In this document: positions 1 through 34,222 of the stretch, piece by piece
Layout of the letters: each line of letters begins with the position of its first letter
Position numbering within the stretch: position 1 is the stretch's first letter
Source of the DNA: a virus
UHGV virus genome: UHGV-0086334
Direction: 5' to 3' (one strand)
Length of the DNA stretch: 34,222 bases
Made by a program: the position numbers and the translations under genes
Notes under the pieces: generated by a model
Databases searched by the model: none
Seen by the model: the letters and a program-made list of their open reading frames with translations, nothing else
Told to the model about the DNA's origin: nothing

Positions 1-174
1 TTTTGCTAGCTTGTCTAATTTATCTTTTCTTGGAGTTACCCCATTACACCATGCCTGAACTGATTGAGCCGTAACCCCAATATGGCGAGCTAACTCAGAT
101 TGAGACCAGCCTAAGTCTTTTAGAATCCGTTGTAGTCGGCTAGCAAAAGCCATGTTTTTCGTTTTTGTGTTCAT
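1..174 (-). CDS. XRE-family HTH repressor (CI-like), N-terminal part only; gene runs off the window start
   Basis: Minus-strand ATG at 174..172; my translation MNTKTKNMAFASRLQRILKDLGWSQSELARHIGVTAQSVQAWCNGVTPRKDKL has a classic HTH_3 motif; divergent to the cro-like gene. Confidence 0.7.
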   Translation of the reverse strand, partial: MNTKTKNMAFASRLQRILKDLGWSQSELARHIGVTAQSVQAWCNGVTPRKDKLDKLAK

Positions 175-180
175 ACCGTA

Positions 181-249
181 AGGATACAAGGTTTAATTGT
201 AGGGAGCATTGCAAATATAATTTGTAATTACAGTTATGATTTGTAATGA
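181..249. promoter_or_regulatory. Divergent immunity-region promoter/operator
   Basis: Intergenic region between divergent repressor genes with three TTTGTAAT-like repeats (191..202, 219..230, 238..249). Confidence 0.4.
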
Positions 250-503
250 TGGCGCGGACACAAGGAGTCCATATGGATAAACAACTGCAAGACAAAATTC
301 TTTCCGTAATGAGTCAATCCGAGTTAGGGCGGCGATTAGGGAAAAAACCACAAACGGTAAGCCTCTGGTTCAAAGGAAGGGTTCCCGGTGAAGAGGTTTT
401 GCGCACATCTGAAGCTCTTGAATGGCGCGTGACCCCCCATGATCTTAGACCGGATCTTTACCCAAACCCAGATGACAGCTTGCCTAAAACGAAAGCAGCT
501 TAA
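246..503 (+). CDS. Cro/YdaS-like HTH DNA-binding protein
   Basis: ORF track 246..503; motif SQSELGRRLGKKPQTVSLWFKG and C-terminal VTPHDLRPDLYPNP typical of Cro/YdaS-type regulators; true start may be ATG 273. Confidence 0.6.
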   Translation: MMARTQGVHMDKQLQDKILSVMSQSELGRRLGKKPQTVSLWFKGRVPGEEVLRTSEALEWRVTPHDLRPDLYPNPDDSLPKTKAA

Positions 504-561
504 CTGTTGGTGAGCCCCAAATCTGATTAAGCGTAATCAATTTTTAGCGACAGGAGACGCT

Positions 562-1038
562 ATGGAAAACCCAGAGGAATTACAAAAAGAGATTTTGACC
601 TGGGCGGCAAGGGCAGGGCAGGAACTCGTCACGATTGAAATCTGCCGGGCTTGGTTCAGTCAGGGACGCAATGATGAGTTGAGACTACATGAATTTGAGG
701 ACGCGGACGGCAATGTGGACTGGAGAGCCATCAACAACAATCGGCAGAAAATCTTTCGCTGGTTACGTGGCGAGACAACGGCAGCGCGCCGAAAAACTCA
801 GGTGCTGGCCAGTGTGATGAAAGCCGTGCTACCCGCAGAACGGCGGGCACGTCTGGAGTCGCCGGGCGATCCCGTTTTGCTGGCAACGCTGGCGGCAAAA
901 GAAGGTGTGGAGGCGATTAACGCTGTACATCTCCACTTCGCGCCAGAGTTAACTATTCAGGAAATTGACGAAGCAATAGCGGCGCTGGTAGCGACGCGAG
1001 GGGCAGTGATAAGCACTGCGCAAGACCACCATGCATGA
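562..1038 (+). CDS. YdaT-like protein (CII-type regulator analog)
   Basis: 158 aa directly downstream of the cro-like gene; NRQKIFRWLRGET block matches my recollection of the YdaT family. Confidence 0.5.
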   Translation: MENPEELQKEILTWAARAGQELVTIEICRAWFSQGRNDELRLHEFEDADGNVDWRAINNNRQKIFRWLRGETTAARRKTQVLASVMKAVLPAERRARLESPGDPVLLATLAAKEGVEAINAVHLHFAPELTIQEIDEAIAALVATRGAVISTAQDHHA

Positions 1039-1077
1039 GCGCCTGACCAGCGTTTAACTTATACCGAGGAAAGACCG

Positions 1078-1302
1078 ATGTTAAGACATATTGACCGCAT
1101 TACCTGGCGTAACGGCTGGCACCTGAATGGACGCCCGGCACATGTTGCAGAGATCCGCCCCATATTCGATGGCCGCGTCGCAGCTGCACGTTCTGTGTGG
1201 GAAAAGTACGAAGAAGAAAAAGCGAAACTGCGTGAGCAAAATCTCTCTGGCGCTGCCTATGAGGCTGGCTGTCGCGTTCTCTCCGAGGCTTTGGGCATAT
1301 GA
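1078..1302 (+). CDS. Hypothetical phage protein
   Basis: 74-aa ORF with start overlapping the next gene; no recognisable motif. Confidence 0.4.
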   Translation: MLRHIDRITWRNGWHLNGRPAHVAEIRPIFDGRVAAARSVWEKYEEEKAKLREQNLSGAAYEAGCRVLSEALGI

Positions 1303-2309
1303 ACATCCTCCCGTTACTTGATAGACCCATAGCCTTCCAGAGAAGTTTTATCCGTCTTGAAATGGGCGTGACTGCCGCATTGTTTCTGTCGCAGTTGACG
1401 TACTGGACAAACAGAACAACTGACGACGGCTGGGTATATAAAACCCAGGATGAGTGGGAAGAGGAAACAGGGCTTTCACGATACGAGCAGGAGGGCGCGC
1501 GCAAAAAACTACGTGGTCTCGGCATCTTGCTGGAACGTAAACAGGGCTTGCCTGCCAGGCTGTACTACAAAATCGATAATGATGTGTTGTGCCAGCTACT
1601 TACGTCCGCATACAAGGATGCGGAAAAACCACATACAGGTGAGGGGAAAACCACCAGGCCTGTACGTGGAAAACCAACAAACATTCTTACAGAGAATACA
1701 ACAGAGAATACTACAGAGATTATAGATCCCCCTAACCCCCAGGGGGGAGACGGCGACGAGACCATTCTCGCTGATGCTCAAAAAGCACTGGCCAGTTACA
1801 ACGAGCAAACCAACACGCGTTGTCGCGACGTTAAACCGTTCGTTACGCTGCTGACTCCGACAAAAACGCGAACCGGTTATACCGTCGCGGAAATCGAACT
1901 GGTGATCCGCTGGGTGTTGGCAACGTGGCACCGTCGTAGCGGTAGTATGCCCAAAATCGCAAATATTTGCCGTGTAGGACGCTTTGATGGCTACCTGGCT
2001 GACGCTGAGGCCTGGGCTGTCGCTGAGGCTGCTGTAGACCCCTCTGAGGTCGTTAACGGCTACAACGAGATTTTCGCTGATTTACTGCCTGAGGCTGAAA
2101 TCGATACAGACCGCCGCCGGGCGATCATGAAACTACTGGCACACATGCGGTCGCAAACTCTCGGGGCGTTCCTGGGGTATTTCGAAAAATTCCGTGATAC
2201 CGCACCTGAATTTTATTTCGGTGGTGAGGATCGCGACGGCTGGCGGGCAGGGTTTGATTACCTGATGAAACCGGAAACGCTGCGTAAAACCAGGGAGGGG
2301 GCATTATGA
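1299..2309 (+). CDS. Phage replication initiation protein (replisome organiser, O-functional analog)
   Basis: 336 aa; N-terminal YWTNRTTDDGWVYKTQDEWEEETGLSRYEQEGARKKLRGLGIL resembles winged-helix replication initiators; stop overlaps helicase start. Confidence 0.65.
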   Translation: MNILPLLDRPIAFQRSFIRLEMGVTAALFLSQLTYWTNRTTDDGWVYKTQDEWEEETGLSRYEQEGARKKLRGLGILLERKQGLPARLYYKIDNDVLCQLLTSAYKDAEKPHTGEGKTTRPVRGKPTNILTENTTENTTEIIDPPNPQGGDGDETILADAQKALASYNEQTNTRCRDVKPFVTLLTPTKTRTGYTVAEIELVIRWVLATWHRRSGSMPKIANICRVGRFDGYLADAEAWAVAEAAVDPSEVVNGYNEIFADLLPEAEIDTDRRRAIMKLLAHMRSQTLGAFLGYFEKFRDTAPEFYFGGEDRDGWRAGFDYLMKPETLRKTREGAL

Positions 2310-3697
2310 ATCCGGAAGAACTGGAAGCGATCGTTCTCGCTGGTCTGATTAACGGTGGCGCGACGCCTGACGCGTTTGATGTGATTGCCACCACTCCGGA
2401 GGAAGCTTTCAGCATTGTGTTTCACCGCCGCGCTTTTAGCGAAATCAAAAAGCAGGCGCTGGCGAACGGCTTCATAGACATGCTGTTTCTCAGTGAATCG
2501 CTGGGCGGTTCCAGCCTTGCGGACCTGTCTCAGATATCCCGAATCCCGGCGACGGTAGCGAATCTGAAAGGCTATGCCGGGAAAATGGTGCAGGCGTGGC
2601 GGAGCCGCAAAATGGCGGCATTGTTGCAATCTGGCGCGGATGGTATCCGTAACGCTGTAAACCAGAGTCAGCGTGATGAGGTTATTGAATCTCATGTTGC
2701 TCAGGTGCTGGATATGAGCGCCGCTACCGGCACAGTCCAGCCGGTACACATCAAAGAGCTATTACCGCTCTACATTGACACCGTTGATAAACGGATGTCT
2801 GGCGACGCGCAGGAAATGATGCTGAAAACCGGAGTCGAGGATCTGGATATCGCCCTGGGCGGTATCAACATGACCGACCTTGTTGTGGTTGCCGGTCGTC
2901 CAGGCATGGGGAAAACGGAATTTACCCTGAAGATTATCGACGGCGTTACCGCAGATGGCGGCGGCGCACTGTTTTTCAGCATGGAAATGGGCGCTCAGCA
3001 GATTGTTGAACGTACCGTTGCCGGGGCTGGGAATATGTCCTCATCGCGTCTACGTAATCCAAAAGAAATGGACGATGAGGACTGGTCGCGATTAACCGCT
3101 GCGCTGGAGACCATGCAGGATCGCGATATCTGGATTGTCGATGCCACTGATTTGACGATTGAGCAGATCCGCGCCATTGCAGAAACTCATAAACGCCGTT
3201 ATCCGCACCTGAAGCTGATTGGTGTTGATTACATGGGCCTGATCAAAAAACCGAAGGCCGAGCGCCACGATCTCGCTGTGGGGCATATCTCCCGCAACAT
3301 GAAGACTATGGCCATGCGTCTGCATACCCCTGTGTTTGCTCTTAGCCAGCTTTCCCGCCAGGTGGATTCTCGACCGACTGGCCAGCGTCGCCCGGTAATG
3401 TCGGACCTGCGCGATTCCGGCAGTGTTGAGCAGGACGCTGACAGCATTTTGTTTTTGTATCGCGATGACGTTTACACACCTGATTCACCTGCAAAGGGTA
3501 TCGCTGAGGTGATTATTGGTAAAAACCGTTCTGGCGGGGCAGGTGAAATTATTTATCAGGAATTCAGGAATGGGCATTTCCTGCCAGTTGATCAACATGT
3601 AGCGCGCGAAAAATTACGCATCCAGAAGGAGTCAGAACAACCGAGAAAACGTGAAAAACGGTATTCAAACAAAAACTTTAATACGGACCCATTTTAA
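2306..3697 (+). CDS. DnaB-family replicative helicase
   Basis: 463 aa; Walker A GRPGMGKTEF, LIGVDYMGLI, FALSQLSRQV, RDSGSVEQDADSILFLYRDD are the DnaB C-terminal helicase blocks. Confidence 0.9.
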   Translation: MNPEELEAIVLAGLINGGATPDAFDVIATTPEEAFSIVFHRRAFSEIKKQALANGFIDMLFLSESLGGSSLADLSQISRIPATVANLKGYAGKMVQAWRSRKMAALLQSGADGIRNAVNQSQRDEVIESHVAQVLDMSAATGTVQPVHIKELLPLYIDTVDKRMSGDAQEMMLKTGVEDLDIALGGINMTDLVVVAGRPGMGKTEFTLKIIDGVTADGGGALFFSMEMGAQQIVERTVAGAGNMSSSRLRNPKEMDDEDWSRLTAALETMQDRDIWIVDATDLTIEQIRAIAETHKRRYPHLKLIGVDYMGLIKKPKAERHDLAVGHISRNMKTMAMRLHTPVFALSQLSRQVDSRPTGQRRPVMSDLRDSGSVEQDADSILFLYRDDVYTPDSPAKGIAEVIIGKNRSGGAGEIIYQEFRNGHFLPVDQHVAREKLRIQKESEQPRKREKRYSNKNFNTDPF

Positions 3698-3735
3698 CCA
3701 CGTCTGACCAGCGTGAAATAACCGAGGAAAGACCA

Positions 3736-4137
3736 ATGACCCAATTAATTAACCACACGAGTGCGCACTATAGTGACGACGGTAAAAACTACCTGGATTC
3801 AATTCTGTGGCACATGAACGCAGCCGCGCGAGCACGTACCCGCTCGACATATTGTCCGCCACCTAAAAACACTGACGTTGTGGTAATTGCAAAACCTGAG
3901 CACGTAGCAGTTATCCGCCCGGCAGAAATAACATCAGGGACTGCCAAAACGCATACCGGCGTTGTTATTAAAAATACTGGCGAGCGCACAGTAAAACTCC
4001 GTGAAACAGCGACTGCGTGGTCTGCGGGTGTAAGGGAGAACTACGATAAAAAAACAGGTTACCGCTTAGGCGCATCAGGCAGCACCCGGTTGTTACTCGA
4101 CACCGTGAAGCCCATCAGGAAGAAGGGCAAAAAATAA
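3736..4137 (+). CDS. Hypothetical phage protein
   Basis: 133-aa ORF in nin-like region, co-oriented and tightly packed with neighbours. Confidence 0.45.
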   Translation: MTQLINHTSAHYSDDGKNYLDSILWHMNAAARARTRSTYCPPPKNTDVVVIAKPEHVAVIRPAEITSGTAKTHTGVVIKNTGERTVKLRETATAWSAGVRENYDKKTGYRLGASGSTRLLLDTVKPIRKKGKK

Positions 4138-4370
4138 TGACTGGCGCAGATTATCTCCCGGCTGGGTTGCCACACAACAGGGCAGCATGGCCGCAGGAGT
4201 ATCAAATACTGGAACATTACGATTTGCGCGCCGCCGGGCTGATTCGCCAGTTATACGAAAAACGAATACCACGCGGCACCGTTACAGAGGCGTTGAAAAA
4301 CACTCCTGATAATTACCGGGAGTTTTTCAGGGACCGACTGAATTACTGGAGAGGGGAACGAGAAAAATGA
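4137..4370 (+). CDS. Hypothetical phage protein
   Basis: 77-aa ORF, start overlaps previous stop. Confidence 0.4.
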   Translation: MTGADYLPAGLPHNRAAWPQEYQILEHYDLRAAGLIRQLYEKRIPRGTVTEALKNTPDNYREFFRDRLNYWRGEREK

Positions 4371-4591
4371 ACGAAATTTTACTCGCATTTATTCCACGAT
4401 TTATTAACGACAAGGTGGCGTTGAGTGCCGTTAATGATCAATACGAAATTGTATGCAGCATGATCGACATTATCCCCGGTGAGCAGTATGACGCGATGTG
4501 TGACCTGAAAATATTAACGTGGTTGGGGTGGGCCATTCCGTGTGGAGAGCCAACAAATATTCGCCCGTTTGAGGGCAGGGAGGCTGTATGA
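4367..4591 (+). CDS. Hypothetical phage protein
   Basis: 74-aa ORF, ATGA-type overlap with neighbours. Confidence 0.4.
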   Translation: MNEILLAFIPRFINDKVALSAVNDQYEIVCSMIDIIPGEQYDAMCDLKILTWLGWAIPCGEPTNIRPFEGREAV

Positions 4592-4704
4592 GTGAGTTGA
4601 AAATACGTCGCAAGACAATAGCACGCGTTAAAAATCCATTACCGGCCCCCGCCGAATGCCATTTTTGTGGTGGGAATGTACGGATTGGTACGTATGTATG
4701 GTGA
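4588..4704 (+). CDS. Small hypothetical protein (38 aa, Cys-containing)
   Basis: My reading: ATG 4588 with GGGAGG RBS, translation MSELKIRRKTIARVKNPLPAPAECHFCGGNVRIGTYVW; below ORF-track cutoff. Confidence 0.3.
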   Translation: MSELKIRRKTIARVKNPLPAPAECHFCGGNVRIGTYVW

Positions 4705-4778
4705 TTGCGAAGTGACGTAAAACGAATCGTTGTGGGTGTAATATCGTCAATATCATTGGTTTCCTGGAGGGAAAGGAT

Positions 4779-5000
4779 ATGTTTGGCGATAACCTGGAGT
4801 TACCACGGAACGGGCGGATAGTGCTCTATATTTCAGATTACAAAGTAACCAGGGCTGAGGTGTTGGAACCGGAAAAACATTTGGTCACGTTACCGGACAT
4901 TATTGAGTTGTATAAGCGGGTCGGATATGTGGACTTGCATCGCGATGATGTTCCCGTTGAGTGTATGGAATGTGAACACCGGAGGTTTGAAGTTGATTGA
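4779..5000 (+). CDS. Hypothetical phage protein
   Basis: 73-aa ORF with GGAGGG RBS upstream. Confidence 0.4.
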   Translation: MFGDNLELPRNGRIVLYISDYKVTRAEVLEPEKHLVTLPDIIELYKRVGYVDLHRDDVPVECMECEHRRFEVD

Positions 5001-5001
5001 A

Positions 5002-5030
5002 TTGACTTAGAAAAAGCCCGGGGCTATAGT
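5002..5030 (+). promoter_or_regulatory. Near-consensus sigma70 promoter
   Basis: TTGACT (5002..5007), 17-nt spacer, TATAGT (5025..5030). Confidence 0.5.
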
Positions 5031-5092
5031 TTCCGCGCAGCCGCAAAATCGGTTGCCGGGATTTGCACCCCGGATATCTAAAAGGCGACAAC

Positions 5093-5112
5093 GACGCGCC
5101 AGCGTCTTTTTT
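5093..5112 (+). terminator. Intrinsic terminator-like hairpin
   Basis: GACGC-gcca-GCGTC followed by TTTTTT, about 60 nt downstream of the promoter and before the antirepressor gene. Confidence 0.5.
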
Positions 5113-5272
5113 ATTGTCGTGCGCACAGCCACATCCGCGATTTATGGTGGGGCGTGTAGGGGAGTCGAAAGGCTCGCCGGGTCCTTTTAGCCGGTAGTGC
5201 AAACCCTGCATGTCTCACCACCCAAAGATTTGCACCTGAGGGGGGTGATTATCCGACTAAAAGGAAATCGCT

Positions 5273-6067
5273 ATGACAACTCAAGTATCCGCAGCAGCCA
5301 TCTCCCCGATTATCCACAACCAACTTCCCGTCCTCACCACCGAGTTACTCGCGAATCTCTATGGCACAGAGCCGGATTACATTCGTAAAAACCATAACCG
5401 GAACTCAGAGCGATTCGTGGTCGGGAAGCATTACTTTTTGCTCGAAGGTGAGGAGTTGCGCGAATTTAAGCACAGCATGTCTTTAAGACCTCCTGTGAAA
5501 ATCGCCAGAAATGTCCGCTCTCTCATCCTCTGGACAGAACGCGGCGCAGCTCGCCATGCCAAAATGCTGGAAACAGAACAGGCCTGGGAAGTTTTCGAAA
5601 AGCTGGAAGATTGTTATTTTAGCCAGCGTCCAGAGAGGCGGAGTACAACCACCGATGACCGTACTCCCTTACGTGATGCCGTTAATATGCTGGTCGGCAA
5701 GAAAGGCATGATGTATCCCGATGCCTACACCATGATTCACCAACGTTTCGCCGTCTCTCACATAGAACAACTGTCACAGACGCAAATGTTAGAGGCGATT
5801 GAATACATCCACTGCCTGCTGCTCGATGAAAATCAGCCAACCATTCCAGATTTTTCTTTTATCACCACTATCAAAAATGGAAAAGTGACCAGAATGCGCC
5901 ATGTTGCCAAAGGCGAACATCTGATGACCTTTGACGCTTTCAAAGAGATCGCTGAGCGGGCTGGGTATCTGGTGATCCACAGCGACAACCTGCGAAGTAT
6001 GACGTTGGATAAATTGATGCTAATGGGAAAAAAGTCGGCTGTATCTGTTGCTGACTCAGCATTTTGA
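5273..6067 (+). CDS. Antirepressor-like protein with ORF6N domain
   Basis: 264 aa; LPVLTTELLANLYGTEPDYIRKNHNRNSERFVVGKHYFLLEGEELREFK fits the ORF6N/KilA-N-type N-terminal antirepressor domain. Confidence 0.6.
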   Translation: MTTQVSAAAISPIIHNQLPVLTTELLANLYGTEPDYIRKNHNRNSERFVVGKHYFLLEGEELREFKHSMSLRPPVKIARNVRSLILWTERGAARHAKMLETEQAWEVFEKLEDCYFSQRPERRSTTTDDRTPLRDAVNMLVGKKGMMYPDAYTMIHQRFAVSHIEQLSQTQMLEAIEYIHCLLLDENQPTIPDFSFITTIKNGKVTRMRHVAKGEHLMTFDAFKEIAERAGYLVIHSDNLRSMTLDKLMLMGKKSAVSVADSAF

Positions 6068-6244
6068 CAGGTTGAATGTTTGGTGCGGTTATACTCTATT
6101 TGCGCTTAAAAAGGTATTTAGTCACAACCAGCACGAGGCCGAATACTCTGTCAAAGTACCGCCCATGTAAAACTGTAACGTATGTACTTGATGACTAAGC
6201 TGGCACCAGGTTAACACCAGGCGCCAGCTTGAAGGAAACTTCAG

Positions 6245-7168
6245 TTATTGGTTTCTGAGGAAAGCGATTCTTGAAAGGGTCATTTGCGTCTGGCAGTCGA
6301 CCATTTTCTTGACTTCAGCATCTGTTCCCTGCATTGAAACTTTACCGCACATAGCATCCTTAGTTTTGATCCACTGACGCTGAGAAGGCAGCAACTCTTT
6401 TTTCTTCGCCGGCGTTAACCTGCCCCAGACTGTATTCAAATCAGAGTCAGCATTCGCAAATGCCATTCGGGACTGATCAAGGCTTTCAGCTTTTTGCGGC
6501 TGAAGTTGTGCCTGCCTCTCTATTTGCTTCTCCGCCTCATACTTAGCCTGTTCCTGCGCCCTGAGTTGCACCTGTTGTTCCGCTTCAATTTGGCTCTGTA
6601 GGGCATCCTTAGCCTGCTGGATTTTCTGCTGCTCAACGATCGGGTTGATAATAGAAAGTGATGTCAGTAAAGCGGCGCCCACTGATATCGGATTATCAGA
6701 AGAGGTTTTTACAAAAACGTTTTTCTGATCGTCGGTCGCCTGCACGGTGTAGGTGATACGTTTGGAAAAGGCGTTTGCGTTGTTCTCCAAAAACAGGCTT
6801 TCCATTTGCTTGTCGAGATTACGATTAAAATTCTTTCTGTAAGCATCTGAAAGCTGGACGTATTCGTTCGCAGGTAGAGTCATCGTCACGGTCCCTTCAC
6901 AAGTTTTCATTGTGCTGCCCGTGTCACTTGATGTTGTGGAGATTTCAGAGATGGCTAGTTTGATCTTGTCCAGTGTGCTTCGTTTGGTCTGATTAGTGAC
7001 ATCAGGGTATTTATCGACCTGTTCAGAGAGTCCTTCATAAACAGATTTTTTTAATAAATCCATGAGAGCTGATTGGGTCATTTCCGAAGAACAACCGATC
7101 TCATCTTTTTTGTTATCACAGCCTGTAAGGGCAATGGCGAGTAAGAGTACTGAGTATTTTAATCTCAT
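6245..7168 (-). CDS. Lipoprotein with C-terminal DUF1311/LprI-like domain
   Basis: 307 aa; signal peptide with lipobox LTGC; coiled-coil Q/E-rich middle; C-terminal SQRQWIKTKDAMC...C resembles the DUF1311 (lysozyme-inhibitor LprI) motif. Confidence 0.55.
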   Translation of the reverse strand: MRLKYSVLLLAIALTGCDNKKDEIGCSSEMTQSALMDLLKKSVYEGLSEQVDKYPDVTNQTKRSTLDKIKLAISEISTTSSDTGSTMKTCEGTVTMTLPANEYVQLSDAYRKNFNRNLDKQMESLFLENNANAFSKRITYTVQATDDQKNVFVKTSSDNPISVGAALLTSLSIINPIVEQQKIQQAKDALQSQIEAEQQVQLRAQEQAKYEAEKQIERQAQLQPQKAESLDQSRMAFANADSDLNTVWGRLTPAKKKELLPSQRQWIKTKDAMCGKVSMQGTDAEVKKMVDCQTQMTLSRIAFLRNQ

Positions 7169-7620
7169 GAATTCCCTTTAGAGTAAGGATTGGTTTTTAA
7201 GACGCGGTCTGTAATCAGTTCCGAGAGCTATAGTAAACAACGCTGAGCACTGAACGCATCACAGGCAAGGTAAAAGGTGATATCGGCAAAGGCTGTGAAA
7301 CCTTTAATTCAACAGATGGGAACGGTATGCGCAGGATCCTGTAACGACGCTCCCAAAACCGGAAACCTGTAAGGCAGGTTTTCGCTGCTGAACTTAATAT
7401 ACGAACCTGCACTTTCATGAACATATTTTATATCGTTATAGCCCTAGTGATTGCGCCCGGCAATAGATAGTGTCCTGGAGGAACTATTTCTACTGTAAAA
7501 GGTAGACATTTAATTTCAGTGTGGAATTATTCCCTGCTGTTAATAACAATGGCTGTATCTGGCACCGAGTAGGCATTGATTTTTTTAAATTCAATTGCGT
7601 TATTAATATTACTTCATTTT

Positions 7621-8181
7621 TTATTTTAAAGTACAGCCTGCCCGAAATGCACTGCTAATTTCAACATATTCCGCTCTGGCCGTACCTCTAAGTTTCTGAG
7701 ACTCACGTTCAAAACTCGCCAAATCTTCCTTACATTTTGCCGAAGTAGACTGGAATCCTTTCCCGCACATCTGAAATGTGACTGTCGGATCCGCAAATCG
7801 GGTACGCTGGGCGTAAGCCTGGCAAACAGCGGATGCCCTCGCTTGTTTTTGTCGTGGGCTTAACGGGCGTGCTGGTGTAGCCTGTTCTGCCCTCTCCATT
7901 TTCAGGCGGTAGCAGCTTAAATTACGAGAGGCGATCACCTTTTTAATAGCCTGGGCGCGGCGATAATTTTCATTAAATTCAGGATGAGATGATGGATTAA
8001 GGTTGAGCAATGGCTCTATATTATCTTCTGCCTGGCAAAGCTGTGAATCGGTGTACTGCGCAAGTTTTGCCGCCTCGATTGCAGCCGGATCTGGTTGTGA
8101 ATTTTTTGGGGTATGGCTTACACATCCGGACAGCGTAAATCCAGCGGTCAGTGCTAAGATGATTTTTGATATTCCGTTCAT
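7621..8181 (-). CDS. Lipoprotein, unknown function
   Basis: 186 aa; N-terminal MNGISKIILALTAGFTLSGC signal peptide with lipobox; several Cys. Confidence 0.5.
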   Translation of the reverse strand: MNGISKIILALTAGFTLSGCVSHTPKNSQPDPAAIEAAKLAQYTDSQLCQAEDNIEPLLNLNPSSHPEFNENYRRAQAIKKVIASRNLSCYRLKMERAEQATPARPLSPRQKQARASAVCQAYAQRTRFADPTVTFQMCGKGFQSTSAKCKEDLASFERESQKLRGTARAEYVEISSAFRAGCTLK

Positions 8182-8312
8182 TTTCTATTCCTGTTTCGAT
8201 GTTTTGGTGGTGCACTTTTCCCACTCGGATAAGATTATGCATTCGGATTCGAGTGATGAGGCAACGCCATATAGGCGATGGCAGCCAGCACGATGGTGAT
8301 TAAAATATTTAA

Positions 8313-9548
8313 TCAGAATTTCCGTTCTTTCCAGCGTTTAACCAACGCGGCCATGTTCAGCGGCCATAATTTAGGCTCAATCACTTTGCCTTCAAACATC
8401 GCGCCGAGCTCAATACCTGGGGCAAAATGTACGGTCATTGTTTCAGGGTTGACGGCCATCAGCTCTGCGTCTAGTAAGTCGTGTATCGTTGGAGTCAACA
8501 ACAGGCCATTATCAGCGCTAAAATTGCCTGAGGTAGCTGGCTCAATGTGCGCCGCTTGCAATCGTTCGCCGTTCTGCCAGCCAGTCACCGCGCAACGGCC
8601 AGCAAAATTATTCCATACCCATTCAACGAACTGCATATGCGCCGTCGCGTCGCGCTGCTCAACGATGCGCTGCGCGGTTCGGGTACTGTGGAGTTTGACA
8701 GGTTGGCCAAGCGCGGGCGCGGGTTTATCTTCCTCCACGACTACCACTACTTCCTGCGACATGATGATTCGATCATCGGCTACCAGTTCCGGAACAACAT
8801 CGGCCAGCTTCTCGGCTTCTCGGATGATTTGCTTTTCTTCCTGATCATCCAGGTACCGCTGCACCAGTTCAATGGTCGTGGTGGCTTCATGCTGGTGTTT
8901 GTGGATATAAAGCTCAACATCACGACGCTGGCTGGCTGGAATGTGTTTTGCCAGAAAATCCTGTAGGACGCGATTATCCAGCTTTGTCGTAACTTTTGAT
9001 GTCATGCTCACAGAATCATACCGTTTCGGTGTTTCCATCTGCGTTGATTGCAGGCCTGGTAATTCGGTGTTGATTTGAGCGGAAACCTTGCGCGGGATGA
9101 TTGTCGGCGTAAATGCTGGCGTGCTGGCCTGGGACGTGCCACGGCGACGGGCATTCTCCCAAAGGGCTTCTGTTTCAGGGTTTTTGCGTGCGCCTGGCTT
9201 TTGCATAGGCATAGTGCGAATCAGCGCTTCCCAGCCCATATTGACCTTCTGTTTGGCCTCGCGGCGTTTATCGGCCAGCGTAGGTTTTGATGGTCGTTTT
9301 TTGGAGAGCGCTTTCTCTGGTTTTAATTTGATGCCGCGCGATAAACCATTTATCAGTGTTGGATGCACTGATAAGGCTTTGGCCAATTGCAAACCGTTTA
9401 AATTGCTGCCATCTGTATAAGCGTACATAAACAAATCCGCCCAGCCATCATGTTGAGGGGTCATACCCACGCTGGTTAAGGCTGCGCGAATCTCTTTTTT
9501 GCGAGCTTTGTCCAAGTTAAATTTTGGGGTTTTATTTCGCTTAGTCAT
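8313..9548 (-). CDS. HNH-family nuclease domain protein
   Basis: 411 aa; C-terminal CAVTGW-x7-LQAAHIEP-x10-NGLLLTPTIHDLLD matches an HNH-type nuclease core; N-terminal 300 aa basic, unassigned. Confidence 0.6.
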   Translation of the reverse strand: MTKRNKTPKFNLDKARKKEIRAALTSVGMTPQHDGWADLFMYAYTDGSNLNGLQLAKALSVHPTLINGLSRGIKLKPEKALSKKRPSKPTLADKRREAKQKVNMGWEALIRTMPMQKPGARKNPETEALWENARRRGTSQASTPAFTPTIIPRKVSAQINTELPGLQSTQMETPKRYDSVSMTSKVTTKLDNRVLQDFLAKHIPASQRRDVELYIHKHQHEATTTIELVQRYLDDQEEKQIIREAEKLADVVPELVADDRIIMSQEVVVVVEEDKPAPALGQPVKLHSTRTAQRIVEQRDATAHMQFVEWVWNNFAGRCAVTGWQNGERLQAAHIEPATSGNFSADNGLLLTPTIHDLLDAELMAVNPETMTVHFAPGIELGAMFEGKVIEPKLWPLNMAALVKRWKERKF

Positions 9549-9628
9549 TTCAGTTCAGCACACTAATAATGGTAACCATGACCGCAGCAAACACGATCCC
9601 CGAAATATTCATTACTGCCATATATTGG

Positions 9629-10480
<852 letters not shown>

Positions 10481-10512
10481 TCATGTCAATTGACAACTTA
10501 TAGTTCCCACTA

Positions 10513-10606
10513 GTTAGCATTAAGATTTTTACAGTGAGGAATAATCAATGTCCGCTCCTGGCACAGAGTGGACGAACAACTGAAGACCCGCTGTGAGCGA
10601 GAAACA
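10513..10606 (+). repeat. Structured cassette-boundary repeat, copy 1 (most diverged)
   Basis: GTTAGC motif, hairpin GTCCGCT/AGTGGAC (10550..10573), then ACTGAAG and CGCTGTGAGCGAG shared with copies 2 and 3. Confidence 0.55.
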
Positions 10607-10760
10607 GACATCACAACTCACAAGGATTATACGCAGTTTGTTATCCAAACATACGGGTGCCAAGTGTTATAATCCGGCACTAACAGCATGATGCTTGGAA
10701 GTACATTTAAATGTAAAATGATAGTGTACTCTGACTGAAGCCTGGTAAAAAGGAACTGAT

Positions 10761-12140
10761 ATGTACAACAACCTCTATGCCCTCACAGAAAGCCTTTTCT
10801 GGGTTGATCGACTTTTAGATCAGGAATATGAAAATATTGGATTGAATGAATTGCTAATTGAGTTAGATGAATATAATAAAAGAATAGATTCACTGATTAT
10901 CGAGCAAGCAAATTCTGTACAGGAGTCTCGGCTAAATGTTTACATGGCGGGAAATCGTAATATTGAAAGGTATAAGAGTGGACTGTTTTCAATGGACAGA
11001 GTCATTCTTGATGATGTTCTGTATTCATTGAGCCTACGATACAGAGTGAGTCTAACAGAAAATGCATTTGAAAAAATTATTGTAAGCGATAGAAAAGAGA
11101 AGGTTGAACATCTCAGGAAGGAAATTGCTAGATTTATCAGGTTTGCTAAAGAAAACTTTGATCTTATCCGTGGTGAGTTTATCGTTTTTGTACGAAGCGA
11201 ATCTTCTATTAAAGATTCGGAGAGGGCCAATGGAATTTTAGACGATAACTCTGATGCTAATTTTATATATCGATATCTCCCTCCTAACATTGCCCGTCTT
11301 TATGAAAATAGACTATCCGTAAAGAATATAGAACGTCTAGGTAATACAAATAAAATTCGGTTATTAAACAAAAATGTTTTATCGAATGAAATTATGTTGG
11401 AAATTAAAGACTGTGAAAGTTTATATACAAATGGATATATGTATCAACATATAAAAAATGCCATTGATAATGATGATGGCTCCATATCTATGGAGCTTGT
11501 CATGGGAAATCATAGCGGAAAAAAAAGTTATGAACGGTGGGTGCAGGGAGCAAAAAACCGTACGGTTCTCTTTCATTATAAAAACCTTATTACTGACCTT
11601 AACCAAGCGCATTCATGTAGAGCATCCCTGGGTGCATATTGCCCGTTTCATGGAGAGATTCTTCGTAAACTTGATCAAAAGAATGAAGTTCAGAGGGTTA
11701 AACTCTCTATAGACGTTCCATTCTTAGAGGGACTGACTCCAAGTGAACTCTACAAAATTAGAACTGACTACGAGCCGAGTTTTAATTCTTTCCGCTCTGT
11801 ACTACGTGAAGCTGCGTATGATATAGAAGCAGAAAGTGATCCATATAAGAGACAACTAATAAATCAACATTTTGTCGAGCGGGTGTGGGATGAAGGATTG
11901 ACAGATATTGAGCAAAAAATACAAGCCTATAAGCGGAAGAGTAAAAAAGAACTTTTTCTTAACAGTGTGCCTTCATTGATAGGTTTTATTGGTGCACCAA
12001 ATCCAGTGTCGTTGGCTACAGGAGCTTTTACGATTCTAAAAGATGTCTTTAATATTACAAGCCATTCTTTAGAAATAAAGAGCCACCCTTCATATTTCCT
12101 TCTCATGATGTCAAAAGCCAAAAACAAACCTTATGACTGA
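10761..12140 (+). CDS. Hypothetical protein (459 aa), AT-rich cassette 1
   Basis: Long ORF with Lys/Asn/Ile-rich composition unlike surrounding phage genes; no motif I can assign. Confidence 0.55.
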   Translation: MYNNLYALTESLFWVDRLLDQEYENIGLNELLIELDEYNKRIDSLIIEQANSVQESRLNVYMAGNRNIERYKSGLFSMDRVILDDVLYSLSLRYRVSLTENAFEKIIVSDRKEKVEHLRKEIARFIRFAKENFDLIRGEFIVFVRSESSIKDSERANGILDDNSDANFIYRYLPPNIARLYENRLSVKNIERLGNTNKIRLLNKNVLSNEIMLEIKDCESLYTNGYMYQHIKNAIDNDDGSISMELVMGNHSGKKSYERWVQGAKNRTVLFHYKNLITDLNQAHSCRASLGAYCPFHGEILRKLDQKNEVQRVKLSIDVPFLEGLTPSELYKIRTDYEPSFNSFRSVLREAAYDIEAESDPYKRQLINQHFVERVWDEGLTDIEQKIQAYKRKSKKELFLNSVPSLIGFIGAPNPVSLATGAFTILKDVFNITSHSLEIKSHPSYFLLMMSKAKNKPYD

Positions 12141-12248
12141 GGCAGTAGAAAATAAAGTGAAAATATATTCACTTAAGAAAGATGGTTCTAAAGGGACATA
12201 ATTAGATTAACCCAGTGACCTGTTCCCCTTGAATCAACATAGGCTGTT

Positions 12249-12320
12249 GTTAGCTACTTCCGCTTCTGACACGAAGCGGACAAAAAACTGAAGGTCCGCT
12301 GTGAGCGAGGAGCGGAAGTT
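12249..12320 (+). repeat. Structured cassette-boundary repeat, copy 2
   Basis: GTTAGCTA, 8-bp-stem hairpin TCCGCTTC/GAAGCGGA (12259..12280), ACTGAAGG, second hairpin TCCGCT-gtgagcgagg-AGCGGA, ends GCGGAAGTT. Confidence 0.6.
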
Positions 12321-12463
12321 GATTTTATTGAGAGTAAAACAGATCTATAGTAAATGGTCTTGTTATGTAGGGGATTTACGATAATTTTACTACCAAGGTC
12401 GTTAAAAATTCATATGAAATATCAACGATAGTGACCTATTTTTCATAAGGCCACTATATGAAT

Positions 12464-13126
12464 CTATTGTTCTATTTTAATTTTATTTAACGTTATAGGG
12501 GCTGGGTTATAGCTAGGTATATATAATATCTCACTCCCTAGCTTGCGCTCTTTTATATTTACTTCTTTAGCGACAAGGTTACCGTCATACAACCTAATAA
12601 TCACGTAGTCTTTAGATTGATCATGAAAGTAACTAAATTCTTTTTTTAATGACGCTTGTTGTAAACCAATTAAGAAACTAAATGTCATTATGGCAATAAG
12701 GGGAAGGGTTGCAGACCAAATTAAATAACTTGGATTACGTTTATGATTTTTAACAATTTTGTATATAATATAAGTAACTGTTGCTATCGATAAACTTAAA
12801 ACGAAAAAACCACCATATTCAGTCTTATGTCTATAAGACTGAACAATAAAAACAATCATGATAAAAACTGTAACTGCAGTAACTTTAACTGCTTTTACTT
12901 TACTTTCAGGCCATGGAGTAAAAAACATCAACATAACACAAATTATATTAAAAAATAAATATGACATACCCACGAATAAAAATTTAGAATCTAACGTTAT
13001 AAACTCCATAGGATAATCAAAATGATATGCATAGCCATATTCAAATGAAATTGCAGACATATAAGATAGAACAGTTATTGCCAATATTAGCAAGGCTTCC
13101 TTGCTTTTTATAAAGTCAATTATCAT
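12464..13126 (-). CDS. Integral membrane protein (220 aa), AT-rich cassette 2
   Basis: Several hydrophobic helices in N-terminal 150 aa followed by a soluble C-terminal domain. Confidence 0.55.
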   Translation of the reverse strand: MIIDFIKSKEALLILAITVLSYMSAISFEYGYAYHFDYPMEFITLDSKFLFVGMSYLFFNIICVMLMFFTPWPESKVKAVKVTAVTVFIMIVFIVQSYRHKTEYGGFFVLSLSIATVTYIIYKIVKNHKRNPSYLIWSATLPLIAIMTFSFLIGLQQASLKKEFSYFHDQSKDYVIIRLYDGNLVAKEVNIKERKLGSEILYIPSYNPAPITLNKIKIEQ

Positions 13127-13441
13127 GATGTTTGTTTTTTAATGAATAAAATAATCACTTACCAGACAGTTAATCTTCTTAATTGTCATTGTGTTAAGTG
13201 AACCCCGAATTTTTCTCAGTTCTTCTGAAGAAGTCCTCACGTATATGATAACAACCAAAAAAATTTTTTTCACTAATTATACTAAAATCCATGAAGAATC
13301 AGCAGTGTGAAGCAGGGAGAATCTCTAACAAGAGACGCCGTCATTTTGTAAATTTCCCGGCAAACCAGATCATCTGCTTTTAGACATAGGATTCAATGTG
13401 CTATTACGGCGAGCTGTTCCCACAGATTGATGGAGATAGAT

Positions 13442-13519
13442 GTTAGCAATGCCCGCTTTTGGTACGAAGCGGGCAAGCTAACTGAGTTGAAATTTCGCTG
13501 TGAGCGAGGAGCGGAAGTT
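13442..13519 (+). repeat. Structured cassette-boundary repeat, copy 3
   Basis: GTTAGCAA, hairpin GCCCGCTT/AAGCGGGC (13451..13474), ACTGAG, TCGCTGTGAGCGAGGAGCGGAAGTT nearly identical to copy 2. Confidence 0.6.
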
Positions 13520-13604
13520 CGTAATTGTTCTCGCAGCTAGGGTAGCTAAAAGACACGGCAGGCAAATGTCTACATGTAGGATACACTTGCTATTATCAAG
13601 AATT

Positions 13605-14384
13605 TTAGTCCTGAAGCATTTTAACTTTCTTCTCATGTTTTTTATATTCGCCATTTATCCATTCAGGTTCTTCCCGAATAGCTGAGCGCATACAGTATGT
13701 TGGGATATCATTCCAGAAAGCTGTAATCGCATCTGCAAACTCTATAAACTGTGTTTCTGTAACCTCAAGTTGCTCATGACGTAGACTAAATCTGTAGCCT
13801 CTTGGAATATTGATATCCTGATAATACTCAGGATGCGCGACGGAAAGCACCCGATGGGCATGGCCATCACCGTGCTTATAAACATTAACCACTTGGCGAC
13901 AGGCATCGATTTTTTCGTAATAAGCCTTGCTGGTGATATCCATCCCAATCCATTCTAGAATTTCAATTAGCCTTGGGAAGCTAATGTCCCAGATCATCGA
14001 TGTTACGGATTTAGCGTCGAGCCAATGGCTGAATTCTCTGATACACTTCTCTCTAAGTTCCTTGTCGAACTGATGAAACATTCCTGCTGTCAGAGCAAGT
14101 GAAACCGTATTTTTCATATCACTGAGAGCAATCCAATGTGAAATTCCTTCATCATGAGCCTGTTCACAGATAGCCCCTTCGTCGTCATAATCGGGGTCAA
14201 AACGCTTACCGGCGGCCTCATAGTAATCTTGTTCTCTCTGCCTGGCTTCAGCTTCAAGATCAGAATCGCTAAACTGCGAAAATAGACGCTTTCTGGCTTC
14301 AGCAACATAAAAATTGTGTTTGTCGAGGAAGTAAGACCGATCAATGGTTGCAAAATAAAAAAGTGAAAAATCTTTGTTGCTCAT
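13605..14384 (-). CDS. Hypothetical protein (259 aa), AT-rich cassette 3
   Basis: ORF track; acidic, no recognisable motif. Confidence 0.5.
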   Translation of the reverse strand: MSNKDFSLFYFATIDRSYFLDKHNFYVAEARKRLFSQFSDSDLEAEARQREQDYYEAAGKRFDPDYDDEGAICEQAHDEGISHWIALSDMKNTVSLALTAGMFHQFDKELREKCIREFSHWLDAKSVTSMIWDISFPRLIEILEWIGMDITSKAYYEKIDACRQVVNVYKHGDGHAHRVLSVAHPEYYQDINIPRGYRFSLRHEQLEVTETQFIEFADAITAFWNDIPTYCMRSAIREEPEWINGEYKKHEKKVKMLQD

Positions 14385-14798
14385 GGGGATCTCCCTCGTT
14401 TTGTCAGTTGTACAAGCCCCTGGAAGTAGGCTACTAATAAAGAAAAAATTACCTTTGAATAACTGTGCAAGATAGCAGTACGCCTAAAAGTAGTGCAAGT
14501 ATCCCAACCAGGATAACGATGCGTTTTCAAATATCTGACTTAACGCTTGCGATATCCGCTCTGGCAACAAAGTGGACTGTCAGATTAAATTTGTCTTCAC
14601 GCCATAGATGTGTCAGCTCATATCTTATCTAATACACACAACATTCTCTCATTCTTAGAGAATTAATCTTTTAAGGGTAGGTGTTGACGTTAGAACAAAA
14701 GAATAGATATTTTTGAAGCATATAATATGAGCTATAACCATAGGACGCATATAAAAGCTTACGGTGTGGTCTTATAATTTGGCACAAATGATTTACTA

Positions 14799-14826
14799 AC
14801 CCGCTTCGGCGGGTCTTCTTTTTTAT
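14799..14826 (+). terminator. Intrinsic terminator
   Basis: CCCGC-ttcg-GCGGG followed by TCTTCTTTTTTAT. Confidence 0.55.
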
Positions 14827-14830
14827 AGAC

Positions 14831-14843
14831 TTCACGATGTGAA
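14831..14843. promoter_or_regulatory. Palindromic operator-like site TTCACGATGTGAA
   Basis: Near-perfect palindrome about 50 bp upstream of ORF 14894; a second copy lies upstream of the next ORF. Confidence 0.35.
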
Positions 14844-14893
14844 AACGAATAATAAATTGTGCAAATAATGCAGTTTTATTATTCGAGGTAATT

Positions 14894-15535
14894 ATGAAAA
14901 CCCTCTATGAGGACTGGCCTGAAACTTTCGTTAGCCGATTAGATATGTTACGAGCTCTGGATGATCGCGGCTCGACCCGGAGGCTCTATCTTGAGCGGAC
15001 CGGGGCAATATTTGACGCTCTGGCAGAAGAGATACGTACAGCCGTTACCAGGCATCCTGAAATCGACGCGAGTGAACTTGATATCGGGCCGCTGTATCGC
15101 TATTACAAACGTGGAGAAAAGGGGAATCCGCTGGCTGACTTACTTATTGAGTTGGCTCCACCAACTTGTGAACGGGTTCGTATATCTCCTGAAGTGTACA
15201 CAATCCCGTATCTGTTTTTTGCACTGTTGATAGCGCAAGGCGCTGACAACGATGCCCGCGATTTTTTCAATATGATGATGCGACCGTTAATCATCGCCTA
15301 CCGTTTCAAACAACTGGCGCGTTACCTTGGCACTAAGGGCGGAGGACGACCACAGCACAGATTAAAAAGCGAAGCCATTGAACTGGCTGATCGTTTTTTT
15401 ACTGAAAACCCGACAGCGCCATTATCGCGTGGTGTGCAATACATATCCGGTATTTTTGTGGCGAAATACTCTGACCCACCTGCAGCGTCGACGATTAGAA
15501 AATGGTTAATTTCAATTTACAGGAGTGATAAATAA
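14894..15535 (+). CDS. Hypothetical protein (213 aa)
   Basis: ORF track; stop followed by inverted repeat AAACGGTTT/AAACCGTTT (15544..15572). Confidence 0.5.
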   Translation: MKTLYEDWPETFVSRLDMLRALDDRGSTRRLYLERTGAIFDALAEEIRTAVTRHPEIDASELDIGPLYRYYKRGEKGNPLADLLIELAPPTCERVRISPEVYTIPYLFFALLIAQGADNDARDFFNMMMRPLIIAYRFKQLARYLGTKGGGRPQHRLKSEAIELADRFFTENPTAPLSRGVQYISGIFVAKYSDPPAASTIRKWLISIYRSDK

Positions 15536-15578
15536 TGACCATAAACGGTTTAATCCCCTATAAAACCGTTTAATAAAA

Positions 15579-15591
15579 TTCACGACGTGAA
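15579..15591. promoter_or_regulatory. Palindromic operator-like site TTCACGACGTGAA
   Basis: Second copy of the TTCACGAYGTGAA palindrome, about 95 bp upstream of ATG 15687. Confidence 0.35.
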
Positions 15592-15686
15592 TATAATTGT
15601 TCATTATTCCCTCATTGTATTTGGCGTTATGACAAATGCCATAAAATACTGTATAAATGTACAGGTAATGGCGTTAGGGGGAAGAC

Positions 15687-15866
15687 ATGAATATTCAAGA
15701 ATCTATAGGCGAACTACCGGAAACATGCCGGGCTGTTATCAAGCGTAAGGACGGACACATCGTTGGTGTGCGTGTTCTGACCGATGATGAACGGATTGCC
15801 AGCCTGATGGCGTTTCTCGAGTTGGCAGAAATAGCTGGATATACTATTACACCCCCTGACGCGTAA
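15687..15866 (+). CDS. Small hypothetical protein (59 aa)
   Basis: My reading: ATG 15687 preceded by GGGGGAAG; translation MNIQESIGELPETCRAVIKRKDGHIVGVRVLTDDERIASLMAFLELAEIAGYTITPPDA. Confidence 0.3.
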   Translation: MNIQESIGELPETCRAVIKRKDGHIVGVRVLTDDERIASLMAFLELAEIAGYTITPPDA

Positions 15867-15943
15867 AACACGGTATAATACTGGTGCTGGATTGAACACC
15901 CGGCACCATTTTCTGAACACTGCCGCGCCACCTGGAGTTAACC

Positions 15944-16540
15944 ATGGCGCAGCATTCATTTATCAGGGTATCCGGCGGTTCGCTAATACCCGCGACACCA
16001 GACACGCAACGCTGGTTGACTGAACGAGTCAAACCAGGTGCTGTTGTGTATGCAGATTTCAAACAGGCGCGTAATCCCGCGTTTCATCGTAAATTTTTCT
16101 CACTTCTCAACCTGGGCTTTGATTACTGGCATCCGTCCGGAGGGGCTATTTCCCCTGCGGAGCGCGAACTGGTTCACGGCTACGTTAAGTTACTGGCGTA
16201 TTACGGTGGACACGGTGATGTCATGGCAGAGCTGGCTGATCAGTATCTTCTCGATGAGTCGGAAAAGCGCGCGGGGAATATCAGTGCGGTGAAGTCGTTC
16301 GAGGCGTTTCGCGCATGGGCGATTATGGAAGCTGGGTTTTATGACGTTCATCAGATGCCAGACGGCAGTTTGATGCGCGTACCTCGTTCAATCTCGTTTG
16401 CTGCGATGGACGATCTTGAGTTCGGTCAACTGTATTCAGCCGTTTTAGATGTGCTGTGGAATTATATTTTGTTCCGCACGTTTGCCTCTCAGGAGGCCGC
16501 TGAAAATGCTGCCGCGCAGCTGCTGGATTACACATCATGA
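15944..16540 (+). CDS. Phage protein, DUF1367-like
   Basis: 198 aa; FHRKFFSLLNLGFDYWHP block matches my recollection of DUF1367 proteins of lambdoid prophages. Confidence 0.5.
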   Translation: MAQHSFIRVSGGSLIPATPDTQRWLTERVKPGAVVYADFKQARNPAFHRKFFSLLNLGFDYWHPSGGAISPAERELVHGYVKLLAYYGGHGDVMAELADQYLLDESEKRAGNISAVKSFEAFRAWAIMEAGFYDVHQMPDGSLMRVPRSISFAAMDDLEFGQLYSAVLDVLWNYILFRTFASQEAAENAAAQLLDYTS

Positions 16541-16830
16541 AAAAAATCGACCTGAGAAAAGCTGCACGTGGTCGCGCTTGTACTGTGCGTATCCCCGGTG
16601 TGTGCAATCACAATCCTGAAACCAGCGTACTGGCTCATTATCGTCTCGCCGGAACGTGCGGCACAGCCATCAAACCTCACGATATGCAGGGCGCTATCGC
16701 CTGTAGTGCGTGTCACGATGCCATCGACGGACGTACAAAAACGGATTACGGGCACGACTCATTGTTGTTGATGCACGCTGAGGGAGTTTTCAGAACACTG
16801 GCTATCTGGCGCGATGAGGAGTTTATCTGA
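16537..16830 (+). CDS. YbcO-like (DUF1364) putative nuclease
   Basis: 97 aa; DLRKAARGRACTVRIPGVCNHNPETSVLAHYRL and ACSACHDAIDGR Cys/His pattern recalls E. coli YbcO. Confidence 0.65.
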   Translation: MKKIDLRKAARGRACTVRIPGVCNHNPETSVLAHYRLAGTCGTAIKPHDMQGAIACSACHDAIDGRTKTDYGHDSLLLMHAEGVFRTLAIWRDEEFI

Positions 16831-17501
16831 TGAGTAACGAGTATTTATTGGAATATACCCGCATAAAACTGCGCGCTGCATTGCGGGATTTGTCTGGTGG
16901 TTCTAAGGGGCAACTGGAAGCATTGTGTGAGCACCCACCGGCAGACAAAAACGCATACCCACGCAAACATATTCACCGTGTGCAGCTGGAGGACCGGACC
17001 GTTGATGCTCTGGTTACGCCAGTTTACGCTCTGGAAAGTTTCAGCAGACGTCGCCCCGCGCCGCCGATGAGTGATTTTGAATTTGCTGATTCATCCTGGC
17101 GGCGTTCTGTGAACTCGCTGGATGCAAGTCAGCAAGCGTGGTTGCGTTATTGCTACGGTGGTAACCTGGCATTCAAACACCAAACAGCTATTTGTGAGGC
17201 TGTCTGGAGTCGCTATAAAGGAAACATCCCCGCGTCAACTCAGAGAAAAGTAGTTAAGCGCCTGCTTTCGTTGGTGTGGTTGTCCGTGCAGGCGGTCGCA
17301 GCATCAAATAAACGCGAAGATTTTAAGGAGATGGCCGGATCTGCGCTAGCTGGAATGTTGTCTGTTTCTCGTTCCACCTGGTGCGAAACATACTCCCCGC
17401 ACTGGGCAGGAATGAAAGAGGCGGTGAGAGCACTTGATGAAGTGGCACTTCTTGCAACTTTGCATCATTATCAAAACCATTTAGACGACGTTTGCGTATA
17501 A
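16830..17501 (+). CDS. Putative late-gene antiterminator (Q-like); function inferred from position
   Basis: 223 aa between nin-like nuclease and holin, followed by a 112-bp intergenic region; sequence assignment weak. Confidence 0.4.
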   Translation: MSNEYLLEYTRIKLRAALRDLSGGSKGQLEALCEHPPADKNAYPRKHIHRVQLEDRTVDALVTPVYALESFSRRRPAPPMSDFEFADSSWRRSVNSLDASQQAWLRYCYGGNLAFKHQTAICEAVWSRYKGNIPASTQRKVVKRLLSLVWLSVQAVAASNKREDFKEMAGSALAGMLSVSRSTWCETYSPHWAGMKEAVRALDEVALLATLHHYQNHLDDVCV

Positions 17502-17613
17502 TGCTTGCAAAACCGAACAAAATAGGCCATATTTAACGCTAATTTGGTATATTGCCAAATTTCTAAGAACCTCGCCACGGCGGGGTTTTGTCGTTTCTGA
17601 ATCAGGAAAAATC

Positions 17614-17997
17614 ATGTCTGAACCTCTAACCGCTGGCGTTGCTGCTGGCTCGGCGGGGGTGACGTTTGCTGCGTTATTTCCTGAGGCAACACCTGCAGTG
17701 ATGATCTGTGCGCTGGCAGGCGCAGCTCTCTATGTGTTGTCATCCGGGCAGCATCGATTCTGGAAGCAGGTTATTTTCGCACTCATTTCGTTTGTTGGCG
17801 GTGTGTATTGCGCTGAGACAGCGTCAGCAATCATTACCGGTATTCTGAACGCGGTGCTGAGTCACCTGAACCCTCCCGTAACAGTAAAAGTCTCTCCCGC
17901 CATTGGTGCACTGGTTGCATCAGTAATCAGCGTTACATCACTGTTGCGGATCATGTCACAAGCTCGTTTATGGAAATCAGATAAGGGGATGAAATAA
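17614..17997 (+). CDS. Putative holin
   Basis: 127 aa with three to four hydrophobic helices, first gene after the Q-like gene. Confidence 0.5.
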   Translation: MSEPLTAGVAAGSAGVTFAALFPEATPAVMICALAGAALYVLSSGQHRFWKQVIFALISFVGGVYCAETASAIITGILNAVLSHLNPPVTVKVSPAIGALVASVISVTSLLRIMSQARLWKSDKGMK

Positions 17998-18269
17998 TGA
18001 CCCTGCACTCTGTCCTCATCAATGCCAATGCAATTATCTGTCTGATGCTGGCATTGCGGTTAATGTTTTTTCAAAAAACAGGCCGCTATCGTTTTTTCAT
18101 CTCACTAACTGCTTACCTGGCGATTCTGTCTGCTGCGTGGATAGCCCTACGAATTTTTTACGGGAAATATACGCAGGTTGATCCCGCAGAGTTCTTTCTC
18201 AACCTCACCATCTGTATTGCTGTCTGGCGGGCACGAGGAAATATTTCAAAAATAACAGGAGACAGGTAA
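17997..18269 (+). CDS. Small membrane protein of the lysis cassette (holin or antiholin-like)
   Basis: 90 aa, three hydrophobic segments, start overlaps upstream stop and stop overlaps endolysin start. Confidence 0.4.
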   Translation: MTLHSVLINANAIICLMLALRLMFFQKTGRYRFFISLTAYLAILSAAWIALRIFYGKYTQVDPAEFFLNLTICIAVWRARGNISKITGDR

Positions 18270-18748
18270 TGACCGATCCTAAATGGCTAATTGAGGCACG
18301 AAAAAATCTCGGCATCCGGGAAATGAAAGGGAAGCAACATGCTGCAGAAATTGTGCAGTACTGGAAAGATATCAAACGCGGCGGTATTAAGGATGACGAA
18401 ACACCATGGTGCGCCGCCTTCACCGGAGCAATGCTGGAACGTGTTGGTATTCGCTCAACGCGTTTTGAGTCTGCGAATTCTTATCTCGATTGGGGTAATG
18501 AACTGAAGGAACCTGCCTATGGATGCATTGCTATTCTGTCTCGGTCTGGCGGTGGCCACGTTGGTTTTGTTGTCGGGAAAAATGCCGCCGGGGATTTAAT
18601 GATTTTGGGGGGCAACCAGGCAGATGAAGTAAATATCAAAGCTTTTCCTCGTTCCCGCGTAACAGGCTATCGCTGGCCAGCAGGTCAAACGGATGTTCCA
18701 CAATCACTTCCATTGGTGAATGCTGAGAAATCTATCTCAGAAGCGTAG
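18269..18748 (+). CDS. Endolysin, CHAP/NlpC-P60-type peptidase
   Basis: 159 aa; ETPWCAAF Cys and GGHVGFVVG His blocks suggest a cysteine peptidase; lysis-cassette position. Confidence 0.55.
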   Translation: MTDPKWLIEARKNLGIREMKGKQHAAEIVQYWKDIKRGGIKDDETPWCAAFTGAMLERVGIRSTRFESANSYLDWGNELKEPAYGCIAILSRSGGGHVGFVVGKNAAGDLMILGGNQADEVNIKAFPRSRVTGYRWPAGQTDVPQSLPLVNAEKSISEA

Positions 18749-18755
18749 GTAAAAC

Positions 18756-18923
18756 GTGAAAAAACTTCTCTTAGCTGTCGCGTTCTTCACGATGGCAGGC
18801 TGCACACATTCGACATACACCGAAGCGACTCGCGCTGACGGCAGCAGCATTAAACACGTGACGATCGCGCCGGGTACGAAGATTACTACTGCGAACGGTG
18901 GTTGTATTGATTCAACCGGTTAA
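18756..18923 (+). CDS. Small lipoprotein (55 aa), possible spanin-like lysis accessory
   Basis: My reading: GTG 18756; VKKLLLAVAFFTMAGCTHSTYTEATRADGSSIKHVTIAPGTKITTANGGCIDSTG with lipobox MAGC; directly after endolysin. Confidence 0.4.
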   Translation: MKKLLLAVAFFTMAGCTHSTYTEATRADGSSIKHVTIAPGTKITTANGGCIDSTG

Positions 18924-19180
18924 GGTAACCGATTTGACCATTTAGTTGCGCGCCAGTTGTTCTGAACCATAATCTCCTGAAGTATCTCATCTGAAGGCTC
19001 TGCTTCGCCGCTTAACCATTCTCGTAAAGTTGAACAATTTAGATAAGATGAGTTTGCACGATAAAAAGATACGATGGCGTCCTCTGATAACTTCTCAGGA
19101 AACTTTTTTGGATCAGCTTCTTTTAATATTACGCTCATTAAGGCTTCAATTTTTTCTCTGTTCATTTTTTGCGTTCTCAT
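18920..19180 (-). CDS. Hypothetical protein (86 aa)
   Basis: ORF track; opposite strand between lysis genes and cos, the position lambdoid phages use for morons; weak RBS. Confidence 0.3.
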   Translation of the reverse strand: MRTQKMNREKIEALMSVILKEADPKKFPEKLSEDAIVSFYRANSSYLNCSTLREWLSGEAEPSDEILQEIMVQNNWRATKWSNRLP

Positions 19181-19423
19181 GGTTGTTGTTTTTCTGTAAG
19201 GATATCAATAAGTTCAAGATATATACATATATGGAAAACTTGTGCGGTAGTCTATCGATACAGCGCAAAAGGATGACTCGCTACCAAAGTGAAAGCTTAC
19301 GCTGATAATCAGATACACAAAGCTGAGGTATGCAAACAAGTACGTCGCGAGGCTACAGTTGAGTTTAATGAACCTGATGCGAGCCCCCGATTCCTGTCCC
19401 GAAAGGGAGATAGCCCCCCTGGT

Positions 19424-19470
19424 CGCGGGTCCTTTCTGGTATCCAAAATACCGAGGGTCGGTAGACGCGC
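19424..19470 (+). promoter_or_regulatory. Putative cos region of the resident prophage (diverged)
   Basis: GCGGGTCCTTTCTGGTATCC resembles my recollection of lambda cosQ-proximal sequence; GGGTCGGTAGAC sits where the 12-nt cohesive end would be, about 70 bp before the small terminase. Confidence 0.35.
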
Positions 19471-19534
19471 AAAAACTCACTCGTTTTTAGTATTTTTTCA
19501 TTTTGGGTATTTCCGGTTCCGGTGAGGATTTTTA

Positions 19535-20101
19535 ATGGCAAGTCAGGCTGAGGTCGCAGCACATTTACTGCTATCTGATCGTCGTCTGCGCGATCTTGCA
19601 AAACTTCCGGGAGCCCCAGTCCCCCAAGGACGTGGCGATTGGGAACTTGACGCATGGCGCCATTTTTATATTCGTTATCTCCGGAGCAATAGACGCGACA
19701 CAACTAGTAATGACGAACCGGAAGCGGGGGACAATTCTCCCGAAAAAAATCGCGAGCAGTGGTTGAAAAATGAGGAACGGCAGGAGCGAATCCTGATGGC
19801 TCGCGTGAAACGCCGCATTCTTGCTAAACGCTACGCGCCAATTGAATTAATCAGCGTAGCTGTATCTCGCGTCGCAGTTGAATTACGTACCCGTGTCGAA
19901 TCGTGGCCACCACGGTTAAAAAAGGTGTGGCCGGAAATGCCGCAGGAGGCGAGCAGTGTATTACGAGAGGAGCTGGCAATAGCCCTGAATGAACTGGCAG
20001 ACATACGAATCGACTTCAGCGATTACGATGTCAGCGATATCGAACGCGATCTCGACAGGGTTGAATCCCTTGCGCGTGACGATACCGATGACGGGGGTTG
20101 A
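19535..20101 (+). CDS. Terminase small subunit (Nu1-type, diverged)
   Basis: 188 aa immediately upstream of and overlapping the large terminase; N-terminal winged-HTH-like region. Confidence 0.6.
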   Translation: MASQAEVAAHLLLSDRRLRDLAKLPGAPVPQGRGDWELDAWRHFYIRYLRSNRRDTTSNDEPEAGDNSPEKNREQWLKNEERQERILMARVKRRILAKRYAPIELISVAVSRVAVELRTRVESWPPRLKKVWPEMPQEASSVLREELAIALNELADIRIDFSDYDVSDIERDLDRVESLARDDTDDGG

Positions 20102-21950
20102 GTGGGCTGATAAACATTTTTATCTTCCCGAAGGCTCAAGCCATATTGCTGGCCACTGGACGACTCAGCCGGTCCAGGTAGTGATGTTAAATATGATGAC
20201 TAACGACGCGATAAAAATCGTGTCTGTTCGCAAATCAGCTCGTCTCGGTTATACAAAAATACTCGTCGCGGCGCTGCTCTATTTCGCTGAGCACAAAAAA
20301 CGTAGTGCCGTGGTCTATCAGCCTATCGATGACGAATCGGATGGATTTGTCGCCGACGAGGTTGACCCCGCTATCGCCGAAATGCCGGTGATTCAGAAAA
20401 TTTTCCCAGACTGGGATAAAAGCAACGAGCGTAACAATCTCCAGCGCAAAGAGATGAGCGGCGCAATTATTGATTTTCGCGGCGCGAGTACGCCGGGGAA
20501 TTTTCGTCGACTGACGAAACAGGTTGTCGAAGGTGACGAGGTCGACGGCTGGCCGCTGGAGGTCGCTAAAAAAGGTAAAGGCGAAGGCTCGCCAATTGAG
20601 CTGGCGCTCGTTCGAATTAAGGGCGCAGCATACCCGAAAGCGATTTTTGGTTCGACGCCGACCGTTACTGGCAAAAGCCATATAGAAATGTTGGAAGACG
20701 CGGCTGATCTGACGTTTCGTTTTTACCTGAAGTGTCCGCATTGTGGCGAGGAGCAGGTCCTGGTATTTGGTTTCGACGGTATCGAATACGGTCTCAAGTG
20801 GGATGACAGCCTGCAGACCAACGAGTCGAAATCGTCGTCCGCGTATTACCAGTGCTGCCACTGCCCGGAGCATTTTTACTATCGCGATCTCGAAAAAATG
20901 GAGCTCGGGGGGCGCTGGATAGCCGAGGACTGCACCTGGACCCGAGACGGAATCCATTTTTTTGATCATGACAGTGACGTCGTTCGCGCGCCGAAACACG
21001 CGGCGATCGTGATAAACGCCCTGTATTCACTAAACCTTGATGGATGGGGCGAGATTGTCAGCGAGTGGCTGAAAGCGAAGGGCGACCCACTCAAAGAAAA
21101 AACGTTTCATAACACGACGCTCGGCGAGCTTTGGAGCGACGTGGCCAGCGAGCAGCTGGAGCACGATATTCTGGTTAATCGCCGGGAAAAATACGCCAGC
21201 CAGGTTCCTGACGGTGTTGTTTATATAACCGGCGGCATCGACTCTCAGACGTCCGGGCGCTACGAGTGTTACGTGTGGGGCTGGGGAGCTGAGGAAGAGT
21301 GCTGGCTGATTGATAAAACAATCGTCCTCGGTCGCTACGACGAAGAGGACACGCTGCAGCGTGTCGACGGAGTGATTCGCAAACAATACCGGCGCAGCGA
21401 CGGGACCACAATCGGCGTCAGCCGCTGGGCGTGGGATACCGGCGGTATAGATGCGCAGGTTGTTTATAACCGCTCGCTGAAACTCGGTCCGCTGTGGGTC
21501 ATTCCAATTAAAGGCGCAAGCTCATACGGCCAGCCAGTCGTAAATATGCCGCGTACACGTAACGCGAATAAAGTTTATTTGTCGTTAATCGGTACTGACA
21601 CAGCAAAAGATTTGCTCGCGATGCGCCTGCCACTGGAACCAGACCCAAAATCAGCGACACCGGGTGCAATTCATTTTCCAAACGACGACGAAATATTCGG
21701 CACAACAGAGGCAAAACAGCTCGTCTCTGAAGTTCTGATCCCGAAACTCATTAACGGTCGCGTCGTTTACCGCTGGGACAACCAGGGGCGGCGAAATGAG
21801 GCGCTCGACTGCTGGGTATACGGGCTGGCAGCGCTGCGTATCAGTAAAATTCGTTTCCAGCTCAATCTCGAGACGCTCGCTGAGCAACGGAAAAAATCAC
21901 AAAACAAACTGTCTCTCGAGGAGATGGCGAGAATGCTCGGAGGGAGCTAA
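19989..21950 (+). CDS. A: Terminase large subunit, lambda gpA-like
   Basis: 653-aa ORF; GVEWADKHFYLPEGS, CPHCGEEQ, KTFHNTTLGELW, WDTGGID, VIPIKGAS, RRNEALDC, LAALRISK blocks match my recollection of lambda gpA; true start may be an internal Met (20028 or 20088). Confidence 0.9.
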   Translation: MNWQTYESTSAITMSAISNAISTGLNPLRVTIPMTGVEWADKHFYLPEGSSHIAGHWTTQPVQVVMLNMMTNDAIKIVSVRKSARLGYTKILVAALLYFAEHKKRSAVVYQPIDDESDGFVADEVDPAIAEMPVIQKIFPDWDKSNERNNLQRKEMSGAIIDFRGASTPGNFRRLTKQVVEGDEVDGWPLEVAKKGKGEGSPIELALVRIKGAAYPKAIFGSTPTVTGKSHIEMLEDAADLTFRFYLKCPHCGEEQVLVFGFDGIEYGLKWDDSLQTNESKSSSAYYQCCHCPEHFYYRDLEKMELGGRWIAEDCTWTRDGIHFFDHDSDVVRAPKHAAIVINALYSLNLDGWGEIVSEWLKAKGDPLKEKTFHNTTLGELWSDVASEQLEHDILVNRREKYASQVPDGVVYITGGIDSQTSGRYECYVWGWGAEEECWLIDKTIVLGRYDEEDTLQRVDGVIRKQYRRSDGTTIGVSRWAWDTGGIDAQVVYNRSLKLGPLWVIPIKGASSYGQPVVNMPRTRNANKVYLSLIGTDTAKDLLAMRLPLEPDPKSATPGAIHFPNDDEIFGTTEAKQLVSEVLIPKLINGRVVYRWDNQGRRNEALDCWVYGLAALRISKIRFQLNLETLAEQRKKSQNKLSLEEMARMLGGS

Positions 21951-22183
21951 TGACCGCGCGCGAGGTTTTAACAGAACGGCTGCTGGAAGCGGAAATCGCT
22001 CTGCACAAATTATTAACGGGTAAATCGACCGTGTCGCTGTCTCACGGCGATTCAGCGGGAAATAACCGGAGCTATCAGTACTCCCAGGCGAGTATTGAAC
22101 AGCTCCGAACGTACATTATCGAGCTGAAATCACAGCTCGGTCTGAGTACGGGACGCCGCCGTCCCGTGGGAGTTCGATTATGA
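21950..22183 (+). CDS. W: Head-tail joining protein, lambda gpW-like
   Basis: 77 aa; LHKLLTGK...YIIELKSQLG...RRRP resembles lambda gpW; gene order A-W-B. Confidence 0.75.
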   Translation: MTAREVLTERLLEAEIALHKLLTGKSTVSLSHGDSAGNNRSYQYSQASIEQLRTYIIELKSQLGLSTGRRRPVGVRL

Positions 22184-23003
22184 CTGCTCCACAGCAGCTG
22201 CTCGGGCCTGACGGTAAAACGCCACTACGCCGTTTTGCGGGGTATAACGGCGGCGGTCCCGGTTTCGGTGGCCAGCTGATTGACTGGAATGCGCCACAGC
22301 AAAGCGCCGATGCGGCACTGCTGCCTAATTTTTATCGCGGTAACGCGCGAGCAGACGATCTCGTTCGCAATAACGGTGTCGCGTCGAACGCCGTGCAGCT
22401 GCACCAGGATCATATTGTCGGCAATCTGTTTAAATTGAGTTATCGCCCTAACTGGCGTTACCTAGGGATATCTCGCGAGGACGCCAGGGCGCTGGCGCGT
22501 GACGTTGAGGTCGCGTGGACTGAATACGCTGAGGACCCTCACTGCACGATTGATATCGAGCGGAAACGGACGTTCACAATGATGATCCGCGAGGGTGTGG
22601 CCACTCACGCGTTTAACGGTGAAACCTGCGTACAACCGGTCTGGGAAAGCAGTACCGGTAGCGTTTTTCGGACGCGATTCAAAATGGTTTCGCCGAAACG
22701 GATTCGAAATCCGGGTTACGCAGCTGACACCCGATTTCGCCGCGCCGGTGTTGATATCGATAAAAATGGAGCCGCAGTGGGCTACTGGATAGCCGAGGAC
22801 ACCTATCCACTCGGTGGAATCGGCAAGTGCCGGCGTATACCAGCGCAGCTCAGCAGCGGCAGACACGCATTCATTCACATATTCGAGCCGCTCGAGGACG
22901 GACAGACCCGCGGAGATAACATTTTCTACAGCGTGATGGAGCGTCTGAAAATGCTCGACACGCTGCAGCAAACACAACTGCAGAGCGCCATTGTGAAGGC
23001 GAT
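22180..23003 (+). pseudogene. B: Portal protein (lambda gpB-like), 5' fragment interrupted by insertion
   Basis: LLGPDGKTPLRRFAGYNGGGPGFGGQL, LLPNFYRGNARADDLVRNNG, KRTFTMMIREGVATHAFNGE, DGQTRGDNIFYSVMERLKMLDTLQQTQLQSAIVKA match lambda gpB; after codon ...VKA the frame reads IYVYHLTVVARIVRQLH and stops at 23055. Confidence 0.85.
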
Positions 23004-23010
23004 TTATGTC
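22996..23010. other. attL core of inserted element
   Basis: AAGGCGATTTATGTC here versus AAGGCGATGTATGCC at 33898..33912 (13 of 15 identical), at the exact points where portal homology breaks and resumes. Confidence 0.6.
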
Positions 23011-23132
23011 TATCATCTCACCGTAGTTGCCCGCATCGTTCGCCAACTCCACTGAAACCCTTGCTGCGTCTGGAATGTCGTTTTCCATGCTTTTGATGAC
23101 CGTTCATCACCCTTCCAGTTTTTCGCGGTTTT

Positions 23133-23185
23133 GTGTATTGCAATGTGTATTGCAAATTGGCGATCGGGATGGGTGTGTATTGCAA
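23133..23185 (+). repeat. Integrase arm-type repeats (attL side)
   Basis: Three copies of TGTGTATTGCAA at 23133, 23144 and 23174, just upstream of the integrase. Confidence 0.55.
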
Positions 23186-23203
23186 ATCTCTTGAGGGCTT
23201 TTA

Positions 23204-24445
23204 ATGGCTATTGAAAACAAACTCAGTGACAAACTGTTAAAGAGTCTTGTCGGAAAACGGCAGGACAAACAAAAAACAATAGCGGATGGGCGCGGGTTGT
23301 CTGTGCGTGTAAGCATGGTTGGGGGGATCAGCTTTGTTTTTTACTATCGTCTTGGTGGCAGGGAATCCCCTCCGGTATGGCTTACACTTGGTCGCTATCC
23401 TGACATGTCTCTTGCAACGGCCAGGCGCATGCGTGATCAGTGCCGTGAATGGCTGGCTGAAAATCTGGACCCCCGCAGGCAAATAAAACTTGCTGCCGAA
23501 AAAACTATGCAACCAGTGACCGTAAGGGATGCGCTGTTTTACTGGTACGACAATCACGCCACAACAGCCAGAAAAGAGCATGAATATTTAATAAAACGAT
23601 TTGAAAAGCATATCTTCCCCTATATCGGTGATATGGCTATAGAACAGTGCAAATTACACACATGGCTTACCGTCTTTGACAGGATCAAAAAAAATGCGCC
23701 TGTTATGTCTGGTGCAATTTTTCTTGATATCAAACAGGCGTTGCGTTTTTGTCGCGTCAGGCAATACATCGCGTGCGATCCCTTTGGAGATATTAACGTA
23801 AGTTATGTCGGGCGCTCATCCGGTATAAGGGATCGCGTTCTTAATATCAATGAAACCGCTGATGTATGGTCTTATGCTTACGGTAATAATTTGCTAACTC
23901 TGTCATCAATATATAACCGAAGAATAATGGTTATCTGCCTGGTGTTTGGTTGCCGACAGCAGGAGGCGAGGCTATCCACTTGGGACGAATGGGATTTAAA
24001 AAACTGGGTATGGACAGTCCCAAAAGAGCACAGCAAAAACAAGGAGGCTATAGTAAGGCCTGTTCCTGACGGAATAAAACAATGGATCGTTAATCTTTAC
24101 GCAGAAACAAAAAATCGCGGTTATGTTGTCGGTTGTGCTTTGCAAAGGGCGACAATAACAGGGGCTGCAAACAGAATATGCAGGCGTCTTGGTCATGATA
24201 CTAATGGCTTGTGGTGCATACATGATTTCAGGCGCACATTTTCCACTACGCTTAATGATATGGGGGCGGATCCTTATATTGTCGAACTTCTTTTAGGTCA
24301 TAAAGTGAAAGGGGTTGCTGGTGTTTACAATAAAAGCAGGCATATAAAGAAAAAACTTGAGGTGCTTAATATGTGGGTTAATTACCTTAATACGATAGCA
24401 GGATTTAACAACAACGTTATCGAGCTTAATAAAGAGGTGGTGTGA
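23204..24445 (+). CDS. int: Tyrosine integrase, P4-type
   Basis: 413 aa; N-terminal LSDKLLKSL...DGRGLSVRVS arm-binding-type domain, catalytic blocks HDFRRTFST and LLGH...VYNK. Confidence 0.9.
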   Translation: MAIENKLSDKLLKSLVGKRQDKQKTIADGRGLSVRVSMVGGISFVFYYRLGGRESPPVWLTLGRYPDMSLATARRMRDQCREWLAENLDPRRQIKLAAEKTMQPVTVRDALFYWYDNHATTARKEHEYLIKRFEKHIFPYIGDMAIEQCKLHTWLTVFDRIKKNAPVMSGAIFLDIKQALRFCRVRQYIACDPFGDINVSYVGRSSGIRDRVLNINETADVWSYAYGNNLLTLSSIYNRRIMVICLVFGCRQQEARLSTWDEWDLKNWVWTVPKEHSKNKEAIVRPVPDGIKQWIVNLYAETKNRGYVVGCALQRATITGAANRICRRLGHDTNGLWCIHDFRRTFSTTLNDMGADPYIVELLLGHKVKGVAGVYNKSRHIKKKLEVLNMWVNYLNTIAGFNNNVIELNKEVV

Positions 24446-24446
24446 T

Positions 24447-24704
24447 ATGGCAATTTATTCTCTTGTTGATGAAAACGATTTGCGCACAATGAAGGACATT
24501 GATCGGTTCATTCGTGAAAAAGAGTGCATAGCACTTACCACGCTGGCAAACTCAACACGCTGGAAAATGGAGCAGGCAGGTAAATTCCCGCGACGTATCA
24601 AGATCGGTGAACGTGCTGCAGGGTATCGACTTTCAGAGGTTCAGGCATGGATCCGTGGTGAGTGGCATCCTGGATGGAAACCTGGAAAAACAAAACAGCA
24701 ATAA
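24447..24704 (+). CDS. AlpA-family DNA-binding regulator/excisionase-like
   Basis: 85 aa; RWKMEQAGKFPRRIKIGERAAGYRLSEVQAWI is the AlpA-type winged HTH; directly follows int. Confidence 0.7.
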   Translation: MAIYSLVDENDLRTMKDIDRFIREKECIALTTLANSTRWKMEQAGKFPRRIKIGERAAGYRLSEVQAWIRGEWHPGWKPGKTKQQ

Positions 24705-24715
24705 CCAGTAAATAA

Positions 24716-24740
24716 TGCCCCTCATCACGAGGGGTTTTTT
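24716..24740 (+). terminator. Intrinsic terminator
   Basis: CCCCTC-atcac-GAGGGG followed by TTTTTT. Confidence 0.6.
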
Positions 24741-24760
24741 GTCTATAAGGTAAAAACGCG

Positions 24761-25339
24761 ATGAATAAAAATATTGCCGTGACGGGCAAGGGGTACGCTC
24801 GTCCAGTGAAAAAATTCTGCGATATTCGTGATCTCGTCGTTCTGCGCTTTGATAGTGTGAACGTTCGTGTGGTGTATCTGAACGGCGATCCGTGGTTTGT
24901 TGCAAAAGATGTTTGTGCTGCGCTGGAACTAACCAATTCGCGTACGGCGTTGCAGATGCTTGATGATGATGAAAAGGGAGTAAATTTAACTTACACCCCA
25001 GGAGGAAATCAGAATATGAGAATTATCTCTGAGTCAGGTTTCTACAAACTAATAGCCCGCAGCCGCAAAGCAACGACGCCTGGCACATTTGCTCATCGTT
25101 TCAGTAACTGGGTATTCAGAAATGTGATACCAGGTATCAGAAAAACGGGGACTTATGGTATCCCGTGGGGTGCATTACAGGATTTTTCCCGCCGTAAAGA
25201 GCAATATCAAATAAGTGCCAGCGAGAAGGGGAGGGAGCTACAGGCATGTAAGCGCAAAAAGCGTGAGCTGGAGGAAGAAGAAAAAACGCTGATACGTGAA
25301 TATCAGCCTGAGTTTTACTTTGGTAACCGCATTCAGTGA
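24761..25339 (+). CDS. Bro-N domain protein (antirepressor-like)
   Basis: 192 aa; DPWFVAKDVCAALEL, ESGFYKLIARSRK, FSNWVF..VIPGIRKTGTYG fit the Bro-N domain. Confidence 0.7.
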   Translation: MNKNIAVTGKGYARPVKKFCDIRDLVVLRFDSVNVRVVYLNGDPWFVAKDVCAALELTNSRTALQMLDDDEKGVNLTYTPGGNQNMRIISESGFYKLIARSRKATTPGTFAHRFSNWVFRNVIPGIRKTGTYGIPWGALQDFSRRKEQYQISASEKGRELQACKRKKRELEEEEKTLIREYQPEFYFGNRIQ

Positions 25340-25348
25340 CAAAACAAA

Positions 25349-25369
25349 GGCGACCGCAAAAGGGTCGCC
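25349..25369. terminator. Stem-loop between convergent genes
   Basis: GGCGACC-gcaaaag-GGTCGCC right after the Bro-N stop; no clear T-tract. Confidence 0.4.
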
Positions 25370-25435
25370 AGTGGGAACAAGGGAAAACAAAAGCATCACC
25401 AACAATGCCACATTTGCGGCTGGTGGGCAATGTGA

Positions 25436-25615
25436 TCAGTCAGATTTGGTTCGTTCCAAGGTTTGCAACGAGAGCTTTTTCCTGTGCTCTTTAAGGAATT
25501 TCTCAAGAGCAAACGAACAAGGTGCGAATCTTTCTGATTCATGTTCATGCGCTATATTTTTGCGTCGTCTCTTACGAGTTGGTGATGGTGTTTTGGTTGA
25601 TTCTGTGTCGCTCAT
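25436..25615 (-). CDS. Small basic hypothetical protein (59 aa)
   Basis: My reading of the minus strand: ATG at 25615, AGGA RBS, MSDTESTKTPSPTRKRRRKNIAHEHESERF...; downstream of the repressor gene on the same strand. Confidence 0.25.
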   Translation of the reverse strand: MSDTESTKTPSPTRKRRRKNIAHEHESERFAPCSFALEKFLKEHRKKLSLQTLERTKSD

Positions 25616-25672
25616 GGTGCTGTCCTGTAAAGCAATGCGCCTGCGTTCCTCAAACTATGGCGCTGATATTGG

Positions 25673-25978
25673 CTATTCATGCTCTTTGACCTTGCGTCGC
25701 TGGAGTTCTTCACGCGCGACGGTGACGAGTTGCCCGATCTCCTCGGCTGCTTTGATGCCGATTTGTTCGACCTTAGCCAGGGCATCCAGTGACGACACAA
25801 GGGGATTTTCTCCGCTGCCTTCTGCTTGGCGGCGGGCTATTTCTCCGCGCATGGCGGTTACGATAAATCCGGCATTGCTTTCACCGTCCAGCTTAACGGA
25901 TTCCATCCCTTGCATAACATCTAGTGGGACTCTGACAGTTGTCAGTTGTGATTTTGCGTTTTTGTTAGCCGTTGCCAT
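25673..25978 (-). CDS. Putative repressor, possibly ribbon-helix-helix
   Basis: 101 aa; strong AGGAG RBS; divergent from the operator-bearing promoter at 26040; TTVRVPLDVMQGMESVKL is compatible with an RHH beta-strand/helix. Confidence 0.45.
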   Translation of the reverse strand: MATANKNAKSQLTTVRVPLDVMQGMESVKLDGESNAGFIVTAMRGEIARRQAEGSGENPLVSSLDALAKVEQIGIKAAEEIGQLVTVAREELQRRKVKEHE

Positions 25979-25999
25979 TTCTGAAACTCCTAATCATCG

Positions 26000-26077
26000 G
26001 TGTGTTTCAGTATACACAAAAAAAGAAATACAAAAAGCCTTGACGTGTGTTTCATGCGCTCATAACATGAAACACAC
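26000..26077. promoter_or_regulatory. Operator/promoter between divergent satellite genes
   Basis: Perfect inverted repeat GTGTGTTTCATG-n9-CATGAAACACAC (26045..26077) overlapping TTGACG -35 (26040..26045); third half-site GTGTGTTTCA at 26000..26009. Confidence 0.55.
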
Positions 26078-26168
26078 CGAAAGGATTGTTGAAATACAAA
26101 GAGCAACGCCCCGCAGTGCTGGGAACACATACGGGGCGTCTAACCAACAACGTAAACTAGGAGCCGTT

Positions 26169-26366
26169 ATGGTTGCTGTAAATCATATACCACACCTTGT
26201 ACACACACAAACGGCCTTTGTGTGGCGTTTTCTGGCACTGAGTGCCGGAGAATCTCAAATCATCCACGTAACCGCCTGGACGGAACGCGAAGCGCGTAGC
26301 CGTTGCCCGTCCGGTTGTGTTGCTGTATTCGCTGCAAAAATCCGCCAGGGAGTGAGTCATGCTTAA
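26169..26366 (+). CDS. Small hypothetical protein (65 aa), first gene of rightward satellite operon
   Basis: ATG 26169 preceded by AGGAG; it is the 3' part of the long ORF 25296..26366, whose upstream part I regard as non-coding. Confidence 0.45.
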   Translation: MVAVNHIPHLVHTQTAFVWRFLALSAGESQIIHVTAWTEREARSRCPSGCVAVFAAKIRQGVSHA

Positions 26367-26544
26367 AACCTTCCGTGTATTTGCCCGAGCTGTTAACCCA
26401 ATAGGCCACACAATTGGTATCGCTCAGAATGTGAAGGCTGTTAATGTTCAGACGGCTATTGCTGCGGTGAGAAGCGAATCATCAGAATATGGCTTATCAC
26501 AAGTCATTATTTCAGCAGTGTATGAATTAAAAGAGGTGCATTAA
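26359..26544 (+). CDS. Small hypothetical protein
   Basis: 61-aa ORF, start overlapping upstream stop. Confidence 0.4.
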   Translation: MLKTFRVFARAVNPIGHTIGIAQNVKAVNVQTAIAAVRSESSEYGLSQVIISAVYELKEVH

Positions 26545-26735
26545 TGCAGGAAATTACATTACACGAAGCCGCTGAACGTGCGCACCAGACAGAAATTATT
26601 TGCCGCCTTCTTGAGGTATACCCGAACAAAATTACAGATGCTGATATATCCGCACTGGCGAGCCTACTGGCGCGTCTTTCGGGAAGTGTCGCTAGTTTTT
26701 TGATTGAGGAAGAAAGTAAGCTGGTGGGGGATTAA
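26544..26735 (+). CDS. Small hypothetical protein
   Basis: 63-aa ORF, ATGA-type overlap. Confidence 0.4.
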   Translation: MQEITLHEAAERAHQTEIICRLLEVYPNKITDADISALASLLARLSGSVASFLIEEESKLVGD

Positions 26736-26957
26736 ATGAATACAGAACGGGAAGTCTTTTTTAAATTGTTAGCATGTGCAGAAAGTTCATTAACTTTAAA
26801 TAATTCAGCAAAAGCAATATTAAATATGTGGCTTGATTGCATAAATGACAATGAAGATGCAAATATTGCTTATGGCCTGTTGTCACTTATTGATGAATCA
26901 GCAGAAAAACTCAATGACGCAATAAATAGTGCCCTGCTATCAAATAAGTCGAGTTAA
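26736..26957 (+). CDS. Small hypothetical protein (AT-rich)
   Basis: 73-aa ORF, markedly more AT-rich than its neighbours. Confidence 0.4.
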   Translation: MNTEREVFFKLLACAESSLTLNNSAKAILNMWLDCINDNEDANIAYGLLSLIDESAEKLNDAINSALLSNKSS

Positions 26958-26974
26958 GTCGAGGAATAAATAAT

Positions 26975-27274
26975 ATGGAAATGAAAAATTCTGGCTTTAT
27001 TGCCAGCGGCCCCGCTCGACCTGAATTTATGAACGGCGATATTTACCGCGATAAATACGGCGGCACGGTAACGATTAAAGGCGTGGCAGAACGGCGCATC
27101 ACTTACCGCCGTGAGGGGTATAGCTATGACTGCGTGATGCCTGTTTATCAGTTCCGGCGTGATTTTTCCCTGGTATATGCCGCACCCCGCAGTAAATCCA
27201 TCAGCAGGGAAAAAGCGTGGGGAAATATCCAGAAAATGAAAACCATGATTAACGGATTCAGAGGTAAAAAATGA
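26975..27274 (+). CDS. Hypothetical protein
   Basis: 99-aa ORF with GAGGAA RBS; stop overlaps primase start. Confidence 0.45.
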   Translation: MEMKNSGFIASGPARPEFMNGDIYRDKYGGTVTIKGVAERRITYRREGYSYDCVMPVYQFRRDFSLVYAAPRSKSISREKAWGNIQKMKTMINGFRGKK

Positions 27275-29025
27275 AACTGGCACCGAACGTAAAACAGCAG
27301 TCACGCGGCATAAAACACAAAGGAACAGAAGTAATTATTTTTGCGGGTAGTGATGCCTGGGCACACGCGAAACAATGGCAGGAACATGATGCGCGTATGG
27401 CCGGAGATAATGAGCCTCCTGTGTGGCTTGGGGAGCAGCAGCTATCCGAACTGGATAATCTGCAAATTGTGCCGGAAGGCCGAAAATCAGCACGCATATA
27501 CAGGGCCGGATATCTTGCGCCTGTAATGATAAAGGCGATTGGTCAGAAGCTGGCGGCAGCAGGCGTACAGGATGCAAATTTTTATCCTGAGGGTATGCAC
27601 GGCCAGGAGGTGCAGAACTGGCGCGAATATCTGGCCCGTGAACGCCAGAATCTTTCTGATGGTCTGGTCATTGAGCTTCCGGTAAAGCAAAAGGCGCAAC
27701 TTTCGCAGATGGCGGACAGTGAGCGCGCGCAGTTGCTTGCCGATCGCTTTGATGGCGTTTGCGTACATCCTGAAAGTGAAATCGTTCACGTATGGCGCGG
27801 CGGGGTATGGTGTCCGGTCAGCACAATGGAACTTAGCCGCGAAATGGTGGCGATCTATTCAGAGCACAGGGCCACTTTCAGCAAGCGCGTAATCAATAAC
27901 GCCGTGGAAGCGTTAAAAGTTATTGCCGAACCAATGGGCGAGCCGTCTGGCGATTTGCTGCCGTTCGCCAATGGTGCGCTTGACCTGAAAACGGGGGAAT
28001 TTTCCCCGCACACGCCGGAGAACTGGATCACCACGCACAACGGCATTGAGTACACGCCACCAGCACCAGGGGAGAACATCCGCGATAACGCGCCAAACTT
28101 TCATAAATGGCTTGAGCACGCAGCCGGAAAAGACCCGCGCAAGATGATGCGTATATGTGCCGCGCTGTACATGATTATGGCGAACCGGTACGACTGGCAG
28201 ATGTTTATTGAGGCCACCGGAGACGGCGGGAGCGGTAAAAGTACATTCACACACATAGCCAGCCTTCTGGCAGGGAAACAGAACACGGTAAGCGCTGAAA
28301 TGACATCGCTTGATGATGCTGGTGGACGTGCGCAGGTTGTCGGGAGTCGTCTTATCGTCCTGGCTGACCAGCCGAAATATACAGGCGAAGGAACGGGCAT
28401 CAAGAAAATCACAGGCGGCGACCCCGTGGAAATTAACCCGAAATATGAAAAGCGTTTCACGGCGGTAATCAGGGCGGTGGTGCTGGCGACCAACAACAAC
28501 CCGATGATATTCACCGAACGGGCCGGAGGTGTGGCACGTCGTCGCGTGATTTTCCGTTTCGACAATATCGTCAGTGAGGCCGAAAAAGACAGGGAGCTAC
28601 CGGAAAAGATTGCGGCTGAAATCCCCGTTATTATCCGCCGATTGCTGGCGAACTTTACCGACCCTGAGAAGGCACGGGCTTTACTACTGGAACAGCGTGA
28701 CGGTGATGAAGCACTGGCAATAAAGCAACAGACGGATCCGGTTATTGAGTTTTGCCAGTTCCTGAATTTTCTGGAGGAAGCGCGCGGCCTGATGATGGGT
28801 GGCGGTGGTGATTCAGTGAAGTACACGACCAGGAACAGCCTTTACCGCGTCTATCTGGCGTTTATGGCATACGCGGGCAGGAGCAAACCGCTAAACGTGG
28901 CTGAGTTCAGCAAGGCCATGAAGCCAGCGGCGAAAGTTTACGGGCATGAATATATTACGCGAAAAGTTAAGGGAGTAACGCAGACCAACGCAATTACAAC
29001 AGACGATTGCGACGCGTTTTTATAA
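27271..29025 (+). CDS. Primase-helicase (P4 alpha / PICI Pri-Rep-like), SF3 helicase domain
   Basis: 584 aa; Walker A GDGGSGKSTF, RLIVLADQ Walker B-like, D5-type C-terminal region; followed by iterons. Confidence 0.85.
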   Translation: MKLAPNVKQQSRGIKHKGTEVIIFAGSDAWAHAKQWQEHDARMAGDNEPPVWLGEQQLSELDNLQIVPEGRKSARIYRAGYLAPVMIKAIGQKLAAAGVQDANFYPEGMHGQEVQNWREYLARERQNLSDGLVIELPVKQKAQLSQMADSERAQLLADRFDGVCVHPESEIVHVWRGGVWCPVSTMELSREMVAIYSEHRATFSKRVINNAVEALKVIAEPMGEPSGDLLPFANGALDLKTGEFSPHTPENWITTHNGIEYTPPAPGENIRDNAPNFHKWLEHAAGKDPRKMMRICAALYMIMANRYDWQMFIEATGDGGSGKSTFTHIASLLAGKQNTVSAEMTSLDDAGGRAQVVGSRLIVLADQPKYTGEGTGIKKITGGDPVEINPKYEKRFTAVIRAVVLATNNNPMIFTERAGGVARRRVIFRFDNIVSEAEKDRELPEKIAAEIPVIIRRLLANFTDPEKARALLLEQRDGDEALAIKQQTDPVIEFCQFLNFLEEARGLMMGGGGDSVKYTTRNSLYRVYLAFMAYAGRSKPLNVAEFSKAMKPAAKVYGHEYITRKVKGVTQTNAITTDDCDAFL

Positions 29026-29040
29026 TTTTTTGTAAAAGCC

Positions 29041-29262
29041 ATCTACCCCATCTACCTGAACGAAATAAACGCATATTATTCAACATGATAAGTGGGTATA
29101 GGGCTAGGTAGAAGGCTAATAAAAGCTCTCTACCTCTTCTACCTGATTTTATCAGTTTCAGGTAGCAGGGTAGACGGCAGGTAGAGGAGTCAAAAAAGCT
29201 ATCTACCCGCTGAAAGCGTCGCCATTACTGACATGATGAGTATTCGGGTAGATGGGTAGAGG
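29041..29262. repeat. Iteron-type replication origin
   Basis: About 12 direct and inverted copies of (A/T)CTACC or GGTAG(A/T) right after the primase-helicase gene. Confidence 0.65.
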
Positions 29263-29313
29263 GGGGGAGGCACAACTAAAAACTTTTTAAACGAGGGGGG
29301 GGGGTGAAAATAA

Positions 29314-29628
29314 ATGCGCATACATAAAAATCACTTAACAAACATGCCAGCCGAAAACATGAATCAGGGGCGACAAATGACCAAAATTCGCAGAGACAGA
29401 ACACAGGCAAAATATAAAGCGTTAGACATGACAGAGCTTTCCTTAAAGGTGGCAATCAAAGCGATAGACCACCACACACGGGCAGGATACGCGAAGGAAC
29501 ATCCCGACCTGATAAGCGCATTTATGACCACAGCAGCGGCAAACTTTGCCACGCTGACAGAACGGGAGATTGCCGAAGCGGAACAGGTGACAACCATCAA
29601 TGTTAAAACCGGAGAGCAGACAGCATGA
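29314..29628 (+). CDS. Hypothetical protein
   Basis: ORF track 104 aa; likelier start ATG 29377 (AGGGG RBS). Confidence 0.45.
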   Translation: MRIHKNHLTNMPAENMNQGRQMTKIRRDRTQAKYKALDMTELSLKVAIKAIDHHTRAGYAKEHPDLISAFMTTAAANFATLTEREIAEAEQVTTINVKTGEQTA

Positions 29629-30047
29629 CAGCACAGATAGCGGCTTACGGGCGGCTGGTGGCTGACCCGCAGTTAAAGACCACCAGCAAAGGGACACAAA
29701 TGGCGATGGCGAGTATGGCGGTTCCCCTGCCGTGCAGCCAGGCAGATGACGGAACGGCGACGATGTGGTTATCCGTCCTGGCGTTTGGCAGACAGGCCGA
29801 CGCACTGGCAAAACACCACAAAGGCGAACTGGTGAGCGTGGCGGGTAACATGCAGGTAAGCCAGTGGACAGGCCAGAACGGCGAAACGCGGCGGGGCTGG
29901 CAGGTTATCGCAGACAGCGTAATCAGTGCGCGAACGGCGCGACCGGGCGGCAAAAAAGGCCAGCAGGGGCAGGCCACTGACGCACTGAACAGGGCAAAAC
30001 AACAGTCGGGGAATGATGATCCGTACGGCGATAATATACCGTTTTAA
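29625..30047 (+). CDS. Single-stranded DNA-binding protein (SSB-like)
   Basis: 140 aa; YGRLVADPQLKTT, TMWLSVLAFGRQA, Gly/Gln-rich linker and acidic tail ending DDPYGDNIPF. Confidence 0.7.
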   Translation: MTAQIAAYGRLVADPQLKTTSKGTQMAMASMAVPLPCSQADDGTATMWLSVLAFGRQADALAKHHKGELVSVAGNMQVSQWTGQNGETRRGWQVIADSVISARTARPGGKKGQQGQATDALNRAKQQSGNDDPYGDNIPF

Positions 30048-30063
30048 ATTCTGCAAACAAAAA

Positions 30064-30092
30064 GATGCCGGAAAAAAATAGATTTTCCGGCA
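30064..30092. terminator. Stem-loop, possible terminator
   Basis: ATGCCGGAAAA-n7-TTTTCCGGCAT inverted repeat after the SSB stop. Confidence 0.45.
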
Positions 30093-30258
30093 TGCTACAT
30101 AAATCCCGACCAAAGGAAGTAAATACATTAACACGAATTATCAGCACTGAAGTTGTTACGGCATATTTTATACAACATTGCACTTGGTTGCATGTGTTCG
30201 CATAGCAGACATCGGTAATAGAATATATTCACAATTATTTGTAATGAATGTAAAGAGG

Positions 30259-31305
30259 ATGAGTATGGTTGATTTATATTCGCCTACACAGCTTGTGCAG
30301 GTGGCTAATGCTGAAGATGTGCAAAAAAAATTAAATGCGTTGTTTACCAGTTTGTTTTTCACTCGCTCGGTAATGTTTGAATCGAGAGACATTATTCTTG
30401 ATACGATCGACGATCCAAATATCCCGATCGCGGCGTTTTGCTCTCCTATGGTGGGCAGTAAAGTTTCACGAGATGAGGGATACGAATCAAAAACAATTCG
30501 TCCAGGTTATATGAAGCCGAAAAGCAGCATTGATCCAAATAAGTTAGCTGTGCGCCCTGCTGGTGTGTCACCTGAGCAATACAATGCTTTTGGGGCGCGT
30601 AATATTAAAGTTAAACAGGCGATTGTAAATCAGGCTAAAGCTATTCGTGCACGTATTGAATGGCTTGCTGTTCAGGCAATCACAACGGGGAAAAATATCA
30701 TTGAGGGCGATGGTATTGAACGTTATGAGCTGGACTGGAATATAAAACCACAAAATATCATCACTCAGTCTGGCGGTACTGAGTGGTCAGGTAAGGATAA
30801 AGAAACTTTTGATCCAAATGATGATATTGAGAGCTACGCAGAATTTAGTGAGGGCGTCACTAATATCATCATTATGGGTGGTAATGTATGGAAGAAATAC
30901 CGTTCATTCAGAGCGATAAAAGAGGCTTTGGATACCCGTCGTGGTTCTAATTCCGAACTGGAAACGGCCCTTAAAGACCTTGGTGATTCGGTGAGTTTTA
31001 AAGGGTATATGGGCGATGTTGCGATTGTTGTTTACAGCGGGCGTTATACCGACGAGGACGGAACAGAAAAACATTTCCTTGATCCTGATTTGATGGTGCT
31101 TGGCAATACGGCTCTTCAGGGGATTGTCGCCTATGGCGGTATTCAGGATCCGGAGCTAATCCGAATGGGGCTGACTAAAGCCGAACTTGCACCGAAAAAC
31201 TATATTGTGCCTGGTGATCCGGCTATTGAATATGTGCAGACACATTCAGCACCACAGCCAATACCGGCCCGCATCAATCGTTTTGTTACCGTTCGCATTG
31301 GCTAA
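30259..31305 (+). CDS. E: Major capsid protein, lambda gpE-like
   Basis: Starts MSM as lambda gpE does; IITQSGGTEWSGKDKETFDPNDDIESYA, FRAIKEALDTRRGSNSELETALKDLG, GDVAIVVYSGRY, MVLGNT match my recollection of lambda gpE. Confidence 0.85.
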   Translation: MSMVDLYSPTQLVQVANAEDVQKKLNALFTSLFFTRSVMFESRDIILDTIDDPNIPIAAFCSPMVGSKVSRDEGYESKTIRPGYMKPKSSIDPNKLAVRPAGVSPEQYNAFGARNIKVKQAIVNQAKAIRARIEWLAVQAITTGKNIIEGDGIERYELDWNIKPQNIITQSGGTEWSGKDKETFDPNDDIESYAEFSEGVTNIIIMGGNVWKKYRSFRAIKEALDTRRGSNSELETALKDLGDSVSFKGYMGDVAIVVYSGRYTDEDGTEKHFLDPDLMVLGNTALQGIVAYGGIQDPELIRMGLTKAELAPKNYIVPGDPAIEYVQTHSAPQPIPARINRFVTVRIG

Positions 31306-31314
31306 GGGGGAGCA

Positions 31315-31656
31315 ATGGCTACTCATTACACTGAACTCATGGCTGGCACTGAAGCACTGGTGACTACGCTGGGGATATTTTCAGCTAATAAAGGGGTAAT
31401 TCCTGCATTTACGCCACTGATGCAGGAAGATGCAACAGGTGCACTGGTGGTATGGGATGGTTCGAGCGTAGGTAAAGCGGTTTATGTTTCCGCTGTACAA
31501 ATCGACACCGCGAAAAAAATACAGGCTCAGGTCTATAAGACAGGTGTCTTAAATGTTGATGCTCTGAACTGGCCTGAGTCTGTTAAAGAACTGTCAGTAA
31601 AGGTTGCAGCGTTTGTTGGCTCAGGTATTTCTGTTCAGCCGCTGGCTCGTGTGTAA
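31315..31656 (+). CDS. D: Capsid decoration protein, lambda gpD-like
   Basis: 113 aa; FTPLM, LVVWDGSSVGKAV, YKTGV, WPES, AAFVGSGISV match lambda gpD blocks. Confidence 0.75.
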   Translation: MATHYTELMAGTEALVTTLGIFSANKGVIPAFTPLMQEDATGALVVWDGSSVGKAVYVSAVQIDTAKKIQAQVYKTGVLNVDALNWPESVKELSVKVAAFVGSGISVQPLARV

Positions 31657-31667
31657 AGGGGGATACA

Positions 31668-32051
31668 ATGCAGAATGATTACAATGACCTTAAGCCAATT
31701 GCCGAAATGATGTACCCGAATCCAGCTGTAGAGGAATTAAAAGCTATCGCTGACAAAATGTGTTTAAGCGAGCGCCTTGTTGATATGAATCAGGTGATGG
31801 AAATTACAACCCTGAGTCGTCGTACACTGCTAAACCTTGAGGCTAGTGGAGAGTTCCCGGAGCGTGTGCAGGTTACGGAAGGGCGTAAGGCCTGGTATTT
31901 AAGTGAAGTGATCGACTGGATAAATAATATTCCTCGCGCTTCTGAATATTGCCGCGTACCTGTCCCAAAAAAGCCAGATGCGGCGCTATGCCTCAAGATT
32001 GAGCGTGTACGCCGCAATGCACGGGATGGTCGCTATAAGCTGATTGGTTGA
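31668..32051 (+). CDS. AlpA-family HTH protein
   Basis: 127 aa; VMEITTLSRRTLLNLEASGEFPERVQVTEGRKAWYLSEVIDWI is an AlpA-type HTH; AGGGGG RBS. Confidence 0.6.
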   Translation: MQNDYNDLKPIAEMMYPNPAVEELKAIADKMCLSERLVDMNQVMEITTLSRRTLLNLEASGEFPERVQVTEGRKAWYLSEVIDWINNIPRASEYCRVPVPKKPDAALCLKIERVRRNARDGRYKLIG

Positions 32052-32074
32052 TGAAATTAGGGCCCGCTCTGGCT

Positions 32075-32135
32075 GGCGGGTCCTTTCCGGTGATCCGGTA
32101 GGCTACGGGGCGGCGACCTCGCGGGTTTTCGCTAT
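32075..32135 (+). other. Lambda-type cos site of the inserted element
   Basis: GGGTCCTTTCCGGTGATCCGGTAGGCTACG then GGGCGGCGACCT (32108..32119) then CGCGGGTTTTCGCTATTTATGA; the 12-mer is the lambda cohesive-end sequence as I recall it, and the flanks match lambda's right and left ends. Confidence 0.75.
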
Positions 32136-32252
32136 TTATGAGCCTTTTTCGGGTGCTGGTGGTGGTTTTGTTGTTCGCTCTATCTCTATGAATAAAAAGG
32201 AAAAGATAAAGCCAATACACCAACCTGAAACATTACTTAAGTGGGGATATTG

Positions 32253-32795
32253 ATGAAATCGCACCTGATGAACAAAAAAAACATGGCGCAAAGCTGCCGT
32301 GTAAGTGCGACAGCGTTCGACAAGTGGGGAGTGACTCCCGTTGAACGTAAAGGCCGCGAGGCGTTTTATGATGTTGCCAGCGTAATAGACAATCGGGTTA
32401 GCAATGCAATTAACCAGATTACAGACGACAAAGGCGAGATTGATGATGATGAACTCCTACGAGTCAGGATCAGATTGCTGACAGCACAGGCAGAGGCGCA
32501 GGAGCTTAAAAACGAGCGCGAACGCGGCGACGTTATTGATACAGCGTTTTGTATATACGTGCTTTCAAAATTGGCGAGTCAGATTTCTTCAATCATGGAC
32601 AGCCTGCCGCTTGCCATGACAAGGAAGTTTCCCGACATGAAGCCGTCTATGCTGGATGGACTGAAAAAAGAAGTTATCAGAGCCTGTAACGCATGCGCAA
32701 AACTTGACGAAAACATACCGCTGATGCTGTCCGATTATCTGATGGAAACTGCCGGAAACGTACCGGATAAGTTGCAGCCGAATAAAGATAAGTAA
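32253..32795 (+). CDS. Nu1: Terminase small subunit, lambda Nu1-like
   Basis: LLTAQAEAQELKNERERGDVIDTAFCIYVLSKLASQISSIMDSLPLAMTRKFPDM...KLDENIPLMLSDYL aligns closely with lambda Nu1 C-terminal half; N-terminus MNKKNMAQ resembles Nu1 MEVNKKQLA; start could be ATG 32268. Confidence 0.8.
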   Translation: MKSHLMNKKNMAQSCRVSATAFDKWGVTPVERKGREAFYDVASVIDNRVSNAINQITDDKGEIDDDELLRVRIRLLTAQAEAQELKNERERGDVIDTAFCIYVLSKLASQISSIMDSLPLAMTRKFPDMKPSMLDGLKKEVIRACNACAKLDENIPLMLSDYLMETAGNVPDKLQPNKDK

Positions 32796-32806
32796 CGTAG
32801 TACGCT

Positions 32807-33088
32807 ATGACTGAATCCGAAATACTGCGATTAATCCGCCGTGCTTGTGGAATCAGCAAGCAGCATGACGAACAGGCCACGCAGCCGGACAGCGTGACCG
32901 CAGATAATTATGTGCGTGTAGTGGCTGAGGTGATGCGCCGTGACGGTATTGAGCTTAACGGCGTGGATATGCGCAACATACGAACAAGAGTCCTTGAGTT
33001 GCTGGCATATCGTCGCCGTTCTCAACAACGGAGGGAGAGCGCGAAAAATACTTACCAGTGGAAGAAGCCGGAACGATTGCGGCGGTAA
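32807..33088 (+). CDS. Hypothetical protein
   Basis: 93-aa ORF, Arg-rich C-terminus. Confidence 0.4.
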   Translation: MTESEILRLIRRACGISKQHDEQATQPDSVTADNYVRVVAEVMRRDGIELNGVDMRNIRTRVLELLAYRRRSQQRRESAKNTYQWKKPERLRR

Positions 33089-33344
33089 CTTGCTGATATT
33101 CCCGATAACGCAAAATTGCGCTGGCTGACTTGTTGCATTGCAAAAAGTTAAGCAGGAAGGCACGGCCTGTAAGATGGGATGCAGTAAGTAGTTCAAGGCT
33201 ACCTTGTGCTGGCACGCACAGTTAAGCCGTCGGTGCTGGATATCCCCCACTGGGGGAAAAGCTGGCTACATCCCTCACATCTGAGGACTGATAACGCGAC
33301 ATTGCGCTGGCTGGCAAAGTGCAAAATTGCACGATGGCCTAACC

Positions 33345-33494
33345 CATTGATTATTTCGAAAACCTGCAATGCAGGAAATCGGGGAAGTAAGCCTAAGCTA
33401 TTGATTGTTTCGAAAACCCCCATTGGGGGATGTCGGGAAAGTAAGACTAACCCATTGATTCTTCCACAATCCTCAATTTGAGGAGGCCGGAACG
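33345..33494 (+). repeat. Three phased 54-bp tandem repeats, each with a central 13-bp palindrome
   Basis: Unit CATTGATT-n-TTCGAAAACC-palindrome-GGGAAGTAAG; palindromes CCTGCAaTGCAGG (33363), CCCCCAtTGGGGG (33417), CCTCAAtTTGAGG (33471) exactly 54 bp apart. Confidence 0.6.
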
Positions 33495-33801
33495 TCTACA
33501 TAGCTGCATCGCCGTAATGATGATTCAGCCCACCAGCCAAATCAGCACAGCAACGACAGAATAGCCCGACACAGAAAAACCACGAATATGGGGTTTTTGT
33601 TATGACATGGTCATGATGACCACTCATACAAAACAGGTAAAGCCCACCAGCCTGATTAAAGGTTAACCGGAAAAAAGCCAGGTATCCAATCTCGATATGG
33701 GGATCCCTATATCGACATTAACGCCCACTAAAACTGTGCATATATGCATAGAAAAAGCATCCACCAGCTTTATGACGGATGCCGCTCATCTTATAAATAA
33801 T

Positions 33802-33824
33802 CGTGTATTGCAGTGTGTATTGCG
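33802..33824 (+). repeat. Integrase arm-type repeats (attR side)
   Basis: CGTGTATTGCA and GTGTGTATTGCG, same motif as the attL-side repeats. Confidence 0.5.
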
Positions 33825-33897
33825 ACTCCTTTAAACGATAGGTCTGAGCATTCGTAATGTACTGTTTTTAAATTTTATTTTTTCCTGTCTTTTCATA

Positions 33898-33912
33898 AAG
33901 GCGATGTATGCC
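33898..33912. other. attR core of inserted element
   Basis: AAGGCGATGTATGCC; portal reading frame resumes here (K-A-M-Y-A-A-T-I-E-S-E-L-D). Confidence 0.6.
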
Positions 33913-34167
33913 GCGACAATCGAATCAGAGCTCGACAGCCAGCAGGCGTTTGAATATATCGCCGGCGCGGGTACTGATATCGACTCGAACCCACTGAATT
34001 CGTTTATTCAGAGTTACGTGACGTACTACAACGGCGCAAACATTAAATTAGGCGGCGTGAAAGTCCCTCACCTGCACCCCGGCGACAAACTCAGTTTACA
34101 GACCGCTCAGAACGCTGACGCTGGTTTCAGTTCGCTGGAAAAATCACTCCTGCGTTACGTTGCCGCT
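33898..34167 (+). pseudogene. B: Portal protein (lambda gpB-like), middle fragment, truncated at its 3' end
   Basis: [44 protein letters not shown] continue the lambda gpB alignment exactly where the 5' fragment stopped; ends at a TAG supplied by the following IS-like sequence. Confidence 0.85.
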
Positions 34168-34222
34168 TAGACTGGCCCCCTGAATCTCCAGACAACCAAT
34201 ATCACTTAAATAAGTGATAGTC
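34168..34222 (+). mobile_element. Terminal ~55 bp of an IS2-like insertion sequence (continues beyond window)
   Basis: TAGACTGGCCCCCTGAATCTCCAGACAACCAATATCACTTAAATAAGTGATAGTC matches my recollection of the IS2 terminus; portal homology ends abruptly here. Confidence 0.65.

Follow-up and report, generated by a model that had tools for sequence, protein, structure and literature searches.

A probable immI-type RNA switch upstream of the antirepressor gene in a lambdoid prophage of Escherichia coli

We analysed a 34,222-nt stretch of viral DNA (UHGV virus genome UHGV-0086334, hereafter the window), an E. coli lambdoid prophage. The interval 5002-5272, directly ahead of the antirepressor gene ant, very likely constitutes a complete immI-type RNA switch on this gene, a judgement that includes the general logic of the switch. 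The interval holds a promoter, a small RNA of the IsrK family and a C4 antisense RNA. Two short sequences complementary to C4 are present twice, once within IsrK and once in the ant leader. All elements of this cassette, as well as ant itself, are encoded on the plus strand.

Results

The first segment of the operon encodes an IsrK RNA

The cassette begins with a sigma-70 promoter (PisrK, 5002..5030), which consists of the -35 element TTGACT (5002-5007), a 17-nt spacer and the -10 element TATAGT (5025-5030). In agreement with a preliminary description of this DNA, which had reported a consensus promoter at this location, 10 of the 12 positions match the consensus, and a promoter scan found no other sigma-70-like match between 3500 and 7000. 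The spacing from the -10 element to +1 is identical to that in Gifsy-1 of Salmonella, from which G5037 is predicted to be the transcription start.

Further downstream, a GC-rich 5-bp terminator hairpin (GACGC-GCCA-GCGUC, 5093..5106) is followed by a run of six Ts (5107..5112), likewise as described before. A small RNA had been proposed as one of two alternatives for the short transcript expected between promoter and terminator, and this alternative proved correct: the segment 5037..5112 scores 76.2 bits against the Rfam family isrK (RF01394; gathering cut-off 50) and covers the entire model (positions 1-77 of 77). This 76-nt RNA, the terminated first segment of the operon, is composed of hairpin 1 (5037-5056), hairpin 2 (5057-5072), the terminator hairpin (5093-5106) and the terminal U6 (5107-5112). 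Its minimum-free-energy fold shows two 5' hairpins plus the terminator and agrees with the family model. In a permissive search a further family, c4-a1b1 (RF03163, 'a1, b1 targets of C4 antisense RNA'), was found at 5024-5076 with 45.8 bits, slightly below its cut-off of 46.7; this match overlaps the one to isrK.

At gathering thresholds, an Rfam search of the whole window yielded exactly two matches, isrK and C4, which adjoin each other on the plus strand; both are full-length, with E-values of 1e-13 to 1e-15. Simple pattern scans gave one promoter-like match, where 4.7 were expected from shuffled sequences, and four terminator-like matches, where 3.7 were expected. As these counts do not go beyond the shuffle expectation, the scans were not used as evidence. 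We judge the features to be real because they are kept in register in homologous loci and because the two Rfam matches exceed their gathering scores. Of 68 unique homologous loci, 61 have the promoter motif TTGAY-N17-19-TAnnnT at the corresponding position, and an alignment of 35 sequences contains compensatory changes in six of the seven base pairs of IsrK hairpin 1 and in three of the five terminator pairs. Chance, in the form of a functionless pair of promoter-like hexamers next to an accidental GC hairpin, would be compatible with the scan counts; it is extremely improbable in view of the two full-length Rfam matches and of the in-register conservation and compensatory changes in dozens of loci.

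Control of the cassette by LexA was considered and rejected, as no LexA box (CTGT-N8-ACAG, up to two mismatches) is present between 4353 and 5493. The 103-aa ORF on the minus strand (4900-5211) and the plus-strand ORFs of 44-45 aa across IsrK and C4 were taken to be mechanical, since they overlap two structured RNAs.

A C4 antisense RNA is flanked by two pairs of target sites

The second Rfam match, C4 (RF01695), spans 86 nt (5140..5225) between the IsrK terminator and ant, with 73.6 bits at a gathering cut-off of 45 and model positions 1-87 of 87. By register with the annotated c4 RNA of P1, the mature RNA is predicted to be a 77-nt species at 5146-5222. C4 folds into a 17-bp closing stem around two hairpins (minimum free energy -44.1 kcal/mol, z = -5.06). 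The recognition element a' (GUGCAAA, 5197-5203) is single-stranded and located between hairpin 2 and the closing stem, while b' (CCUUUUAG, 5183-5190), the reverse complement of CTAAAAGG, forms the loop of hairpin 2. Both hold the same structural positions as a' (CUGUCAA) and b' (CACUAAC) of P1.

All four target sites were located, and they are arranged and spaced as annotated in P1. The two sites within IsrK, its putative decoy targets, are a1 (UUUGCAC, 5062-5068) in the loop of hairpin 2, complementary to a', and b1 (CUAAAAGG, 5078-5085) in a single-stranded stretch, complementary to b'. In the ant leader, a2 (UUUGCAC, 5229-5235) follows 6 nt past the predicted 3' end of C4. The last site, b2 (CUAAAAGGA, 5257..5265), contains CUAAAAGG (5257-5264) and overlaps the Shine-Dalgarno sequence of ant, AAGGA (5260-5264), which lies inside it; the ATG follows b2 at a distance of 7-8 nt.

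These sites account for a repeat that had been noted earlier, with the motif GATTTGCACC at 5060 and 5227 and an inverted TTTGCAC at 5199. We confirmed both copies of the motif, and they are the only ones in the 34-kb window (expectation 0.10; none of 100 shuffles contained two); the heptamer alone occurs nine times, where eight copies are expected. The inverted heptamer is present as well, at a position 2 nt away from the one given, 5197..5203. The two motif copies correspond to the target sites a1 and a2, and the inverted heptamer is the a' element of C4. In the preliminary description both had remained unexplained because the C4 RNA had been missed. The second (b) set of targets had also been overlooked.

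When C4 was co-folded with IsrK or with the leader in RNAcofold, the monomers stayed folded and the dimers gained only -0.8 to -1.4 kcal/mol; kissing interactions are beyond what the program can represent, and the loop-loop contacts were accordingly missed. In duplex energy the exposed C4 segment was matched or surpassed by 6 and 1 of 500 mononucleotide shuffles, which lends weak support to the pairing.

Recognition elements and targets co-vary among homologous loci

To compare loci, viral contigs were scanned for the exact pattern of the conserved 5' strand of C4, which yielded 120 loci. P1, Gifsy-1 and one E. coli homologue were added, and 68 unique cassettes could be parsed. They contain 13 types of a' and 26 types of b' in 35 combinations. 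Despite this diversity, complementarity of at least 7 nt between a recognition element and its cognate target was found for a1 in 97%, for a2 in 100%, for b2 in 88% and for b1 in 50% of the 68 loci, as opposed to 2-3% of the non-cognate pairings (1.8% for a1/a'). Complementarity is weakest at b1, with a median b1/b' match of 6.5 nt for cognate and 4 nt for non-cognate pairs. In the alignment of 35 sequences, six of the seven a1-a' pairs carry changes on both sides. We read such co-varying pairs as the signature of an RNA-RNA interaction that determines specificity, as in the heteroimmunity of P1 and P7.

For b1-b' the MAFFT alignment was dropped and replaced by a register-free complement search. 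Only 40% of this helix was paired in the alignment because b' loops of variable length had been misregistered; the P1 group was in addition shifted by one column in a'.

The architecture of the cassette is conserved along with the pairing. A terminator-like hairpin with a T-run precedes C4 by 30-39 nt in 51 of the 68 loci, the exceptions belonging chiefly to the P1 group. In all 63 loci that could be scored, the end of b2 and the start codon that follows it are at most 15 nt apart, most commonly 10-12 nt. Both isrK and C4 score above threshold, at the same spacing, in each of 13 lambdoid-type loci tested, while P1 combines c4-a1b1 with C4. The genes behind the cassette belong to at least five antirepressor-type families, namely ORF6N, Rha, AntA (AntA/AntB), Bro-N and Icd. 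As the gated gene varies among the loci, we regard the cassette as a portable controller of antirepressor-type genes.

The antirepressor gene and its location in the prophage

The gene ant (5273..6067) encodes a protein of 264 aa with an N-terminal ORF6N domain (Pfam PF10543, E = 1.2e-18) and a C-terminal segment resembling phrog_340. It matches the PHROG 'anti-repressor' family with E = 8e-150, consistent with the antirepressor ORF that had been placed about 160 bp beyond the hairpin; the start codon lies 161 nt past the T-run and 50 nt past C4. Ant and AnrP of Gifsy-1 both contain ORF6N and share 67% identity across the first 120 aa (E = 1e-55). The C-terminal domain of Ant differs from that of AnrP and is longer. 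No icd-like ORF was found between C4 and ant.

The cassette is located downstream of the replication genes. Genes for a YdaT-like protein, an O-like initiator and a DnaB-type helicase and the small ORFs of the nin region precede it; the genes after ant are accessory ones in the opposite orientation. On the downstream side, the cassette is succeeded by an accessory island of about 10 kb and then by DUF1367, YbcO, Q and the genes for lysis and terminase. The surrounding 3.5 kb are covered to at least 80% in 435 of 5426 complete E. coli genomes, while no more than 16 genomes carry the RNA cassette with this specificity at 99% identity or higher; in E. coli RM10042 the module is 100% identical. 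The rarity of this specificity relative to its surroundings fits a modular exchange of the cassette. In the RefSeq entry of a 98.7% identical E. coli prophage, the interval from the last ORF of the nin region to the ORF6N gene is devoid of annotated features. No match to isrJ or to a tRNA was obtained in the window, and a tblastn search of phages with a LexA-boxed 59-aa protein gave no link to the Gifsy antirepressors.

The gene order also bears on the comparison with pR'-tR' of lambda that had been drawn in the preliminary description, according to which a terminator-gated leader would make antirepressor expression dependent on antitermination. Like pR'-tR', the cassette places a strong promoter, with a short transcript that soon terminates, ahead of the regulated genes. 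If such a gate operated, a phage antiterminator, Q or N, acting at or upstream of the promoter would be needed for antirepressor expression. An intrinsic terminator about 60 nt after the promoter with the gene beyond it, and the need for read-through in Gifsy-1 (PMC4825925), would agree with this, and from a location in the early-right operon antiterminated upstream transcripts could traverse the cassette. We nevertheless consider a gate of this kind very improbable. In lambda, pR'-tR' adjoins Q and drives the late operon, whereas Q in the window (16830..17501) lies 11.5 kb downstream of the cassette and has its own strong terminator hairpin (17566..17589) shortly ahead of the lysis genes, and no late genes follow the cassette. 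By eye, nothing in 5031-5060 suggested a Q-binding or a sigma-dependent pause element. In Gifsy-1, read-through was seen in a reporter plasmid with the isrK-orf45-anrP' segment alone, and the block observed there is that the isrK promoter drives transcription of anrP without translation (PMC4825925). Moreover, the four co-varying targets and the C4 RNA would be left unexplained. The analogy with pR'-tR' is therefore not upheld, as Q is remote and no characterised relative uses a protein antiterminator as a gate. What stands of the terminator-gated leader is the need for read-through, as in Gifsy-1; a dependence on antitermination does not, since the relatives gate by RNA-RNA pairing.

Discussion

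Proposed mechanism of the switch

In the immI-type switch that we propose, a constitutive-looking sigma-70 promoter would fire at about 5037, and most transcripts would end at the intrinsic terminator (5093-5112) and yield free, 76-nt IsrK. By analogy with the homologues, a fraction would pass the terminator and carry the C4 precursor together with the ant mRNA. C4, matured to approximately 5146-5222, would pair with the leader, a' with a2 and b' with b2. With b2 covering the Shine-Dalgarno sequence of ant, ribosome binding would be blocked and no Ant produced, as is to be expected from P1. IsrK should be able to pair with C4 because it carries a second copy of both targets, a1 and b1, whether in cis, as part of the transcript that has passed the terminator, or as a decoy acting in trans. 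An excess of IsrK would then lift the block by C4, a step for which Gifsy-1 serves as the model. C4 is reportedly matured by RNase P (Hartmann et al. 1995). Rho-dependent polarity is a further feature of P1.

Comparison with the immI operon of P1

The immI operon of P1 and P7 reportedly has the order P51-a1-b1-c4-a2-b2-icd-ant (Citron & Schuster 1990). The window and P1 agree in how the target pairs are ordered and spaced relative to a 77-nt C4, in a single-stranded a', in a b' that forms the loop of hairpin 2 and in a b2 that lies on the ribosome-binding site of the gene next downstream. The distances are similar in the window and in P1, with 16 and 14 nt between a1 and b1, 28 and 29 nt between a2 and b2, 6 and 3 nt from the end of C4 to a2, and 7-8 and 10 nt from b2 to the ATG, respectively. 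In the GenBank entry of P1 (NC_005856), a1, b1, a 77-nt c4 RNA, a2, b2, icd and ant are annotated, with a note on 'repression of icd ant translation'; a1 and b1 are labelled 'putative'.

There are also differences. In P1, icd is located between c4 and ant, and the expression of ant is coupled to icd translation, whereas ant of the window directly follows the C4 leader. The upstream segment of the window contains a compact intrinsic terminator and scores as isrK, while that of P1, in which a 6-bp stem carries a 12-nt loop and precedes T5, scores only as c4-a1b1. Unlike in the immI region of P1, no operator of the C1 type is annotated or evident in the window. Finally, the host element is a lambdoid prophage in one case and a plasmid prophage in the other.

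Does the C4 RNA act on translation or on transcription?

In N15, a small processed RNA (CA RNA) of the immA region controls icd-antA/B. The cassette resembles both N15 immA and the immunity region of P4 (seqA-CI RNA-seqC) in that the transcript contains a processed, C4-like RNA with a complementary target region on either side; the RNAs belong to the same Rfam clan (CL00128), and the DNA of these regions is weakly similar to that of the window cassette. The cargo differs, as P4 controls replication genes and the window an antirepressor. In P4, the output is premature termination of transcription, unlike the masking of a ribosome-binding site (summarised in PMC4825925).

An output of the P4 and N15 type, in which the C4-like RNA acts mainly on transcription, would be compatible with the main model. 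Pairing with the nascent a1/b1 would then enforce termination of IsrK, or Rho-dependent termination would occur after a2/b2, and the switch would be an autoregulated termination device. Several observations point in this direction. The weak BLAST matches to the P4 immunity region fall under a feature annotated as 'transcriptional repressor', and the stretch of N15 that the cassette matches is annotated as a putative Rho-independent terminator. In the window, only 7 nt separate the end of b1 from the terminator stem, a hairpin that is conserved in most loci as described above, and the authors of the Gifsy-1 study raised the same possibility for STnc1160, an RNA processed from that locus (PMC4825925). 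On the other hand, constitutive STnc1160 strengthened rather than weakened the IsrK-dependent growth arrest in Gifsy-1 (PMC4825925), a scan revealed no second intrinsic terminator in 5112-5273, and in practically every locus b2 falls on the ribosome-binding region, which argues for translation as the target. Hence, we regard a mainly transcriptional output as unlikely, though it deserves to be taken seriously, and retain masking of the ribosome-binding site by C4 as the preferred reading.

Comparison with isrK-orf45-anrP of Gifsy-1

Among the characterised systems, Gifsy-1 offers experimental data on IsrK. There, IsrK is a promoter-driven small RNA with a Rho-independent terminator (Hershko-Shalev et al. 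2016, PMC4825925). Deletion of the isrK promoter abolishes transcription, part of the transcripts pass the IsrK terminator to give the antirepressor mRNA, and IsrK supplied in trans increases the translation of anrP 139-fold (PMC4825925). The authors likened the locus to seqA/CI of P4, with IsrK as a structural homologue of seqA (PMC4825925). The window agrees with Gifsy-1 in the geometry of the promoter, in an IsrK of 76-77 nt with three hairpins and a Rho-independent terminator, in a C4-type RNA about 27 nt further on, in the a2/b2 sites of the leader and in the ORF6N antirepressor. The recognition elements are different, with ACGCCAA (a') and CGGUGAU (b') in Gifsy-1 and GUGCAAA and CCUUUUAG in the window. 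Gifsy-1 also has a Q-like gene, antQ, directly upstream and isrJ directly downstream of the locus; neither is found at these places in the window, where the small nin-region ORFs lie upstream.

The published compensatory mutants of Gifsy-1, G28A/C162U and G31A/C159U (PMC4825925), can be placed on the pairing described here. For this mapping +1 was set to position 1520 of our Gifsy-1 locus (L003), fixed by the first AUG of the paper, A107. G28/C162 and G31/C159 then fall on two of the seven a1-a' pairs. Similarly, 'orf45' (L003 1626-1763) coincides with C4 and the a2/b2 leader. This region also gives rise, by processing, to STnc1160, an RNA of about 80 nt, and the nucleotide sequence of 'orf45' was noted to be conserved while its amino-acid sequence is variable (PMC4825925). 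One result does not follow from a simple decoy model: the cis mutation G28A in a1 raised basal translation from 4 to 93 units (PMC4825925), an increase that such a model does not predict. We therefore have lower confidence in the exact role of a1/b1 than in the rest of the switch.

In the published Gifsy-1 model, activation proceeds through the translation of the 45-codon ORF, which is coupled to that of anrP (PMC4825925). Taken literally for the window, IsrK would unlock a small coding 'orf45' coupled to the translation of the antirepressor, and the C4-like fold would be incidental. In Gifsy-1, SPA-tagged orf45 is indeed translated upon induction of IsrK, and mutations of its start or stop codon lower the activation of anrP (PMC4825925); the window retains an AUG at 5144 and the sequence ATGA at the ant start. 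However, the frame from this AUG ends after 17 codons at a TAG (5195-5197), 76 nt ahead of the ant ATG, whereas the Gifsy-1 ORF has 45 codons and its stop overlaps the anrP start (AUGA). With a frame of 17 codons, the coupling step of Gifsy-1 cannot work here as described; either the step is dispensable or the regulation is different. No ORF is conserved among the 68 loci, in which the corresponding AUG opens frames as short as 8 and as long as 86 codons or more; the stretch itself scores as a full-length C4. The literal model is consequently very improbable for the window, and we keep to the C4-based switch.

A possible common circuit

Tentatively, and with somewhat less than even confidence, we suggest that the 'c4/a2b2' model of P1 and the 'IsrK/orf45' model of Gifsy-1 describe the same three-part RNA circuit. 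'orf45'/STnc1160 would then be the C4 gene and not a conserved coding ORF, and IsrK would be the long-unexplained a1/b1 segment of P1, set free by a terminator of its own. The leakiness of this terminator would set the ratio of IsrK to C4, i.e. of decoy to repressor, and hence the threshold for the antirepressor. The 13 by 26 recognition types could serve as orthogonal 'addresses' in the cross-talk among co-resident prophages.

In the Gifsy-1 paper (PMC4825925) we found no mention of P1, the immI region or Citron, and a 2025 review gives IsrK and c4 as separate items. The present comparison identifies IsrK as the a1/b1 half of the C4 system and shows that 'orf45' of Gifsy-1 coincides with the C4 RNA, two points that are not brought together in the literature searched. 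The cassette itself belongs to an already known kind of RNA control, that of P1 and Gifsy-1; it is genuine but ordinary, and not a new kind of system. The present analysis adds its full anatomy, including C4 and a second pair of targets, and brings together IsrK and a1/b1 as well as 'orf45' and C4, which should be of modest specialist interest. For the prophage, an unannotated gap of 270 bp becomes three named functional elements, and the antirepressor would be placed under post-transcriptional control by RNA, which bears on how and when the prophage can be induced.

Diversity of the recognition elements and possible alternative RNA pairings

In the related loci from viral contigs (L004-L123) and the phage collection, the C4 recognition elements a' and b' are very diverse and reassorted, with 13 a' types and 26 b' types occurring in 35 combinations. 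The pair found in the window, GUGCAAA (a') with CCUUUUAG (b'), is otherwise seen only in its E. coli homologue; the same a' is also present in L028, L068 and L108, there together with other b' types. Among the phage records listed, a single one (LC710660.1) carries an isrK annotation.

Between the C4 targets a2 and b2 in the ant leader lies a conserved element, GGGGGGUGAU in the window (5240..5249) and GGUGGUGAU in most relatives; its complement is found in the C4 closing stem, whose 3' strand reads UCACCACCC (5214..5222). Judged from this complementarity, the two segments could pair in an unprocessed read-through RNA and form an alternative hairpin with a2 in its loop, a predicted arrangement that mirrors hairpin 2 of the small RNA IsrK, where a1 is presented. 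The IsrK terminator hairpin could likewise be extended in a read-through RNA, as CGACAA directly 5' of its stem (5087-5092) is the reverse complement of UUGUCG directly after the U-run (5114-5119). The 'TTATTGTCG' tail at this terminator is common to many related loci.

Late control region and accessory island

The actual Q-type late control region of the prophage is located at 16830..17614. It comprises the Q gene (16830-17501; Pfam Phage_antiter_Q) and, downstream of it, a terminator-like hairpin with a 10-bp stem and a T-run (17566-17589), 25 nt past which the first ORF of the lysis region starts (17614).

The antirepressor and late-control genes are separated by an accessory island (6245..15535), which encodes an LprI-family lipoprotein (6245-7168), an HNH_2 protein (8313-9548) and a GIY-YIG protein (9629-10480), all three on the minus strand, as well as a 459-aa ORF (10761-12140) that has no match in Pfam or PHROG. 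The homologous prophage of E. coli RM9387 carries, closely upstream of the helicase gene, an IS66-family element (tnpA, tnpB, ISEc23 transposase; 265..2681 of its locus) that the window lacks; the remainder is 98.7% identical.

A LexA-boxed ORF and the phrog_340 domain

A perfect LexA box, CTGTATAAATGTACAG (15649-15664), is followed 22 nt downstream by the ribosome-binding site and ATG of a 59-aa ORF (15687-15866), a member of the family phrog_340 (E = 1.6e-20). The arrangement resembles that of the small genes under SOS control from which Gifsy prophages make antirepressors (PMC3121763); a tblastn search against phages gave no connection between the 59-aa protein and the Gifsy antirepressors.

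This ORF is one of three copies of the small phrog_340 domain in the window. Another is a free-standing 73-aa ORF (4779..5000) ending 2 nt ahead of the IsrK -35 element, and the third forms the C-terminal part of Ant, the antirepressor gated by the RNA cassette (residues 199-240; 5867..5992). Aligned, the copies are 25-26% identical and have the motif ...AG/VGY...D in common. In these antirepressors, the effector function may reside in the phrog_340 domain.

Follow-up and report, generated by a model that had tools for sequence, protein, structure and literature searches.

A ~75-base two-hairpin DNA element between single-gene cassettes of an E. coli prophage may be where accessory genes, among them anti-phage genes, are exchanged

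The window, by which we mean the whole stretch of 34,222 nucleotides analysed here (virus genome UHGV-0086334), carries an E. coli prophage in which a ~75-base two-hairpin DNA element lies between single-gene cassettes, several of which are anti-phage genes (Table 1). A first-pass annotation of this DNA had described an AT-rich region with three open reading frames of 459, 220 and 259 aa and a repeat in three co-oriented copies. The ORFs exist with the sizes and strands claimed, GC content is 0.29-0.39 over 10.5-13.5 kb as against ~0.5 in most of the prophage, and the three full co-oriented copies (c1, c2 and c3) are borne out both by the sequence and by the scores of a covariance model of the element family. 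The training set of the model included c2 and c3 via locus L001, which is this prophage as found in a different strain, while c1 was not part of it, so that the score of c1 is independent. The motif GTTAGC, said to adjoin the first hairpin of each copy, does so except in c1, where it lies 30 nt upstream of the hairpin. The array was also thought to hold three genes; given two further half copies, c0 (degenerate) and c4, which flank a variable region, it bounds six.

Table 1. Element copies and cargo genes of the variable region, in window coordinates.
Feature	Position	Strand	Description
c0	7545..7576	+	degenerate L-half element (AACAATGGCTGTATCTGGCACCGAGTAGGCATTG); left boundary of variable region; weak model match 7538-7603, 13.9 bits
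186-aa ORF	7621..8181	-	cargo between c0 and c1
411-aa HNH endonuclease-domain protein	8313..9548	-	cargo between c0 and c1; Pfam HNH_2 2.6e-8, phrog_23050 1.9e-221
GIY-YIG nuclease PD-T4-3 (predicted)	9629..10480	-	cargo directly left of c1; PADLOC and Pfam matches
c1	10541..10610	+	full element, R 3' arm mutated (GAAACAGAC); covariance-model match 10537-10614, E=1.4e-10
459-aa ORF	10761..12140	+	family restricted to Enterobacterales
c2	12248..12320	+	full element between convergent 459-aa and 220-aa genes; covariance-model match 12245-12322, E=1.9e-18
220-aa predicted multi-pass membrane protein	12464..13126	-	best Pfam match 7TMR-DISM_7TM, sub-threshold (19.7 bits, cut-off 29)
c3	13441..13520	+	full element; L hairpin extended by GTTAGC / GCTAAC; covariance-model match 13438-13521, E=7.6e-22
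259-aa protein	13605..14384	-	HEPN-like helical fold
c4	14553..14578	+	L-half element (ATCCGCT-CTGGCAACA-AGTGGAC); right boundary of array; weak model match 14541-14599

The array in the window lies within a prophage defence hotspot, with PD-T4-3, a HEPN-like protein and genes without assignment. On its profile matches, the GIY-YIG gene is predicted to encode the anti-phage protein PD-T4-3: the PADLOC profile of that name matches over positions 1-254 of its 256 (E=6.9e-138), and Pfam LEM-3_GIY-YIG at 7.3e-13 (49.2 bits, cut-off 27). The 259-aa protein shows the four helices of the HEPN fold and is a candidate RNase effector. Its family has an invariant block, N166-V-Y-K-H170-G; relative to the HEPN motif R-x(4-6)-H, the consensus (..CRLVVNVYKHG..) places the arginine 7 residues before the histidine and outside the invariant columns. 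The 186-aa ORF matched nothing in Pfam, PADLOC or PHROG, the 220-aa protein nothing in PADLOC or PHROG and no Pfam family above cut-off, and the 459-aa protein received neither a domain nor a fold assignment. The 459-aa family also occurs beside a type I RM system and DarTG in O157:H7, and since the hotspots that house its homologs in Yersinia, Morganella and Cronobacter are free of the element, the element is not required for a cassette to reside where it does.

A full copy of the element comprises two palindromic modules, L and R, that share one 7-mer. In the consensus, drawn from 53 copies, the L module reads AAC-GTCCGCT-tcTGGCACg-AGCGGAC and the R module GTCCGCT-GTGAGCGAGG-AGCGGAC-GTT, with a spacer of ~18 nt (..ACTGAGcTGAAG) between the modules that travels with R. 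Both share the geometry of recombinase core sites, namely inverted 7-bp arms around a centre of 8 or 10 bp. Terminal inverted repeats, AACGTCCGCT...AGCGGACGTT, delimit the whole, some copies extending to GTTAGCAAyGTCCGCT. Copy c1 is not truncated, its last arm GGAGCGGAC being present with three G>A changes as GAAACAGAC. Among 83 copies that fell outside the search-pattern selection, conservation is highest in the module centres (TGGCAC 95-98%, GAGCGA 92-98%), lower in the arms and lowest in the spacer. The proposal that the hairpin keeps its structure while its sequence changes holds within c1-c3, where c3 shows a single true compensatory pair and c1 a single G-T wobble, but fails across the 53 members of the family, in which 83.8% of cells pair and, once shuffled, 83.1% (the observed value being reached in 46 of 500 shuffles); two alternative pairings were tested for covariation, and neither is supported. 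Because the loops are conserved above the arms and covariation is absent, sequence-specific recognition or matching crossover regions fit the element better than a plain hairpin does.

The element is widely distributed in accessory DNA of the Enterobacterales. Of 5426 E. coli genomes, 927 carry similar copies (median 1 place and maximum 4 per genome with any), 83% being without a copy at the sensitivity used, and 894 plasmids carry them too; an exact 20-mer of the R module recurs in 64 loci, ~57 of these being Enterobacterales species, and in 19 viral contigs. Further settings include the P2 tail-gene hotspot, the lambda b region, prophages and genomic islands. In every case the element is intergenic, usually after a co-oriented gene or between convergent genes. 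Among 73 loci no gene family, recombinases and transposases included, is recurrent in its vicinity, the commonest neighbour being LysR (12 loci). Known defence genes among the cargo in phage and island settings are PD-T4-3, PifA, GajA/AriA-like ATPases, AbiH, AbiTii and Hachiman. The anti-phage defence or moron hotspot first proposed as the setting is apt here, where PD-T4-3 adjoins, but it is not the exclusive one, as the element also stands between accessory genes of the LysR, MFS, SDR and GNAT types in the chromosomes and plasmids of many genera. Nor did we find a paper in which a repeat of this kind is the usual organisation of defence hotspots, or any literature match to the element itself. 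An earlier study located variable anti-phage cargo at fixed positions of temperate phages, in hotspots defined by conserved flanking genes, leaving the exchange mechanism open and describing no repeat element (PMC9122126, 2022). Two of our observations fall at such positions: in phage 899 the element occupies the P2 tail-fibre-assembly to tail-sheath position (G-FI, Z/fun), and a P2-like prophage of Morganella has a homolog of the 459-aa gene in its gpA-portal hotspot.

Of 73 non-redundant loci, 41 hold at least two copies. Neighbouring elements within these arrays are co-oriented in 73 of 74 pairs (p=8e-21) and are separated by a median gap of 1284 bp. Among 72 intervals, 40 contain one ORF and 17 contain two; the single ORFs divide evenly, 20 in each orientation, so that co-orientation of the copies regardless of gene direction, first remarked in the window, generalises to the family. 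The half copies are polar (Fisher p=0.0011), R-halves standing first in the array in 9 cases and last in 4, and L-halves last in 23 and first in 4, although these calls of first and last are provisional because locus records end at ~8 kb. Arrays tend to open with a full or R-half copy and to close with an L-half, the commonest patterns being FL, FFL and FFFL (F, full element; L, L-half).

The cargo between the elements differs among prophages with the same backbone. Where the window has its six genes, one related prophage (L020) has PD-T4-3 and three other genes between four elements, and in another (EC958) a full element and an L-half enclose a single annotated gene. These two prophages answer the search for different cargo that the first-pass annotation had suggested, and they support its view that the copies delimit exchangeable cassettes, since both carry different genes at a site bounded by the same elements. 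At the position orthologous to c0, EC958 has a full element (locus L091, 5299-5377). The 459-aa and 259-aa cassettes are each found alone elsewhere, with homology that stops inside elements, and the homology of PD-T4-3 to its copies in other strains stops at window position 10565, in the L-hairpin loop of c1. Likewise, position 14555 is where homology begins to most of 432 matching records (95-99% identity; ST131-type prophages included). In multi-way alignments c1 and c4 are hybrids joined inside a module: c1 matches the L020 backbone to the left of GCGAG and the O157 459-aa cassette from ACAT onward, while c4 matches an ST540 cassette to the left of its loop and the EC958 and O157 backbone to the right. 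Overall, 84 of 376 internal alignment ends (22%) fall within an element or 15 bp of it, which covers 2.0% of bases; this is 11 times expectation, a figure inflated by the choice of loci for carrying the element. The ends cluster at the L loop and just past it, in the spacer-to-R region and at both element edges. They are spread over several positions, unlike the prediction of strict site-specific recombination, though BLAST ends are imprecise within conserved sequence. The loci compared differ by whole cassettes, half elements and hybrid joints, and none was noticed to differ by the element alone. From these comparative breakpoints we infer recombination at the element.

On balance we think it probable, with some reserve, that the ~75-bp repeat is a cassette-junction recombination site that joins neighbouring accessory-gene cassettes and acts at the DNA level. 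This reading rests on the anatomy of the element, its wide accessory-genome distribution, the co-oriented arrays whose intervals hold one or two ORFs, the cargo that differs between related prophages at one site, the enrichment of breakpoints and the polarity of half elements, all of which are shown here. Crossovers inside the modules, chiefly within or next to the L centre and in the R module, would lead to gain, loss or replacement of cassettes, and a backbone with one L site could in this way build a co-oriented array of full element, cargo, full element, cargo and L-half. The orientation of the cargo would be free because, as we propose, each cargo carries its own promoter. Catalysis might come from a trans-acting site- or structure-specific enzyme or, with about equal weight, from homologous or short-homology recombination (RecA, or phage Red/RecET-type), for which the conserved 25-75 bp would serve as portable homology. 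The elements have no preferred orientation with respect to local GC skew (29 vs 34), which weakly opposes a single-strand, replication-coupled mechanism.

The chief alternative, which we regard as unlikely but deserving of serious weight, is a REP/BIME-like or MITE-like palindrome, either selfish or a stabiliser or insulator of transcript 3' ends, residing in the intergenic DNA of horizontally acquired genes, with the breakpoints a by-product of a shared short repeat. Like the REP/BIME (REPIN) sequences of enterobacteria, the element is invariably intergenic, consists of paired short imperfect palindromes and prefers gene 3' ends; c2 and c3 give stable folds on both strands (z -4.3 to -6.4), hairpin mismatches on the + strand are more often G-U than A-C (27 vs 9), ordinary metabolic and regulatory genes adjoin the element besides defence genes, and a linked recombinase was not found. 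Its terminal inverted repeats are those expected of a MITE, and no target-site duplication was noticed among the loci compared. Against this alternative, REPs number hundreds in core genomes, whereas the element, unrelated in sequence, is low-copy and confined to accessory DNA (prophages, islands and plasmids), where it forms strictly co-oriented arrays at synteny breaks; such co-orientation is unexpected of a palindromic terminator or stabiliser working both ways. In place of filled and empty pairs differing by the element alone, there are polar half elements and hybrid joints. The loops, as already described, are conserved above the stems without covariation, and the hairpins lack the T-run that follows those of an intrinsic terminator, being succeeded by AAgcTAACTGAG and GTTnn. 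No RAYT or Y1 transposase was found among the genes neighbouring the element, and the conserved 5' GTAG is absent from its consensus.

It is improbable that the element encodes or belongs to a structured RNA (an sRNA, riboregulator or processing site) controlling the neighbouring cassette. The stable predicted folds would suit one, the G-U excess is compatible with an RNA read from the + strand, and direct reading of the R loop reveals a Shine-Dalgarno-like GAGGAG. However, Rfam gave no match at gathering score and only chance-level matches at E up to 5, gene orientation and distance to the element vary, half elements also stand alone, and no promoter or terminator is conserved alongside the element. 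Nor does the family as a whole support the suggestion of a structured-RNA site in the first-pass annotation: the covariation expected of a selected RNA or DNA fold is absent under either alternative pairing, and loops, not stems, are most conserved.

Least probable is that the element represents a variant integron attC site and its arrays CALINs (attC clusters without integrase) served by an IntI-type integrase elsewhere: both are co-oriented imperfect palindromes (60-140 bp) mostly one ORF apart, with single-gene cassettes of unrelated function and different cargo on the same platform, the two 'simple sites' of inverted 7-mers per element resemble the 59-base-element layout of attC, and the consensus ends in ..AAC and GTT.., but the boxes are GTCCGCT/AGCGGAC instead of RYYYAAC/GTTRRRY, similar in the flanking triplets only, the element keeps sequence (centres most) where attC keeps structure, its cargo is randomly oriented, polar half sites occur at array ends, it resides in Enterobacterales chromosomes, plasmids and prophages, and none of the loci showed an intI, an attI or a common promoter, nor was an integrase found beside the array in the window.

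Other phage and plasmid systems offer further parallels to a cassette-junction recombination site. PeSL promoter-stem-loop repeats flank shuffled ORFs in T4-type phages and 'boundary sequences' lie between the modules of lambdoid phages, both having been proposed as portable homology for recombination. Like the element, these are short conserved intergenic sequences bordering exchangeable phage genes; unlike them, the element is not a promoter plus terminator, extends beyond one phage group to plasmids and chromosomes of many genera, and has a two-module palindromic anatomy with half-site polarity. In pdif modules, XerC/XerD sites flank gene modules on Acinetobacter plasmids. There too, short recombinase-type sites with inverted arms and a centre bound small accessory modules with no linked recombinase, but the dif/cer consensus is unlike the element, and pdif sites alternate where the element is co-oriented.

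A more specific form of the favoured reading, which we hold tentatively and consider rather doubtful, is that the element is the recombination site of an unrecognised gene-cassette system of the Enterobacterales, integron-like in outcome and having its own two-module site and a trans-acting enzyme. If this were true, single-gene cassettes, many with anti-phage genes, would be put together and rearranged by such a system in prophages, plasmids and genomic islands alike.

The window region corresponds to a lambdoid prophage found in Escherichia coli E24377A, SE11 and four other complete genomes (99.7-99.8% identity). In the RefSeq annotation, this prophage runs from the repressor and cro through replication genes, an ORF6N-domain gene and an LprI-family gene to a series of "hypothetical" genes, including those for an HNH protein and a LEM-3-like GIY-YIG protein, and then to DUF1367, DUF1364, antiterminator Q, the lysis genes and terminase, an order that places the element array in the early-right region upstream of Q. 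The first-pass annotation described three co-oriented copies of one element (c1, c2 and c3) in an AT-rich island with ORFs of 459, 220 and 259 aa, and this description is borne out by the sequence and by covariance model matches, by a GC content of 0.29-0.39 at 10.5-13.5 kb versus about 0.5 elsewhere, and by the three ORFs themselves. Here, c1 is a complete element with three G>A changes in its last arm. Two half copies, c0 and c4, can be added, and the array therefore encloses six genes, encoding the 186-aa, HNH, GIY-YIG, 459-aa, 220-aa and 259-aa proteins.

Coordinates of the element copies and of other features in the window and in the collected element loci (L numbers)
Feature	Sequence	Position	Remark
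c0	window	7545-7576	half copy, degenerate
c1	window	10537-10614	family covariance model E=1.4e-10; outside the training set
c2	window	12245-12322	family covariance model E=1.9e-18
c3	window	13438-13521	family covariance model E=7.6e-22
c4	window	14553-14578	half copy
isrK Hfq-binding RNA	window	5037-5112	Rfam, 76 bits
C4 antisense RNA	window	5140-5225	Rfam, 74 bits
ORF6N-domain gene	window	5273-6067	
Second variable spot	window	14580-14890	
Second variable spot	L091 (EC958)	7030-9250	
Terminator-like hairpin and T-run	window	14800-14826	AACCCGCTTCGGCGGGTCTTCTTTTTT
R-half upstream of ea59	phage lambda	27318-27360	L003 2991-3033
Array-opening R-half	L099 (E. coli 19SZHZ663Rt)	3137-3178	prophage remnant
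Array-opening R-half	L089 (E. coli)	4979-5019	prophage remnant
Tandem GGCGGCT units	L034 (Erwinia sp. S63)	~2570-2625	
Array flank	L099 (E. coli 19SZHZ663Rt)	1-2693	
L-half of PD-T4-3 island	L090 (strain ZJ3920)	~6960-7010	
459-aa homolog region	L093 (Yersinia)	2896-5365	
459-aa homolog region	L095 (Morganella)	4001-7033	P2-like prophage

Elsewhere in this prophage, the isrK and C4 RNAs lie directly upstream of the ORF6N-domain gene, and the set looks like a P1/P7-type antisense-controlled antirepressor module within a lambdoid prophage. A second variable spot lies immediately to the right of c4, where ST131-type prophages such as that of EC958 carry about 1.9 kb more than the window ahead of a conserved 213-aa gene, with genes for an ImmA/IrrE peptidase, a 201-aa protein and a 77-aa protein. 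In the window, a terminator-like hairpin with a T-run stands directly upstream of the 213-aa gene, unlike the T-run-free modules of the repeat.

The consensus of the element, built by aligning 53 copies drawn from many genera (CAACGTCCGCTTCTGGCACGnAGCGGACAAnnTnACTGAGCTGAAGGTCCGCTGTGAGCGAGGAGCGGACGTT), contains GTCCGCT and its complement AGCGGAC twice each in alternation, creating two palindromic modules, the left one (L) with an 8-nt centre that includes TGGCAC and the right one (R) with a 10-nt centre (GTGAGCGAGG). The ends form a 10-bp inverted repeat, which is lengthened to GTTAGCAAyGTCCGCT in some copies; the GTTAGC first noted as part of the element is this extension of the terminal repeat. 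Conservation, scored on 83 copies chosen independently of the search pattern, is highest in the module centres (TGGCAC 95-98%, GAGCGA 92-98%), followed by the arms and then the spacer, a pattern that points to sequence recognition rather than a generic hairpin. The 7-8-7 and 7-10-7 geometry of the modules (arms-centre-arms), together with their strongly conserved centres, resembles that of recombinase core sites. When folded, c2 and c3 are stable on both strands (z -4.3 to -6.4), but c1 is not (z -1.6 and -1.9). The proposal that the hairpins keep their structure through compensatory change does not hold across the family, where pairing is 83.8% in the two-hairpin fold against 83.1% after shuffling, and the alternative 1:4 plus 2:3 fold likewise shows no covariation above shuffles. 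Mismatches in the L hairpin number 27 G-U versus 9 A-C on the + strand, a modest hint that this strand folds. An intrinsic terminator is rejected because the hairpins have no T-run, and a sigma-54 promoter at the TGGCAC loop because the -12 position reads GGAC and not TTGC. Rfam gave no relevant match to the element, whether the gathering score was applied or E values as high as 5 were allowed. In Erwinia sp. S63, at least five tandem GGCGGCT units replace the L module ahead of an R-half, that is, an element with the R module only.

The first-pass annotation proposed exchangeable cassettes, and related prophages do carry different cargo at the same site. In one of them (L020), the left backbone matches window 9567-10611 (97%) and the right backbone window 14555-14909 (88%), with four co-oriented elements and three different ORFs between them. 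The EC958 prophage, on the same backbone, has a full element at the place of c0 and an L-half at the place of c4, with a single annotated gene, of 232 aa. For most of 432 matching records (95-99% identity, ST131-type prophages among them), homology begins at window 14555, inside c4. Individual cassettes also occur elsewhere: the 459-aa gene is found in O157:H7 (91% identity) next to a type I restriction system into which DarTG is embedded, with its own degenerate element before it and an L-half after it, and the 259-aa gene is found alone in strain ST540, flanked by an R-half and one further element, where the homology spans from inside c3 to inside c4. Four-way alignments resolve two of the window's copies into hybrids: c4 follows ST540 as far as ..ATCCGCT and then, from GGACTGTCAGAT.., EC958/O157, and c1 follows L020 as far as GCGAG and then, from ACAT, O157, both joints lying inside a module. 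Across all loci, the element +/-15 bp makes up 2.0% of the bases and takes in 22% of the internal alignment ends. These breakpoints cluster in the L loop and its 3′ side, between spacer and R, and at both outer edges. An attL/attP/attR model that places a common core in the spacer is not supported, as L-halves usually end right after the hairpin, whereas R-halves keep the spacer; a spacer-like ACTGGCGTAAAG follows the L-half in just two cases (L089 and L099).

How the copies are arranged was determined by an HMM scan of all loci; of 73 non-redundant loci, 41 hold at least two copies within 8-14 kb. Neighbouring elements are co-oriented in 73 of 74 pairs (p=8e-21), and in all 27 pairs of strong matches, at a median interval of 1284 bp; a single ORF occupies 40 of 72 intervals, 20 in each orientation, and two ORFs occupy 17. 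R-halves come first and L-halves last in arrays (Fisher p=0.0011), with full...full-L the commonest pattern, and element orientation shows no bias with local GC skew, the measure of replication strand (29 vs 34). The flanking proteins are very diverse (138 proteins in 105 clusters). No linked recombinase or transposase recurs among the 528 ORFs of all loci, which were clustered and their recurrent clusters annotated; the recurrent families are only LysR, LysE, SDR, AraC, UmuDC, AKR, MFS, kinase and phosphoesterase. The main rival reading, a REP/BIME-like palindrome whose role is selfish or lies at the transcript level, accounts for this missing enzyme and for the intergenic 3′-end position, but leaves the strict co-orientation and the polarity of the half-sites unexplained. 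As a separate observation, the array of E. coli 19SZHZ663Rt is flanked on one side by reverse-transcriptase and tyrosine recombinase genes and on the other by the pinE invertase and tail-fibre genes, and the arrays of L089 and L090 are also near pin-type recombinase remnants.

With c2 as the blastn query, related copies are found in 927 of 5426 complete E. coli genomes, at a median of one place per genome and, among the matches listed, always between genes. The exact R-module 20-mer occurs at 64 loci of a one-genome-per-species collection, about 57 of them in Enterobacterales (including Erwinia, Pantoea, Klebsiella, Citrobacter, Rahnella, Serratia, Kluyvera, Raoultella and Salmonella diarizonae), the rest being probable chance matches in GC-rich genomes; a 21-mer with one additional 5′ C is present in 19 IMG/VR contigs. 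Searching with the consensus identified 894 of 72,556 plasmids, to which Klebsiella (382), Enterobacter (216) and Pantoea (116) contribute most; single plasmids carry as many as 7 copies. Only 4 records of a phage collection matched. Low copy number and restriction to accessory DNA are likewise left unexplained if the element is REP/BIME-like. In P2-like phage 899, a full copy sits between two unnamed genes at the tail-fibre assembly / tail sheath position, and in phage lambda an R-half lies between attP and ea59. The left flank of this b-region R-half (CATACCTT..CCATAACTG) also precedes the array-opening R-halves of two unrelated E. coli prophage remnants, so that the site where the backbone joins the first cassette is conserved as well.

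Neighbours of the element on chromosomes and plasmids include LysR, MFS, glyoxalase, GNAT, AraC, SDR, AKR, LysE and UmuDC proteins. Those in phages and islands include PifA, PD-T4-3, GajA/AriA/Old-like ATPases, AbiH, AbiTii, a RES-domain NADase, a 1589-aa helicase between two elements, and Hachiman beside an FRG-domain gene at tRNA-Thr. In the window, the GIY-YIG protein is, judged by its profile matches, PD-T4-3 (PADLOC E=6.9e-138; Pfam LEM-3_GIY-YIG). In strain ZJ3920, a PD-T4-3 cassette lies in an island adjoining ssrA, where the L-half is followed by a sequence resembling a tRNA/tmRNA 3′ end (..GGAGGTTCAAATCCTCTCGTGCCGACCA), which is probably the island's attachment-site repeat. The 459-aa family occurs only in Enterobacterales and lacks matches in Pfam, PADLOC, PHROG and PDB, and its predicted structure is poor, with an uninformative fold search. 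The settings of its genes may point to a defence role: the lambdoid hotspot beside PD-T4-3, the O157 restriction/DarTG island, a P2 gpA-portal hotspot with a Ser/Thr kinase (Morganella) and an integrase/AbiJ island (Yersinia). The Morganella homolog is followed by the kinase gene, which encodes 534 aa, and a 363-aa gene ends 13 bp upstream of the Yersinia homolog; beside the homologs in Yersinia, Morganella and Cronobacter, the element is absent. The 259-aa protein belongs to phrog_19541; its family spans Gamma- and Betaproteobacteria and has an invariant NVYKHG block, no clear canonical R-x(4-6)-H spacing and no match in a sequence search against solved structures. The sole match of the 220-aa protein, to the transmembrane family 7TMR-DISM_7TM, is below threshold.

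In essence, the 75-bp repeat is most simply read as a joint at which the end of one cassette (L) abuts the beginning of the following one (spacer plus R). Cassettes would be gained, lost or replaced by crossovers inside the modules, and the full...full-L pattern would arise if a backbone with a single L received cassettes, circular or from a donor, that bring an L-R joint with them. Such arrays would be like known cassette arrays in having short recombination-type sites that delimit the cassettes. Because the element has no linked enzyme and its joints do not fall at one position, a dedicated enzyme and short-homology recombination that uses the element as portable homology are about equally likely. 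There is an appreciable chance, though well below even, that the element represents a new recombination system.

Site-specific recombination at the variable regions of P2-like phages is apparently discussed, to judge by its title, in an older paper by Nilsson and colleagues in Mol Biol Evol 21:1, which may hold a related observation (Nilsson et al., 2004). Searches of the literature, both with the sequence string and by topic, yielded no account of the element, and the P2/P4 hotspot papers do not mention it. How contents are exchanged in defence hotspots and small accessory islets is an open question, the recombination pathway of hotspot exchange being still to be found (Rousset et al., 2022). 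A recognizable sequence at cassette joints would provide a concrete, testable handle on this process and allow cassettes to be delimited computationally and single-gene defence candidates to be nominated, such as the 459-aa, 220-aa and 259-aa proteins. If no more than a REP-like palindrome, the element would be far less surprising, yet would remain useful for marking recently acquired DNA; an enzyme that acts on it, if there is one, would constitute a new recombination system in the best-studied bacterial group.

Follow-up and report, generated by a model that had tools for sequence, protein, structure and literature searches.

The element inserted in the portal gene of the lambda-family prophage described here is very probably a helper-embedded phage-inducible chromosomal island (HE-PICI), which carries its own tyrosine integrase, occupies the site B:Phage_portal_2:241 and would pass through the helper-linked cycle proposed below. 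HE-PICIs were described by Tommasini, Mageeney & Williams (2023, NAR Genom Bioinform 5:lqad036; PMC10111431), and the catalogue in that paper includes 11-kb E. coli elements at B:Phage_portal_2:241, such as Eco14781.11 and Eco10269.11. The phenomenon, the site and the element were published in 2023, and this copy is a confirmed case of an already known type. As the class was established at that time, the window (the whole 34,222-nucleotide stretch of virus genome UHGV-0086334) adds an instance and not a discovery.

The portal reading frame starts at 22180 and runs to ...LQSAIVKA, with foreign sequence after 23003; past the attL core, the frame continues for 17 foreign codons and then reaches a stop. 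The portal continuation, MYAATIESELD..., begins at 33904. ORF translation bears out both of these junctions, which a sequence-only reading had placed at 23004 and 33904. That reading also proposed a shared core of 15 bp, of which 8 bp, AAGGCGAT, are exactly identical between attL and attR, and of which the remainder agrees at only 5 of 7 positions, or 13/15 in total. The insert measures 10,902 bp (22996-33905) and is co-oriented with the portal gene, with int, alpA, pri, the capsid gene and the small terminase gene all on the plus strand. Genes for a large terminase and gpW lie immediately 5' of the split portal. Fusion of the two portal halves in silico at the 8-bp block gives a single open frame and a colinear portal. 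The fused protein matches Pfam Phage_portal_2 in one stretch, with residues 31-362 aligned to profile positions 3-318 (E=1e-72), and over 362 aa it shares 98.3% identity with the intact portal of E. coli TUM13936 (L004), so that both fragments derive from one portal. Insertion at AAGGCGAT is site-specific.

At the identical codon, 51 complete E. coli genomes carry the element, as do 19 IMG/VR contigs, the latter with several different portal alleles, while related portals run uninterrupted across the junction in 442 complete E. coli genomes. Both the occupied and the empty sites that the sequence-only reading expected are therefore on record, and the checks that it proposed on portal family and on paired sites all speak for it. 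The short identity block, the lack of any replacement for the target-gene sequence and the existence of occupied and empty sites are all as expected of a HE-PICI. The exact junction ORF is carried by 13 contigs, and among these is a 99%-identical variant (L007) with a different early region. The integrase gene is 99.4-99.9% identical in nucleotide sequence, over its full length, to copies from about 60 complete E. coli genomes; where context was inspected, these copies are located at the same portal site. IMG/VR and JGI metagenome contigs yielded no copy of the predicted attP junction, a weak negative because these are assemblies.

The arms of the element also follow the HE-PICI pattern, in which a doubled motif, tgTGTATTGCantgTGTATTGCa, is found on both attP arms at 81 ± 2 bp upstream and 132 ± 2 bp downstream (PMC10111431). 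Allowing up to one mismatch, TGTGTATTGC has nine matches in the window, compared with 2.5 expected, and none of 100 shuffles reached nine. Five of the nine are co-oriented and lie at both element ends (23132, 23144, 23174, 33802 and 33814), where a common arm-type repeat had been noticed earlier. The doubled motif on the left arm starts 132.5 bp downstream of the attP/core centre. On the right arm, the core centre lies about 78 bp past the end of the motif and about 99 bp past its start, so the upstream distance of 78-99 bp depends on the reference point and gives no exact match to 81. The doubled motif is nevertheless present on both arms.

Table 1. Features of the element and of the split helper portal gene, with positions in the window.
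Feature	Position	Strand	Basis
Helper portal 5' fragment (lambda gpB family), ending with attL core	22180..23003	+	ORF translation; Pfam; TUM13936 (L004)
attL identity block AAGGCGAT, crossover region	22996..23003	+	Same as block 'aaggcgat' of B_Phage_portal_2_241 elements (SuppFile1, PMC10111431)
Doubled TGTGTATTGC, left arm; third, single copy at 23174-23183	23132..23153	+	Motif search
Tyrosine integrase (Arm-DNA-bind_3 + Phage_integrase)	23204..24445	+	Pfam
AlpA-family regulator, presumed excisionase/activator	24447..24704	+	Pfam Phage_AlpA E=5e-14
Hairpin terminator after first AlpA gene	24717-24735		Terminator scan
Bro-N domain protein (anti-repressor-like), Bro zone	24761..25339	+	Pfam Bro-N E=5e-20; PHROG anti-repressor families
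YlcI/YnfO-family small protein, sole clear minus-strand gene	25673..25978	-	RefSeq annotation of identical element; phrog_6522
Icd-like protein, three small ORFs and DUF4222 protein, 5' of primase	26169..27274	+	RefSeq; Pfam DUF4222; function-unknown PHROGs
Primase-helicase (D5_N, DUF5906, Pox_D5)	27271..29025	+	Pfam
Iteron-like direct repeats, core ATCTACC, just 3' of primase	29033..29208	+	Repeat search
SSB	29625..30047	+	Pfam SSB E=6e-16
Major capsid protein, lambda gpE family	30265..31305	+	Pfam Phage_cap_E E=3e-41; 43% to lambda-type helper capsid
Head decoration protein, lambda gpD family	31315..31656	+	Pfam HDPD E=4e-14; 40% to helper decoration protein
Second AlpA-family regulator	31668..32051	+	Pfam Phage_AlpA E=8e-9
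cos site: cosQ-like + lambda cosN GGGCGGCGACCT (32108-32119)	32077..32152	+	Comparison with helper cos
Small terminase, lambda Nu1 family	32253..32795	+	Pfam Phage_Nu1 E=4e-24, profile 80-162 only; 38% to helper Nu1/NohD
Three tandem 54-nt repeats, short palindrome in each	33337..33498	+	Repeat search
Doubled TGTATTGC, right arm, upstream of attP centre	33802..33823	+	Motif search
attR identity block AAGGCGAT	33898..33905	+	
Portal 3' fragment, attR core to ...LLRYVAA, truncated by IS2	33898..34167	+	
IS2 left end, inserted in portal gene; window stops within IS2	34168..34222	+	Genome matches

The genes of the element are arranged in the four zones of a PICI, with int/alpA followed by the Bro zone, a replication zone (pri, ori) and a late zone. 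Pfam and repeat searches recovered the integrase, the regulators (two AlpA proteins and Bro-N), the primase-helicase, the SSB and the iterons that had been read from the letters. Along its full length, the integrase shares 54% identity (E=3e-170) with that of 11capE, the type HE-PICI. The second AlpA protein has one RefSeq accession, WP_001178671.1, in near-identical copies of the element (L001 and L002) and in 11capE. The ATCTACC repeats are the probable replication origin, as they hold the same position as the ori of Gram-negative PICIs (PMC10111431). The 54-nt repeats gave no Rfam match at E<=1. No portal, large terminase, protease, tail or lysis genes were found among the element ORFs scanned, and the lack of these main genes for virions and lysis, together with the int-alpA-Bro-pri-ori-late order, upholds the earlier identification as a satellite. 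The gene content first ascribed to it was correct as to these missing functions but overlooked the capsid, decoration and small terminase genes and the cos site.

Of note, this satellite has its own Nu1-like small terminase beside lambda cosQ and cosN, with a different sequence at the expected cosB. Over 76 nt, the cos region shares 87% identity with that 5' of nohD in the lambda-type helper of L001, and the two sequences diverge after about 32145, where cosB would lie. The satellite would be packaged by means of the lambda-type cosQ/cosN and its own small terminase, with sequence beyond cosN that differs from that of the helper. The small terminase probably recruits the gpA-type large terminase of the helper onto satellite DNA. 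Four satellite units, equivalent to 43.6 kb, would fit a lambda-size head, and the gpE- and gpD-like proteins of the element may join or alter capsid assembly.

The proposed cycle is modelled on 11capE (Eco567.11.E_Phage_cap_E_80) of E. coli NRG857c, the HE-PICI that has been studied experimentally. In that system the composite excises and then replicates, after which the satellite excises precisely, with attB and attP both detected; virions were not recovered (PMC10111431). As even the type element has yielded no virions, transfer is unproven across the HE-PICI class. By analogy, the integrated element would keep the helper from making portal protein, and upon helper induction the whole composite would excise and replicate. 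Helper late transcription would then continue from Nu1/A/W/B' to int-alpA; the roughly 880 bases that separate a hairpin at 22312-22324, within the portal ORF, from the start of int at 23204 have no predicted plus-strand terminator. Int and AlpA would recombine attL with attR, repairing the portal gene and releasing a circular satellite, which would replicate from its iteron origin with its own primase-helicase and SSB. A satellite lodged in one of its helper's late genes forms a link in cis, whereby no helper virions are made until the satellite leaves, and the embedded satellite gains helper-driven replication and late transcription free of cost. Such a switch on helper morphogenesis was proposed for HE-PICIs by Tommasini et al. 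2023 (PMC10111431).

In this copy, the satellite-helper cycle is probably broken, owing to an IS2 cut and to a head module that is unlike those of the usual lambda-type helpers. The last 58 bases of the window (34165-34222, of which 3 belong to the portal) have multi-copy matches in 4,699 of 5,426 E. coli genomes, and at one inspected locus the match is directly 5' of an 'IS3-like element IS2 family transposase'. As IS2 also cuts the portal at 34168, excision of the satellite alone could not restore the portal or helper function here. The earlier expectation that precise excision would rebuild the portal codons consequently holds for the reading frame, which the in silico join restores, but not for a working portal in this copy.

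The divergence of the head module, which is particular to this copy and extends to the large terminase, small terminase and cosN, gives rise to a quite plausible though not favored reading, namely that the satellite is stranded in a non-cognate prophage. According to this reading, the integrase recognized a portal motif that is conserved among lambda-family head modules, and the host prophage cannot package the satellite and has merely had its portal inactivated. Compared with the usual lambda-type helper, the window helper has only 43% identity in the large terminase and 65% in the portal, yet the peptide around the site, LQSAIVKAMYAATIESELD, is conserved. The cosN of the helper is GGGTCGGTAGAC versus GGGCGGCGACCT in the satellite, and its small terminase has no Nu1 match; with these differences, and with so distant a large terminase, the helper may not package the satellite. 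None of the 51 complete-genome copies has a megablast-level match upstream of query position 871 (window 22870), so none lies there in this helper background. The published attL alignment also lacks the helper-side attL allele, and both off-target integrations and 'abandoned' HE-PICIs are on record (PMC10111431). However, the presence of the junction ORF on 13 contigs, including L007, shows that this is not a single accident. The helper, moreover, retains a large terminase of the gpA family and its relatives have a full lambda-type head module, and the compatibility of satellite and helper is not a matter that sequence alone can decide.

Assignment of the element to the P4-like satellites or the capsid-forming PICIs (cf-PICIs), rather than to the ordinary PICI type, is very improbable. 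The P4-related Arm-DNA-bind_3 type of the integrase and the D5_N/P4-alpha-like primase speak for a P4-like satellite, but the scanned ORFs include no Psu, Sid, Delta/Ogr, Cnr/Eps or other P4 marker, an Rfam search found no C4/CI-type RNA in the element, and cosN is lambda GGGCGGCGACCT and not of the P2/P4 type. The capsid, decoration and small terminase genes resemble those of cf-PICIs, which reportedly carry portal, protease, large terminase and head-tail connectors; none of these four is found in the scanned ORFs of the element, which therefore lacks a full capsid set. Gene order and late zone instead match 11capE. There is next to no likelihood that assembly produced a chimera here, or that a genomic island and a degraded prophage recombined non-specifically. 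The window does appear to be metagenome-assembled (ENA contig L006 is 100% identical to 12180-33055) and ends in the repeated sequence IS2. Against this, 51 finished E. coli chromosomes and 19 IMG/VR contigs carry identical junctions, an exact 8-bp block is common to both junctions, and the flanks rebuild one portal. The complete-genome copies already refute this reading.

Within the preferred interpretation as a HE-PICI, the divergent helper, the satellite's own terminase and cos, and the synonymous changes found within the 8-bp core in close unoccupied relatives of the helper suggest questions on the range of helpers and on escape from integration. It may be, although we consider it rather unlikely, that the integration range of the satellite is wider than its packaging range, with an integrase that recognizes a portal motif shared by divergent lambda-family head modules and a cos and Nu1-like terminase that fit only lambda-type helpers. 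In such prophages, the satellite would then either disrupt the portal gene of a non-cognate prophage or use its small terminase and private cosB to reprogram a distant large terminase. The HE-PICI paper (PMC10111431) describes neither role.

Among known systems, the closest are the B:Phage_portal_2:241 HE-PICIs, with which this element shares its host species, E. coli, a length of about 11 kb, its orientation in the portal, the block AAGGCGAT and the doubled TGTATTGC on both arms. The element side of attL is identical to that of Eco10269.11 over about 108 nt (window 22996-23103). It departs from these elements in its unlisted helper-side portal allele, its divergent head module and the IS2 in the portal. 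11capE has the same order of int, alpA, YlcI/YnfO, Icd-like, DUF4222, primase, SSB, capsid, decoration and second AlpA genes, and the late zone from SSB to cos (29443-32140) is 92.5% identical to it in nucleotide sequence. The target of 11capE, however, is codon 80 of capsid gene E, with another core, and its right end holds HEPN and DUF262 genes in place of the Nu1-like small terminase and the three 54-nt repeats found here. 11capE lacks a small terminase and has a 258-bp cos region in common with its helper (PMC10111431).

The int-alpA-pri-ori backbone is that of Gram-negative PICIs such as EcCICFT073 (Fillol-Salom et al. 2018, 2019, cited in PMC10111431), which likewise rely on cos-type packaging by lambdoid helpers and frequently carry a capsid gene (PMC10111431). 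In contrast, EcCICFT073-type PICIs are located at chromosomal sites and interact with their helpers in trans only. Packaging of EcCICFT073 is redirected by Rpp. It has no terS (PMC10111431), whereas this element has a Nu1-like small terminase.

The arrangement also recalls regulated gene integrity, or 'active lysogeny', in that a gene is split by an integrated element and restored at a defined time through precise excision. Examples are the skin element in sigK of B. subtilis and phi10403S in comK of Listeria. Here, however, the split gene belongs to a helper phage, itself another mobile element, and the regulation benefits the satellite rather than the host cell (PMC10111431).

The open reading frame starting at 22180 codes for the N-terminal portion of a portal protein of the lambda gpB family and reads ...LQSAIVKA up to the junction. 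Past base 23003 the portal frame continues through 17 unrelated codons to a stop, and the portal sequence is picked up again, as MYAATIESELD..., at 33904. When the flanks are joined in silico at the 8-bp block in which attL and attR are exactly identical (AAGGCGAT, at 22996-23003 and 33898-33905), a single open reading frame results. Its product gives one colinear match to the Pfam family Phage_portal_2 (E=1e-72), in which residues 31-362 align with profile positions 3-318. Across its full 362 residues it shares 98.3% identity with the uninterrupted portal of E. coli TUM13936, and the crossover codons, K273-A274-M275, lie near profile position 241. The presence of a satellite inside the portal gene, proposed in a sequence-only reading, is confirmed; both fragments rebuild one portal. 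The 15-bp core assigned to the junctions by that reading stands in part: they do share a block, but exact identity covers only 8 bp, plus 5/7 further matches. The unit length of the element is 10,902 bp.

The element is detected by megablast in 51 complete E. coli genomes, those of strains 20Y000092 and EC93 included, with 99.1-99.7% identity among the best 30 of the 51. Two of these loci were inspected: in both, a 'phage portal protein' pseudogene within a lambdoid late operon is divided by the element, with large terminase and head-tail joining genes on one side and S49 protease, decoration and capsid genes on the other, and the attL and attR cores are those of the window. The element-side attL is also found on 19 IMG/VR contigs, opposite portal sequence in 19/19 and next to several distinct portal alleles. 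The exact junction open reading frame of the window is present on 13 public contigs, and an ENA metagenome contig matches window 12180-33055 with 100% identity. In 442 complete genomes the portal runs uninterrupted through the junction, with at least 90% identity. The insertion is site-specific, at a conserved portal motif, and recurs across portal alleles; empty sites exist, and the frame can be restored in silico. The same element thus occupies the same codon elsewhere and intact portals with an empty site are found, the two things that the sequence-only reading had proposed to look for; with one portal reconstructed and both occupied and empty sites in hand, none of the tests by which the sequence-only reading might have been refuted succeeds. 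No element-side attL was found in the GTDB species-representative genomes, which probably reflects an E. coli representative without the element and has little bearing on species range. The predicted attP junction, TCTTTTCATAAAGGCGATTTATGTCTAT, is absent from IMG/VR and JGI metagenome contigs, which give no direct sign of a circular or concatemeric form.

In the closest unoccupied relatives of the helper portal, the core carries synonymous changes (AAGGCCAT and AAAGCGAT versus AAGGCGAT; empty attB sites compared at 4386-4420 of relative L003 and 19035-19070 of L004, which is TUM13936). Such substitutions would fit escape from integration, although two relatives are no proof of it; core changes in empty sites may bear on susceptibility to integration.

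The arm-type repeat reported at both ends of the element is real. With at most one mismatch, TGTGTATTGC occurs 9 times against 2.5 expected, a count reached in 0 of 100 shuffles, and five co-oriented copies lie at the two element ends: three on the left, paired at 23132/23144 and alone at 23174, and a pair on the right, at 33802/33814. A doubled motif, tgTGTATTGCantgTGTATTGCa, specific to helper-embedded PICIs (HE-PICIs), is reported on both sides of the attP centre, at 81 +/- 2 bp on the upstream side and 132 +/- 2 bp on the downstream side (PMC10111431). In the element, 132.5 bp separate the core centre from the start of the downstream doubled motif, and the upstream one lies 78-99 bp before that centre.

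Gene assignments within the element rest on Pfam, on PHROGs and on how RefSeq annotates near-identical copies. The integrase, regulators, primase-helicase, iterons and SSB that had been recognized as satellite content are all present, and no portal, protease, large terminase, tail or lysis gene was found among the scanned open reading frames. That earlier list had, however, omitted the capsid and decoration genes, the second AlpA, the cos and the small terminase.

Features of the satellite element
Feature	Position	Remarks
Tyrosine integrase	23204-24445	
AlpA	24447-24704	followed by a hairpin terminator
Bro-N anti-repressor-like protein	24761-25339	
YlcI/YnfO-like protein	25673-25978	minus strand
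Icd-like protein, small ORFs without assigned role, DUF4222 protein		between the YlcI/YnfO-like gene and the primase-helicase
Primase-helicase	27271-29025	D5_N/DUF5906
Iteron-like ATCTACC repeats	29033-29208	
SSB	29625-30047	
Major capsid protein	30265-31305	gpE family
Decoration protein	31315-31656	gpD family
Second AlpA	31668-32051	
Small terminase	32253-32795	Nu1 family

In the satellite's non-coding right arm there are three tandem 54-nt repeats, each with a short palindrome (33337-33498), and a 24-nt palindrome-containing sequence is present in two copies, at 33104-33127 and 33290-33313 (GATAACGC..ATTGCGCTGGCTG). An Rfam scan of the element, the 54-nt repeats included, returned no match at E<=1.

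The satellite cos (32077-32152) was detected solely by comparison with the lambda-type helper that accompanies a near-identical element copy, L001, to whose cos region it is 87% identical over 76 nt. The lambda cosN, GGGCGGCGACCT, is present without change at 32108-32119, cosQ-like sequence precedes it, and the similarity to the helper is lost beyond ~32145, at the expected place of cosB. The satellite small terminase matches Pfam in its C-terminal half only (profile positions 80-162); its N-terminal, DNA-binding part has therefore diverged. Between the helper part of the window and the satellite there is no blastn match at E<=1e-3, and hence no detectable cos common to them; the helper cosN, in the region 19395-19470, is GGGTCGGTAGAC, related to but different from GGGCGGCGACCT. 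As judged from these sequences, packaging of the satellite and of its surrounding helper may be mismatched, and the satellite may integrate into more kinds of helper than can package it. A 37-kb Logan contig (ERR13599729) with the same helper-satellite junction ends at window 32133, 14 nt past the satellite cosN. A reading of this end as packaged linear DNA was dropped: more likely the assembly broke at a cos repeat common with a resident lambdoid prophage.

By sequence comparison, the surrounding prophage is of other than the usual helper type: it has 43%, 65% and 35% identity to the lambda-type helper in L001 in large terminase, portal and gpW, respectively. No Nu1 match was obtained with its small terminase, the baseplate and tail module of its relatives is P2-like, and its helper-side attL allele is not in the published alignment (PMC10111431). 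At megablast level the query upstream of window 22870 is unmatched in all 51 complete-genome copies, none of which therefore lies in this helper background there. The portal 3' fragment is itself cut, after ...LLRYVAA, by the left end of an IS2 (34168-34222), within which the window ends, so that excision of the satellite alone would be unable to restore a working portal in this copy. The 100%-identical ENA contig extends only ~59 nt further, as typically happens where an assembly breaks at repeated sequence. Helpers that are truncated and HE-PICIs that are 'abandoned' have been noted before (PMC10111431).

Elsewhere in the helper, the early region (562-3697) has genes for a YdaT_toxin-like protein (562-1038) and for a replicative helicase of the DnaB type (2306-3697). 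An isrK (5037-5112) and a C4 antisense RNA (5140-5225) immediately precede an ORF6N-domain protein (5273-6067), and together they look like a P1/P7-style immunity module of antisense RNA and antirepressor. Window 8313-14384 may be a defence or moron hotspot. On its minus strand an HNH_2 protein (8313-9548) adjoins a PD-T4-3 GIY-YIG defence protein (9629-10480; PADLOC E=7e-138); a low-GC block (32-37% GC) follows at about 10500-13500, with open reading frames without assignment at 10761-12140 (+), 12464-13126 (-) and 13605-14384 (-).

For the type element 11capE only, mitomycin C is followed by the composite's excision and its replication, and then by precise satellite excision that yields attB and attP (PMC10111431). 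In the element described here, int and alpA would be transcribed by read-through from helper late transcription. Over the ~880 bases that separate a hairpin within the portal ORF (22312-22324) from the start of int at 23204, terminator prediction gives none on the plus strand. Int and AlpA would cut the element out and mend the portal gene, with AAGGCGATGTATGCC as the predicted repaired junction, and the iteron origin would drive replication of the element. The Nu1-like small terminase is predicted to bind the satellite's own sequence past cosN, bringing a large terminase of the gpA type to the shared cosN. Packaging of concatemers has been noted for a model E. coli PICI (PMC10111431); four satellite units, 43.6 kb, would fit a lambda-size head.

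Readings of the element as an assembly chimera, a P4-like satellite or a cf-PICI were dropped. HE-PICIs have been defined as a class, and the 491 mapped occupy 14 sites within nine cognates of lambda late genes, with genes A, B, C and E holding 97% of them (PMC10111431). The supplementary table of that work lists 11-kb E. coli elements as '...11.B_Phage_portal_2_241', with the identity block 'aaggcgat', and in its attL alignment the element-side sequence is identical to window 22996-23103 (PMC10111431). These two correspondences, together with the doubled motif and the likeness to 11capE, make the element a member of the published class at a published site. The kind of system was thus already known; the observation is confirmed, and the interpretation first placed on it is supported with corrections. 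In 11capE, from E. coli NRG857c, the gene order is the same, and the segment from SSB to cos is 92.5% identical in nucleotide sequence. The relationship of the integrases was judged by protein comparison (54% identity, E=3e-170); a DNA search for remote relatives of the integrase gene yielded only short matches of 60-80% to other integrases, too diverged for clade placement. Past 32140, blastn finds no match between the 11capE locus and the element save one short capsid-gene cross-match. Where the element has its Nu1-like small terminase, 11capE carries HEPN and DUF262 genes (10237-11953 of its locus), likely a defence pair, and cargo seems to be exchangeable in a slot at the satellites' right end.

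Follow-up and report, generated by a model that had tools for sequence, protein, structure and literature searches.

The last third of a 34,222-nucleotide virus genome (UHGV-0086334; the whole stretch analyzed is called the window) holds a satellite that encodes its own coat and head decoration proteins. The 10.9-kb element at positions 22995-33905 is a classical enterobacterial PICI related to EcCICFT073, found in a helper-embedded configuration. The late zone of this PICI lineage opens, as a conserved feature, with the coat and decoration genes, and both are under strong purifying selection, with dN/dS about 0.1. Comparison of the sequences suggests that the pair likely plays a structural role in particles. 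Taken jointly, the identification of the element as a PICI and our reading of the coat/decoration module form an explanation in which we have high confidence. The element, its insertion site, the two genes and the crystal structure of a homologous PICI coat were already in the literature or in databases. The satellite-specific coat clade, the gene order shared by all 13 elements compared and the purifying selection go beyond previous descriptions.

A PICI inserted in a prophage portal gene

The element interrupts the portal gene of a resident lambda-family prophage. The insertion truncates the 5' part of this gene (22180-23002, + strand), which covers positions 3-242 of the Pfam Phage_portal_2 profile and shares 68% identity with residues 9-279 of lambda gpB. 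The continuation (33898-34167, +) is 94% identical to the portal of the uninterrupted relative A42 and 56% to lambda gpB residues 274-364. Two copies of the identity core AAGGCGAT, the 8-mer of attL (22995-23002, +) and its identical copy in attR (33898-33905, +), bound the element, with 10,903 bp between them. The portal is rebuilt exactly across these cores when compared with A42, whose portal aligns up to position 23008 of the window, with a 13-base overlap at the junction. The same attB sequence occurs in lambda B, at nt 822. The Pfam portal profile is interrupted at position 242, and the site is the published B:Phage_portal_2:241, for which the name and the core (aaggcgat) are listed in the supplement of PMC10111431. 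The split at 23002/33898 lies within a late gene of the prophage, as in helper-embedded PICIs (HE-PICIs), and the insertion is co-directional: the main genes of the element are on the + strand, as are the terminase, gpW and portal genes of the prophage.

Next to attL, three copies of GTGTATTGCA, two of them 12 bp apart, are candidate arm-type integrase sites (23133-23184, +), and two further copies of the motif, GTGTATTGCR, adjoin attR (33803-33824, +). Five of the six GTGTATTGCR matches in the window lie at most 200 bp from the att cores, with pairs 12 bp apart, for 0.17 matches expected in the whole window. A doubled motif at the att sites of HE-PICIs was described by Tommasini et al. (PMC10111431), and our pairs are a candidate match to that description.

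The resident prophage may not be a working helper. A sequence scan of the window found no lambda-type cosN in this prophage, whose large terminase shares 42% identity with lambda gpA. An insertion sequence cuts its portal a second time, at 34167. Positions 34163-34222, which include the end of this insertion sequence, match more than 4,500 plasmid records, and in the one plasmid record inspected an IS3-family transposase gene begins 37 bp past the match.

The gene content is that of a PICI of Gram-negative bacteria. All five components of the SatelliteFinder PICI core set are present (int, alpA, primase, capsid and terS), and the size falls in the range of about 10-20 kb of these elements. At the left end, a tyrosine integrase gene (23204-24445; Pfam Arm-DNA-bind_3 and Phage_integrase) is followed by a gene for an AlpA regulator/excisionase (24447-24704; Pfam Phage_AlpA, 5.4e-14), both on the + strand. 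In pairwise comparisons, the integrase shares 88% identity with its counterpart from an Edwardsiella element that occupies the same portal site, and 52-54% with those of elements in coat-gene sites. Further genes follow on the same strand: a Bro zone with a Bro-N anti-repressor-like protein (24761-25339; Pfam Bro-N, 4.9e-20; PHROG 2593, anti-repressor), a DUF4222 protein (26975-27274; 9.3e-24; 74% identical to its EcCICFT073 counterpart), the element's own primase-replicase module (27271-29025; D5_N, DUF5906 and Pox_D5 by Pfam; PHROG 864; 98% identical to the EcCICFT073 primase) and a single-strand DNA-binding protein (29625-30047; Pfam SSB, 5.5e-16). Beyond the late genes described below lies a conserved 93-aa protein (32807-33088, +; PHROG 1561), 76% identical to the product of the last EcCICFT073 gene.

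Pfam and PHROG searches of the element's ORFs found no tail, lysis, portal or large terminase families. Likewise, the RefSeq annotation of the same element in other genomes lists 16 genes, none of them for a portal or protease. The sequence-only reading of this DNA had described a satellite devoid of portal and protease, and this holds, since no ORF matches either family. A P4-like satellite was rejected, as the same searches gave no match to the Sid, Psu or Delta families, and so was a cf-PICI, as protease, portal, head-tail adaptors, HNH and TerL are absent. PADLOC made no defence assignment among the three element genes scanned, and Rfam matched nothing within the element. Most of the element is present in 53 complete genomes of Escherichia coli, at 99.4-99.9% identity in the best 20 listed. 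It recurs in unrelated prophages; in the two E. coli genomes inspected, those of strains 20Y000092 and 210205630, it lies inside lambda-like prophages with full head modules downstream. For the relative EcCICFT073, helper-dependent induction, replication and high-frequency transfer have been reported.

A full-length coat protein of the gpE family

The capsid component of the core set is a major capsid protein gene of the gpE family. Its ORF matches Pfam Phage_cap_E (PF03864; E 2.9e-41, residues 14-345 of 348) and PHROG 29, major head protein (2e-89). BLASTP aligns it with lambda gpE at 42% identity across all 348 residues (E 2e-87), almost free of insertions and deletions. An AlphaFold model of the coat superposes with a TM score of 0.91 on the crystal structure of lambda gpE (7SJ5) and of 0.93 on 3BQW, the crystal structure of EcCICFT073 c1499, to which the coat is 55% identical. 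By sequence and modelled fold, the coat is a full-length member of the family. The proposal that this ORF and the next are homologues of gpE and gpD is thus borne out by Pfam, PHROG and BLASTP, and for the coat also by structure comparison.

Some details of that proposal need correction. It had the coat ORF begin at 30259, with 348 aa. The likely start is the ATG two codons downstream; an AAGAGG Shine-Dalgarno sequence (30253-30258) abuts the ATG at 30259. The gene then spans 30265-31305 (+) and encodes 346 aa, the length at which RefSeq annotates the identical protein. Among the motifs given as identical to lambda, LDTRRGSNSELETA and GDVAIVVYSG are so, while the other reads IITQSGGTEWS in the window and NITQSGGTEWS in lambda. 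The coat gene precedes the decoration gene, the reverse of lambda (D at 5747-6079, E at 6135-7160). With this order and an identity of only 42%, the region is not a copied lambda fragment, as had been argued. In residues 58-73, the differences between satellite and phage coats are conserved within each clade. Further conserved clade-specific differences are in what we take, approximately, to be the long helix and the C-terminal strands.

The decoration protein and the rest of the late zone

The next gene (31315-31656, +) encodes a head decoration protein of 113 aa, of the gpD/SHP family. It matches Pfam HDPD (PF02924; 3.7e-14, 53.3 bits against a cut-off of 29.1) and PHROG 49, head decoration (1e-25), and its best match among solved structures is chain 1TD0, "Head decoration protein" (1.8e-15). 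The protein shares 37% identity with lambda gpD across 78 residues and 54% with EcCICFT073 c1500. Its N-terminus bears a motif specific to the clade, and its C-terminus is extended by VQPL. The E-loops of gpE in lambda are clamped by the gpD N-terminus.

Downstream lies a second AlpA-like helix-turn-helix gene (31668-32051, +; Pfam Phage_AlpA, 7.6e-09; PHROG 2790). A homologue is found 3' of the decoration gene in 10 of 13 elements, making it a conserved third member of the coat/decoration block. It is followed by a lambda-type cos (32078-32141, +), with a GGGTCCT that we take to be cosQ and then an exact cosN, GGGCGGCGACCT (32108-32119). This exact match is unique in the window, and the 22 bases after it are identical to the left end of lambda. 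A cos is present at the same position in the CFT073, Serratia, Kluyvera and Superficieibacter elements. The packaging component of the core set is completed by a Nu1-type small terminase gene (32253-32795, +; Pfam Phage_Nu1, 3.5e-24; PHROG 57; product 38% identical to lambda Nu1). A scan for promoters and terminators around the coat/decoration module did no better than on shuffled sequences. A weak promoter-like site (30197-30224) and a hairpin (30065-30093) lie near the module.

The pair is conserved across satellites

To compare the pair across satellites, we scanned species-representative genomes with the coat alignment, which gave 4 loci, and made a census of gene neighbourhoods in 13 elements. 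The coat gene is directly followed by the decoration gene in 13 out of 13 elements, from ten genera, and both ORFs are intact in all elements examined. The sequence-only reading had asked whether homologous elements always lack portal and protease. No portal gene is found inside any of the 13, but a protease is not always missing: in one, the decoration gene is followed by an S49 peptidase gene.

Average-linkage clustering on identities, which is not a phylogeny, separates the coats of satellite context (5/5) from those of prophage context (5/5), with a mean identity of 42% between clusters. The coat of the window shares 41-42% identity with coat proteins from helper relatives, and the pair as a whole is set apart from its phage counterparts (about 42% identity for coats, 29-38% for decoration proteins). 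The dN/dS ratios of both genes are low: 0.09 (dS 1.1) for the coat and 0.12 for decoration. As dS is saturated in most pairs, these values come from the usable comparisons, with relatives at 85% (coat) and 94% (decoration) identity.

What the coat and decoration proteins may do

PICI capsid genes are not new. For EcCICFT073, which has no portal or protease, a publication of 2018 already described c1499 as a capsid protein and c1500 as a head decoration protein (PMC6092414), so the claim that such a gene set was undescribed has to be dropped. Among 29 reference Gram-negative PICIs, 21 have a major capsid gene (PMC10111431), and the five core components by which SatelliteFinder defines PICIs include one for the capsid (PMC10085698). 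Our searches of the freely accessible literature turned up no functional assignment for the gpE-like or gpD-like genes of PICIs in papers after 2019, and no published report of a PICI gpE-like protein in particles.

The separate satellite cluster, the order kept in 13 of 13 elements and the purifying selection together point to a putative structural role in particles as the likely one. The conservation of the cement would also argue for such a role, because a cementing protein acts only on expanded shells. In the mechanism that we propose, the coat would be a shell subunit of HK97 fold, able to assemble, and the decoration protein would serve as the cement cognate to it. Upon induction, both would be made alongside the head proteins of the helper and would enter, or form, shells carrying satellite DNA. 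These shells would take their portal, protease/scaffold, large terminase and tails from the helper, and the satellite DNA would be selected by its own Nu1-type TerS at the lambda-type cos of the satellite. We consider this proposal as a whole, with coat and cement in satellite-DNA shells built with helper parts, to have an even chance of being correct.

One form of it was put forward by the sequence-only reading: satellite coat on helper portal and scaffold. This is possible and fits the selection data. Such chimeric heads, in which the satellite shell and cement would be joined to the portal, scaffold/protease and tail of the helper, are a tentative idea to which we give clearly less than an even chance. 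The deep satellite clade, the strict pairing and the dN/dS near 0.1 mildly favour them. Against any structural role, deletion of c1499 or c1500 from EcCICFT073 left transfer by the resident prophage and interference with lambda unchanged, and the DNA packaged was all of phage size (PMC6092414); there, the two genes are dispensable with the helpers tested. Because the proteins of the window share just 54-55% identity with c1499 and c1500, these results may not transfer, in either direction. Chimeric heads could also have escaped notice in EcCICFT073 if the helper coat made them redundant under laboratory conditions. The pair is thus kept under strong selection across many genera and yet has no deletion phenotype in the model system. 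Its role might lie in chimeric shells, in size switching or in a function seen only with certain helpers.

Size switching is rather unlikely in our view. The satellite coat would occupy certain positions, such as the pentamers, or the whole shell, and the resulting capsids would be too small for the helper genome, with room for one or two satellite copies. The SaPIbov5 protein Ccm, a coat homologue, does occupy pentamers and yields T=4 shells (PMC8569155), and the capsid component of PICIs is thought to alter the capsids they hijack (PMC10085698). PmCI172 likewise has small capsids and encodes a coat homologue. Capsid-volume scaling fits one 10.9-kb unit in a T=3 and two in a T=4 lambda-like shell, and the clade-specific differences in the long helix and C-terminal strands of the coat could be read in the same way. 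However, four units make 43.6 kb, which under the packaging limits of lambda suits a full-sized head, and the coat is nearly without indels relative to gpE. Moreover, all the DNA packaged for EcCICFT073, including with lambda as helper, was phage-sized, and the deletions were without effect (PMC6092414).

It is more doubtful still that the two proteins serve interference only, as poison subunits or decoys that spoil the assembly of the helper or of competitors while staying out of functional particles. PICIs commonly hold interference functions in this zone, and a coat 42% identical to the helper's gpE could plausibly co-assemble badly with it. When the EcCICFT073 genes after ori were expressed singly, however, only c1503 (rppA) inhibited lambda, and its deletion fully restored plaques (PMC6739421), while interference persisted without c1499 or c1500 (PMC6092414). 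A poison subunit also needs no conserved cognate cementing protein.

Very improbably, the pair was captured from the late genes of a helper and is now decaying, without any present function. Tommasini et al. proposed that PICIs repeatedly capture helper late genes in their late zone and then lose them (PMC10111431), and the silent deletions in EcCICFT073 would agree with this (PMC6092414). The dN/dS of about 0.1, with ORFs intact in ten genera, largely refutes this reading, and the satellite coats form a deep cluster instead of being scattered among helper coats. Finally, nothing more than the presence of head genes speaks for a rearranged piece of the resident head cluster, or for a cf-PICI with a complete head module, and we give this next to no credence: precise att cores flank the genes, which belong to the insertion as the sequence-only reading held, the element recurs in unrelated prophages, its coat is divergent from those of helper relatives, and portal, protease, adaptors, HNH and TerL are all missing.

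Comparison with known systems

The closest characterized relative is EcCICFT073, the model PICI for Gram-negative bacteria, from E. coli CFT073 (Fillol-Salom et al. 2018, 2019), which shares the order of int, alpA, small ORFs, DUF4222, primase, a small ORF and SSB, and then the late order of coat, decoration, packaging gene and conserved 93-aa ORF. It too has a lambda-type cosN and lacks portal and protease. It differs in its proteins (coat 55%, decoration 54% and integrase 40% identical to those of the element) and in its site, which is chromosomal, next to roxA, and not in a prophage portal gene. Its RppA retargets the helper TerS, whereas the element of the window carries its own Nu1-type TerS. 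The HE-PICI group B:Phage_portal_2:241 (Tommasini, Mageeney and Williams 2023) shows no essential difference from our element: it has the same profile position, core, co-direction and size of about 11 kb, and a common four-zone layout (integration, Bro, replication and late). The host prophage differs from the lambda packaging type in having another cos and TerS and a more distant large terminase, and is disrupted by an insertion sequence.

Lambda gpE and gpD, and the SHP of phage 21, have the same fold and family as the pair (TM 0.91 to gpE; HDPD). They differ from it by their identity (42% and 37% for the lambda proteins), by the reversed order in lambda, and by the separate satellite cluster and distinct decoration termini.

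Known satellites had been divided into those that remodel helper capsids with small scaffolds and those that carry a complete head module, which leaves out the class of SaPIbov5 Ccm (PMC8569155). Ccm (Carpena 2016; Hawkins 2021) is likewise a satellite coat homologue, without portal or protease of its own and with a cos-type helper. It differs in being Gram-positive, in belonging to an unrelated HK97-fold subfamily and in having no accompanying decoration protein, and its switch of size and shape is demonstrated, whereas any function of the gpE-like PICI proteins is putative. The cf-PICIs (Alqurainy et al. 2023) share the left half, with int, alpA and replication genes, and a satellite-encoded coat, of a family unrelated to the gpE-like one. 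They add protease, portal, head-tail connectors, HNH, TerS and TerL, of which our element has only TerS. Chimeric heads, if they exist, would be midway between the capsid-hijacking and the capsid-forming PICIs, and settling the role of the pair would fill in the ground between the two known ways of PICIs, theft of whole capsids and construction of complete ones.

The coat and decoration genes

The gene at 30259-31305 (+), which the sequence-only reading had drawn as a 348-aa ORF homologous to lambda gpE, encodes a full-length member of this coat family. Pfam, PHROG, BLAST, and fold comparison all agree: the protein matches Phage_cap_E over residues 14-345 (E 2.9e-41) and PHROG 29, major head protein (2e-89), shares 42% identity with lambda gpE along its entire length (E 2e-87), and has an AlphaFold model (mean pLDDT 75.6, pTM 0.78) with TM scores of 0.91 to the lambda gpE crystal structure (7SJ5) and 0.93 to PDB 3BQW, its top solved-structure match (E 1e-121). 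One motif quoted as shared with lambda is off by one residue, since the window has IITQSGGTEWS where lambda has NITQSGGTEWS. Translation probably begins at the ATG at 30265 rather than 30259, because an AAGAGG is well spaced from it and the identical 346-aa RefSeq protein starts there.

The next ORF (31315-31656, +) belongs to the gpD/SHP family, as had been proposed. It matches HDPD in Pfam (3.7e-14) and PHROG 49 (1e-25), lambda gpD is 37% identical to it, and its top solved-structure match is chain 1TD0, 'Head decoration protein'. Seen against the lambda map, the order of coat then decoration is indeed reversed, and only 135 bases of the coat gene resemble lambda E at the DNA level, which agrees with the view that this is not a copied lambda fragment. 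We also considered a recent copy from a helper and rejected it, as the coat shares 41-42% identity with the gpE proteins of lambda and of helper relatives; these values also rule out a rearranged piece of the resident head cluster, the origin against which the sequence-only reading had set its proposal. The gpE proteins of different helper lineages are 54-62% identical to one another.

Upstream of the coat gene, a hairpin with an 11-bp stem, ATGCCGGAAAA...TTTTCCGGCAT (30065-30093), lies directly after ssb, and a weak sigma-70-like site (TTCGCA, 16 nt, TAGAAT; 30197-30224) is found in AT-rich intergenic sequence 40 bp before the gene. As a whole, the scan for hairpins and sigma-70-like sites around the module did not rise above shuffled sequence.

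The element and its insertion site

The element, a PICI, brings genes of its own for integration, regulation, and replication. Its main genes all lie on the + strand: int, alpA, a Bro-N gene, small ORFs, a DUF4222 gene, and the genes of a D5-type primase and SSB are followed in the right part by coat, decoration, a second AlpA-like gene, a lambda-type cos, a Nu1-type TerS, and a conserved 93-aa ORF. In comparisons with Pfam and PHROG, none of the ORFs of the insert hit portal, protease, adaptor, large terminase, tail, or lysis families, so the description of a satellite lacking portal and protease stands. The cos (32078-32141) has an exact cosN, the next 22 bases are identical to lambda, and a cosQ-like GGGTCCT lies 30 bases upstream. 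The C-terminal half of TerS is best conserved. The 93-aa protein (32807-33088), encoded by the last gene, has a basic C-terminus and a function-less annotation (PHROG 1561); it is 76% identical to the product of the last gene of the model PICI EcCICFT073, occurs in several relatives, always after a TerS or Rpp gene, and may be a packaging accessory.

The host prophage is lambdoid; its genes include those for a replicative DnaB-type helicase, the large terminase (19989-21950), gpW, and the portal (from 22180), and the element sits co-directionally within its late operon. The portal reading frame is interrupted at 23002 and picks up again at 33898, with the att 8-mer AAGGCGAT at both junctions (22995-23002 and 33898-33905) and 10,903 bp of insert between the att cores. 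The uninterrupted portal gene of E. coli strain A42, from a prophage 95% identical, aligns to 22111-23008 and 33898-34167 with an overlap of 13 bases. Five copies of GTGTATTGCR, against 0.17 expected in the window, occur in 12-bp-spaced pairs beside both att cores and are probably arm-type integrase sites. Lambda B carries an identical attB.

Both the element and its site are already published, and the genes carried are those typical of a known family. The name helper-embedded PICI for this configuration comes from Tommasini, Mageeney and Williams (2023, PMC10111431), whose supplement includes 11-kb E. coli elements at the site B_Phage_portal_2_241 with the identity block 'aaggcgat', exactly as in the window, where the Pfam portal profile is cut at position 242. 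Most of the insert is present in 53 complete E. coli genomes (the 20 best listed are 99.4-99.9% identical). In the two that were inspected, it splits the portal gene of a lambda-like prophage that occupies the DLP12 locus, and is directly followed by the portal remainder, S49 protease, D, E, FI, FII, and tail genes. The prophage/satellite junction of the window was found in none of the complete E. coli genomes of the collection.

Distribution of the module in related elements

Identity-based clustering of 113 full-length coat homologues gave a satellite group (n=49), holding all five proteins known from satellites, and a phage group (n=64), holding all five known from prophage head modules. 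Members of the satellite group average 60% identity to one another and those of the phage group 68%, against a mean of 42% across the two groups. Clade-conserved coat differences concentrate at residues 58-73, 121-151, and 324-334, whose mapping onto structural elements is approximate. In the satellite decoration proteins the N-terminus is short and has the motif (H/P)Y-x-E-L-x-A-G-T, and the C-terminus carries a VQPL extension; the phage gpD and SHP proteins compared have neither feature. In lambda, the gpD N-terminus binds the E-loops of gpE, and these signatures thus resemble what a cognate coat/cement interface would look like.

We compared thirteen elements, from Escherichia, Serratia, Edwardsiella, Lelliottia, Salmonella, Cedecea, Kluyvera, Superficieibacter, and Kosakonia, plus a 99.9% copy of the window element, with sites near fis, in coat and portal genes, and in a tail region. 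The decoration gene directly follows the coat gene in all 13, and an AlpA-like gene is the third member of the module in ten; a Nu1-type TerS is found in 5/13 and an Rpp-like protein in two. None of the elements contains a portal (0/13), and one has an S49 protease. This one is a Lelliottia sp. SL45 PICI near fis (L011, 10001-12752), whose order E, D, C, all in one orientation, is the exact reverse of lambda C, D, E; in this PICI a Phage_HCP gene also follows alpA, and an Rpp-like gene is present.

Between window 30265-32795 and an E. coli helper-embedded PICI at a coat-gene site (L013, 10001-12487), identity is 85% for the coat (dS 1.1, dN/dS 0.09), 94% for the decoration protein (dS 0.25, dN/dS 0.12), 79% for the AlpA-like protein, and 93% for TerS. 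Purifying selection is thus strong on both structural genes. The uneven identities imply a mosaic late zone, with putative recombination breakpoints between neighbouring module genes. The slot after the AlpA-like gene, filled in the window by cos, TerS, and the 93-aa ORF, holds reverse-strand, defence-looking cargo in three close relatives (L012 13180-13941, L014 12230-13546, L015 12106-13254), with Abi_C, AF_1680, and TIR domains.

The host prophage of this copy

In packaging the host prophage departs from lambda: a Nu1 domain is absent from its small terminase, its gpA and that of lambda share 42% identity, and the region upstream of its terS (19380-19535) has a cosQ-like GGGTCCT and no lambda cosN. 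In the A42 relative, a lambda-type head module occurs alongside a P2-type baseplate. The satellite cos matches the helper cos in E. coli 20Y000092, not that of the window prophage, and the integrase, and with it the location of the satellite, seems to follow the conserved portal attB rather than packaging compatibility. About 270 bp after attR, one end of an IS3-family, IS2-like element (34168-34222) cuts the portal again, at 34167; window 34163-34222 matches >4,500 plasmid records, and in the one inspected the start of an IS3-family transposase gene is 37 bp past the match. Because of this second cut the prophage is portal-defective and could not make heads even after satellite excision.

Other loci of the prophage deserve mention. 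A close PD-T4-3 match (PADLOC, E 7e-138) with a GIY-YIG nuclease domain (9629-10480, -) and its neighbour, a 411-aa HNH_2 protein (8313-9548, -), border a low-GC block (GC 0.32-0.40, about 10.5-14.5 kb) in which three ORFs gave no confident family match (10761-12140, 12464-13126, 13605-14384). Tandem Rfam isrK (76 bits) and C4 antisense RNA (74 bits) matches at 5037-5225 precede an ORF6N gene (5273-6067), an arrangement known from RNA-based immunity in P4 and PICI Bro zones and located here in the early region of the prophage, not in the satellite.

Role of the pair and comparison with known systems

From work on relatives, helper induction would activate alpA and excision, which would also repair the portal gene; the element would then replicate, its TerS would steer the gpA-type large terminase of the helper to the satellite cos, and concatemers would be packaged. 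Four units make 43.6 kb, which fits a lambda-sized head. The pair may then have a structural role, as an assembly-competent shell subunit with a cement of its own that would be built onto portal, scaffold/protease, and tails from the helper. We give this reading an even chance and favour it because selection is strong along the whole length, the fold is complete, and the cognate cement has been retained, a protein that would be useless unless expanded shells of the matching coat exist. In EcCICFT073 the capsid protein is c1499 and the head decoration protein c1500, and deleting either gene singly left lambda interference and resident-prophage transfer unchanged (Fillol-Salom et al. 2018, PMC6092414), which argues against the necessity of the pair, not against its participation.

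One form of the structural role would be size redirection, as by SaPIbov5 Ccm, a coat homologue that occupies pentamers and acts without satellite portal or protease (PMC8569155). The packaged DNA of EcCICFT073 is all phage-sized (PMC6092414), and we regard this form as unlikely. Still less probable is a pair serving interference only: among the late-zone genes of EcCICFT073 expressed individually, only c1503 (rppA) inhibited lambda, and its deletion fully restored plaques (PMC6739421, 2019). A functionless relic is scarcely credible, both ORFs being intact in every copy examined.

The mechanism drawn by the sequence-only reading is reasonable, but neither new nor demonstrated. Its division of satellites into those with small scaffolds and those with complete head modules was incomplete, leaving out Ccm. 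A major capsid gene is present in 21/29 reference Gram-negative PICIs (PMC10111431), and 'capsid morphogenesis' is one of five PICI core components, with 97% of the elements having all five coming from E. coli (Moura de Sousa et al. 2023, PMC10085698). In classical PICIs the coat and cement genes are a conserved pair under selection. EcCICFT073 resembles the window element in its left and middle parts, with a primase 98% identical and the same gene order. The claim of novelty fails, since such a coat and decoration pair has been on record since 2018 as c1499/c1500, and a solved structure with 100% identity to c1499 is PDB 3BQW, a 2008 deposit titled 'putative capsid protein of prophage'.

Follow-up and report, generated by a model that had tools for sequence, protein, structure and literature searches.

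The staphylococcal SaPIs, of Gram-positive bacteria, encode a small terminase (TerS) that pairs with the large terminase (TerL) of the helper phage to package satellite DNA (PMC6092414), in a headful (pac) system with a TerS family unrelated to the Nu1 family of the cos-type packaging described below. For cos-type satellites of Gram-negative bacteria, packaging redirection has been worked out for the Rpp adaptor only. Rpp proteins consist of 144-153 amino acids, 30-40 residues fewer than lambda-like TerS (PMC9026076); they work in heterocomplexes with TerS, and the transfer of EcCICFT073 requires phage TerS (PMC6739421, PMC6092414). The only TerS-type E. coli PICI that has been tested, EcCIIHE3034, was transferred at <1-40 per ml upon mitomycin induction of its own strain (PMC6092414, Table 1), and because of this level of transfer from its own strain no helper is known for it. 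In the literature searched, the TerS-bearing E. coli PICIs have neither a known helper nor a described recognition site.

Two further systems resemble the locus described here. The helper-embedded PICIs (HE-PICIs) of group B:Phage_portal_2:241 share the att identity aaggcgat, measure ~11 kb, are co-oriented with the lambdoid portal gene in which they reside, and have their zones in the order integration, Bro, replication, late (PMC10111431). The main text of that paper describes no terS and no private cos for the group, its sole mention of terS being that the model element 11capE is without one. Phage N15 has a lambda-like cosN followed by a short cosB that contains a single R3, a G/T-rich site at bp 48-60 (GAGGTTGTTGTTT; PMC9026076).

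The window, a stretch of 34,222 nucleotides of virus genome UHGV-0086334, contains an island of this HE-PICI group that has both a terS and a private cos. Since the class of element and the TerS-bearing E. coli PICIs have already been published, the gain is incremental. With a probability of roughly 60%, positions 32078-32795 would constitute the packaging module of this helper-embedded PICI, working with the TerL of a lambda-type helper by way of the island's own TerS.

The satellite and its integration site

The element is a phage satellite of ~10.9 kb lodged in an E. coli prophage, within the portal gene, with 10,902 bp between its att cores. The attL core AAGGCGAT is inside the resident portal gene (22996..23003, + strand) and an identical 8-mer forms the attR core (33898..33905, + strand), where the C-terminal part of the portal restarts. 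Joined without the element, the flanks read ...SAIVKAMYAATIES..., as in the intact portals of 705R4 and lambda; both portal halves are on the + strand, and the upstream half ends in ...SAIVKA plus junk residues. The att core at 22996 and 33898 and the co-oriented portal are those of the listing for HE-PICI group B_Phage_portal_2_241, and the zone order is also the same: the element belongs, as a helper-embedded PICI, to the published site group B:Phage_portal_2:241.

As is typical of Gram-negative PICIs (~10-15 kb, without the full set of structural and lysis genes), the element has inward-pointing integrase and AlpA genes at its left end, followed by a replication module. The 413-residue integrase (23204..24445, + strand) is named a tyrosine recombinase by PGAP; an identical protein in loci L004-L013 has the Pfam domains Arm-DNA-bind_3 and Phage_integrase, and the same integrase (WP_000963723) travels with the element in lambda-B contexts. 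AlpA (24447-24704) follows the integrase, and a D5_N/DUF5906 primase (27271-29025), an SSB (29625-30047) and a Bro-N protein are also encoded.

The late zone begins with a homologue of the lambda major capsid protein gpE (30265..31305, + strand; Pfam Phage_cap_E, 3.8e-41), 42% identical to lambda E and 55% identical to c1499 of EcCICFT073, and a homologue of the head decoration protein gpD (31315..31656, + strand; Pfam HDPD, 3.7e-14), 37% identical to lambda D over 78 residues. A second AlpA-family wHTH protein of 127 amino acids (31668..32051, + strand; Pfam Phage_AlpA, 7.6e-9; phrog_2790, 1e-49) is encoded directly 5′ of cos; it matches AlpA in PDB 8C3T at 2e-9, and a PDB search gave no RppC match for it. 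The direct 3′ neighbour of TerS is a 93-residue protein (32807..33088, + strand; phrog_1561) with homologues 3′ of RppA in EcCICFT073 (L021:23374-23655) and 3′ of TerS in EcCIIHE3034; in E. coli PICIs it is the conserved downstream partner of Rpp as well as of TerS.

The E-like protein, the D-like protein and TerS are the sole structural or packaging homologues of the element. ORF and Pfam annotation found no TerL, portal or protease gene within it, and the initial annotation was right to assign cos and TerS to an inserted element without TerL; the repeats at 22996 and 33898 bound this element. A capsid-forming PICI (cf-PICI; 10.1101/2022.09.08.507074) has a full set of portal, protease, head-tail connectors and TerL in addition to capsid protein and TerS; the element, which has the E-like protein, the D-like protein and TerS alone of this set, is not one of them.

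A lambda-type cosQ and cosN beside a private cosB

The cosQ of the element, GGGTCCT (32078..32084, + strand), is 30 nt 5′ of the nick, the same distance as in lambda, whose cosQ is the GGGTCCT at lambda 48473-48479. The cohesive-end 12-mer of cosN, GGGCGGCGACCT (32108..32119, + strand), is identical to that of lambda; it is the only exact copy in the window, and the chance expectation for an exact 12-mer in 2 x 34 kb is ~0.004. With this cosQ spacing and this 12-nt end, the site is a lambda-type cos. Together, cosQ and cosN occupy 32078-32141, and from -31 to +34 relative to the nick 63 of 66 positions are identical to lambda, which confirms the lambda-like flanks that had been claimed for the 12-mer. 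When 50,697 phage records were searched with BLASTN, window positions 32076-32152 matched the cos of lambda-like phages with 88-92% identity (E ~1e-20). The core cos is identical to lambda at 61 of 64 positions, compared with 54-56 of 64 for other PICI cos sites.

Beyond +36, identity to lambda is at background (13/27, 25/60 and 23/80). Because the similarity ends there, the cosB is private; the R3-I1-R2-R1 sites at which Nu1 binds lambda cosB have no counterpart in the element past +36. Within this cosB, CTGGTGGTGGTTTTGTTGTT (32156..32175, + strand; bp 49-68 from the cohesive end) is a candidate equivalent of R3. This +49..+68 block is kept across the orphan-TerS satellites of E. coli (three variants), Kosakonia, Superficieibacter, Enterobacter-type and Citrobacter while adjacent bases vary, and it overlaps the position of the N15 R3. 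Identified by its conservation and position, it is the best candidate for a recognition site in the private cosB, and its cross-genus consensus, CTGGTGGTGGTKTTGTTGTT, is a new contribution of this sequence comparison.

A second conserved block, CAATACACCAACCTG (32213..32227, + strand; bp 106-120), is kept, in the form CAATACACCNACYTG, by four genera out of five and is degenerate in the Enterobacter-type loci. The idea that it repeats the R3-like block in an inverted, R2-like form was rejected, as a match at 10 of 15 positions arose in 6.6% of shuffles (p ~0.07, not significant). Alignment of the cos of ten orphan-TerS satellites showed cosQ to be conserved in all ten, with bp 23-35 and +49..+68 likewise conserved in every satellite and the 12-nt end variable. 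A scan for promoters and terminators near cos and TerS gave nothing above shuffle expectation.

The orphan small terminase

The gene for TerS (32253..32795, + strand; 180 amino acids from ATG) starts 145 bp past the nick, within the 150 bp that the initial annotation had given; an alternative GTG start at 32241 would yield 184 amino acids. Its identification as a Nu1-like small terminase is upheld by matches to Pfam Phage_Nu1 (PF07471; 3.5e-24, 85.7 bits against a cut-off of 30, residues 70-152) and, over its full length, to phrog_57 'terminase small subunit' (3e-51), and it aligns with lambda Nu1 end to end at 38% identity (E 2e-36). The cognate TerL gene that in this family follows or overlaps TerS is absent 3′ of the element's gene. 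TerS is a mosaic of an N15-like DNA-binding domain (closest to N15 gp1, 59% identity), a Nu1-like central domain (residues 76-119, 57% identity to Nu1) and a divergent tail (the last ~48 aligned residues, ~40% identity) that aligns with the TerL-binding end of Nu1. An earlier statement that the C-terminal half is close to Nu1 holds for residues 76-119 and fails for the tail, which corresponds to the TerL-binding region in lambda. The tail is about equally distant from the TerS of lambda (~40%), N15 (42%) and 21-type phages, and it carries a 13-residue extension; its docking to lambda gpA is putative and unproven. The support for a lambda-type helper comes from cosQ and cosN, not from this putative TerL-docking tail. 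That the DNA-binding domain is N15-like and not lambda-like is a caveat to the lambda-helper reading.

The best phage match for TerS is N15 gp1, at 47.6% identity overall, and the phage records of the searched collection include no TerS that is more than 48% identical. In N15, gp1 is followed by its TerL, and over aligned residues 120-167, in the C-terminal part, gp1 resembles the lambda protein far more than the island TerS does; the island TerS is an orphan. In both halves of the island TerS dN/dS is 0.15-0.25, which indicates purifying selection on the intact ORF, and 5,609 blocks of the assembly collection are indexed as containing this exact protein. A profile of the TerS family reaches lambda TerS residues 6-101 in PDB 6HN7_B (7.6e-6), and single-sequence phmmer against PDB chains matched neither Nu1 nor Rpp. 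The AlphaFold2 model from an 18-sequence family alignment is of low confidence (pLDDT 57.6, pTM 0.27); the N-terminus is predicted to consist of a strand, two helices, a hairpin and a helix, and the winged-helix DNA-binding fold is putative, assigned by sequence homology.

A parallel to this arrangement is that of EcCICFT073, which like the element has lambda-like cosQ and cosN with a different cosB, a packaging-specificity gene directly 3′ of cos, then the same 93-residue ORF, and capsid and decoration homologues 5′ (PMC6739421, PMC9026076). The gene order is that of the element, with RppA in the position of TerS after the lambda-like cos1. RppA, of 144 amino acids, is without a TerL-binding tail and needs phage TerS, whereas the element's protein is a full-length homologue of Nu1. 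The island TerS might nevertheless act as Rpp does, forming mixed oligomers with helper Nu1 through its central oligomerisation domain and pulling Nu1 off the phage cosB, with TerL reaching the island cos through the Nu1 tail. The occupation of the exact rpp position, a central domain that resembles Nu1 more than the tail does, and the dependence of Rpp and of EcCICFT073 transfer on phage TerS (PMC6739421, PMC6092414) are consistent with such a role. It is nonetheless considered unlikely, given that TerS retains at full length, under purifying selection, the region aligned with the TerL-binding end of Nu1, and that no similarity was found to RppA (BLASTP, no alignment) or to RppC in 6HLK (phmmer against PDB chains, none at E<=1), which RppA itself matched at 5e-31. 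A PICI at tRNA-Ile (L020) was dropped as an Rpp comparator: its DUF1441 protein resembles neither RppC (phmmer, PDB chains) nor TerS, and its cos is of a different type.

Related satellites and probable exchange of the terminase tail

EcCIIHE3034, reported to encode TerS (PMC6092414), has the same late cassette of capsid, decoration, small ORF, cos, 180-residue TerS and 93-residue ORF. Its TerS is 79% identical to that of the element overall and 91-96% identical in the DNA-binding and central domains, and its cosB is nearly identical, the +49..+68 block included. It differs in its location, a chromosomal site between cspD and clpS rather than a prophage; in its TerS tail, only 54% identical to the element's with dS of 1.1; and in its cosQ-cosN spacer, which is of the EcCICFT073 type, its core cos being identical to lambda at 55 of 64 positions versus 61 of 64 in the element. 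Comparative evidence, new here, suggests that the TerS tail has been swapped between satellites by recombination.

Satellites of the Enterobacter type and of Citrobacter carry the same cassette of E-like protein, D-like protein, AlpA-like protein, cos and orphan TerS, and cos with an orphan TerS was also found in Kosakonia and Superficieibacter. At 46% identity or less, every TerS relative is followed by an overlapping TerL and therefore belongs to a phage. A contig scan with the single TerS protein returned no relatives; an alignment-based scan returned mostly phage TerS-TerL pairs and two orphan-TerS satellites.

The resident prophage

The resident prophage resembles phage vB_EcoM-705R4, with 94% identity in the TerS-TerL region. 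Its cos (19427..19466, + strand) consists of a cosQ, GGGTCCTTTC, at 19427 and an inferred cohesive end, GGGTCGGTAGAC, from about 19455, the distance between the two being that found in lambda. Aeromonas phages phiARM81ld and PhAER-5 have linear records that start at the base homologous to this end. From cosQ through the cohesive end, 23 of 53 positions are identical to lambda, versus 50 of 53 for the element. The resident TerS (19535-20101, + strand; phrog_57, 2e-39) has no Pfam Nu1 match; it aligns with Nu1 over 51 residues alone (22% identity, E 2e-4), compared with 38% end to end for the element TerS, to which it is 14-17% identical per domain. These alignments bear out the initial annotation, in which both the resident cos and the resident TerS were related but more diverged. 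The resident TerL (19989-21950, + strand) is 42% identical to lambda gpA and dissimilar at the N-terminus.

Both portal flanks are of the 705R4 type, from which it follows that the arrangement in the window arose by direct insertion; for the same reason, recombination of a lambda-type composite with a 705R4-type phage was rejected. If the resident prophage were the working helper, its TerL would have to accept the island TerS and cut a lambda-type cosN. The island lies within the resident late operon and in the same orientation, an arrangement that has been proposed to link an HE-PICI with its helper (PMC10111431); the two cos have cosQ and its spacing in common; and the published group member Eco7066.11 has a 705R4-type attR flank, the same host type as in the window. 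Set against these points are the different cohesive ends, the divergent TerL, the rarity of this host type (one of 38 published junctions, that of Eco7066.11, with the window's junction in none of 5,426 complete E. coli genomes) and the interruption of the C-terminal part of the resident portal by an IS at 34171 as well. That the resident is the working helper is quite improbable; because its cohesive end and terminase differ from those of lambda, it is probably unable to act as a packaging helper for the island.

Lambda-type helpers and a model for packaging

Junction types were taken from the portal fragments of loci L004-L013 and the published att file. In all eight other contexts of the identical element the portal is 97.6-99.3% identical to lambda B, and 28 of the 38 published attR flanks of the site group are of the lambda-B type. 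Three host prophages that were examined have Nu1 99-100% and gpA 99% identical to lambda and a full lambda cos. The proposal that the cognate helper is a phage more lambda-like than the resident is strongly supported by these comparisons. It is scarcely credible that cos and TerS are no more than a fragment of a helper late region that was captured passively and has lost its function. The late zones of PICIs reportedly take up late genes of prophages (PMC10111431), and many composites look decayed, but purifying selection acts on an intact ORF, the pair of cos and TerS is kept in five genera with a cosB unlike that of lambda, N15 and the phage relatives examined, and the searched phage collection has no TerS above 48% identity.

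By analogy with SaPI TerS and PICI Rpp (PMC6092414, PMC6739421, PMC9026076), an orphan TerS beside a private cosB would be expected to redirect the helper TerL. On the preferred reading, of a module that works with a lambda-type TerL through the island TerS, induction of a lambda-type helper would be accompanied by excision of the island, which would repair the portal gene, and by its replication. The N15-like winged-helix domain of the orphan TerS would read the private cosB site, and TerS bound there would recruit the helper TerL via the part aligned with the TerL-binding end of Nu1. The cosQ and cosN, almost letter for letter of the lambda type, would be the parts that the helper TerL reads and cuts; TerL would nick the lambda-type cosN and package island concatemers into heads built by the helper; four 10.9-kb units (43.6 kb) would amount to 90% of the lambda genome. 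The module would occupy the position of the EcCICFT073 Rpp adaptor, yet without the need for a helper TerS. In the window, the portal gene that received the island is a distant relative, and the insertion lies in a conserved 35-bp stretch of it.

A broader proposal, offered tentatively and at somewhat less than even odds, is that the cassette represents a second, Rpp-independent form of packaging theft by enterobacterial cos satellites, in which a full-length orphan TerS whose DNA-binding domain is of the N15 type would read the +49..+68 consensus and offer a helper-matched cosN to TerL, and the tail and the cosQ-cosN core would recombine to follow different helpers. On this proposal the range of the integrase, which would take in every portal that has the conserved 35-bp stretch, would exceed that of packaging, and the satellite would be stranded in a prophage that it disables and that is unable to package it. 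The locus is an example of mismatch between where an island integrates and which phage packages it, and it bears on the reading of 'helper-embedded' satellites as helper-specific. Together with its relatives it offers a testable module, made up of a candidate site in cosB and a TerS in which the DNA-binding half is conserved and the tail exchangeable.

Many composites look decayed by IS insertions and deletions, and mobility may have been lost in some copies. Natural lambda-type composites, such as those of strains N66 and STEC313, unite the cos of the helper and that of the satellite in a single induction unit.

Packaging sites of the element and the resident prophage

The element, a helper-embedded PICI in the sense of Tommasini, Mageeney and Williams 2023 (PMC10111431), occupies 10,902 bp between copies of the att core AAGGCGAT at 22996 and 33898; its flanks, when joined, restore the portal reading frame, and the rejoined portal is as in the intact portals of Escherichia phage vB_EcoM-705R4 (705R4) and lambda. 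The element class and its site group are already published, the supplementary tables of that study giving 'aaggcgat' as the att identity of B_Phage_portal_2_241 and about 11 kb as the size of its elements, as are PICIs that combine lambda-like cosQ/cosN with a foreign cosB (PMC6092414, PMC6739421, PMC9026076). The existence of E. coli PICIs bearing a small terminase (TerS) is likewise already published. No description was found in the searchable literature of the domain mosaic of the element TerS, of the conserved R3-like block, or of a mismatch such as the window presents between packaging type and the range of integration targets.

The 12-nt cohesive end of the element cosN, GGGCGGCGACCT, has a single exact occurrence in the window, at 32108-32119. 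In an alignment with the joined ends of the lambda genome (NC_001416) anchored on the nick, 63 of 66 bases from -31 to +34 are identical, bearing out the lambda-like flanks noted in the initial annotation, and GGGTCCT, the cosQ sequence of lambda, lies exactly 30 nt 5′ of the nick. Past +36 the identity is only background (13/27, 25/60, 23/80), and none of the lambda cosB sites R3-I1-R2-R1 is present in the alignment downstream of this position. In a BLASTN search of 50,697 phage records, alignment was confined to 32076-32152, where the matches were cos sites of lambda and related phages at 88-92% identity (E about 1e-20). Over a 64-bp core, the element is identical to lambda at 61 positions and other PICI cos sites at 54-56, so that its core is the most lambda-like among the PICI cos sites compared.

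The resident prophage has a cosQ-like GGGTCCTTTC at 19427, spaced as in lambda, and from cosQ through the cohesive end it matches lambda at 23/53 positions versus 50/53 for the element, from which the resident cos is real and related to that of lambda, but of a different cohesive-end type. Its packaging region is 94% identical to that of 705R4, and the linear records of the more distant Aeromonas phages phiARM81ld and PhAER-5 start at the base homologous to about 19455 (phiARM81ld with GGGCGTTAGACC, at the position of GGGTCGGTAGAC in the window). The resident TerS (19535-20101; phrog_57, 2e-39) is not matched by the Pfam Nu1 family and aligns with lambda Nu1 over 51 residues only, at 22% identity; its large terminase (TerL) is 42% identical to lambda gpA. 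As initially annotated, the resident cos and TerS are related to those of lambda but much more diverged. This type of cos and TerS (19427-19530; L015:1-90) is otherwise seen in the Aeromonas phages phiARM81ld and PhAER-1/2/5, whose features shared with the resident include a downstream TTTCCGGTTCCGGT motif just 5′ of the TerS start; the resident TerS and TerL have weaker matches in Vibrio phages.

The orphan TerS and its private cosB

The element TerS gene (32253-32795) begins 145 bp past the nick, near cos as had been proposed, and encodes a Nu1-family protein (Pfam PF07471, 85.7 bits with a cut-off of 30; phrog_57, 3e-51) that over its entire length has 38% identity to Nu1; its top phage-record match is N15 gp1 (47.6%). 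The element has no TerL, portal or protease gene. Relatives of this TerS at 46% identity or less all have an overlapping TerL downstream, and are therefore phage genes. The DNA-binding residues 1-50 are 59% identical to N15 gp1, 38% to Nu1, 30% to the 21-type and 14% to the resident TerS; the corresponding values are 52%, 57%, 45% and 14% for the central residues 76-119, and 42%, 40%, 38% and 17% for residues 120-167, which align with the TerL-binding end of Nu1 and are followed by 13 additional residues. The earlier statement of a close alignment between the C-terminal half and Nu1 is correct for the central domain (57%) but not for the segment expected to dock TerL (40%). The TerS family profile reaches residues 6-101 of lambda TerS in 6HN7_B (7.6e-6); an AlphaFold model of the element TerS was too low in quality for use.

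Within the TerS family of E. coli PICIs, residues 1-119 are 88-96% identical to the window protein, except in two divergent variants (about 80%), and this nearly constant front part carries tails of discrete types, 52-81% identical to that of the window (residues 120-180, 32610-32795). A comparison of the window TerS with that of EcCIIHE3034 gives dN/dS of 0.15-0.25 for front part and tail alike, and both are under purifying selection. As dS is 1.1 in the tail versus 0.25 in the front part, the tail is a recombinant module, an older-diverged allele joined by recombination.

Cos regions were aligned from orphan-TerS satellites of E. coli (three variants), Kosakonia, Superficieibacter, an Enterobacter-type lineage and Citrobacter, the last two integrated within a capsid-E gene. 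All keep cosQ, CGCTATTTATGAG at bp 23-35 and a block YWGGTGGTGGTKTTGTTRTT at bp 49-68 (32156-32175), from which one E. coli variant is missing a GGT repeat. A second block, CAATACACCNACYTG at bp 106-120 (32213-32227), has been kept by four of the five genera, the Enterobacter-type loci having it in degenerate form. The bases beside the blocks vary, as does the 12-nt end (GGGCGGCGACCT, GGGCGTCGACCT, GGGCGGCAGACT, GGGCGGCAGCGT). Linker scanning placed R3 of N15 at bp 48-60, GAGGTTGTTGTTT (PMC9026076); the block at +49..+68 overlaps this position, which fits the N15-like DNA-binding domain of the element TerS, and from its conservation and position we propose it as a candidate R3-equivalent. At the same distance from cosN, cos1 of EcCICFT073 (L021:22600-22625) has CACCACCACCAC, whose reverse complement GTGGTGGTGGTGT matches the core GGTGGTGGTGT of TerS-type islands; the motif is thus inverted in Rpp-type islands, whose specificity protein is unrelated.

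Helper association

The assembly collection has the exact element TerS protein in 5,609 indexed blocks, and in the ten contexts listed the element is flanked by genes of a lambdoid prophage head region with split portal fragments. The attL junction is intact in strain N66 and in seven of the ten contexts, with a portal fragment whose DNA matches lambda gene B at 97.6-99.3% identity; for the window portal the figures are 67% with lambda B and 93% with 705R4. The published attR file has the lambda-B flank in 28 of 38 entries, the window's flank in one (Eco7066.11) and one entry from Edwardsiella. The three hosts examined (N66, STEC313 and that of context L008) encode Nu1 99-100% and gpA 99% identical to those of lambda, with a complete lambda cos. 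The suggestion of a more lambda-like cognate helper is supported by cosQ/cosN and host association, not by the TerS tail.

The window's junction is absent from 5,426 complete E. coli genomes. Its portal flanks are of 705R4 type on both sides, and lambda B and the 705R4 portal share an identical 35 bp around the att core, so the island integrated directly into a conserved target of a heterologous phage. Decayed composite copies among contexts L006, L008, L009 and L011 have IS3-family insertions; a deletion in L008 joins the N-part of the prophage portal straight to the island capsid gene, and L011 has deletions in the prophage tail region. Many composite instances are probably immobile relics.

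Proposed packaging mechanism

The anatomy, conservation and host association of the cos-TerS module are established here. The island TerS would bind its private cosB and bring in a TerL of lambda type, which would cut the shared cosN, and island concatemers would enter helper-built heads. Four island units amount to 43.6 kb, or 90% of the lambda genome, which is within the packaging limits of lambda. One weak point is the TerS tail, just 40% identical to Nu1.

The element genes are, in order, int, AlpA, Bro-N, YlcI, an Icd-like protein, small orfs and DUF4222, then D5_N primase, SSB, gpE-like, gpD-like, a second AlpA-family gene, cos, TerS and a 93-aa orf. Two published E. coli PICIs share this gene order. 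EcCICFT073 has capsid (c1499), decoration (c1500), cos1, the adaptor RppA (identity confirmed by its match to RppC, PDB 6HLK, at 5e-31) and the 93-aa orf in matching order, and EcCIIHE3034, reported to 'encode TerS' (PMC6092414), has a 180-aa TerS in the RppA position. The window TerS therefore occupies the slot of Rpp; BLASTP detected no similarity to RppA, and phmmer against PDB chains none to RppC. The main rival mechanism is an Rpp-like mode in which the island TerS forms mixed oligomers with Nu1; in its favor, the central domain is the most lambda-like part of the protein, and against it, the full-length tail is retained and under constraint. A second weak point of the proposed mechanism is that no TerS-type E. 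coli PICI is known to have an experimental helper; EcCIIHE3034 transferred at <1-40 per ml (PMC6092414).

Other features of the islands and the prophage

The second AlpA-family gene (127 aa, 31668-32051) is directly 5′ of cos, a position taken in EcCICFT073 and EcCIIHE3034 by an unrelated 137-aa orf. The 127-aa version accompanies the TerS cassette: Enterobacter-type and Citrobacter relatives (L071-L075) have the same set of E-like (346 aa), D-like (113 aa), AlpA-like, cos and orphan TerS, placed inside a helper capsid-E gene, and in some of them FRG and DUF3892 genes follow TerS ahead of attR; the capsid-E model element 11capE was described by Tommasini et al. as lacking terS (PMC10111431). 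A PICI adjoining a tRNA-Ile gene (L020:10270-10998) has another cos flavor, GGGTCCTCCCGGTGAGG...CACGGGGCGGGAGCGGC, and a 161-aa DUF1441 protein in the TerS/Rpp slot before the same 93-aa orf, suggesting that this cassette has a specificity protein of a third kind.

Between the 93-aa orf and attR are three tandem 54-bp repeats (33337-33498), each with a short palindrome (CCTGCAATGCAGG, CCCCCATTGGGGG, CCTCAATTTGAGG), and a 24-nt direct repeat is found at 33104 and 33290. EcCICFT073 has similar units at its right end (L021, about 23690-23850). Possible roles for the right-end repeats are as integrase arm sites or as some other feature of attP.

At 34168-34222, the C-terminal part of the portal breaks off after ...LLRYVAA. 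The last 55 bases of the window are 100% identical to a sequence carried by over 3,000 plasmids, F among them (18938-18992), and look like the terminal repeat of an insertion sequence, presumably IS2; the window probably ends at a contig break, with the resident prophage damaged a second time. The resident early region has Rfam gathering-score matches to isrK (5037-5112, 76 bits) and C4 antisense RNA (5140-5225, 74 bits), which are similar to P4-type immunity RNAs of the kind mentioned for the Bro zones of PICIs but are located in the prophage, not the island.

Follow-up and report, generated by a model that had tools for sequence, protein, structure and literature searches.

An IS2 end at the terminus of a viral contig marks a second interruption of the portal gene in an E. 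coli prophage carrying a helper-embedded satellite

The window, i.e. the whole stretch of 34,222 nucleotides of viral DNA that was analysed (UHGV virus genome UHGV-0086334, one strand, 5' to 3'), comprises in its positions 1-23008 that part of a prophage in which the immunity, replication, accessory, Q, lysis and terminase genes lie. This prophage belongs to a type that combines lambda-type head genes with contractile-tail genes and that, in related genomes, lies beside a tRNA-Ser gene. All genes of the reference, from the repressor side up to and including gpW, are present at full length in the window, without frameshift, and the portal is the sole damaged gene seen among those checked, namely the genes of the window and the head genes located on contig OLOP01000086.1. 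On the minus strand, a PD-T4-3 GIY-YIG anti-phage defence gene occupies positions 9629-10480 (PADLOC E=7e-138; Pfam LEM-3_GIY-YIG), and a gene for an HNH-domain protein, at 8313-9548 on the same strand, adjoins it. The features of the portal region are collected in Table 1.

Table 1. Coordinates of the portal pieces, the embedded satellite and the IS2 end in the window.
Feature	Position	Strand	Basis or remark
Portal 5' fragment, portal nt 1-~824 (about codons 1-276)	22180-23008 (alignment end 23006/8)	+	Aligned to the CFSAN061769 portal; PF05136 E=5e-58, profile 3-242
attL core AAGGCGATTTATG	22996-23008	+	Flanks as in the published Eco...11.B_Phage_portal_2_241 attL; published identity block aaggcgat
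HE-PICI, 10,889 bp	23009-33897	+	Gene content, att sites, doubled motif
Doubled motif TGTATTGCnnnnTGTATTGC	23134-23153	+	Starts 132 bp downstream of the att core centre
Doubled motif	33804-33823	+	Ends 81 bp upstream of the att core centre
attR core AAGGCGATGTATG	33898-33910	+	Comparison with published att sequences
Portal middle fragment, portal nt ~809-1083	33898-34167 (alignment from ~33893)	+	PF05136 profile 238-318
CCGCT, left copy of the 5-bp IS2 target-site duplication	34163-34167	+	Same 5 bases after the IRR on OLOP01000086.1; single CCGCT in the intact portal
IS2 left inverted repeat (IRL, 42 bp)	34168-34209	+	Identical to the IRL printed in PMC3299598
IS2 interior, first 13 bp ATAAGTGATAGTC	34210-34222	+	Window and contig end at 34222

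The long segment inserted in the portal encodes an integrase (domains Arm-DNA-bind_3 and Phage_integrase), AlpA, Bro-N, DUF4222, a D5-type primase, an SSB, a gpE-like capsid protein, a gpD-like decoration protein, a second AlpA and a Nu1-like TerS, all of its key genes lying on the plus strand like the portal itself; no portal, protease or large terminase is encoded between positions 23009 and 33897. The satellite capsid and decoration proteins are 42% and 36% identical, respectively, to those of the resident prophage (window 30178-31656 compared with the head genes of loci L008 and L006). Helper-embedded PICIs (HE-PICIs) are a class published by Tommasini, Mageeney and Williams (2023, PMC10111431); it includes the site group B:Phage_portal_2:241 and is marked by a doubled tgTGTATTGCantgTGTATTGCa motif, 81±2 bp upstream and 132±2 bp downstream of the attP centre. 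In the window, the doubled TGTATTGC motif occurs exactly at only two places, compared with 0.05 occurrences expected by chance. Besides, the portal is split at positions 238-242 of its Pfam profile, and the aaggcgat core together with the attL and attR flanks is that of Eco10269.11.B_Phage_portal_2_241 (supplement of PMC10111431). The size of about 10.9 kb, the late-operon orientation, the aaggcgat block, the att sequences, the motif at 81 and 132 bp and the published order of the zones (integrase/AlpA, Bro, replication, late) are all shared with this group, and on these grounds the 10.9-kb insertion is an HE-PICI at B:Phage_portal_2:241, a known element type. In addition, copies that are 99.5-99.9% identical to the satellite split the portals of other lambdoid prophages in complete genomes, where IS2 is absent; the IS2-free loci inspected are those of strains 20Y000092, which has the closest satellite copy (99.9% identical), and 210205630. 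What sets the present lineage apart from the published group is that the target gene of the helper also carries IS2, 257 bp past the attR core, so that excision of the satellite cannot restore the gene.

The portal was mapped by comparison with an intact gene of 523 codons from the same prophage type in strain CFSAN061769 (L006). The 5' fragment ends in the attL core, its open reading frame reading on into the satellite up to position 23055, and the middle fragment can be called as an 88-aa open reading frame (33904-34170) that ends in ...LLRYVAA and then in a TAG derived from IS2. The overlap between the two pieces (portal nt 809-824) is the att core. More precisely, homology to the portal (Pfam PF05136, lambda family) stops at 34167, whose T still belongs to the portal: the reference reads ...GTTGCCGCT / GGCGTCGG... 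(GCCGCT followed by GGCGTC) whereas the window reads ...GTTGCCGCT / TAGACTGG.... Because the reference still matches the window through 34167, IS2 starts exactly at 34168, and its first three bases (34168-34170) are the TAG that terminates the portal reading frame. The point of entry lies between portal nt 1083 and 1084, and the portal is truncated after codon 362 of 524, which corresponds to codon 361 of 523 in the reference allele. The Phage_portal_2 (PF05136) profile is spread over three pieces (3-242, 238-318 and 317-354), the last of them on another contig, and no single open reading frame matches it at full length as found, one 524-aa frame being obtained only once both insertions have been removed in silico. 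The closest uninterrupted portal by DNA, that of E. coli YZMc3-1 (L002 3188-4760; 98% over the middle fragment), is annotated as frameshifted, which is, going by that annotation, another route of portal decay in the same prophage family.

The window terminates in ...CTGCGTTACGTTGCCGCT / TAGACTGGCCCCCTGAATCTCCAGACAACCAATATCACTTAAATAAGTGATAGTC, and its positions 34168-34222 match the IS2 IRL oligonucleotide TAGACTGGCCCCCTGAATCTCCAGACAACCAATATCACTTAAATAAGTGATAGTC of PMC3299598 at 55 of 55 positions, without a single mismatch; since this is identity to a defined mobile-element terminus, the match is far beyond chance and identifies the last 55 bases as the left end of IS2. This insertion sequence has a 42-bp IRL, a 41-bp IRR, a -1 frameshift at A6G that joins OrfA and OrfB into OrfAB, and a weak promoter within the IRL, and it transposes by a copy-out/paste-in pathway through a figure-of-eight and a minicircle (PMC3219604, PMC3299598). 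In complete E. coli genomes, the terminal 55-mer yields 20,386 matches with up to 100% identity, distributed over 4,699 of 5,426 genomes, on chromosomes as well as plasmids, the median among genomes with at least one copy being 3. In the annotated IS2 copy used as a reference, a gene for an IS3-family transposase, which contains a programmed frameshift, follows 91 nt downstream of the 55-mer; this copy, from E. coli SK1144, measures 1331 bp (L001 2501-3831), begins with the same 55 nt as those of the window and ends in ...GGGGCAAATCCA. It adjoins iha, and its flanks (GTGGT at L001 2496-2500 versus TTGTC at 3832-3836) form no matching 5-bp duplication, which suggests a rearrangement at that copy.

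Contigs that end inside a multicopy insertion sequence are normal in short-read assembly. The fact that the window stops after 55 nt of IS2 is explained in this way, since short-read assemblies break at such a repeat. The exact 88-aa product formed by the open reading frame and IS2 is recorded on 7 contigs, which come from at least 3 samples and from different assemblers; ERR688595 and ERR972161 are examples of accessions with the junction. The three contigs inspected extend 29, 54 and 126 nt into IS2 and all end inside it, and two of them are identical to the window over their entire upstream length (10,264 and 2,056 nt). The 126 nt of IS2 on the longest-reaching sister contig (L003) show 2 mismatches compared with the 1331-bp copy and run past the start of orfA. 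The junction between portal and IS2 was found in none of the 5,426 complete E. coli genomes, the best coverage reached by the query 33700-34222 being 52% where a record of the junction would give 62%, and the 40-mer spanning the left junction had no match in the GTDB species-representative genomes. The original prediction, made from the letters of the window, had placed the end of portal homology at ...LLRYVAA with a TAG opening IS2 and had considered the portal as interrupted twice. The terminus turned out to be correct to the base, at 55 of 55 positions against the published IRL and interior, and the end of the homology is exact in both coordinates and content. As for the two interruptions, portal pieces nt 1-824 and 809-1083 are indeed separated by the 10,889-bp element, and IS2 follows after nt 1083. 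Neither a downstream sequence other than IS2 nor an uninterrupted continuation of the portal was encountered, as the sister contig runs on in IS2 and portal homology ends at 34167.

The target-site duplication of IS2 is 5 bp long. A simple insertion at this place predicts the IRR followed by CCGCT and GGCGTCGG..., a pattern for which metagenome contigs were scanned. One contig only among those scanned has the predicted right junction, the 69.7-kb OLOP01000086.1 (L008), which reads ...GGAAATATAGGGGCAAATCCA / CCGCT / GGCGTCGGCGCGTCATACGA... and whose IRR is identical to the published 41-bp IRR (ending ...CAAATCCA) at 40 of 41 positions. This contig ends with exactly 55 nt of IS2 on the IRR side (L008 5529-5583), just as the window ends with 55 nt on the IRL side. 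Beyond the junction, it carries the last 162 portal codons, an S49 protease, D- and E-type head genes, FI, FII and two more genes; the protease, D, E, FI, FII and the two further genes are all at full length compared with the reference. When the left and middle pieces of the window are joined in silico to OLOP01000086.1, the satellite, IS2 and one CCGCT being removed, an open portal frame of 524 codons results, in which 514 of the 523 residues of the CFSAN061769 reference are identical. The other IS2 end and the target duplication, which the original prediction expected beyond the window, have therefore been located, on a separate contig that combines the IRR, CCGCT and the rest of the portal. 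A hybrid promoter that would draw on the outward -35 of the IRR at this right junction was considered and rejected, the sequence at the -10 position (CGCTGG) being, as judged by eye, not -10-like.

Since the IRR is followed by the same five bases as those preceding IS2 in the window, by the remainder of the portal and by head genes that are intact, the event has the appearance of a simple insertion, with 5 bp of target duplicated, and not of a deletion. An IS2-mediated deletion or rearrangement would instead leave unrelated DNA beyond IS2 and a prophage that is truncated, not merely interrupted. The window itself shows nothing past 55 nt of IS2, many helpers look truncated according to the HE-PICI paper (PMC10111431), and the SK1144 copy with its unmatched flanks suggests that rearrangements do occur. 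This scenario is nevertheless decidedly improbable, as OLOP01000086.1 provides IRR, CCGCT, the remaining 162 codons and intact head genes in a perfect reading frame with the window, an exact complement that is unlikely to arise by coincidence. That the window and OLOP01000086.1 derive from one genome is the most economical reading, short of proof, because CCGCT matches, the frame stays open across the join and both contigs have IS2 overhangs of 55 nt. Ends of this length are what a k=55 de Bruijn assembly leaves when it breaks at a repeat, which suggests that both contigs may stem from one assembly.

The same 55-nt ends, typical of k=55 de Bruijn assembly, could also be read as k-mer overhangs that were misattached, in which case the real portal would not be interrupted there and the junction would be an assembly artefact. 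However, independent assemblies of at least 3 samples, run with different k values, all contain the junction (with 29, 54 and 126 nt of IS2), its counterpart on the other side shows the expected 5-bp duplication, and even a k-mer overhang needs reads that span the junction, all of which makes an artefact highly improbable. As the window displays 55 nt only, one might further think of the terminus of another IS3-family element having the same end as IS2, but this is extremely improbable: the identity covers the whole 42-bp IRL and 13 nt beyond, the sister contig follows the 1331-bp IS2 beyond the orfA start, and the partner junction has the IS2 IRR. Compared with the IS2 described by Lewis et al. 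(Mob DNA 2011 and 2012; PMC3219604, PMC3299598), which shares the 42-bp IRL with the next 13 nt, the IRR at 40 of 41 positions and the 5-bp target duplication, no difference is detectable, only the insertion site being particular to the present lineage.

Taken together, these data make it highly likely that IS2 (1331 bp, IS3 family) has inserted in the lambda gene B cognate of an E. coli prophage already split by an HE-PICI, and that excision of the satellite would bring no repair, leaving the prophage without a portal of its own. In the proposed sequence of events, IS2 would have been copied out and pasted in via its minicircle, landing in the portal 257 bp downstream of the attR core, in the same orientation as the late operon, and would have duplicated its 5-bp target CCGCT. 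The terminal TAG of IS2 would halt translation after ...LLRYVAA and cut off the last 162 codons. Excision of the satellite would rejoin the portal across the att site only, IS2 staying in place, so that the open reading frame would still stop at codon 362. The two breaks are thereby not equivalent, the HE-PICI split being reversible and the IS2 break being separate and beyond repair by satellite excision. In lambda, proheads cannot be assembled and DNA cannot be packaged without the portal gpB, the product of gene B. For this reason, the view of the original prediction that the resident prophage is probably defective is a sound inference. A prophage that cannot make its own portal would not make DNA-filled heads, and the present one very probably cannot make particles of its own, although complementation by other prophages could occur. 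As for the satellite, whose own genes include neither a portal nor a protease nor a large terminase, it would depend on a compatible portal from another phage or prophage and would otherwise be stranded in this lineage.

HE-PICIs split the portal reversibly as a part of their lifestyle, and the satellite is a parasite of its helper; since an HE-PICI brings no replacement sequence, the late gene of the helper is kept off until excision (PMC10111431). The question raised by the original prediction, whether the element is a parasite, a domestication remnant or an inactivator of the prophage, is thus answered in large part by PMC10111431: the satellite is a parasite of its helper, here probably a stranded one.

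The prophage and its satellite might still be productive if a co-resident prophage furnished the portal, or if IS2 were excised precisely, for instance by an IS-excision enhancer. Enhancers of this kind (IEE) exist for the class of insertion sequence to which IS2 belongs. Asadulghani et al. (2009, PMC2669165) show that in E. coli O157 Sakai head defects of lambdoid prophages are made good by co-resident prophages, so that the head-defective ones are still packaged and even passed on. The likeness to these IS-disrupted prophages is clear, since there, too, an insertion sequence has inactivated a late or morphogenesis gene (e.g. nu1 of Sp4) while the rest is largely intact; in the present case, every other gene checked is intact, leaving a single defect. 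The differences are that the portal is hit here and that an embedded satellite is also present. Moreover, the window holds no source of a portal, the satellite has none, and a portal must fit its cognate capsid, protease and terminase, so that continued productivity appears rather unlikely.

In this context, the event at this locus is commonplace: IS2 has entered a late gene of a prophage, beside a satellite of an already described type, and no new question arises from it. The locus adds a further concrete case of IS-driven decay in an otherwise intact prophage that bears a defence gene, and the defence cargo could explain why a portal-crippled prophage is retained. Since excision of the satellite cannot repair the portal, the composite of helper and satellite is a dead end for self-mobilisation, and work on the present HE-PICI would be better based on an IS2-free lineage, e.g. 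20Y000092 or 210205630. Truncated helpers, 'abandoned HE-PICIs' and one insertion sequence very near attR are on record (PMC10111431). It could be imagined that IS2 acts as a ratchet and not as a random accident, converting the reversible switch of 'regulated gene integrity' into a permanent lock on helper and satellite: a portal silenced by the HE-PICI in the lysogen would be a selectively neutral target, and an insertion sequence near attR would lock both partners. Were this improbable idea true, the host would be favoured, keeping the PD-T4-3 defence gene without the risk of lysis, and IS insertions would be enriched in late genes split by HE-PICIs.

Concerning the packaging signals, the satellite contains an exact lambda-type cosN, GGGCGGCGACCT, at positions 32108-32119, with CGCGGGTTTTCGCTATTTATGA directly after it. 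A short way further downstream comes the Nu1-like terS of the satellite, the product of which matches the C-terminal half of the Nu1 profile only (positions 80-162 of 164). A 65-bp segment around the cosN (32077-32141) is 91% identical to the region preceding the terminase in the lambdoid helper of 20Y000092 (L009 3303-3367). In the resident prophage of the window, no cosN was found within one mismatch, and no cos segment common to satellite and resident prophage was detected at E<=1e-3. Owing to the former result, the resident prophage may rely on another type of cos, and a better-matched helper of the satellite may exist.

Finally, a related HE-PICI is found in E. coli O121 strain 201805972 (L007, NZ_CP119441.1 2609860-2638129), where it adjoins the 3' portal fragment of a different lambdoid prophage, the 5' fragment not being annotated upstream. 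Five IS1A copies are present in this region and split, among other things, the capsid gene of the satellite and the head-tail joining gene of the helper, and the same helper has a frameshifted tape measure gene and a gpJ with an internal stop. IS-driven decay of composites made of a helper and its HE-PICI therefore recurs.
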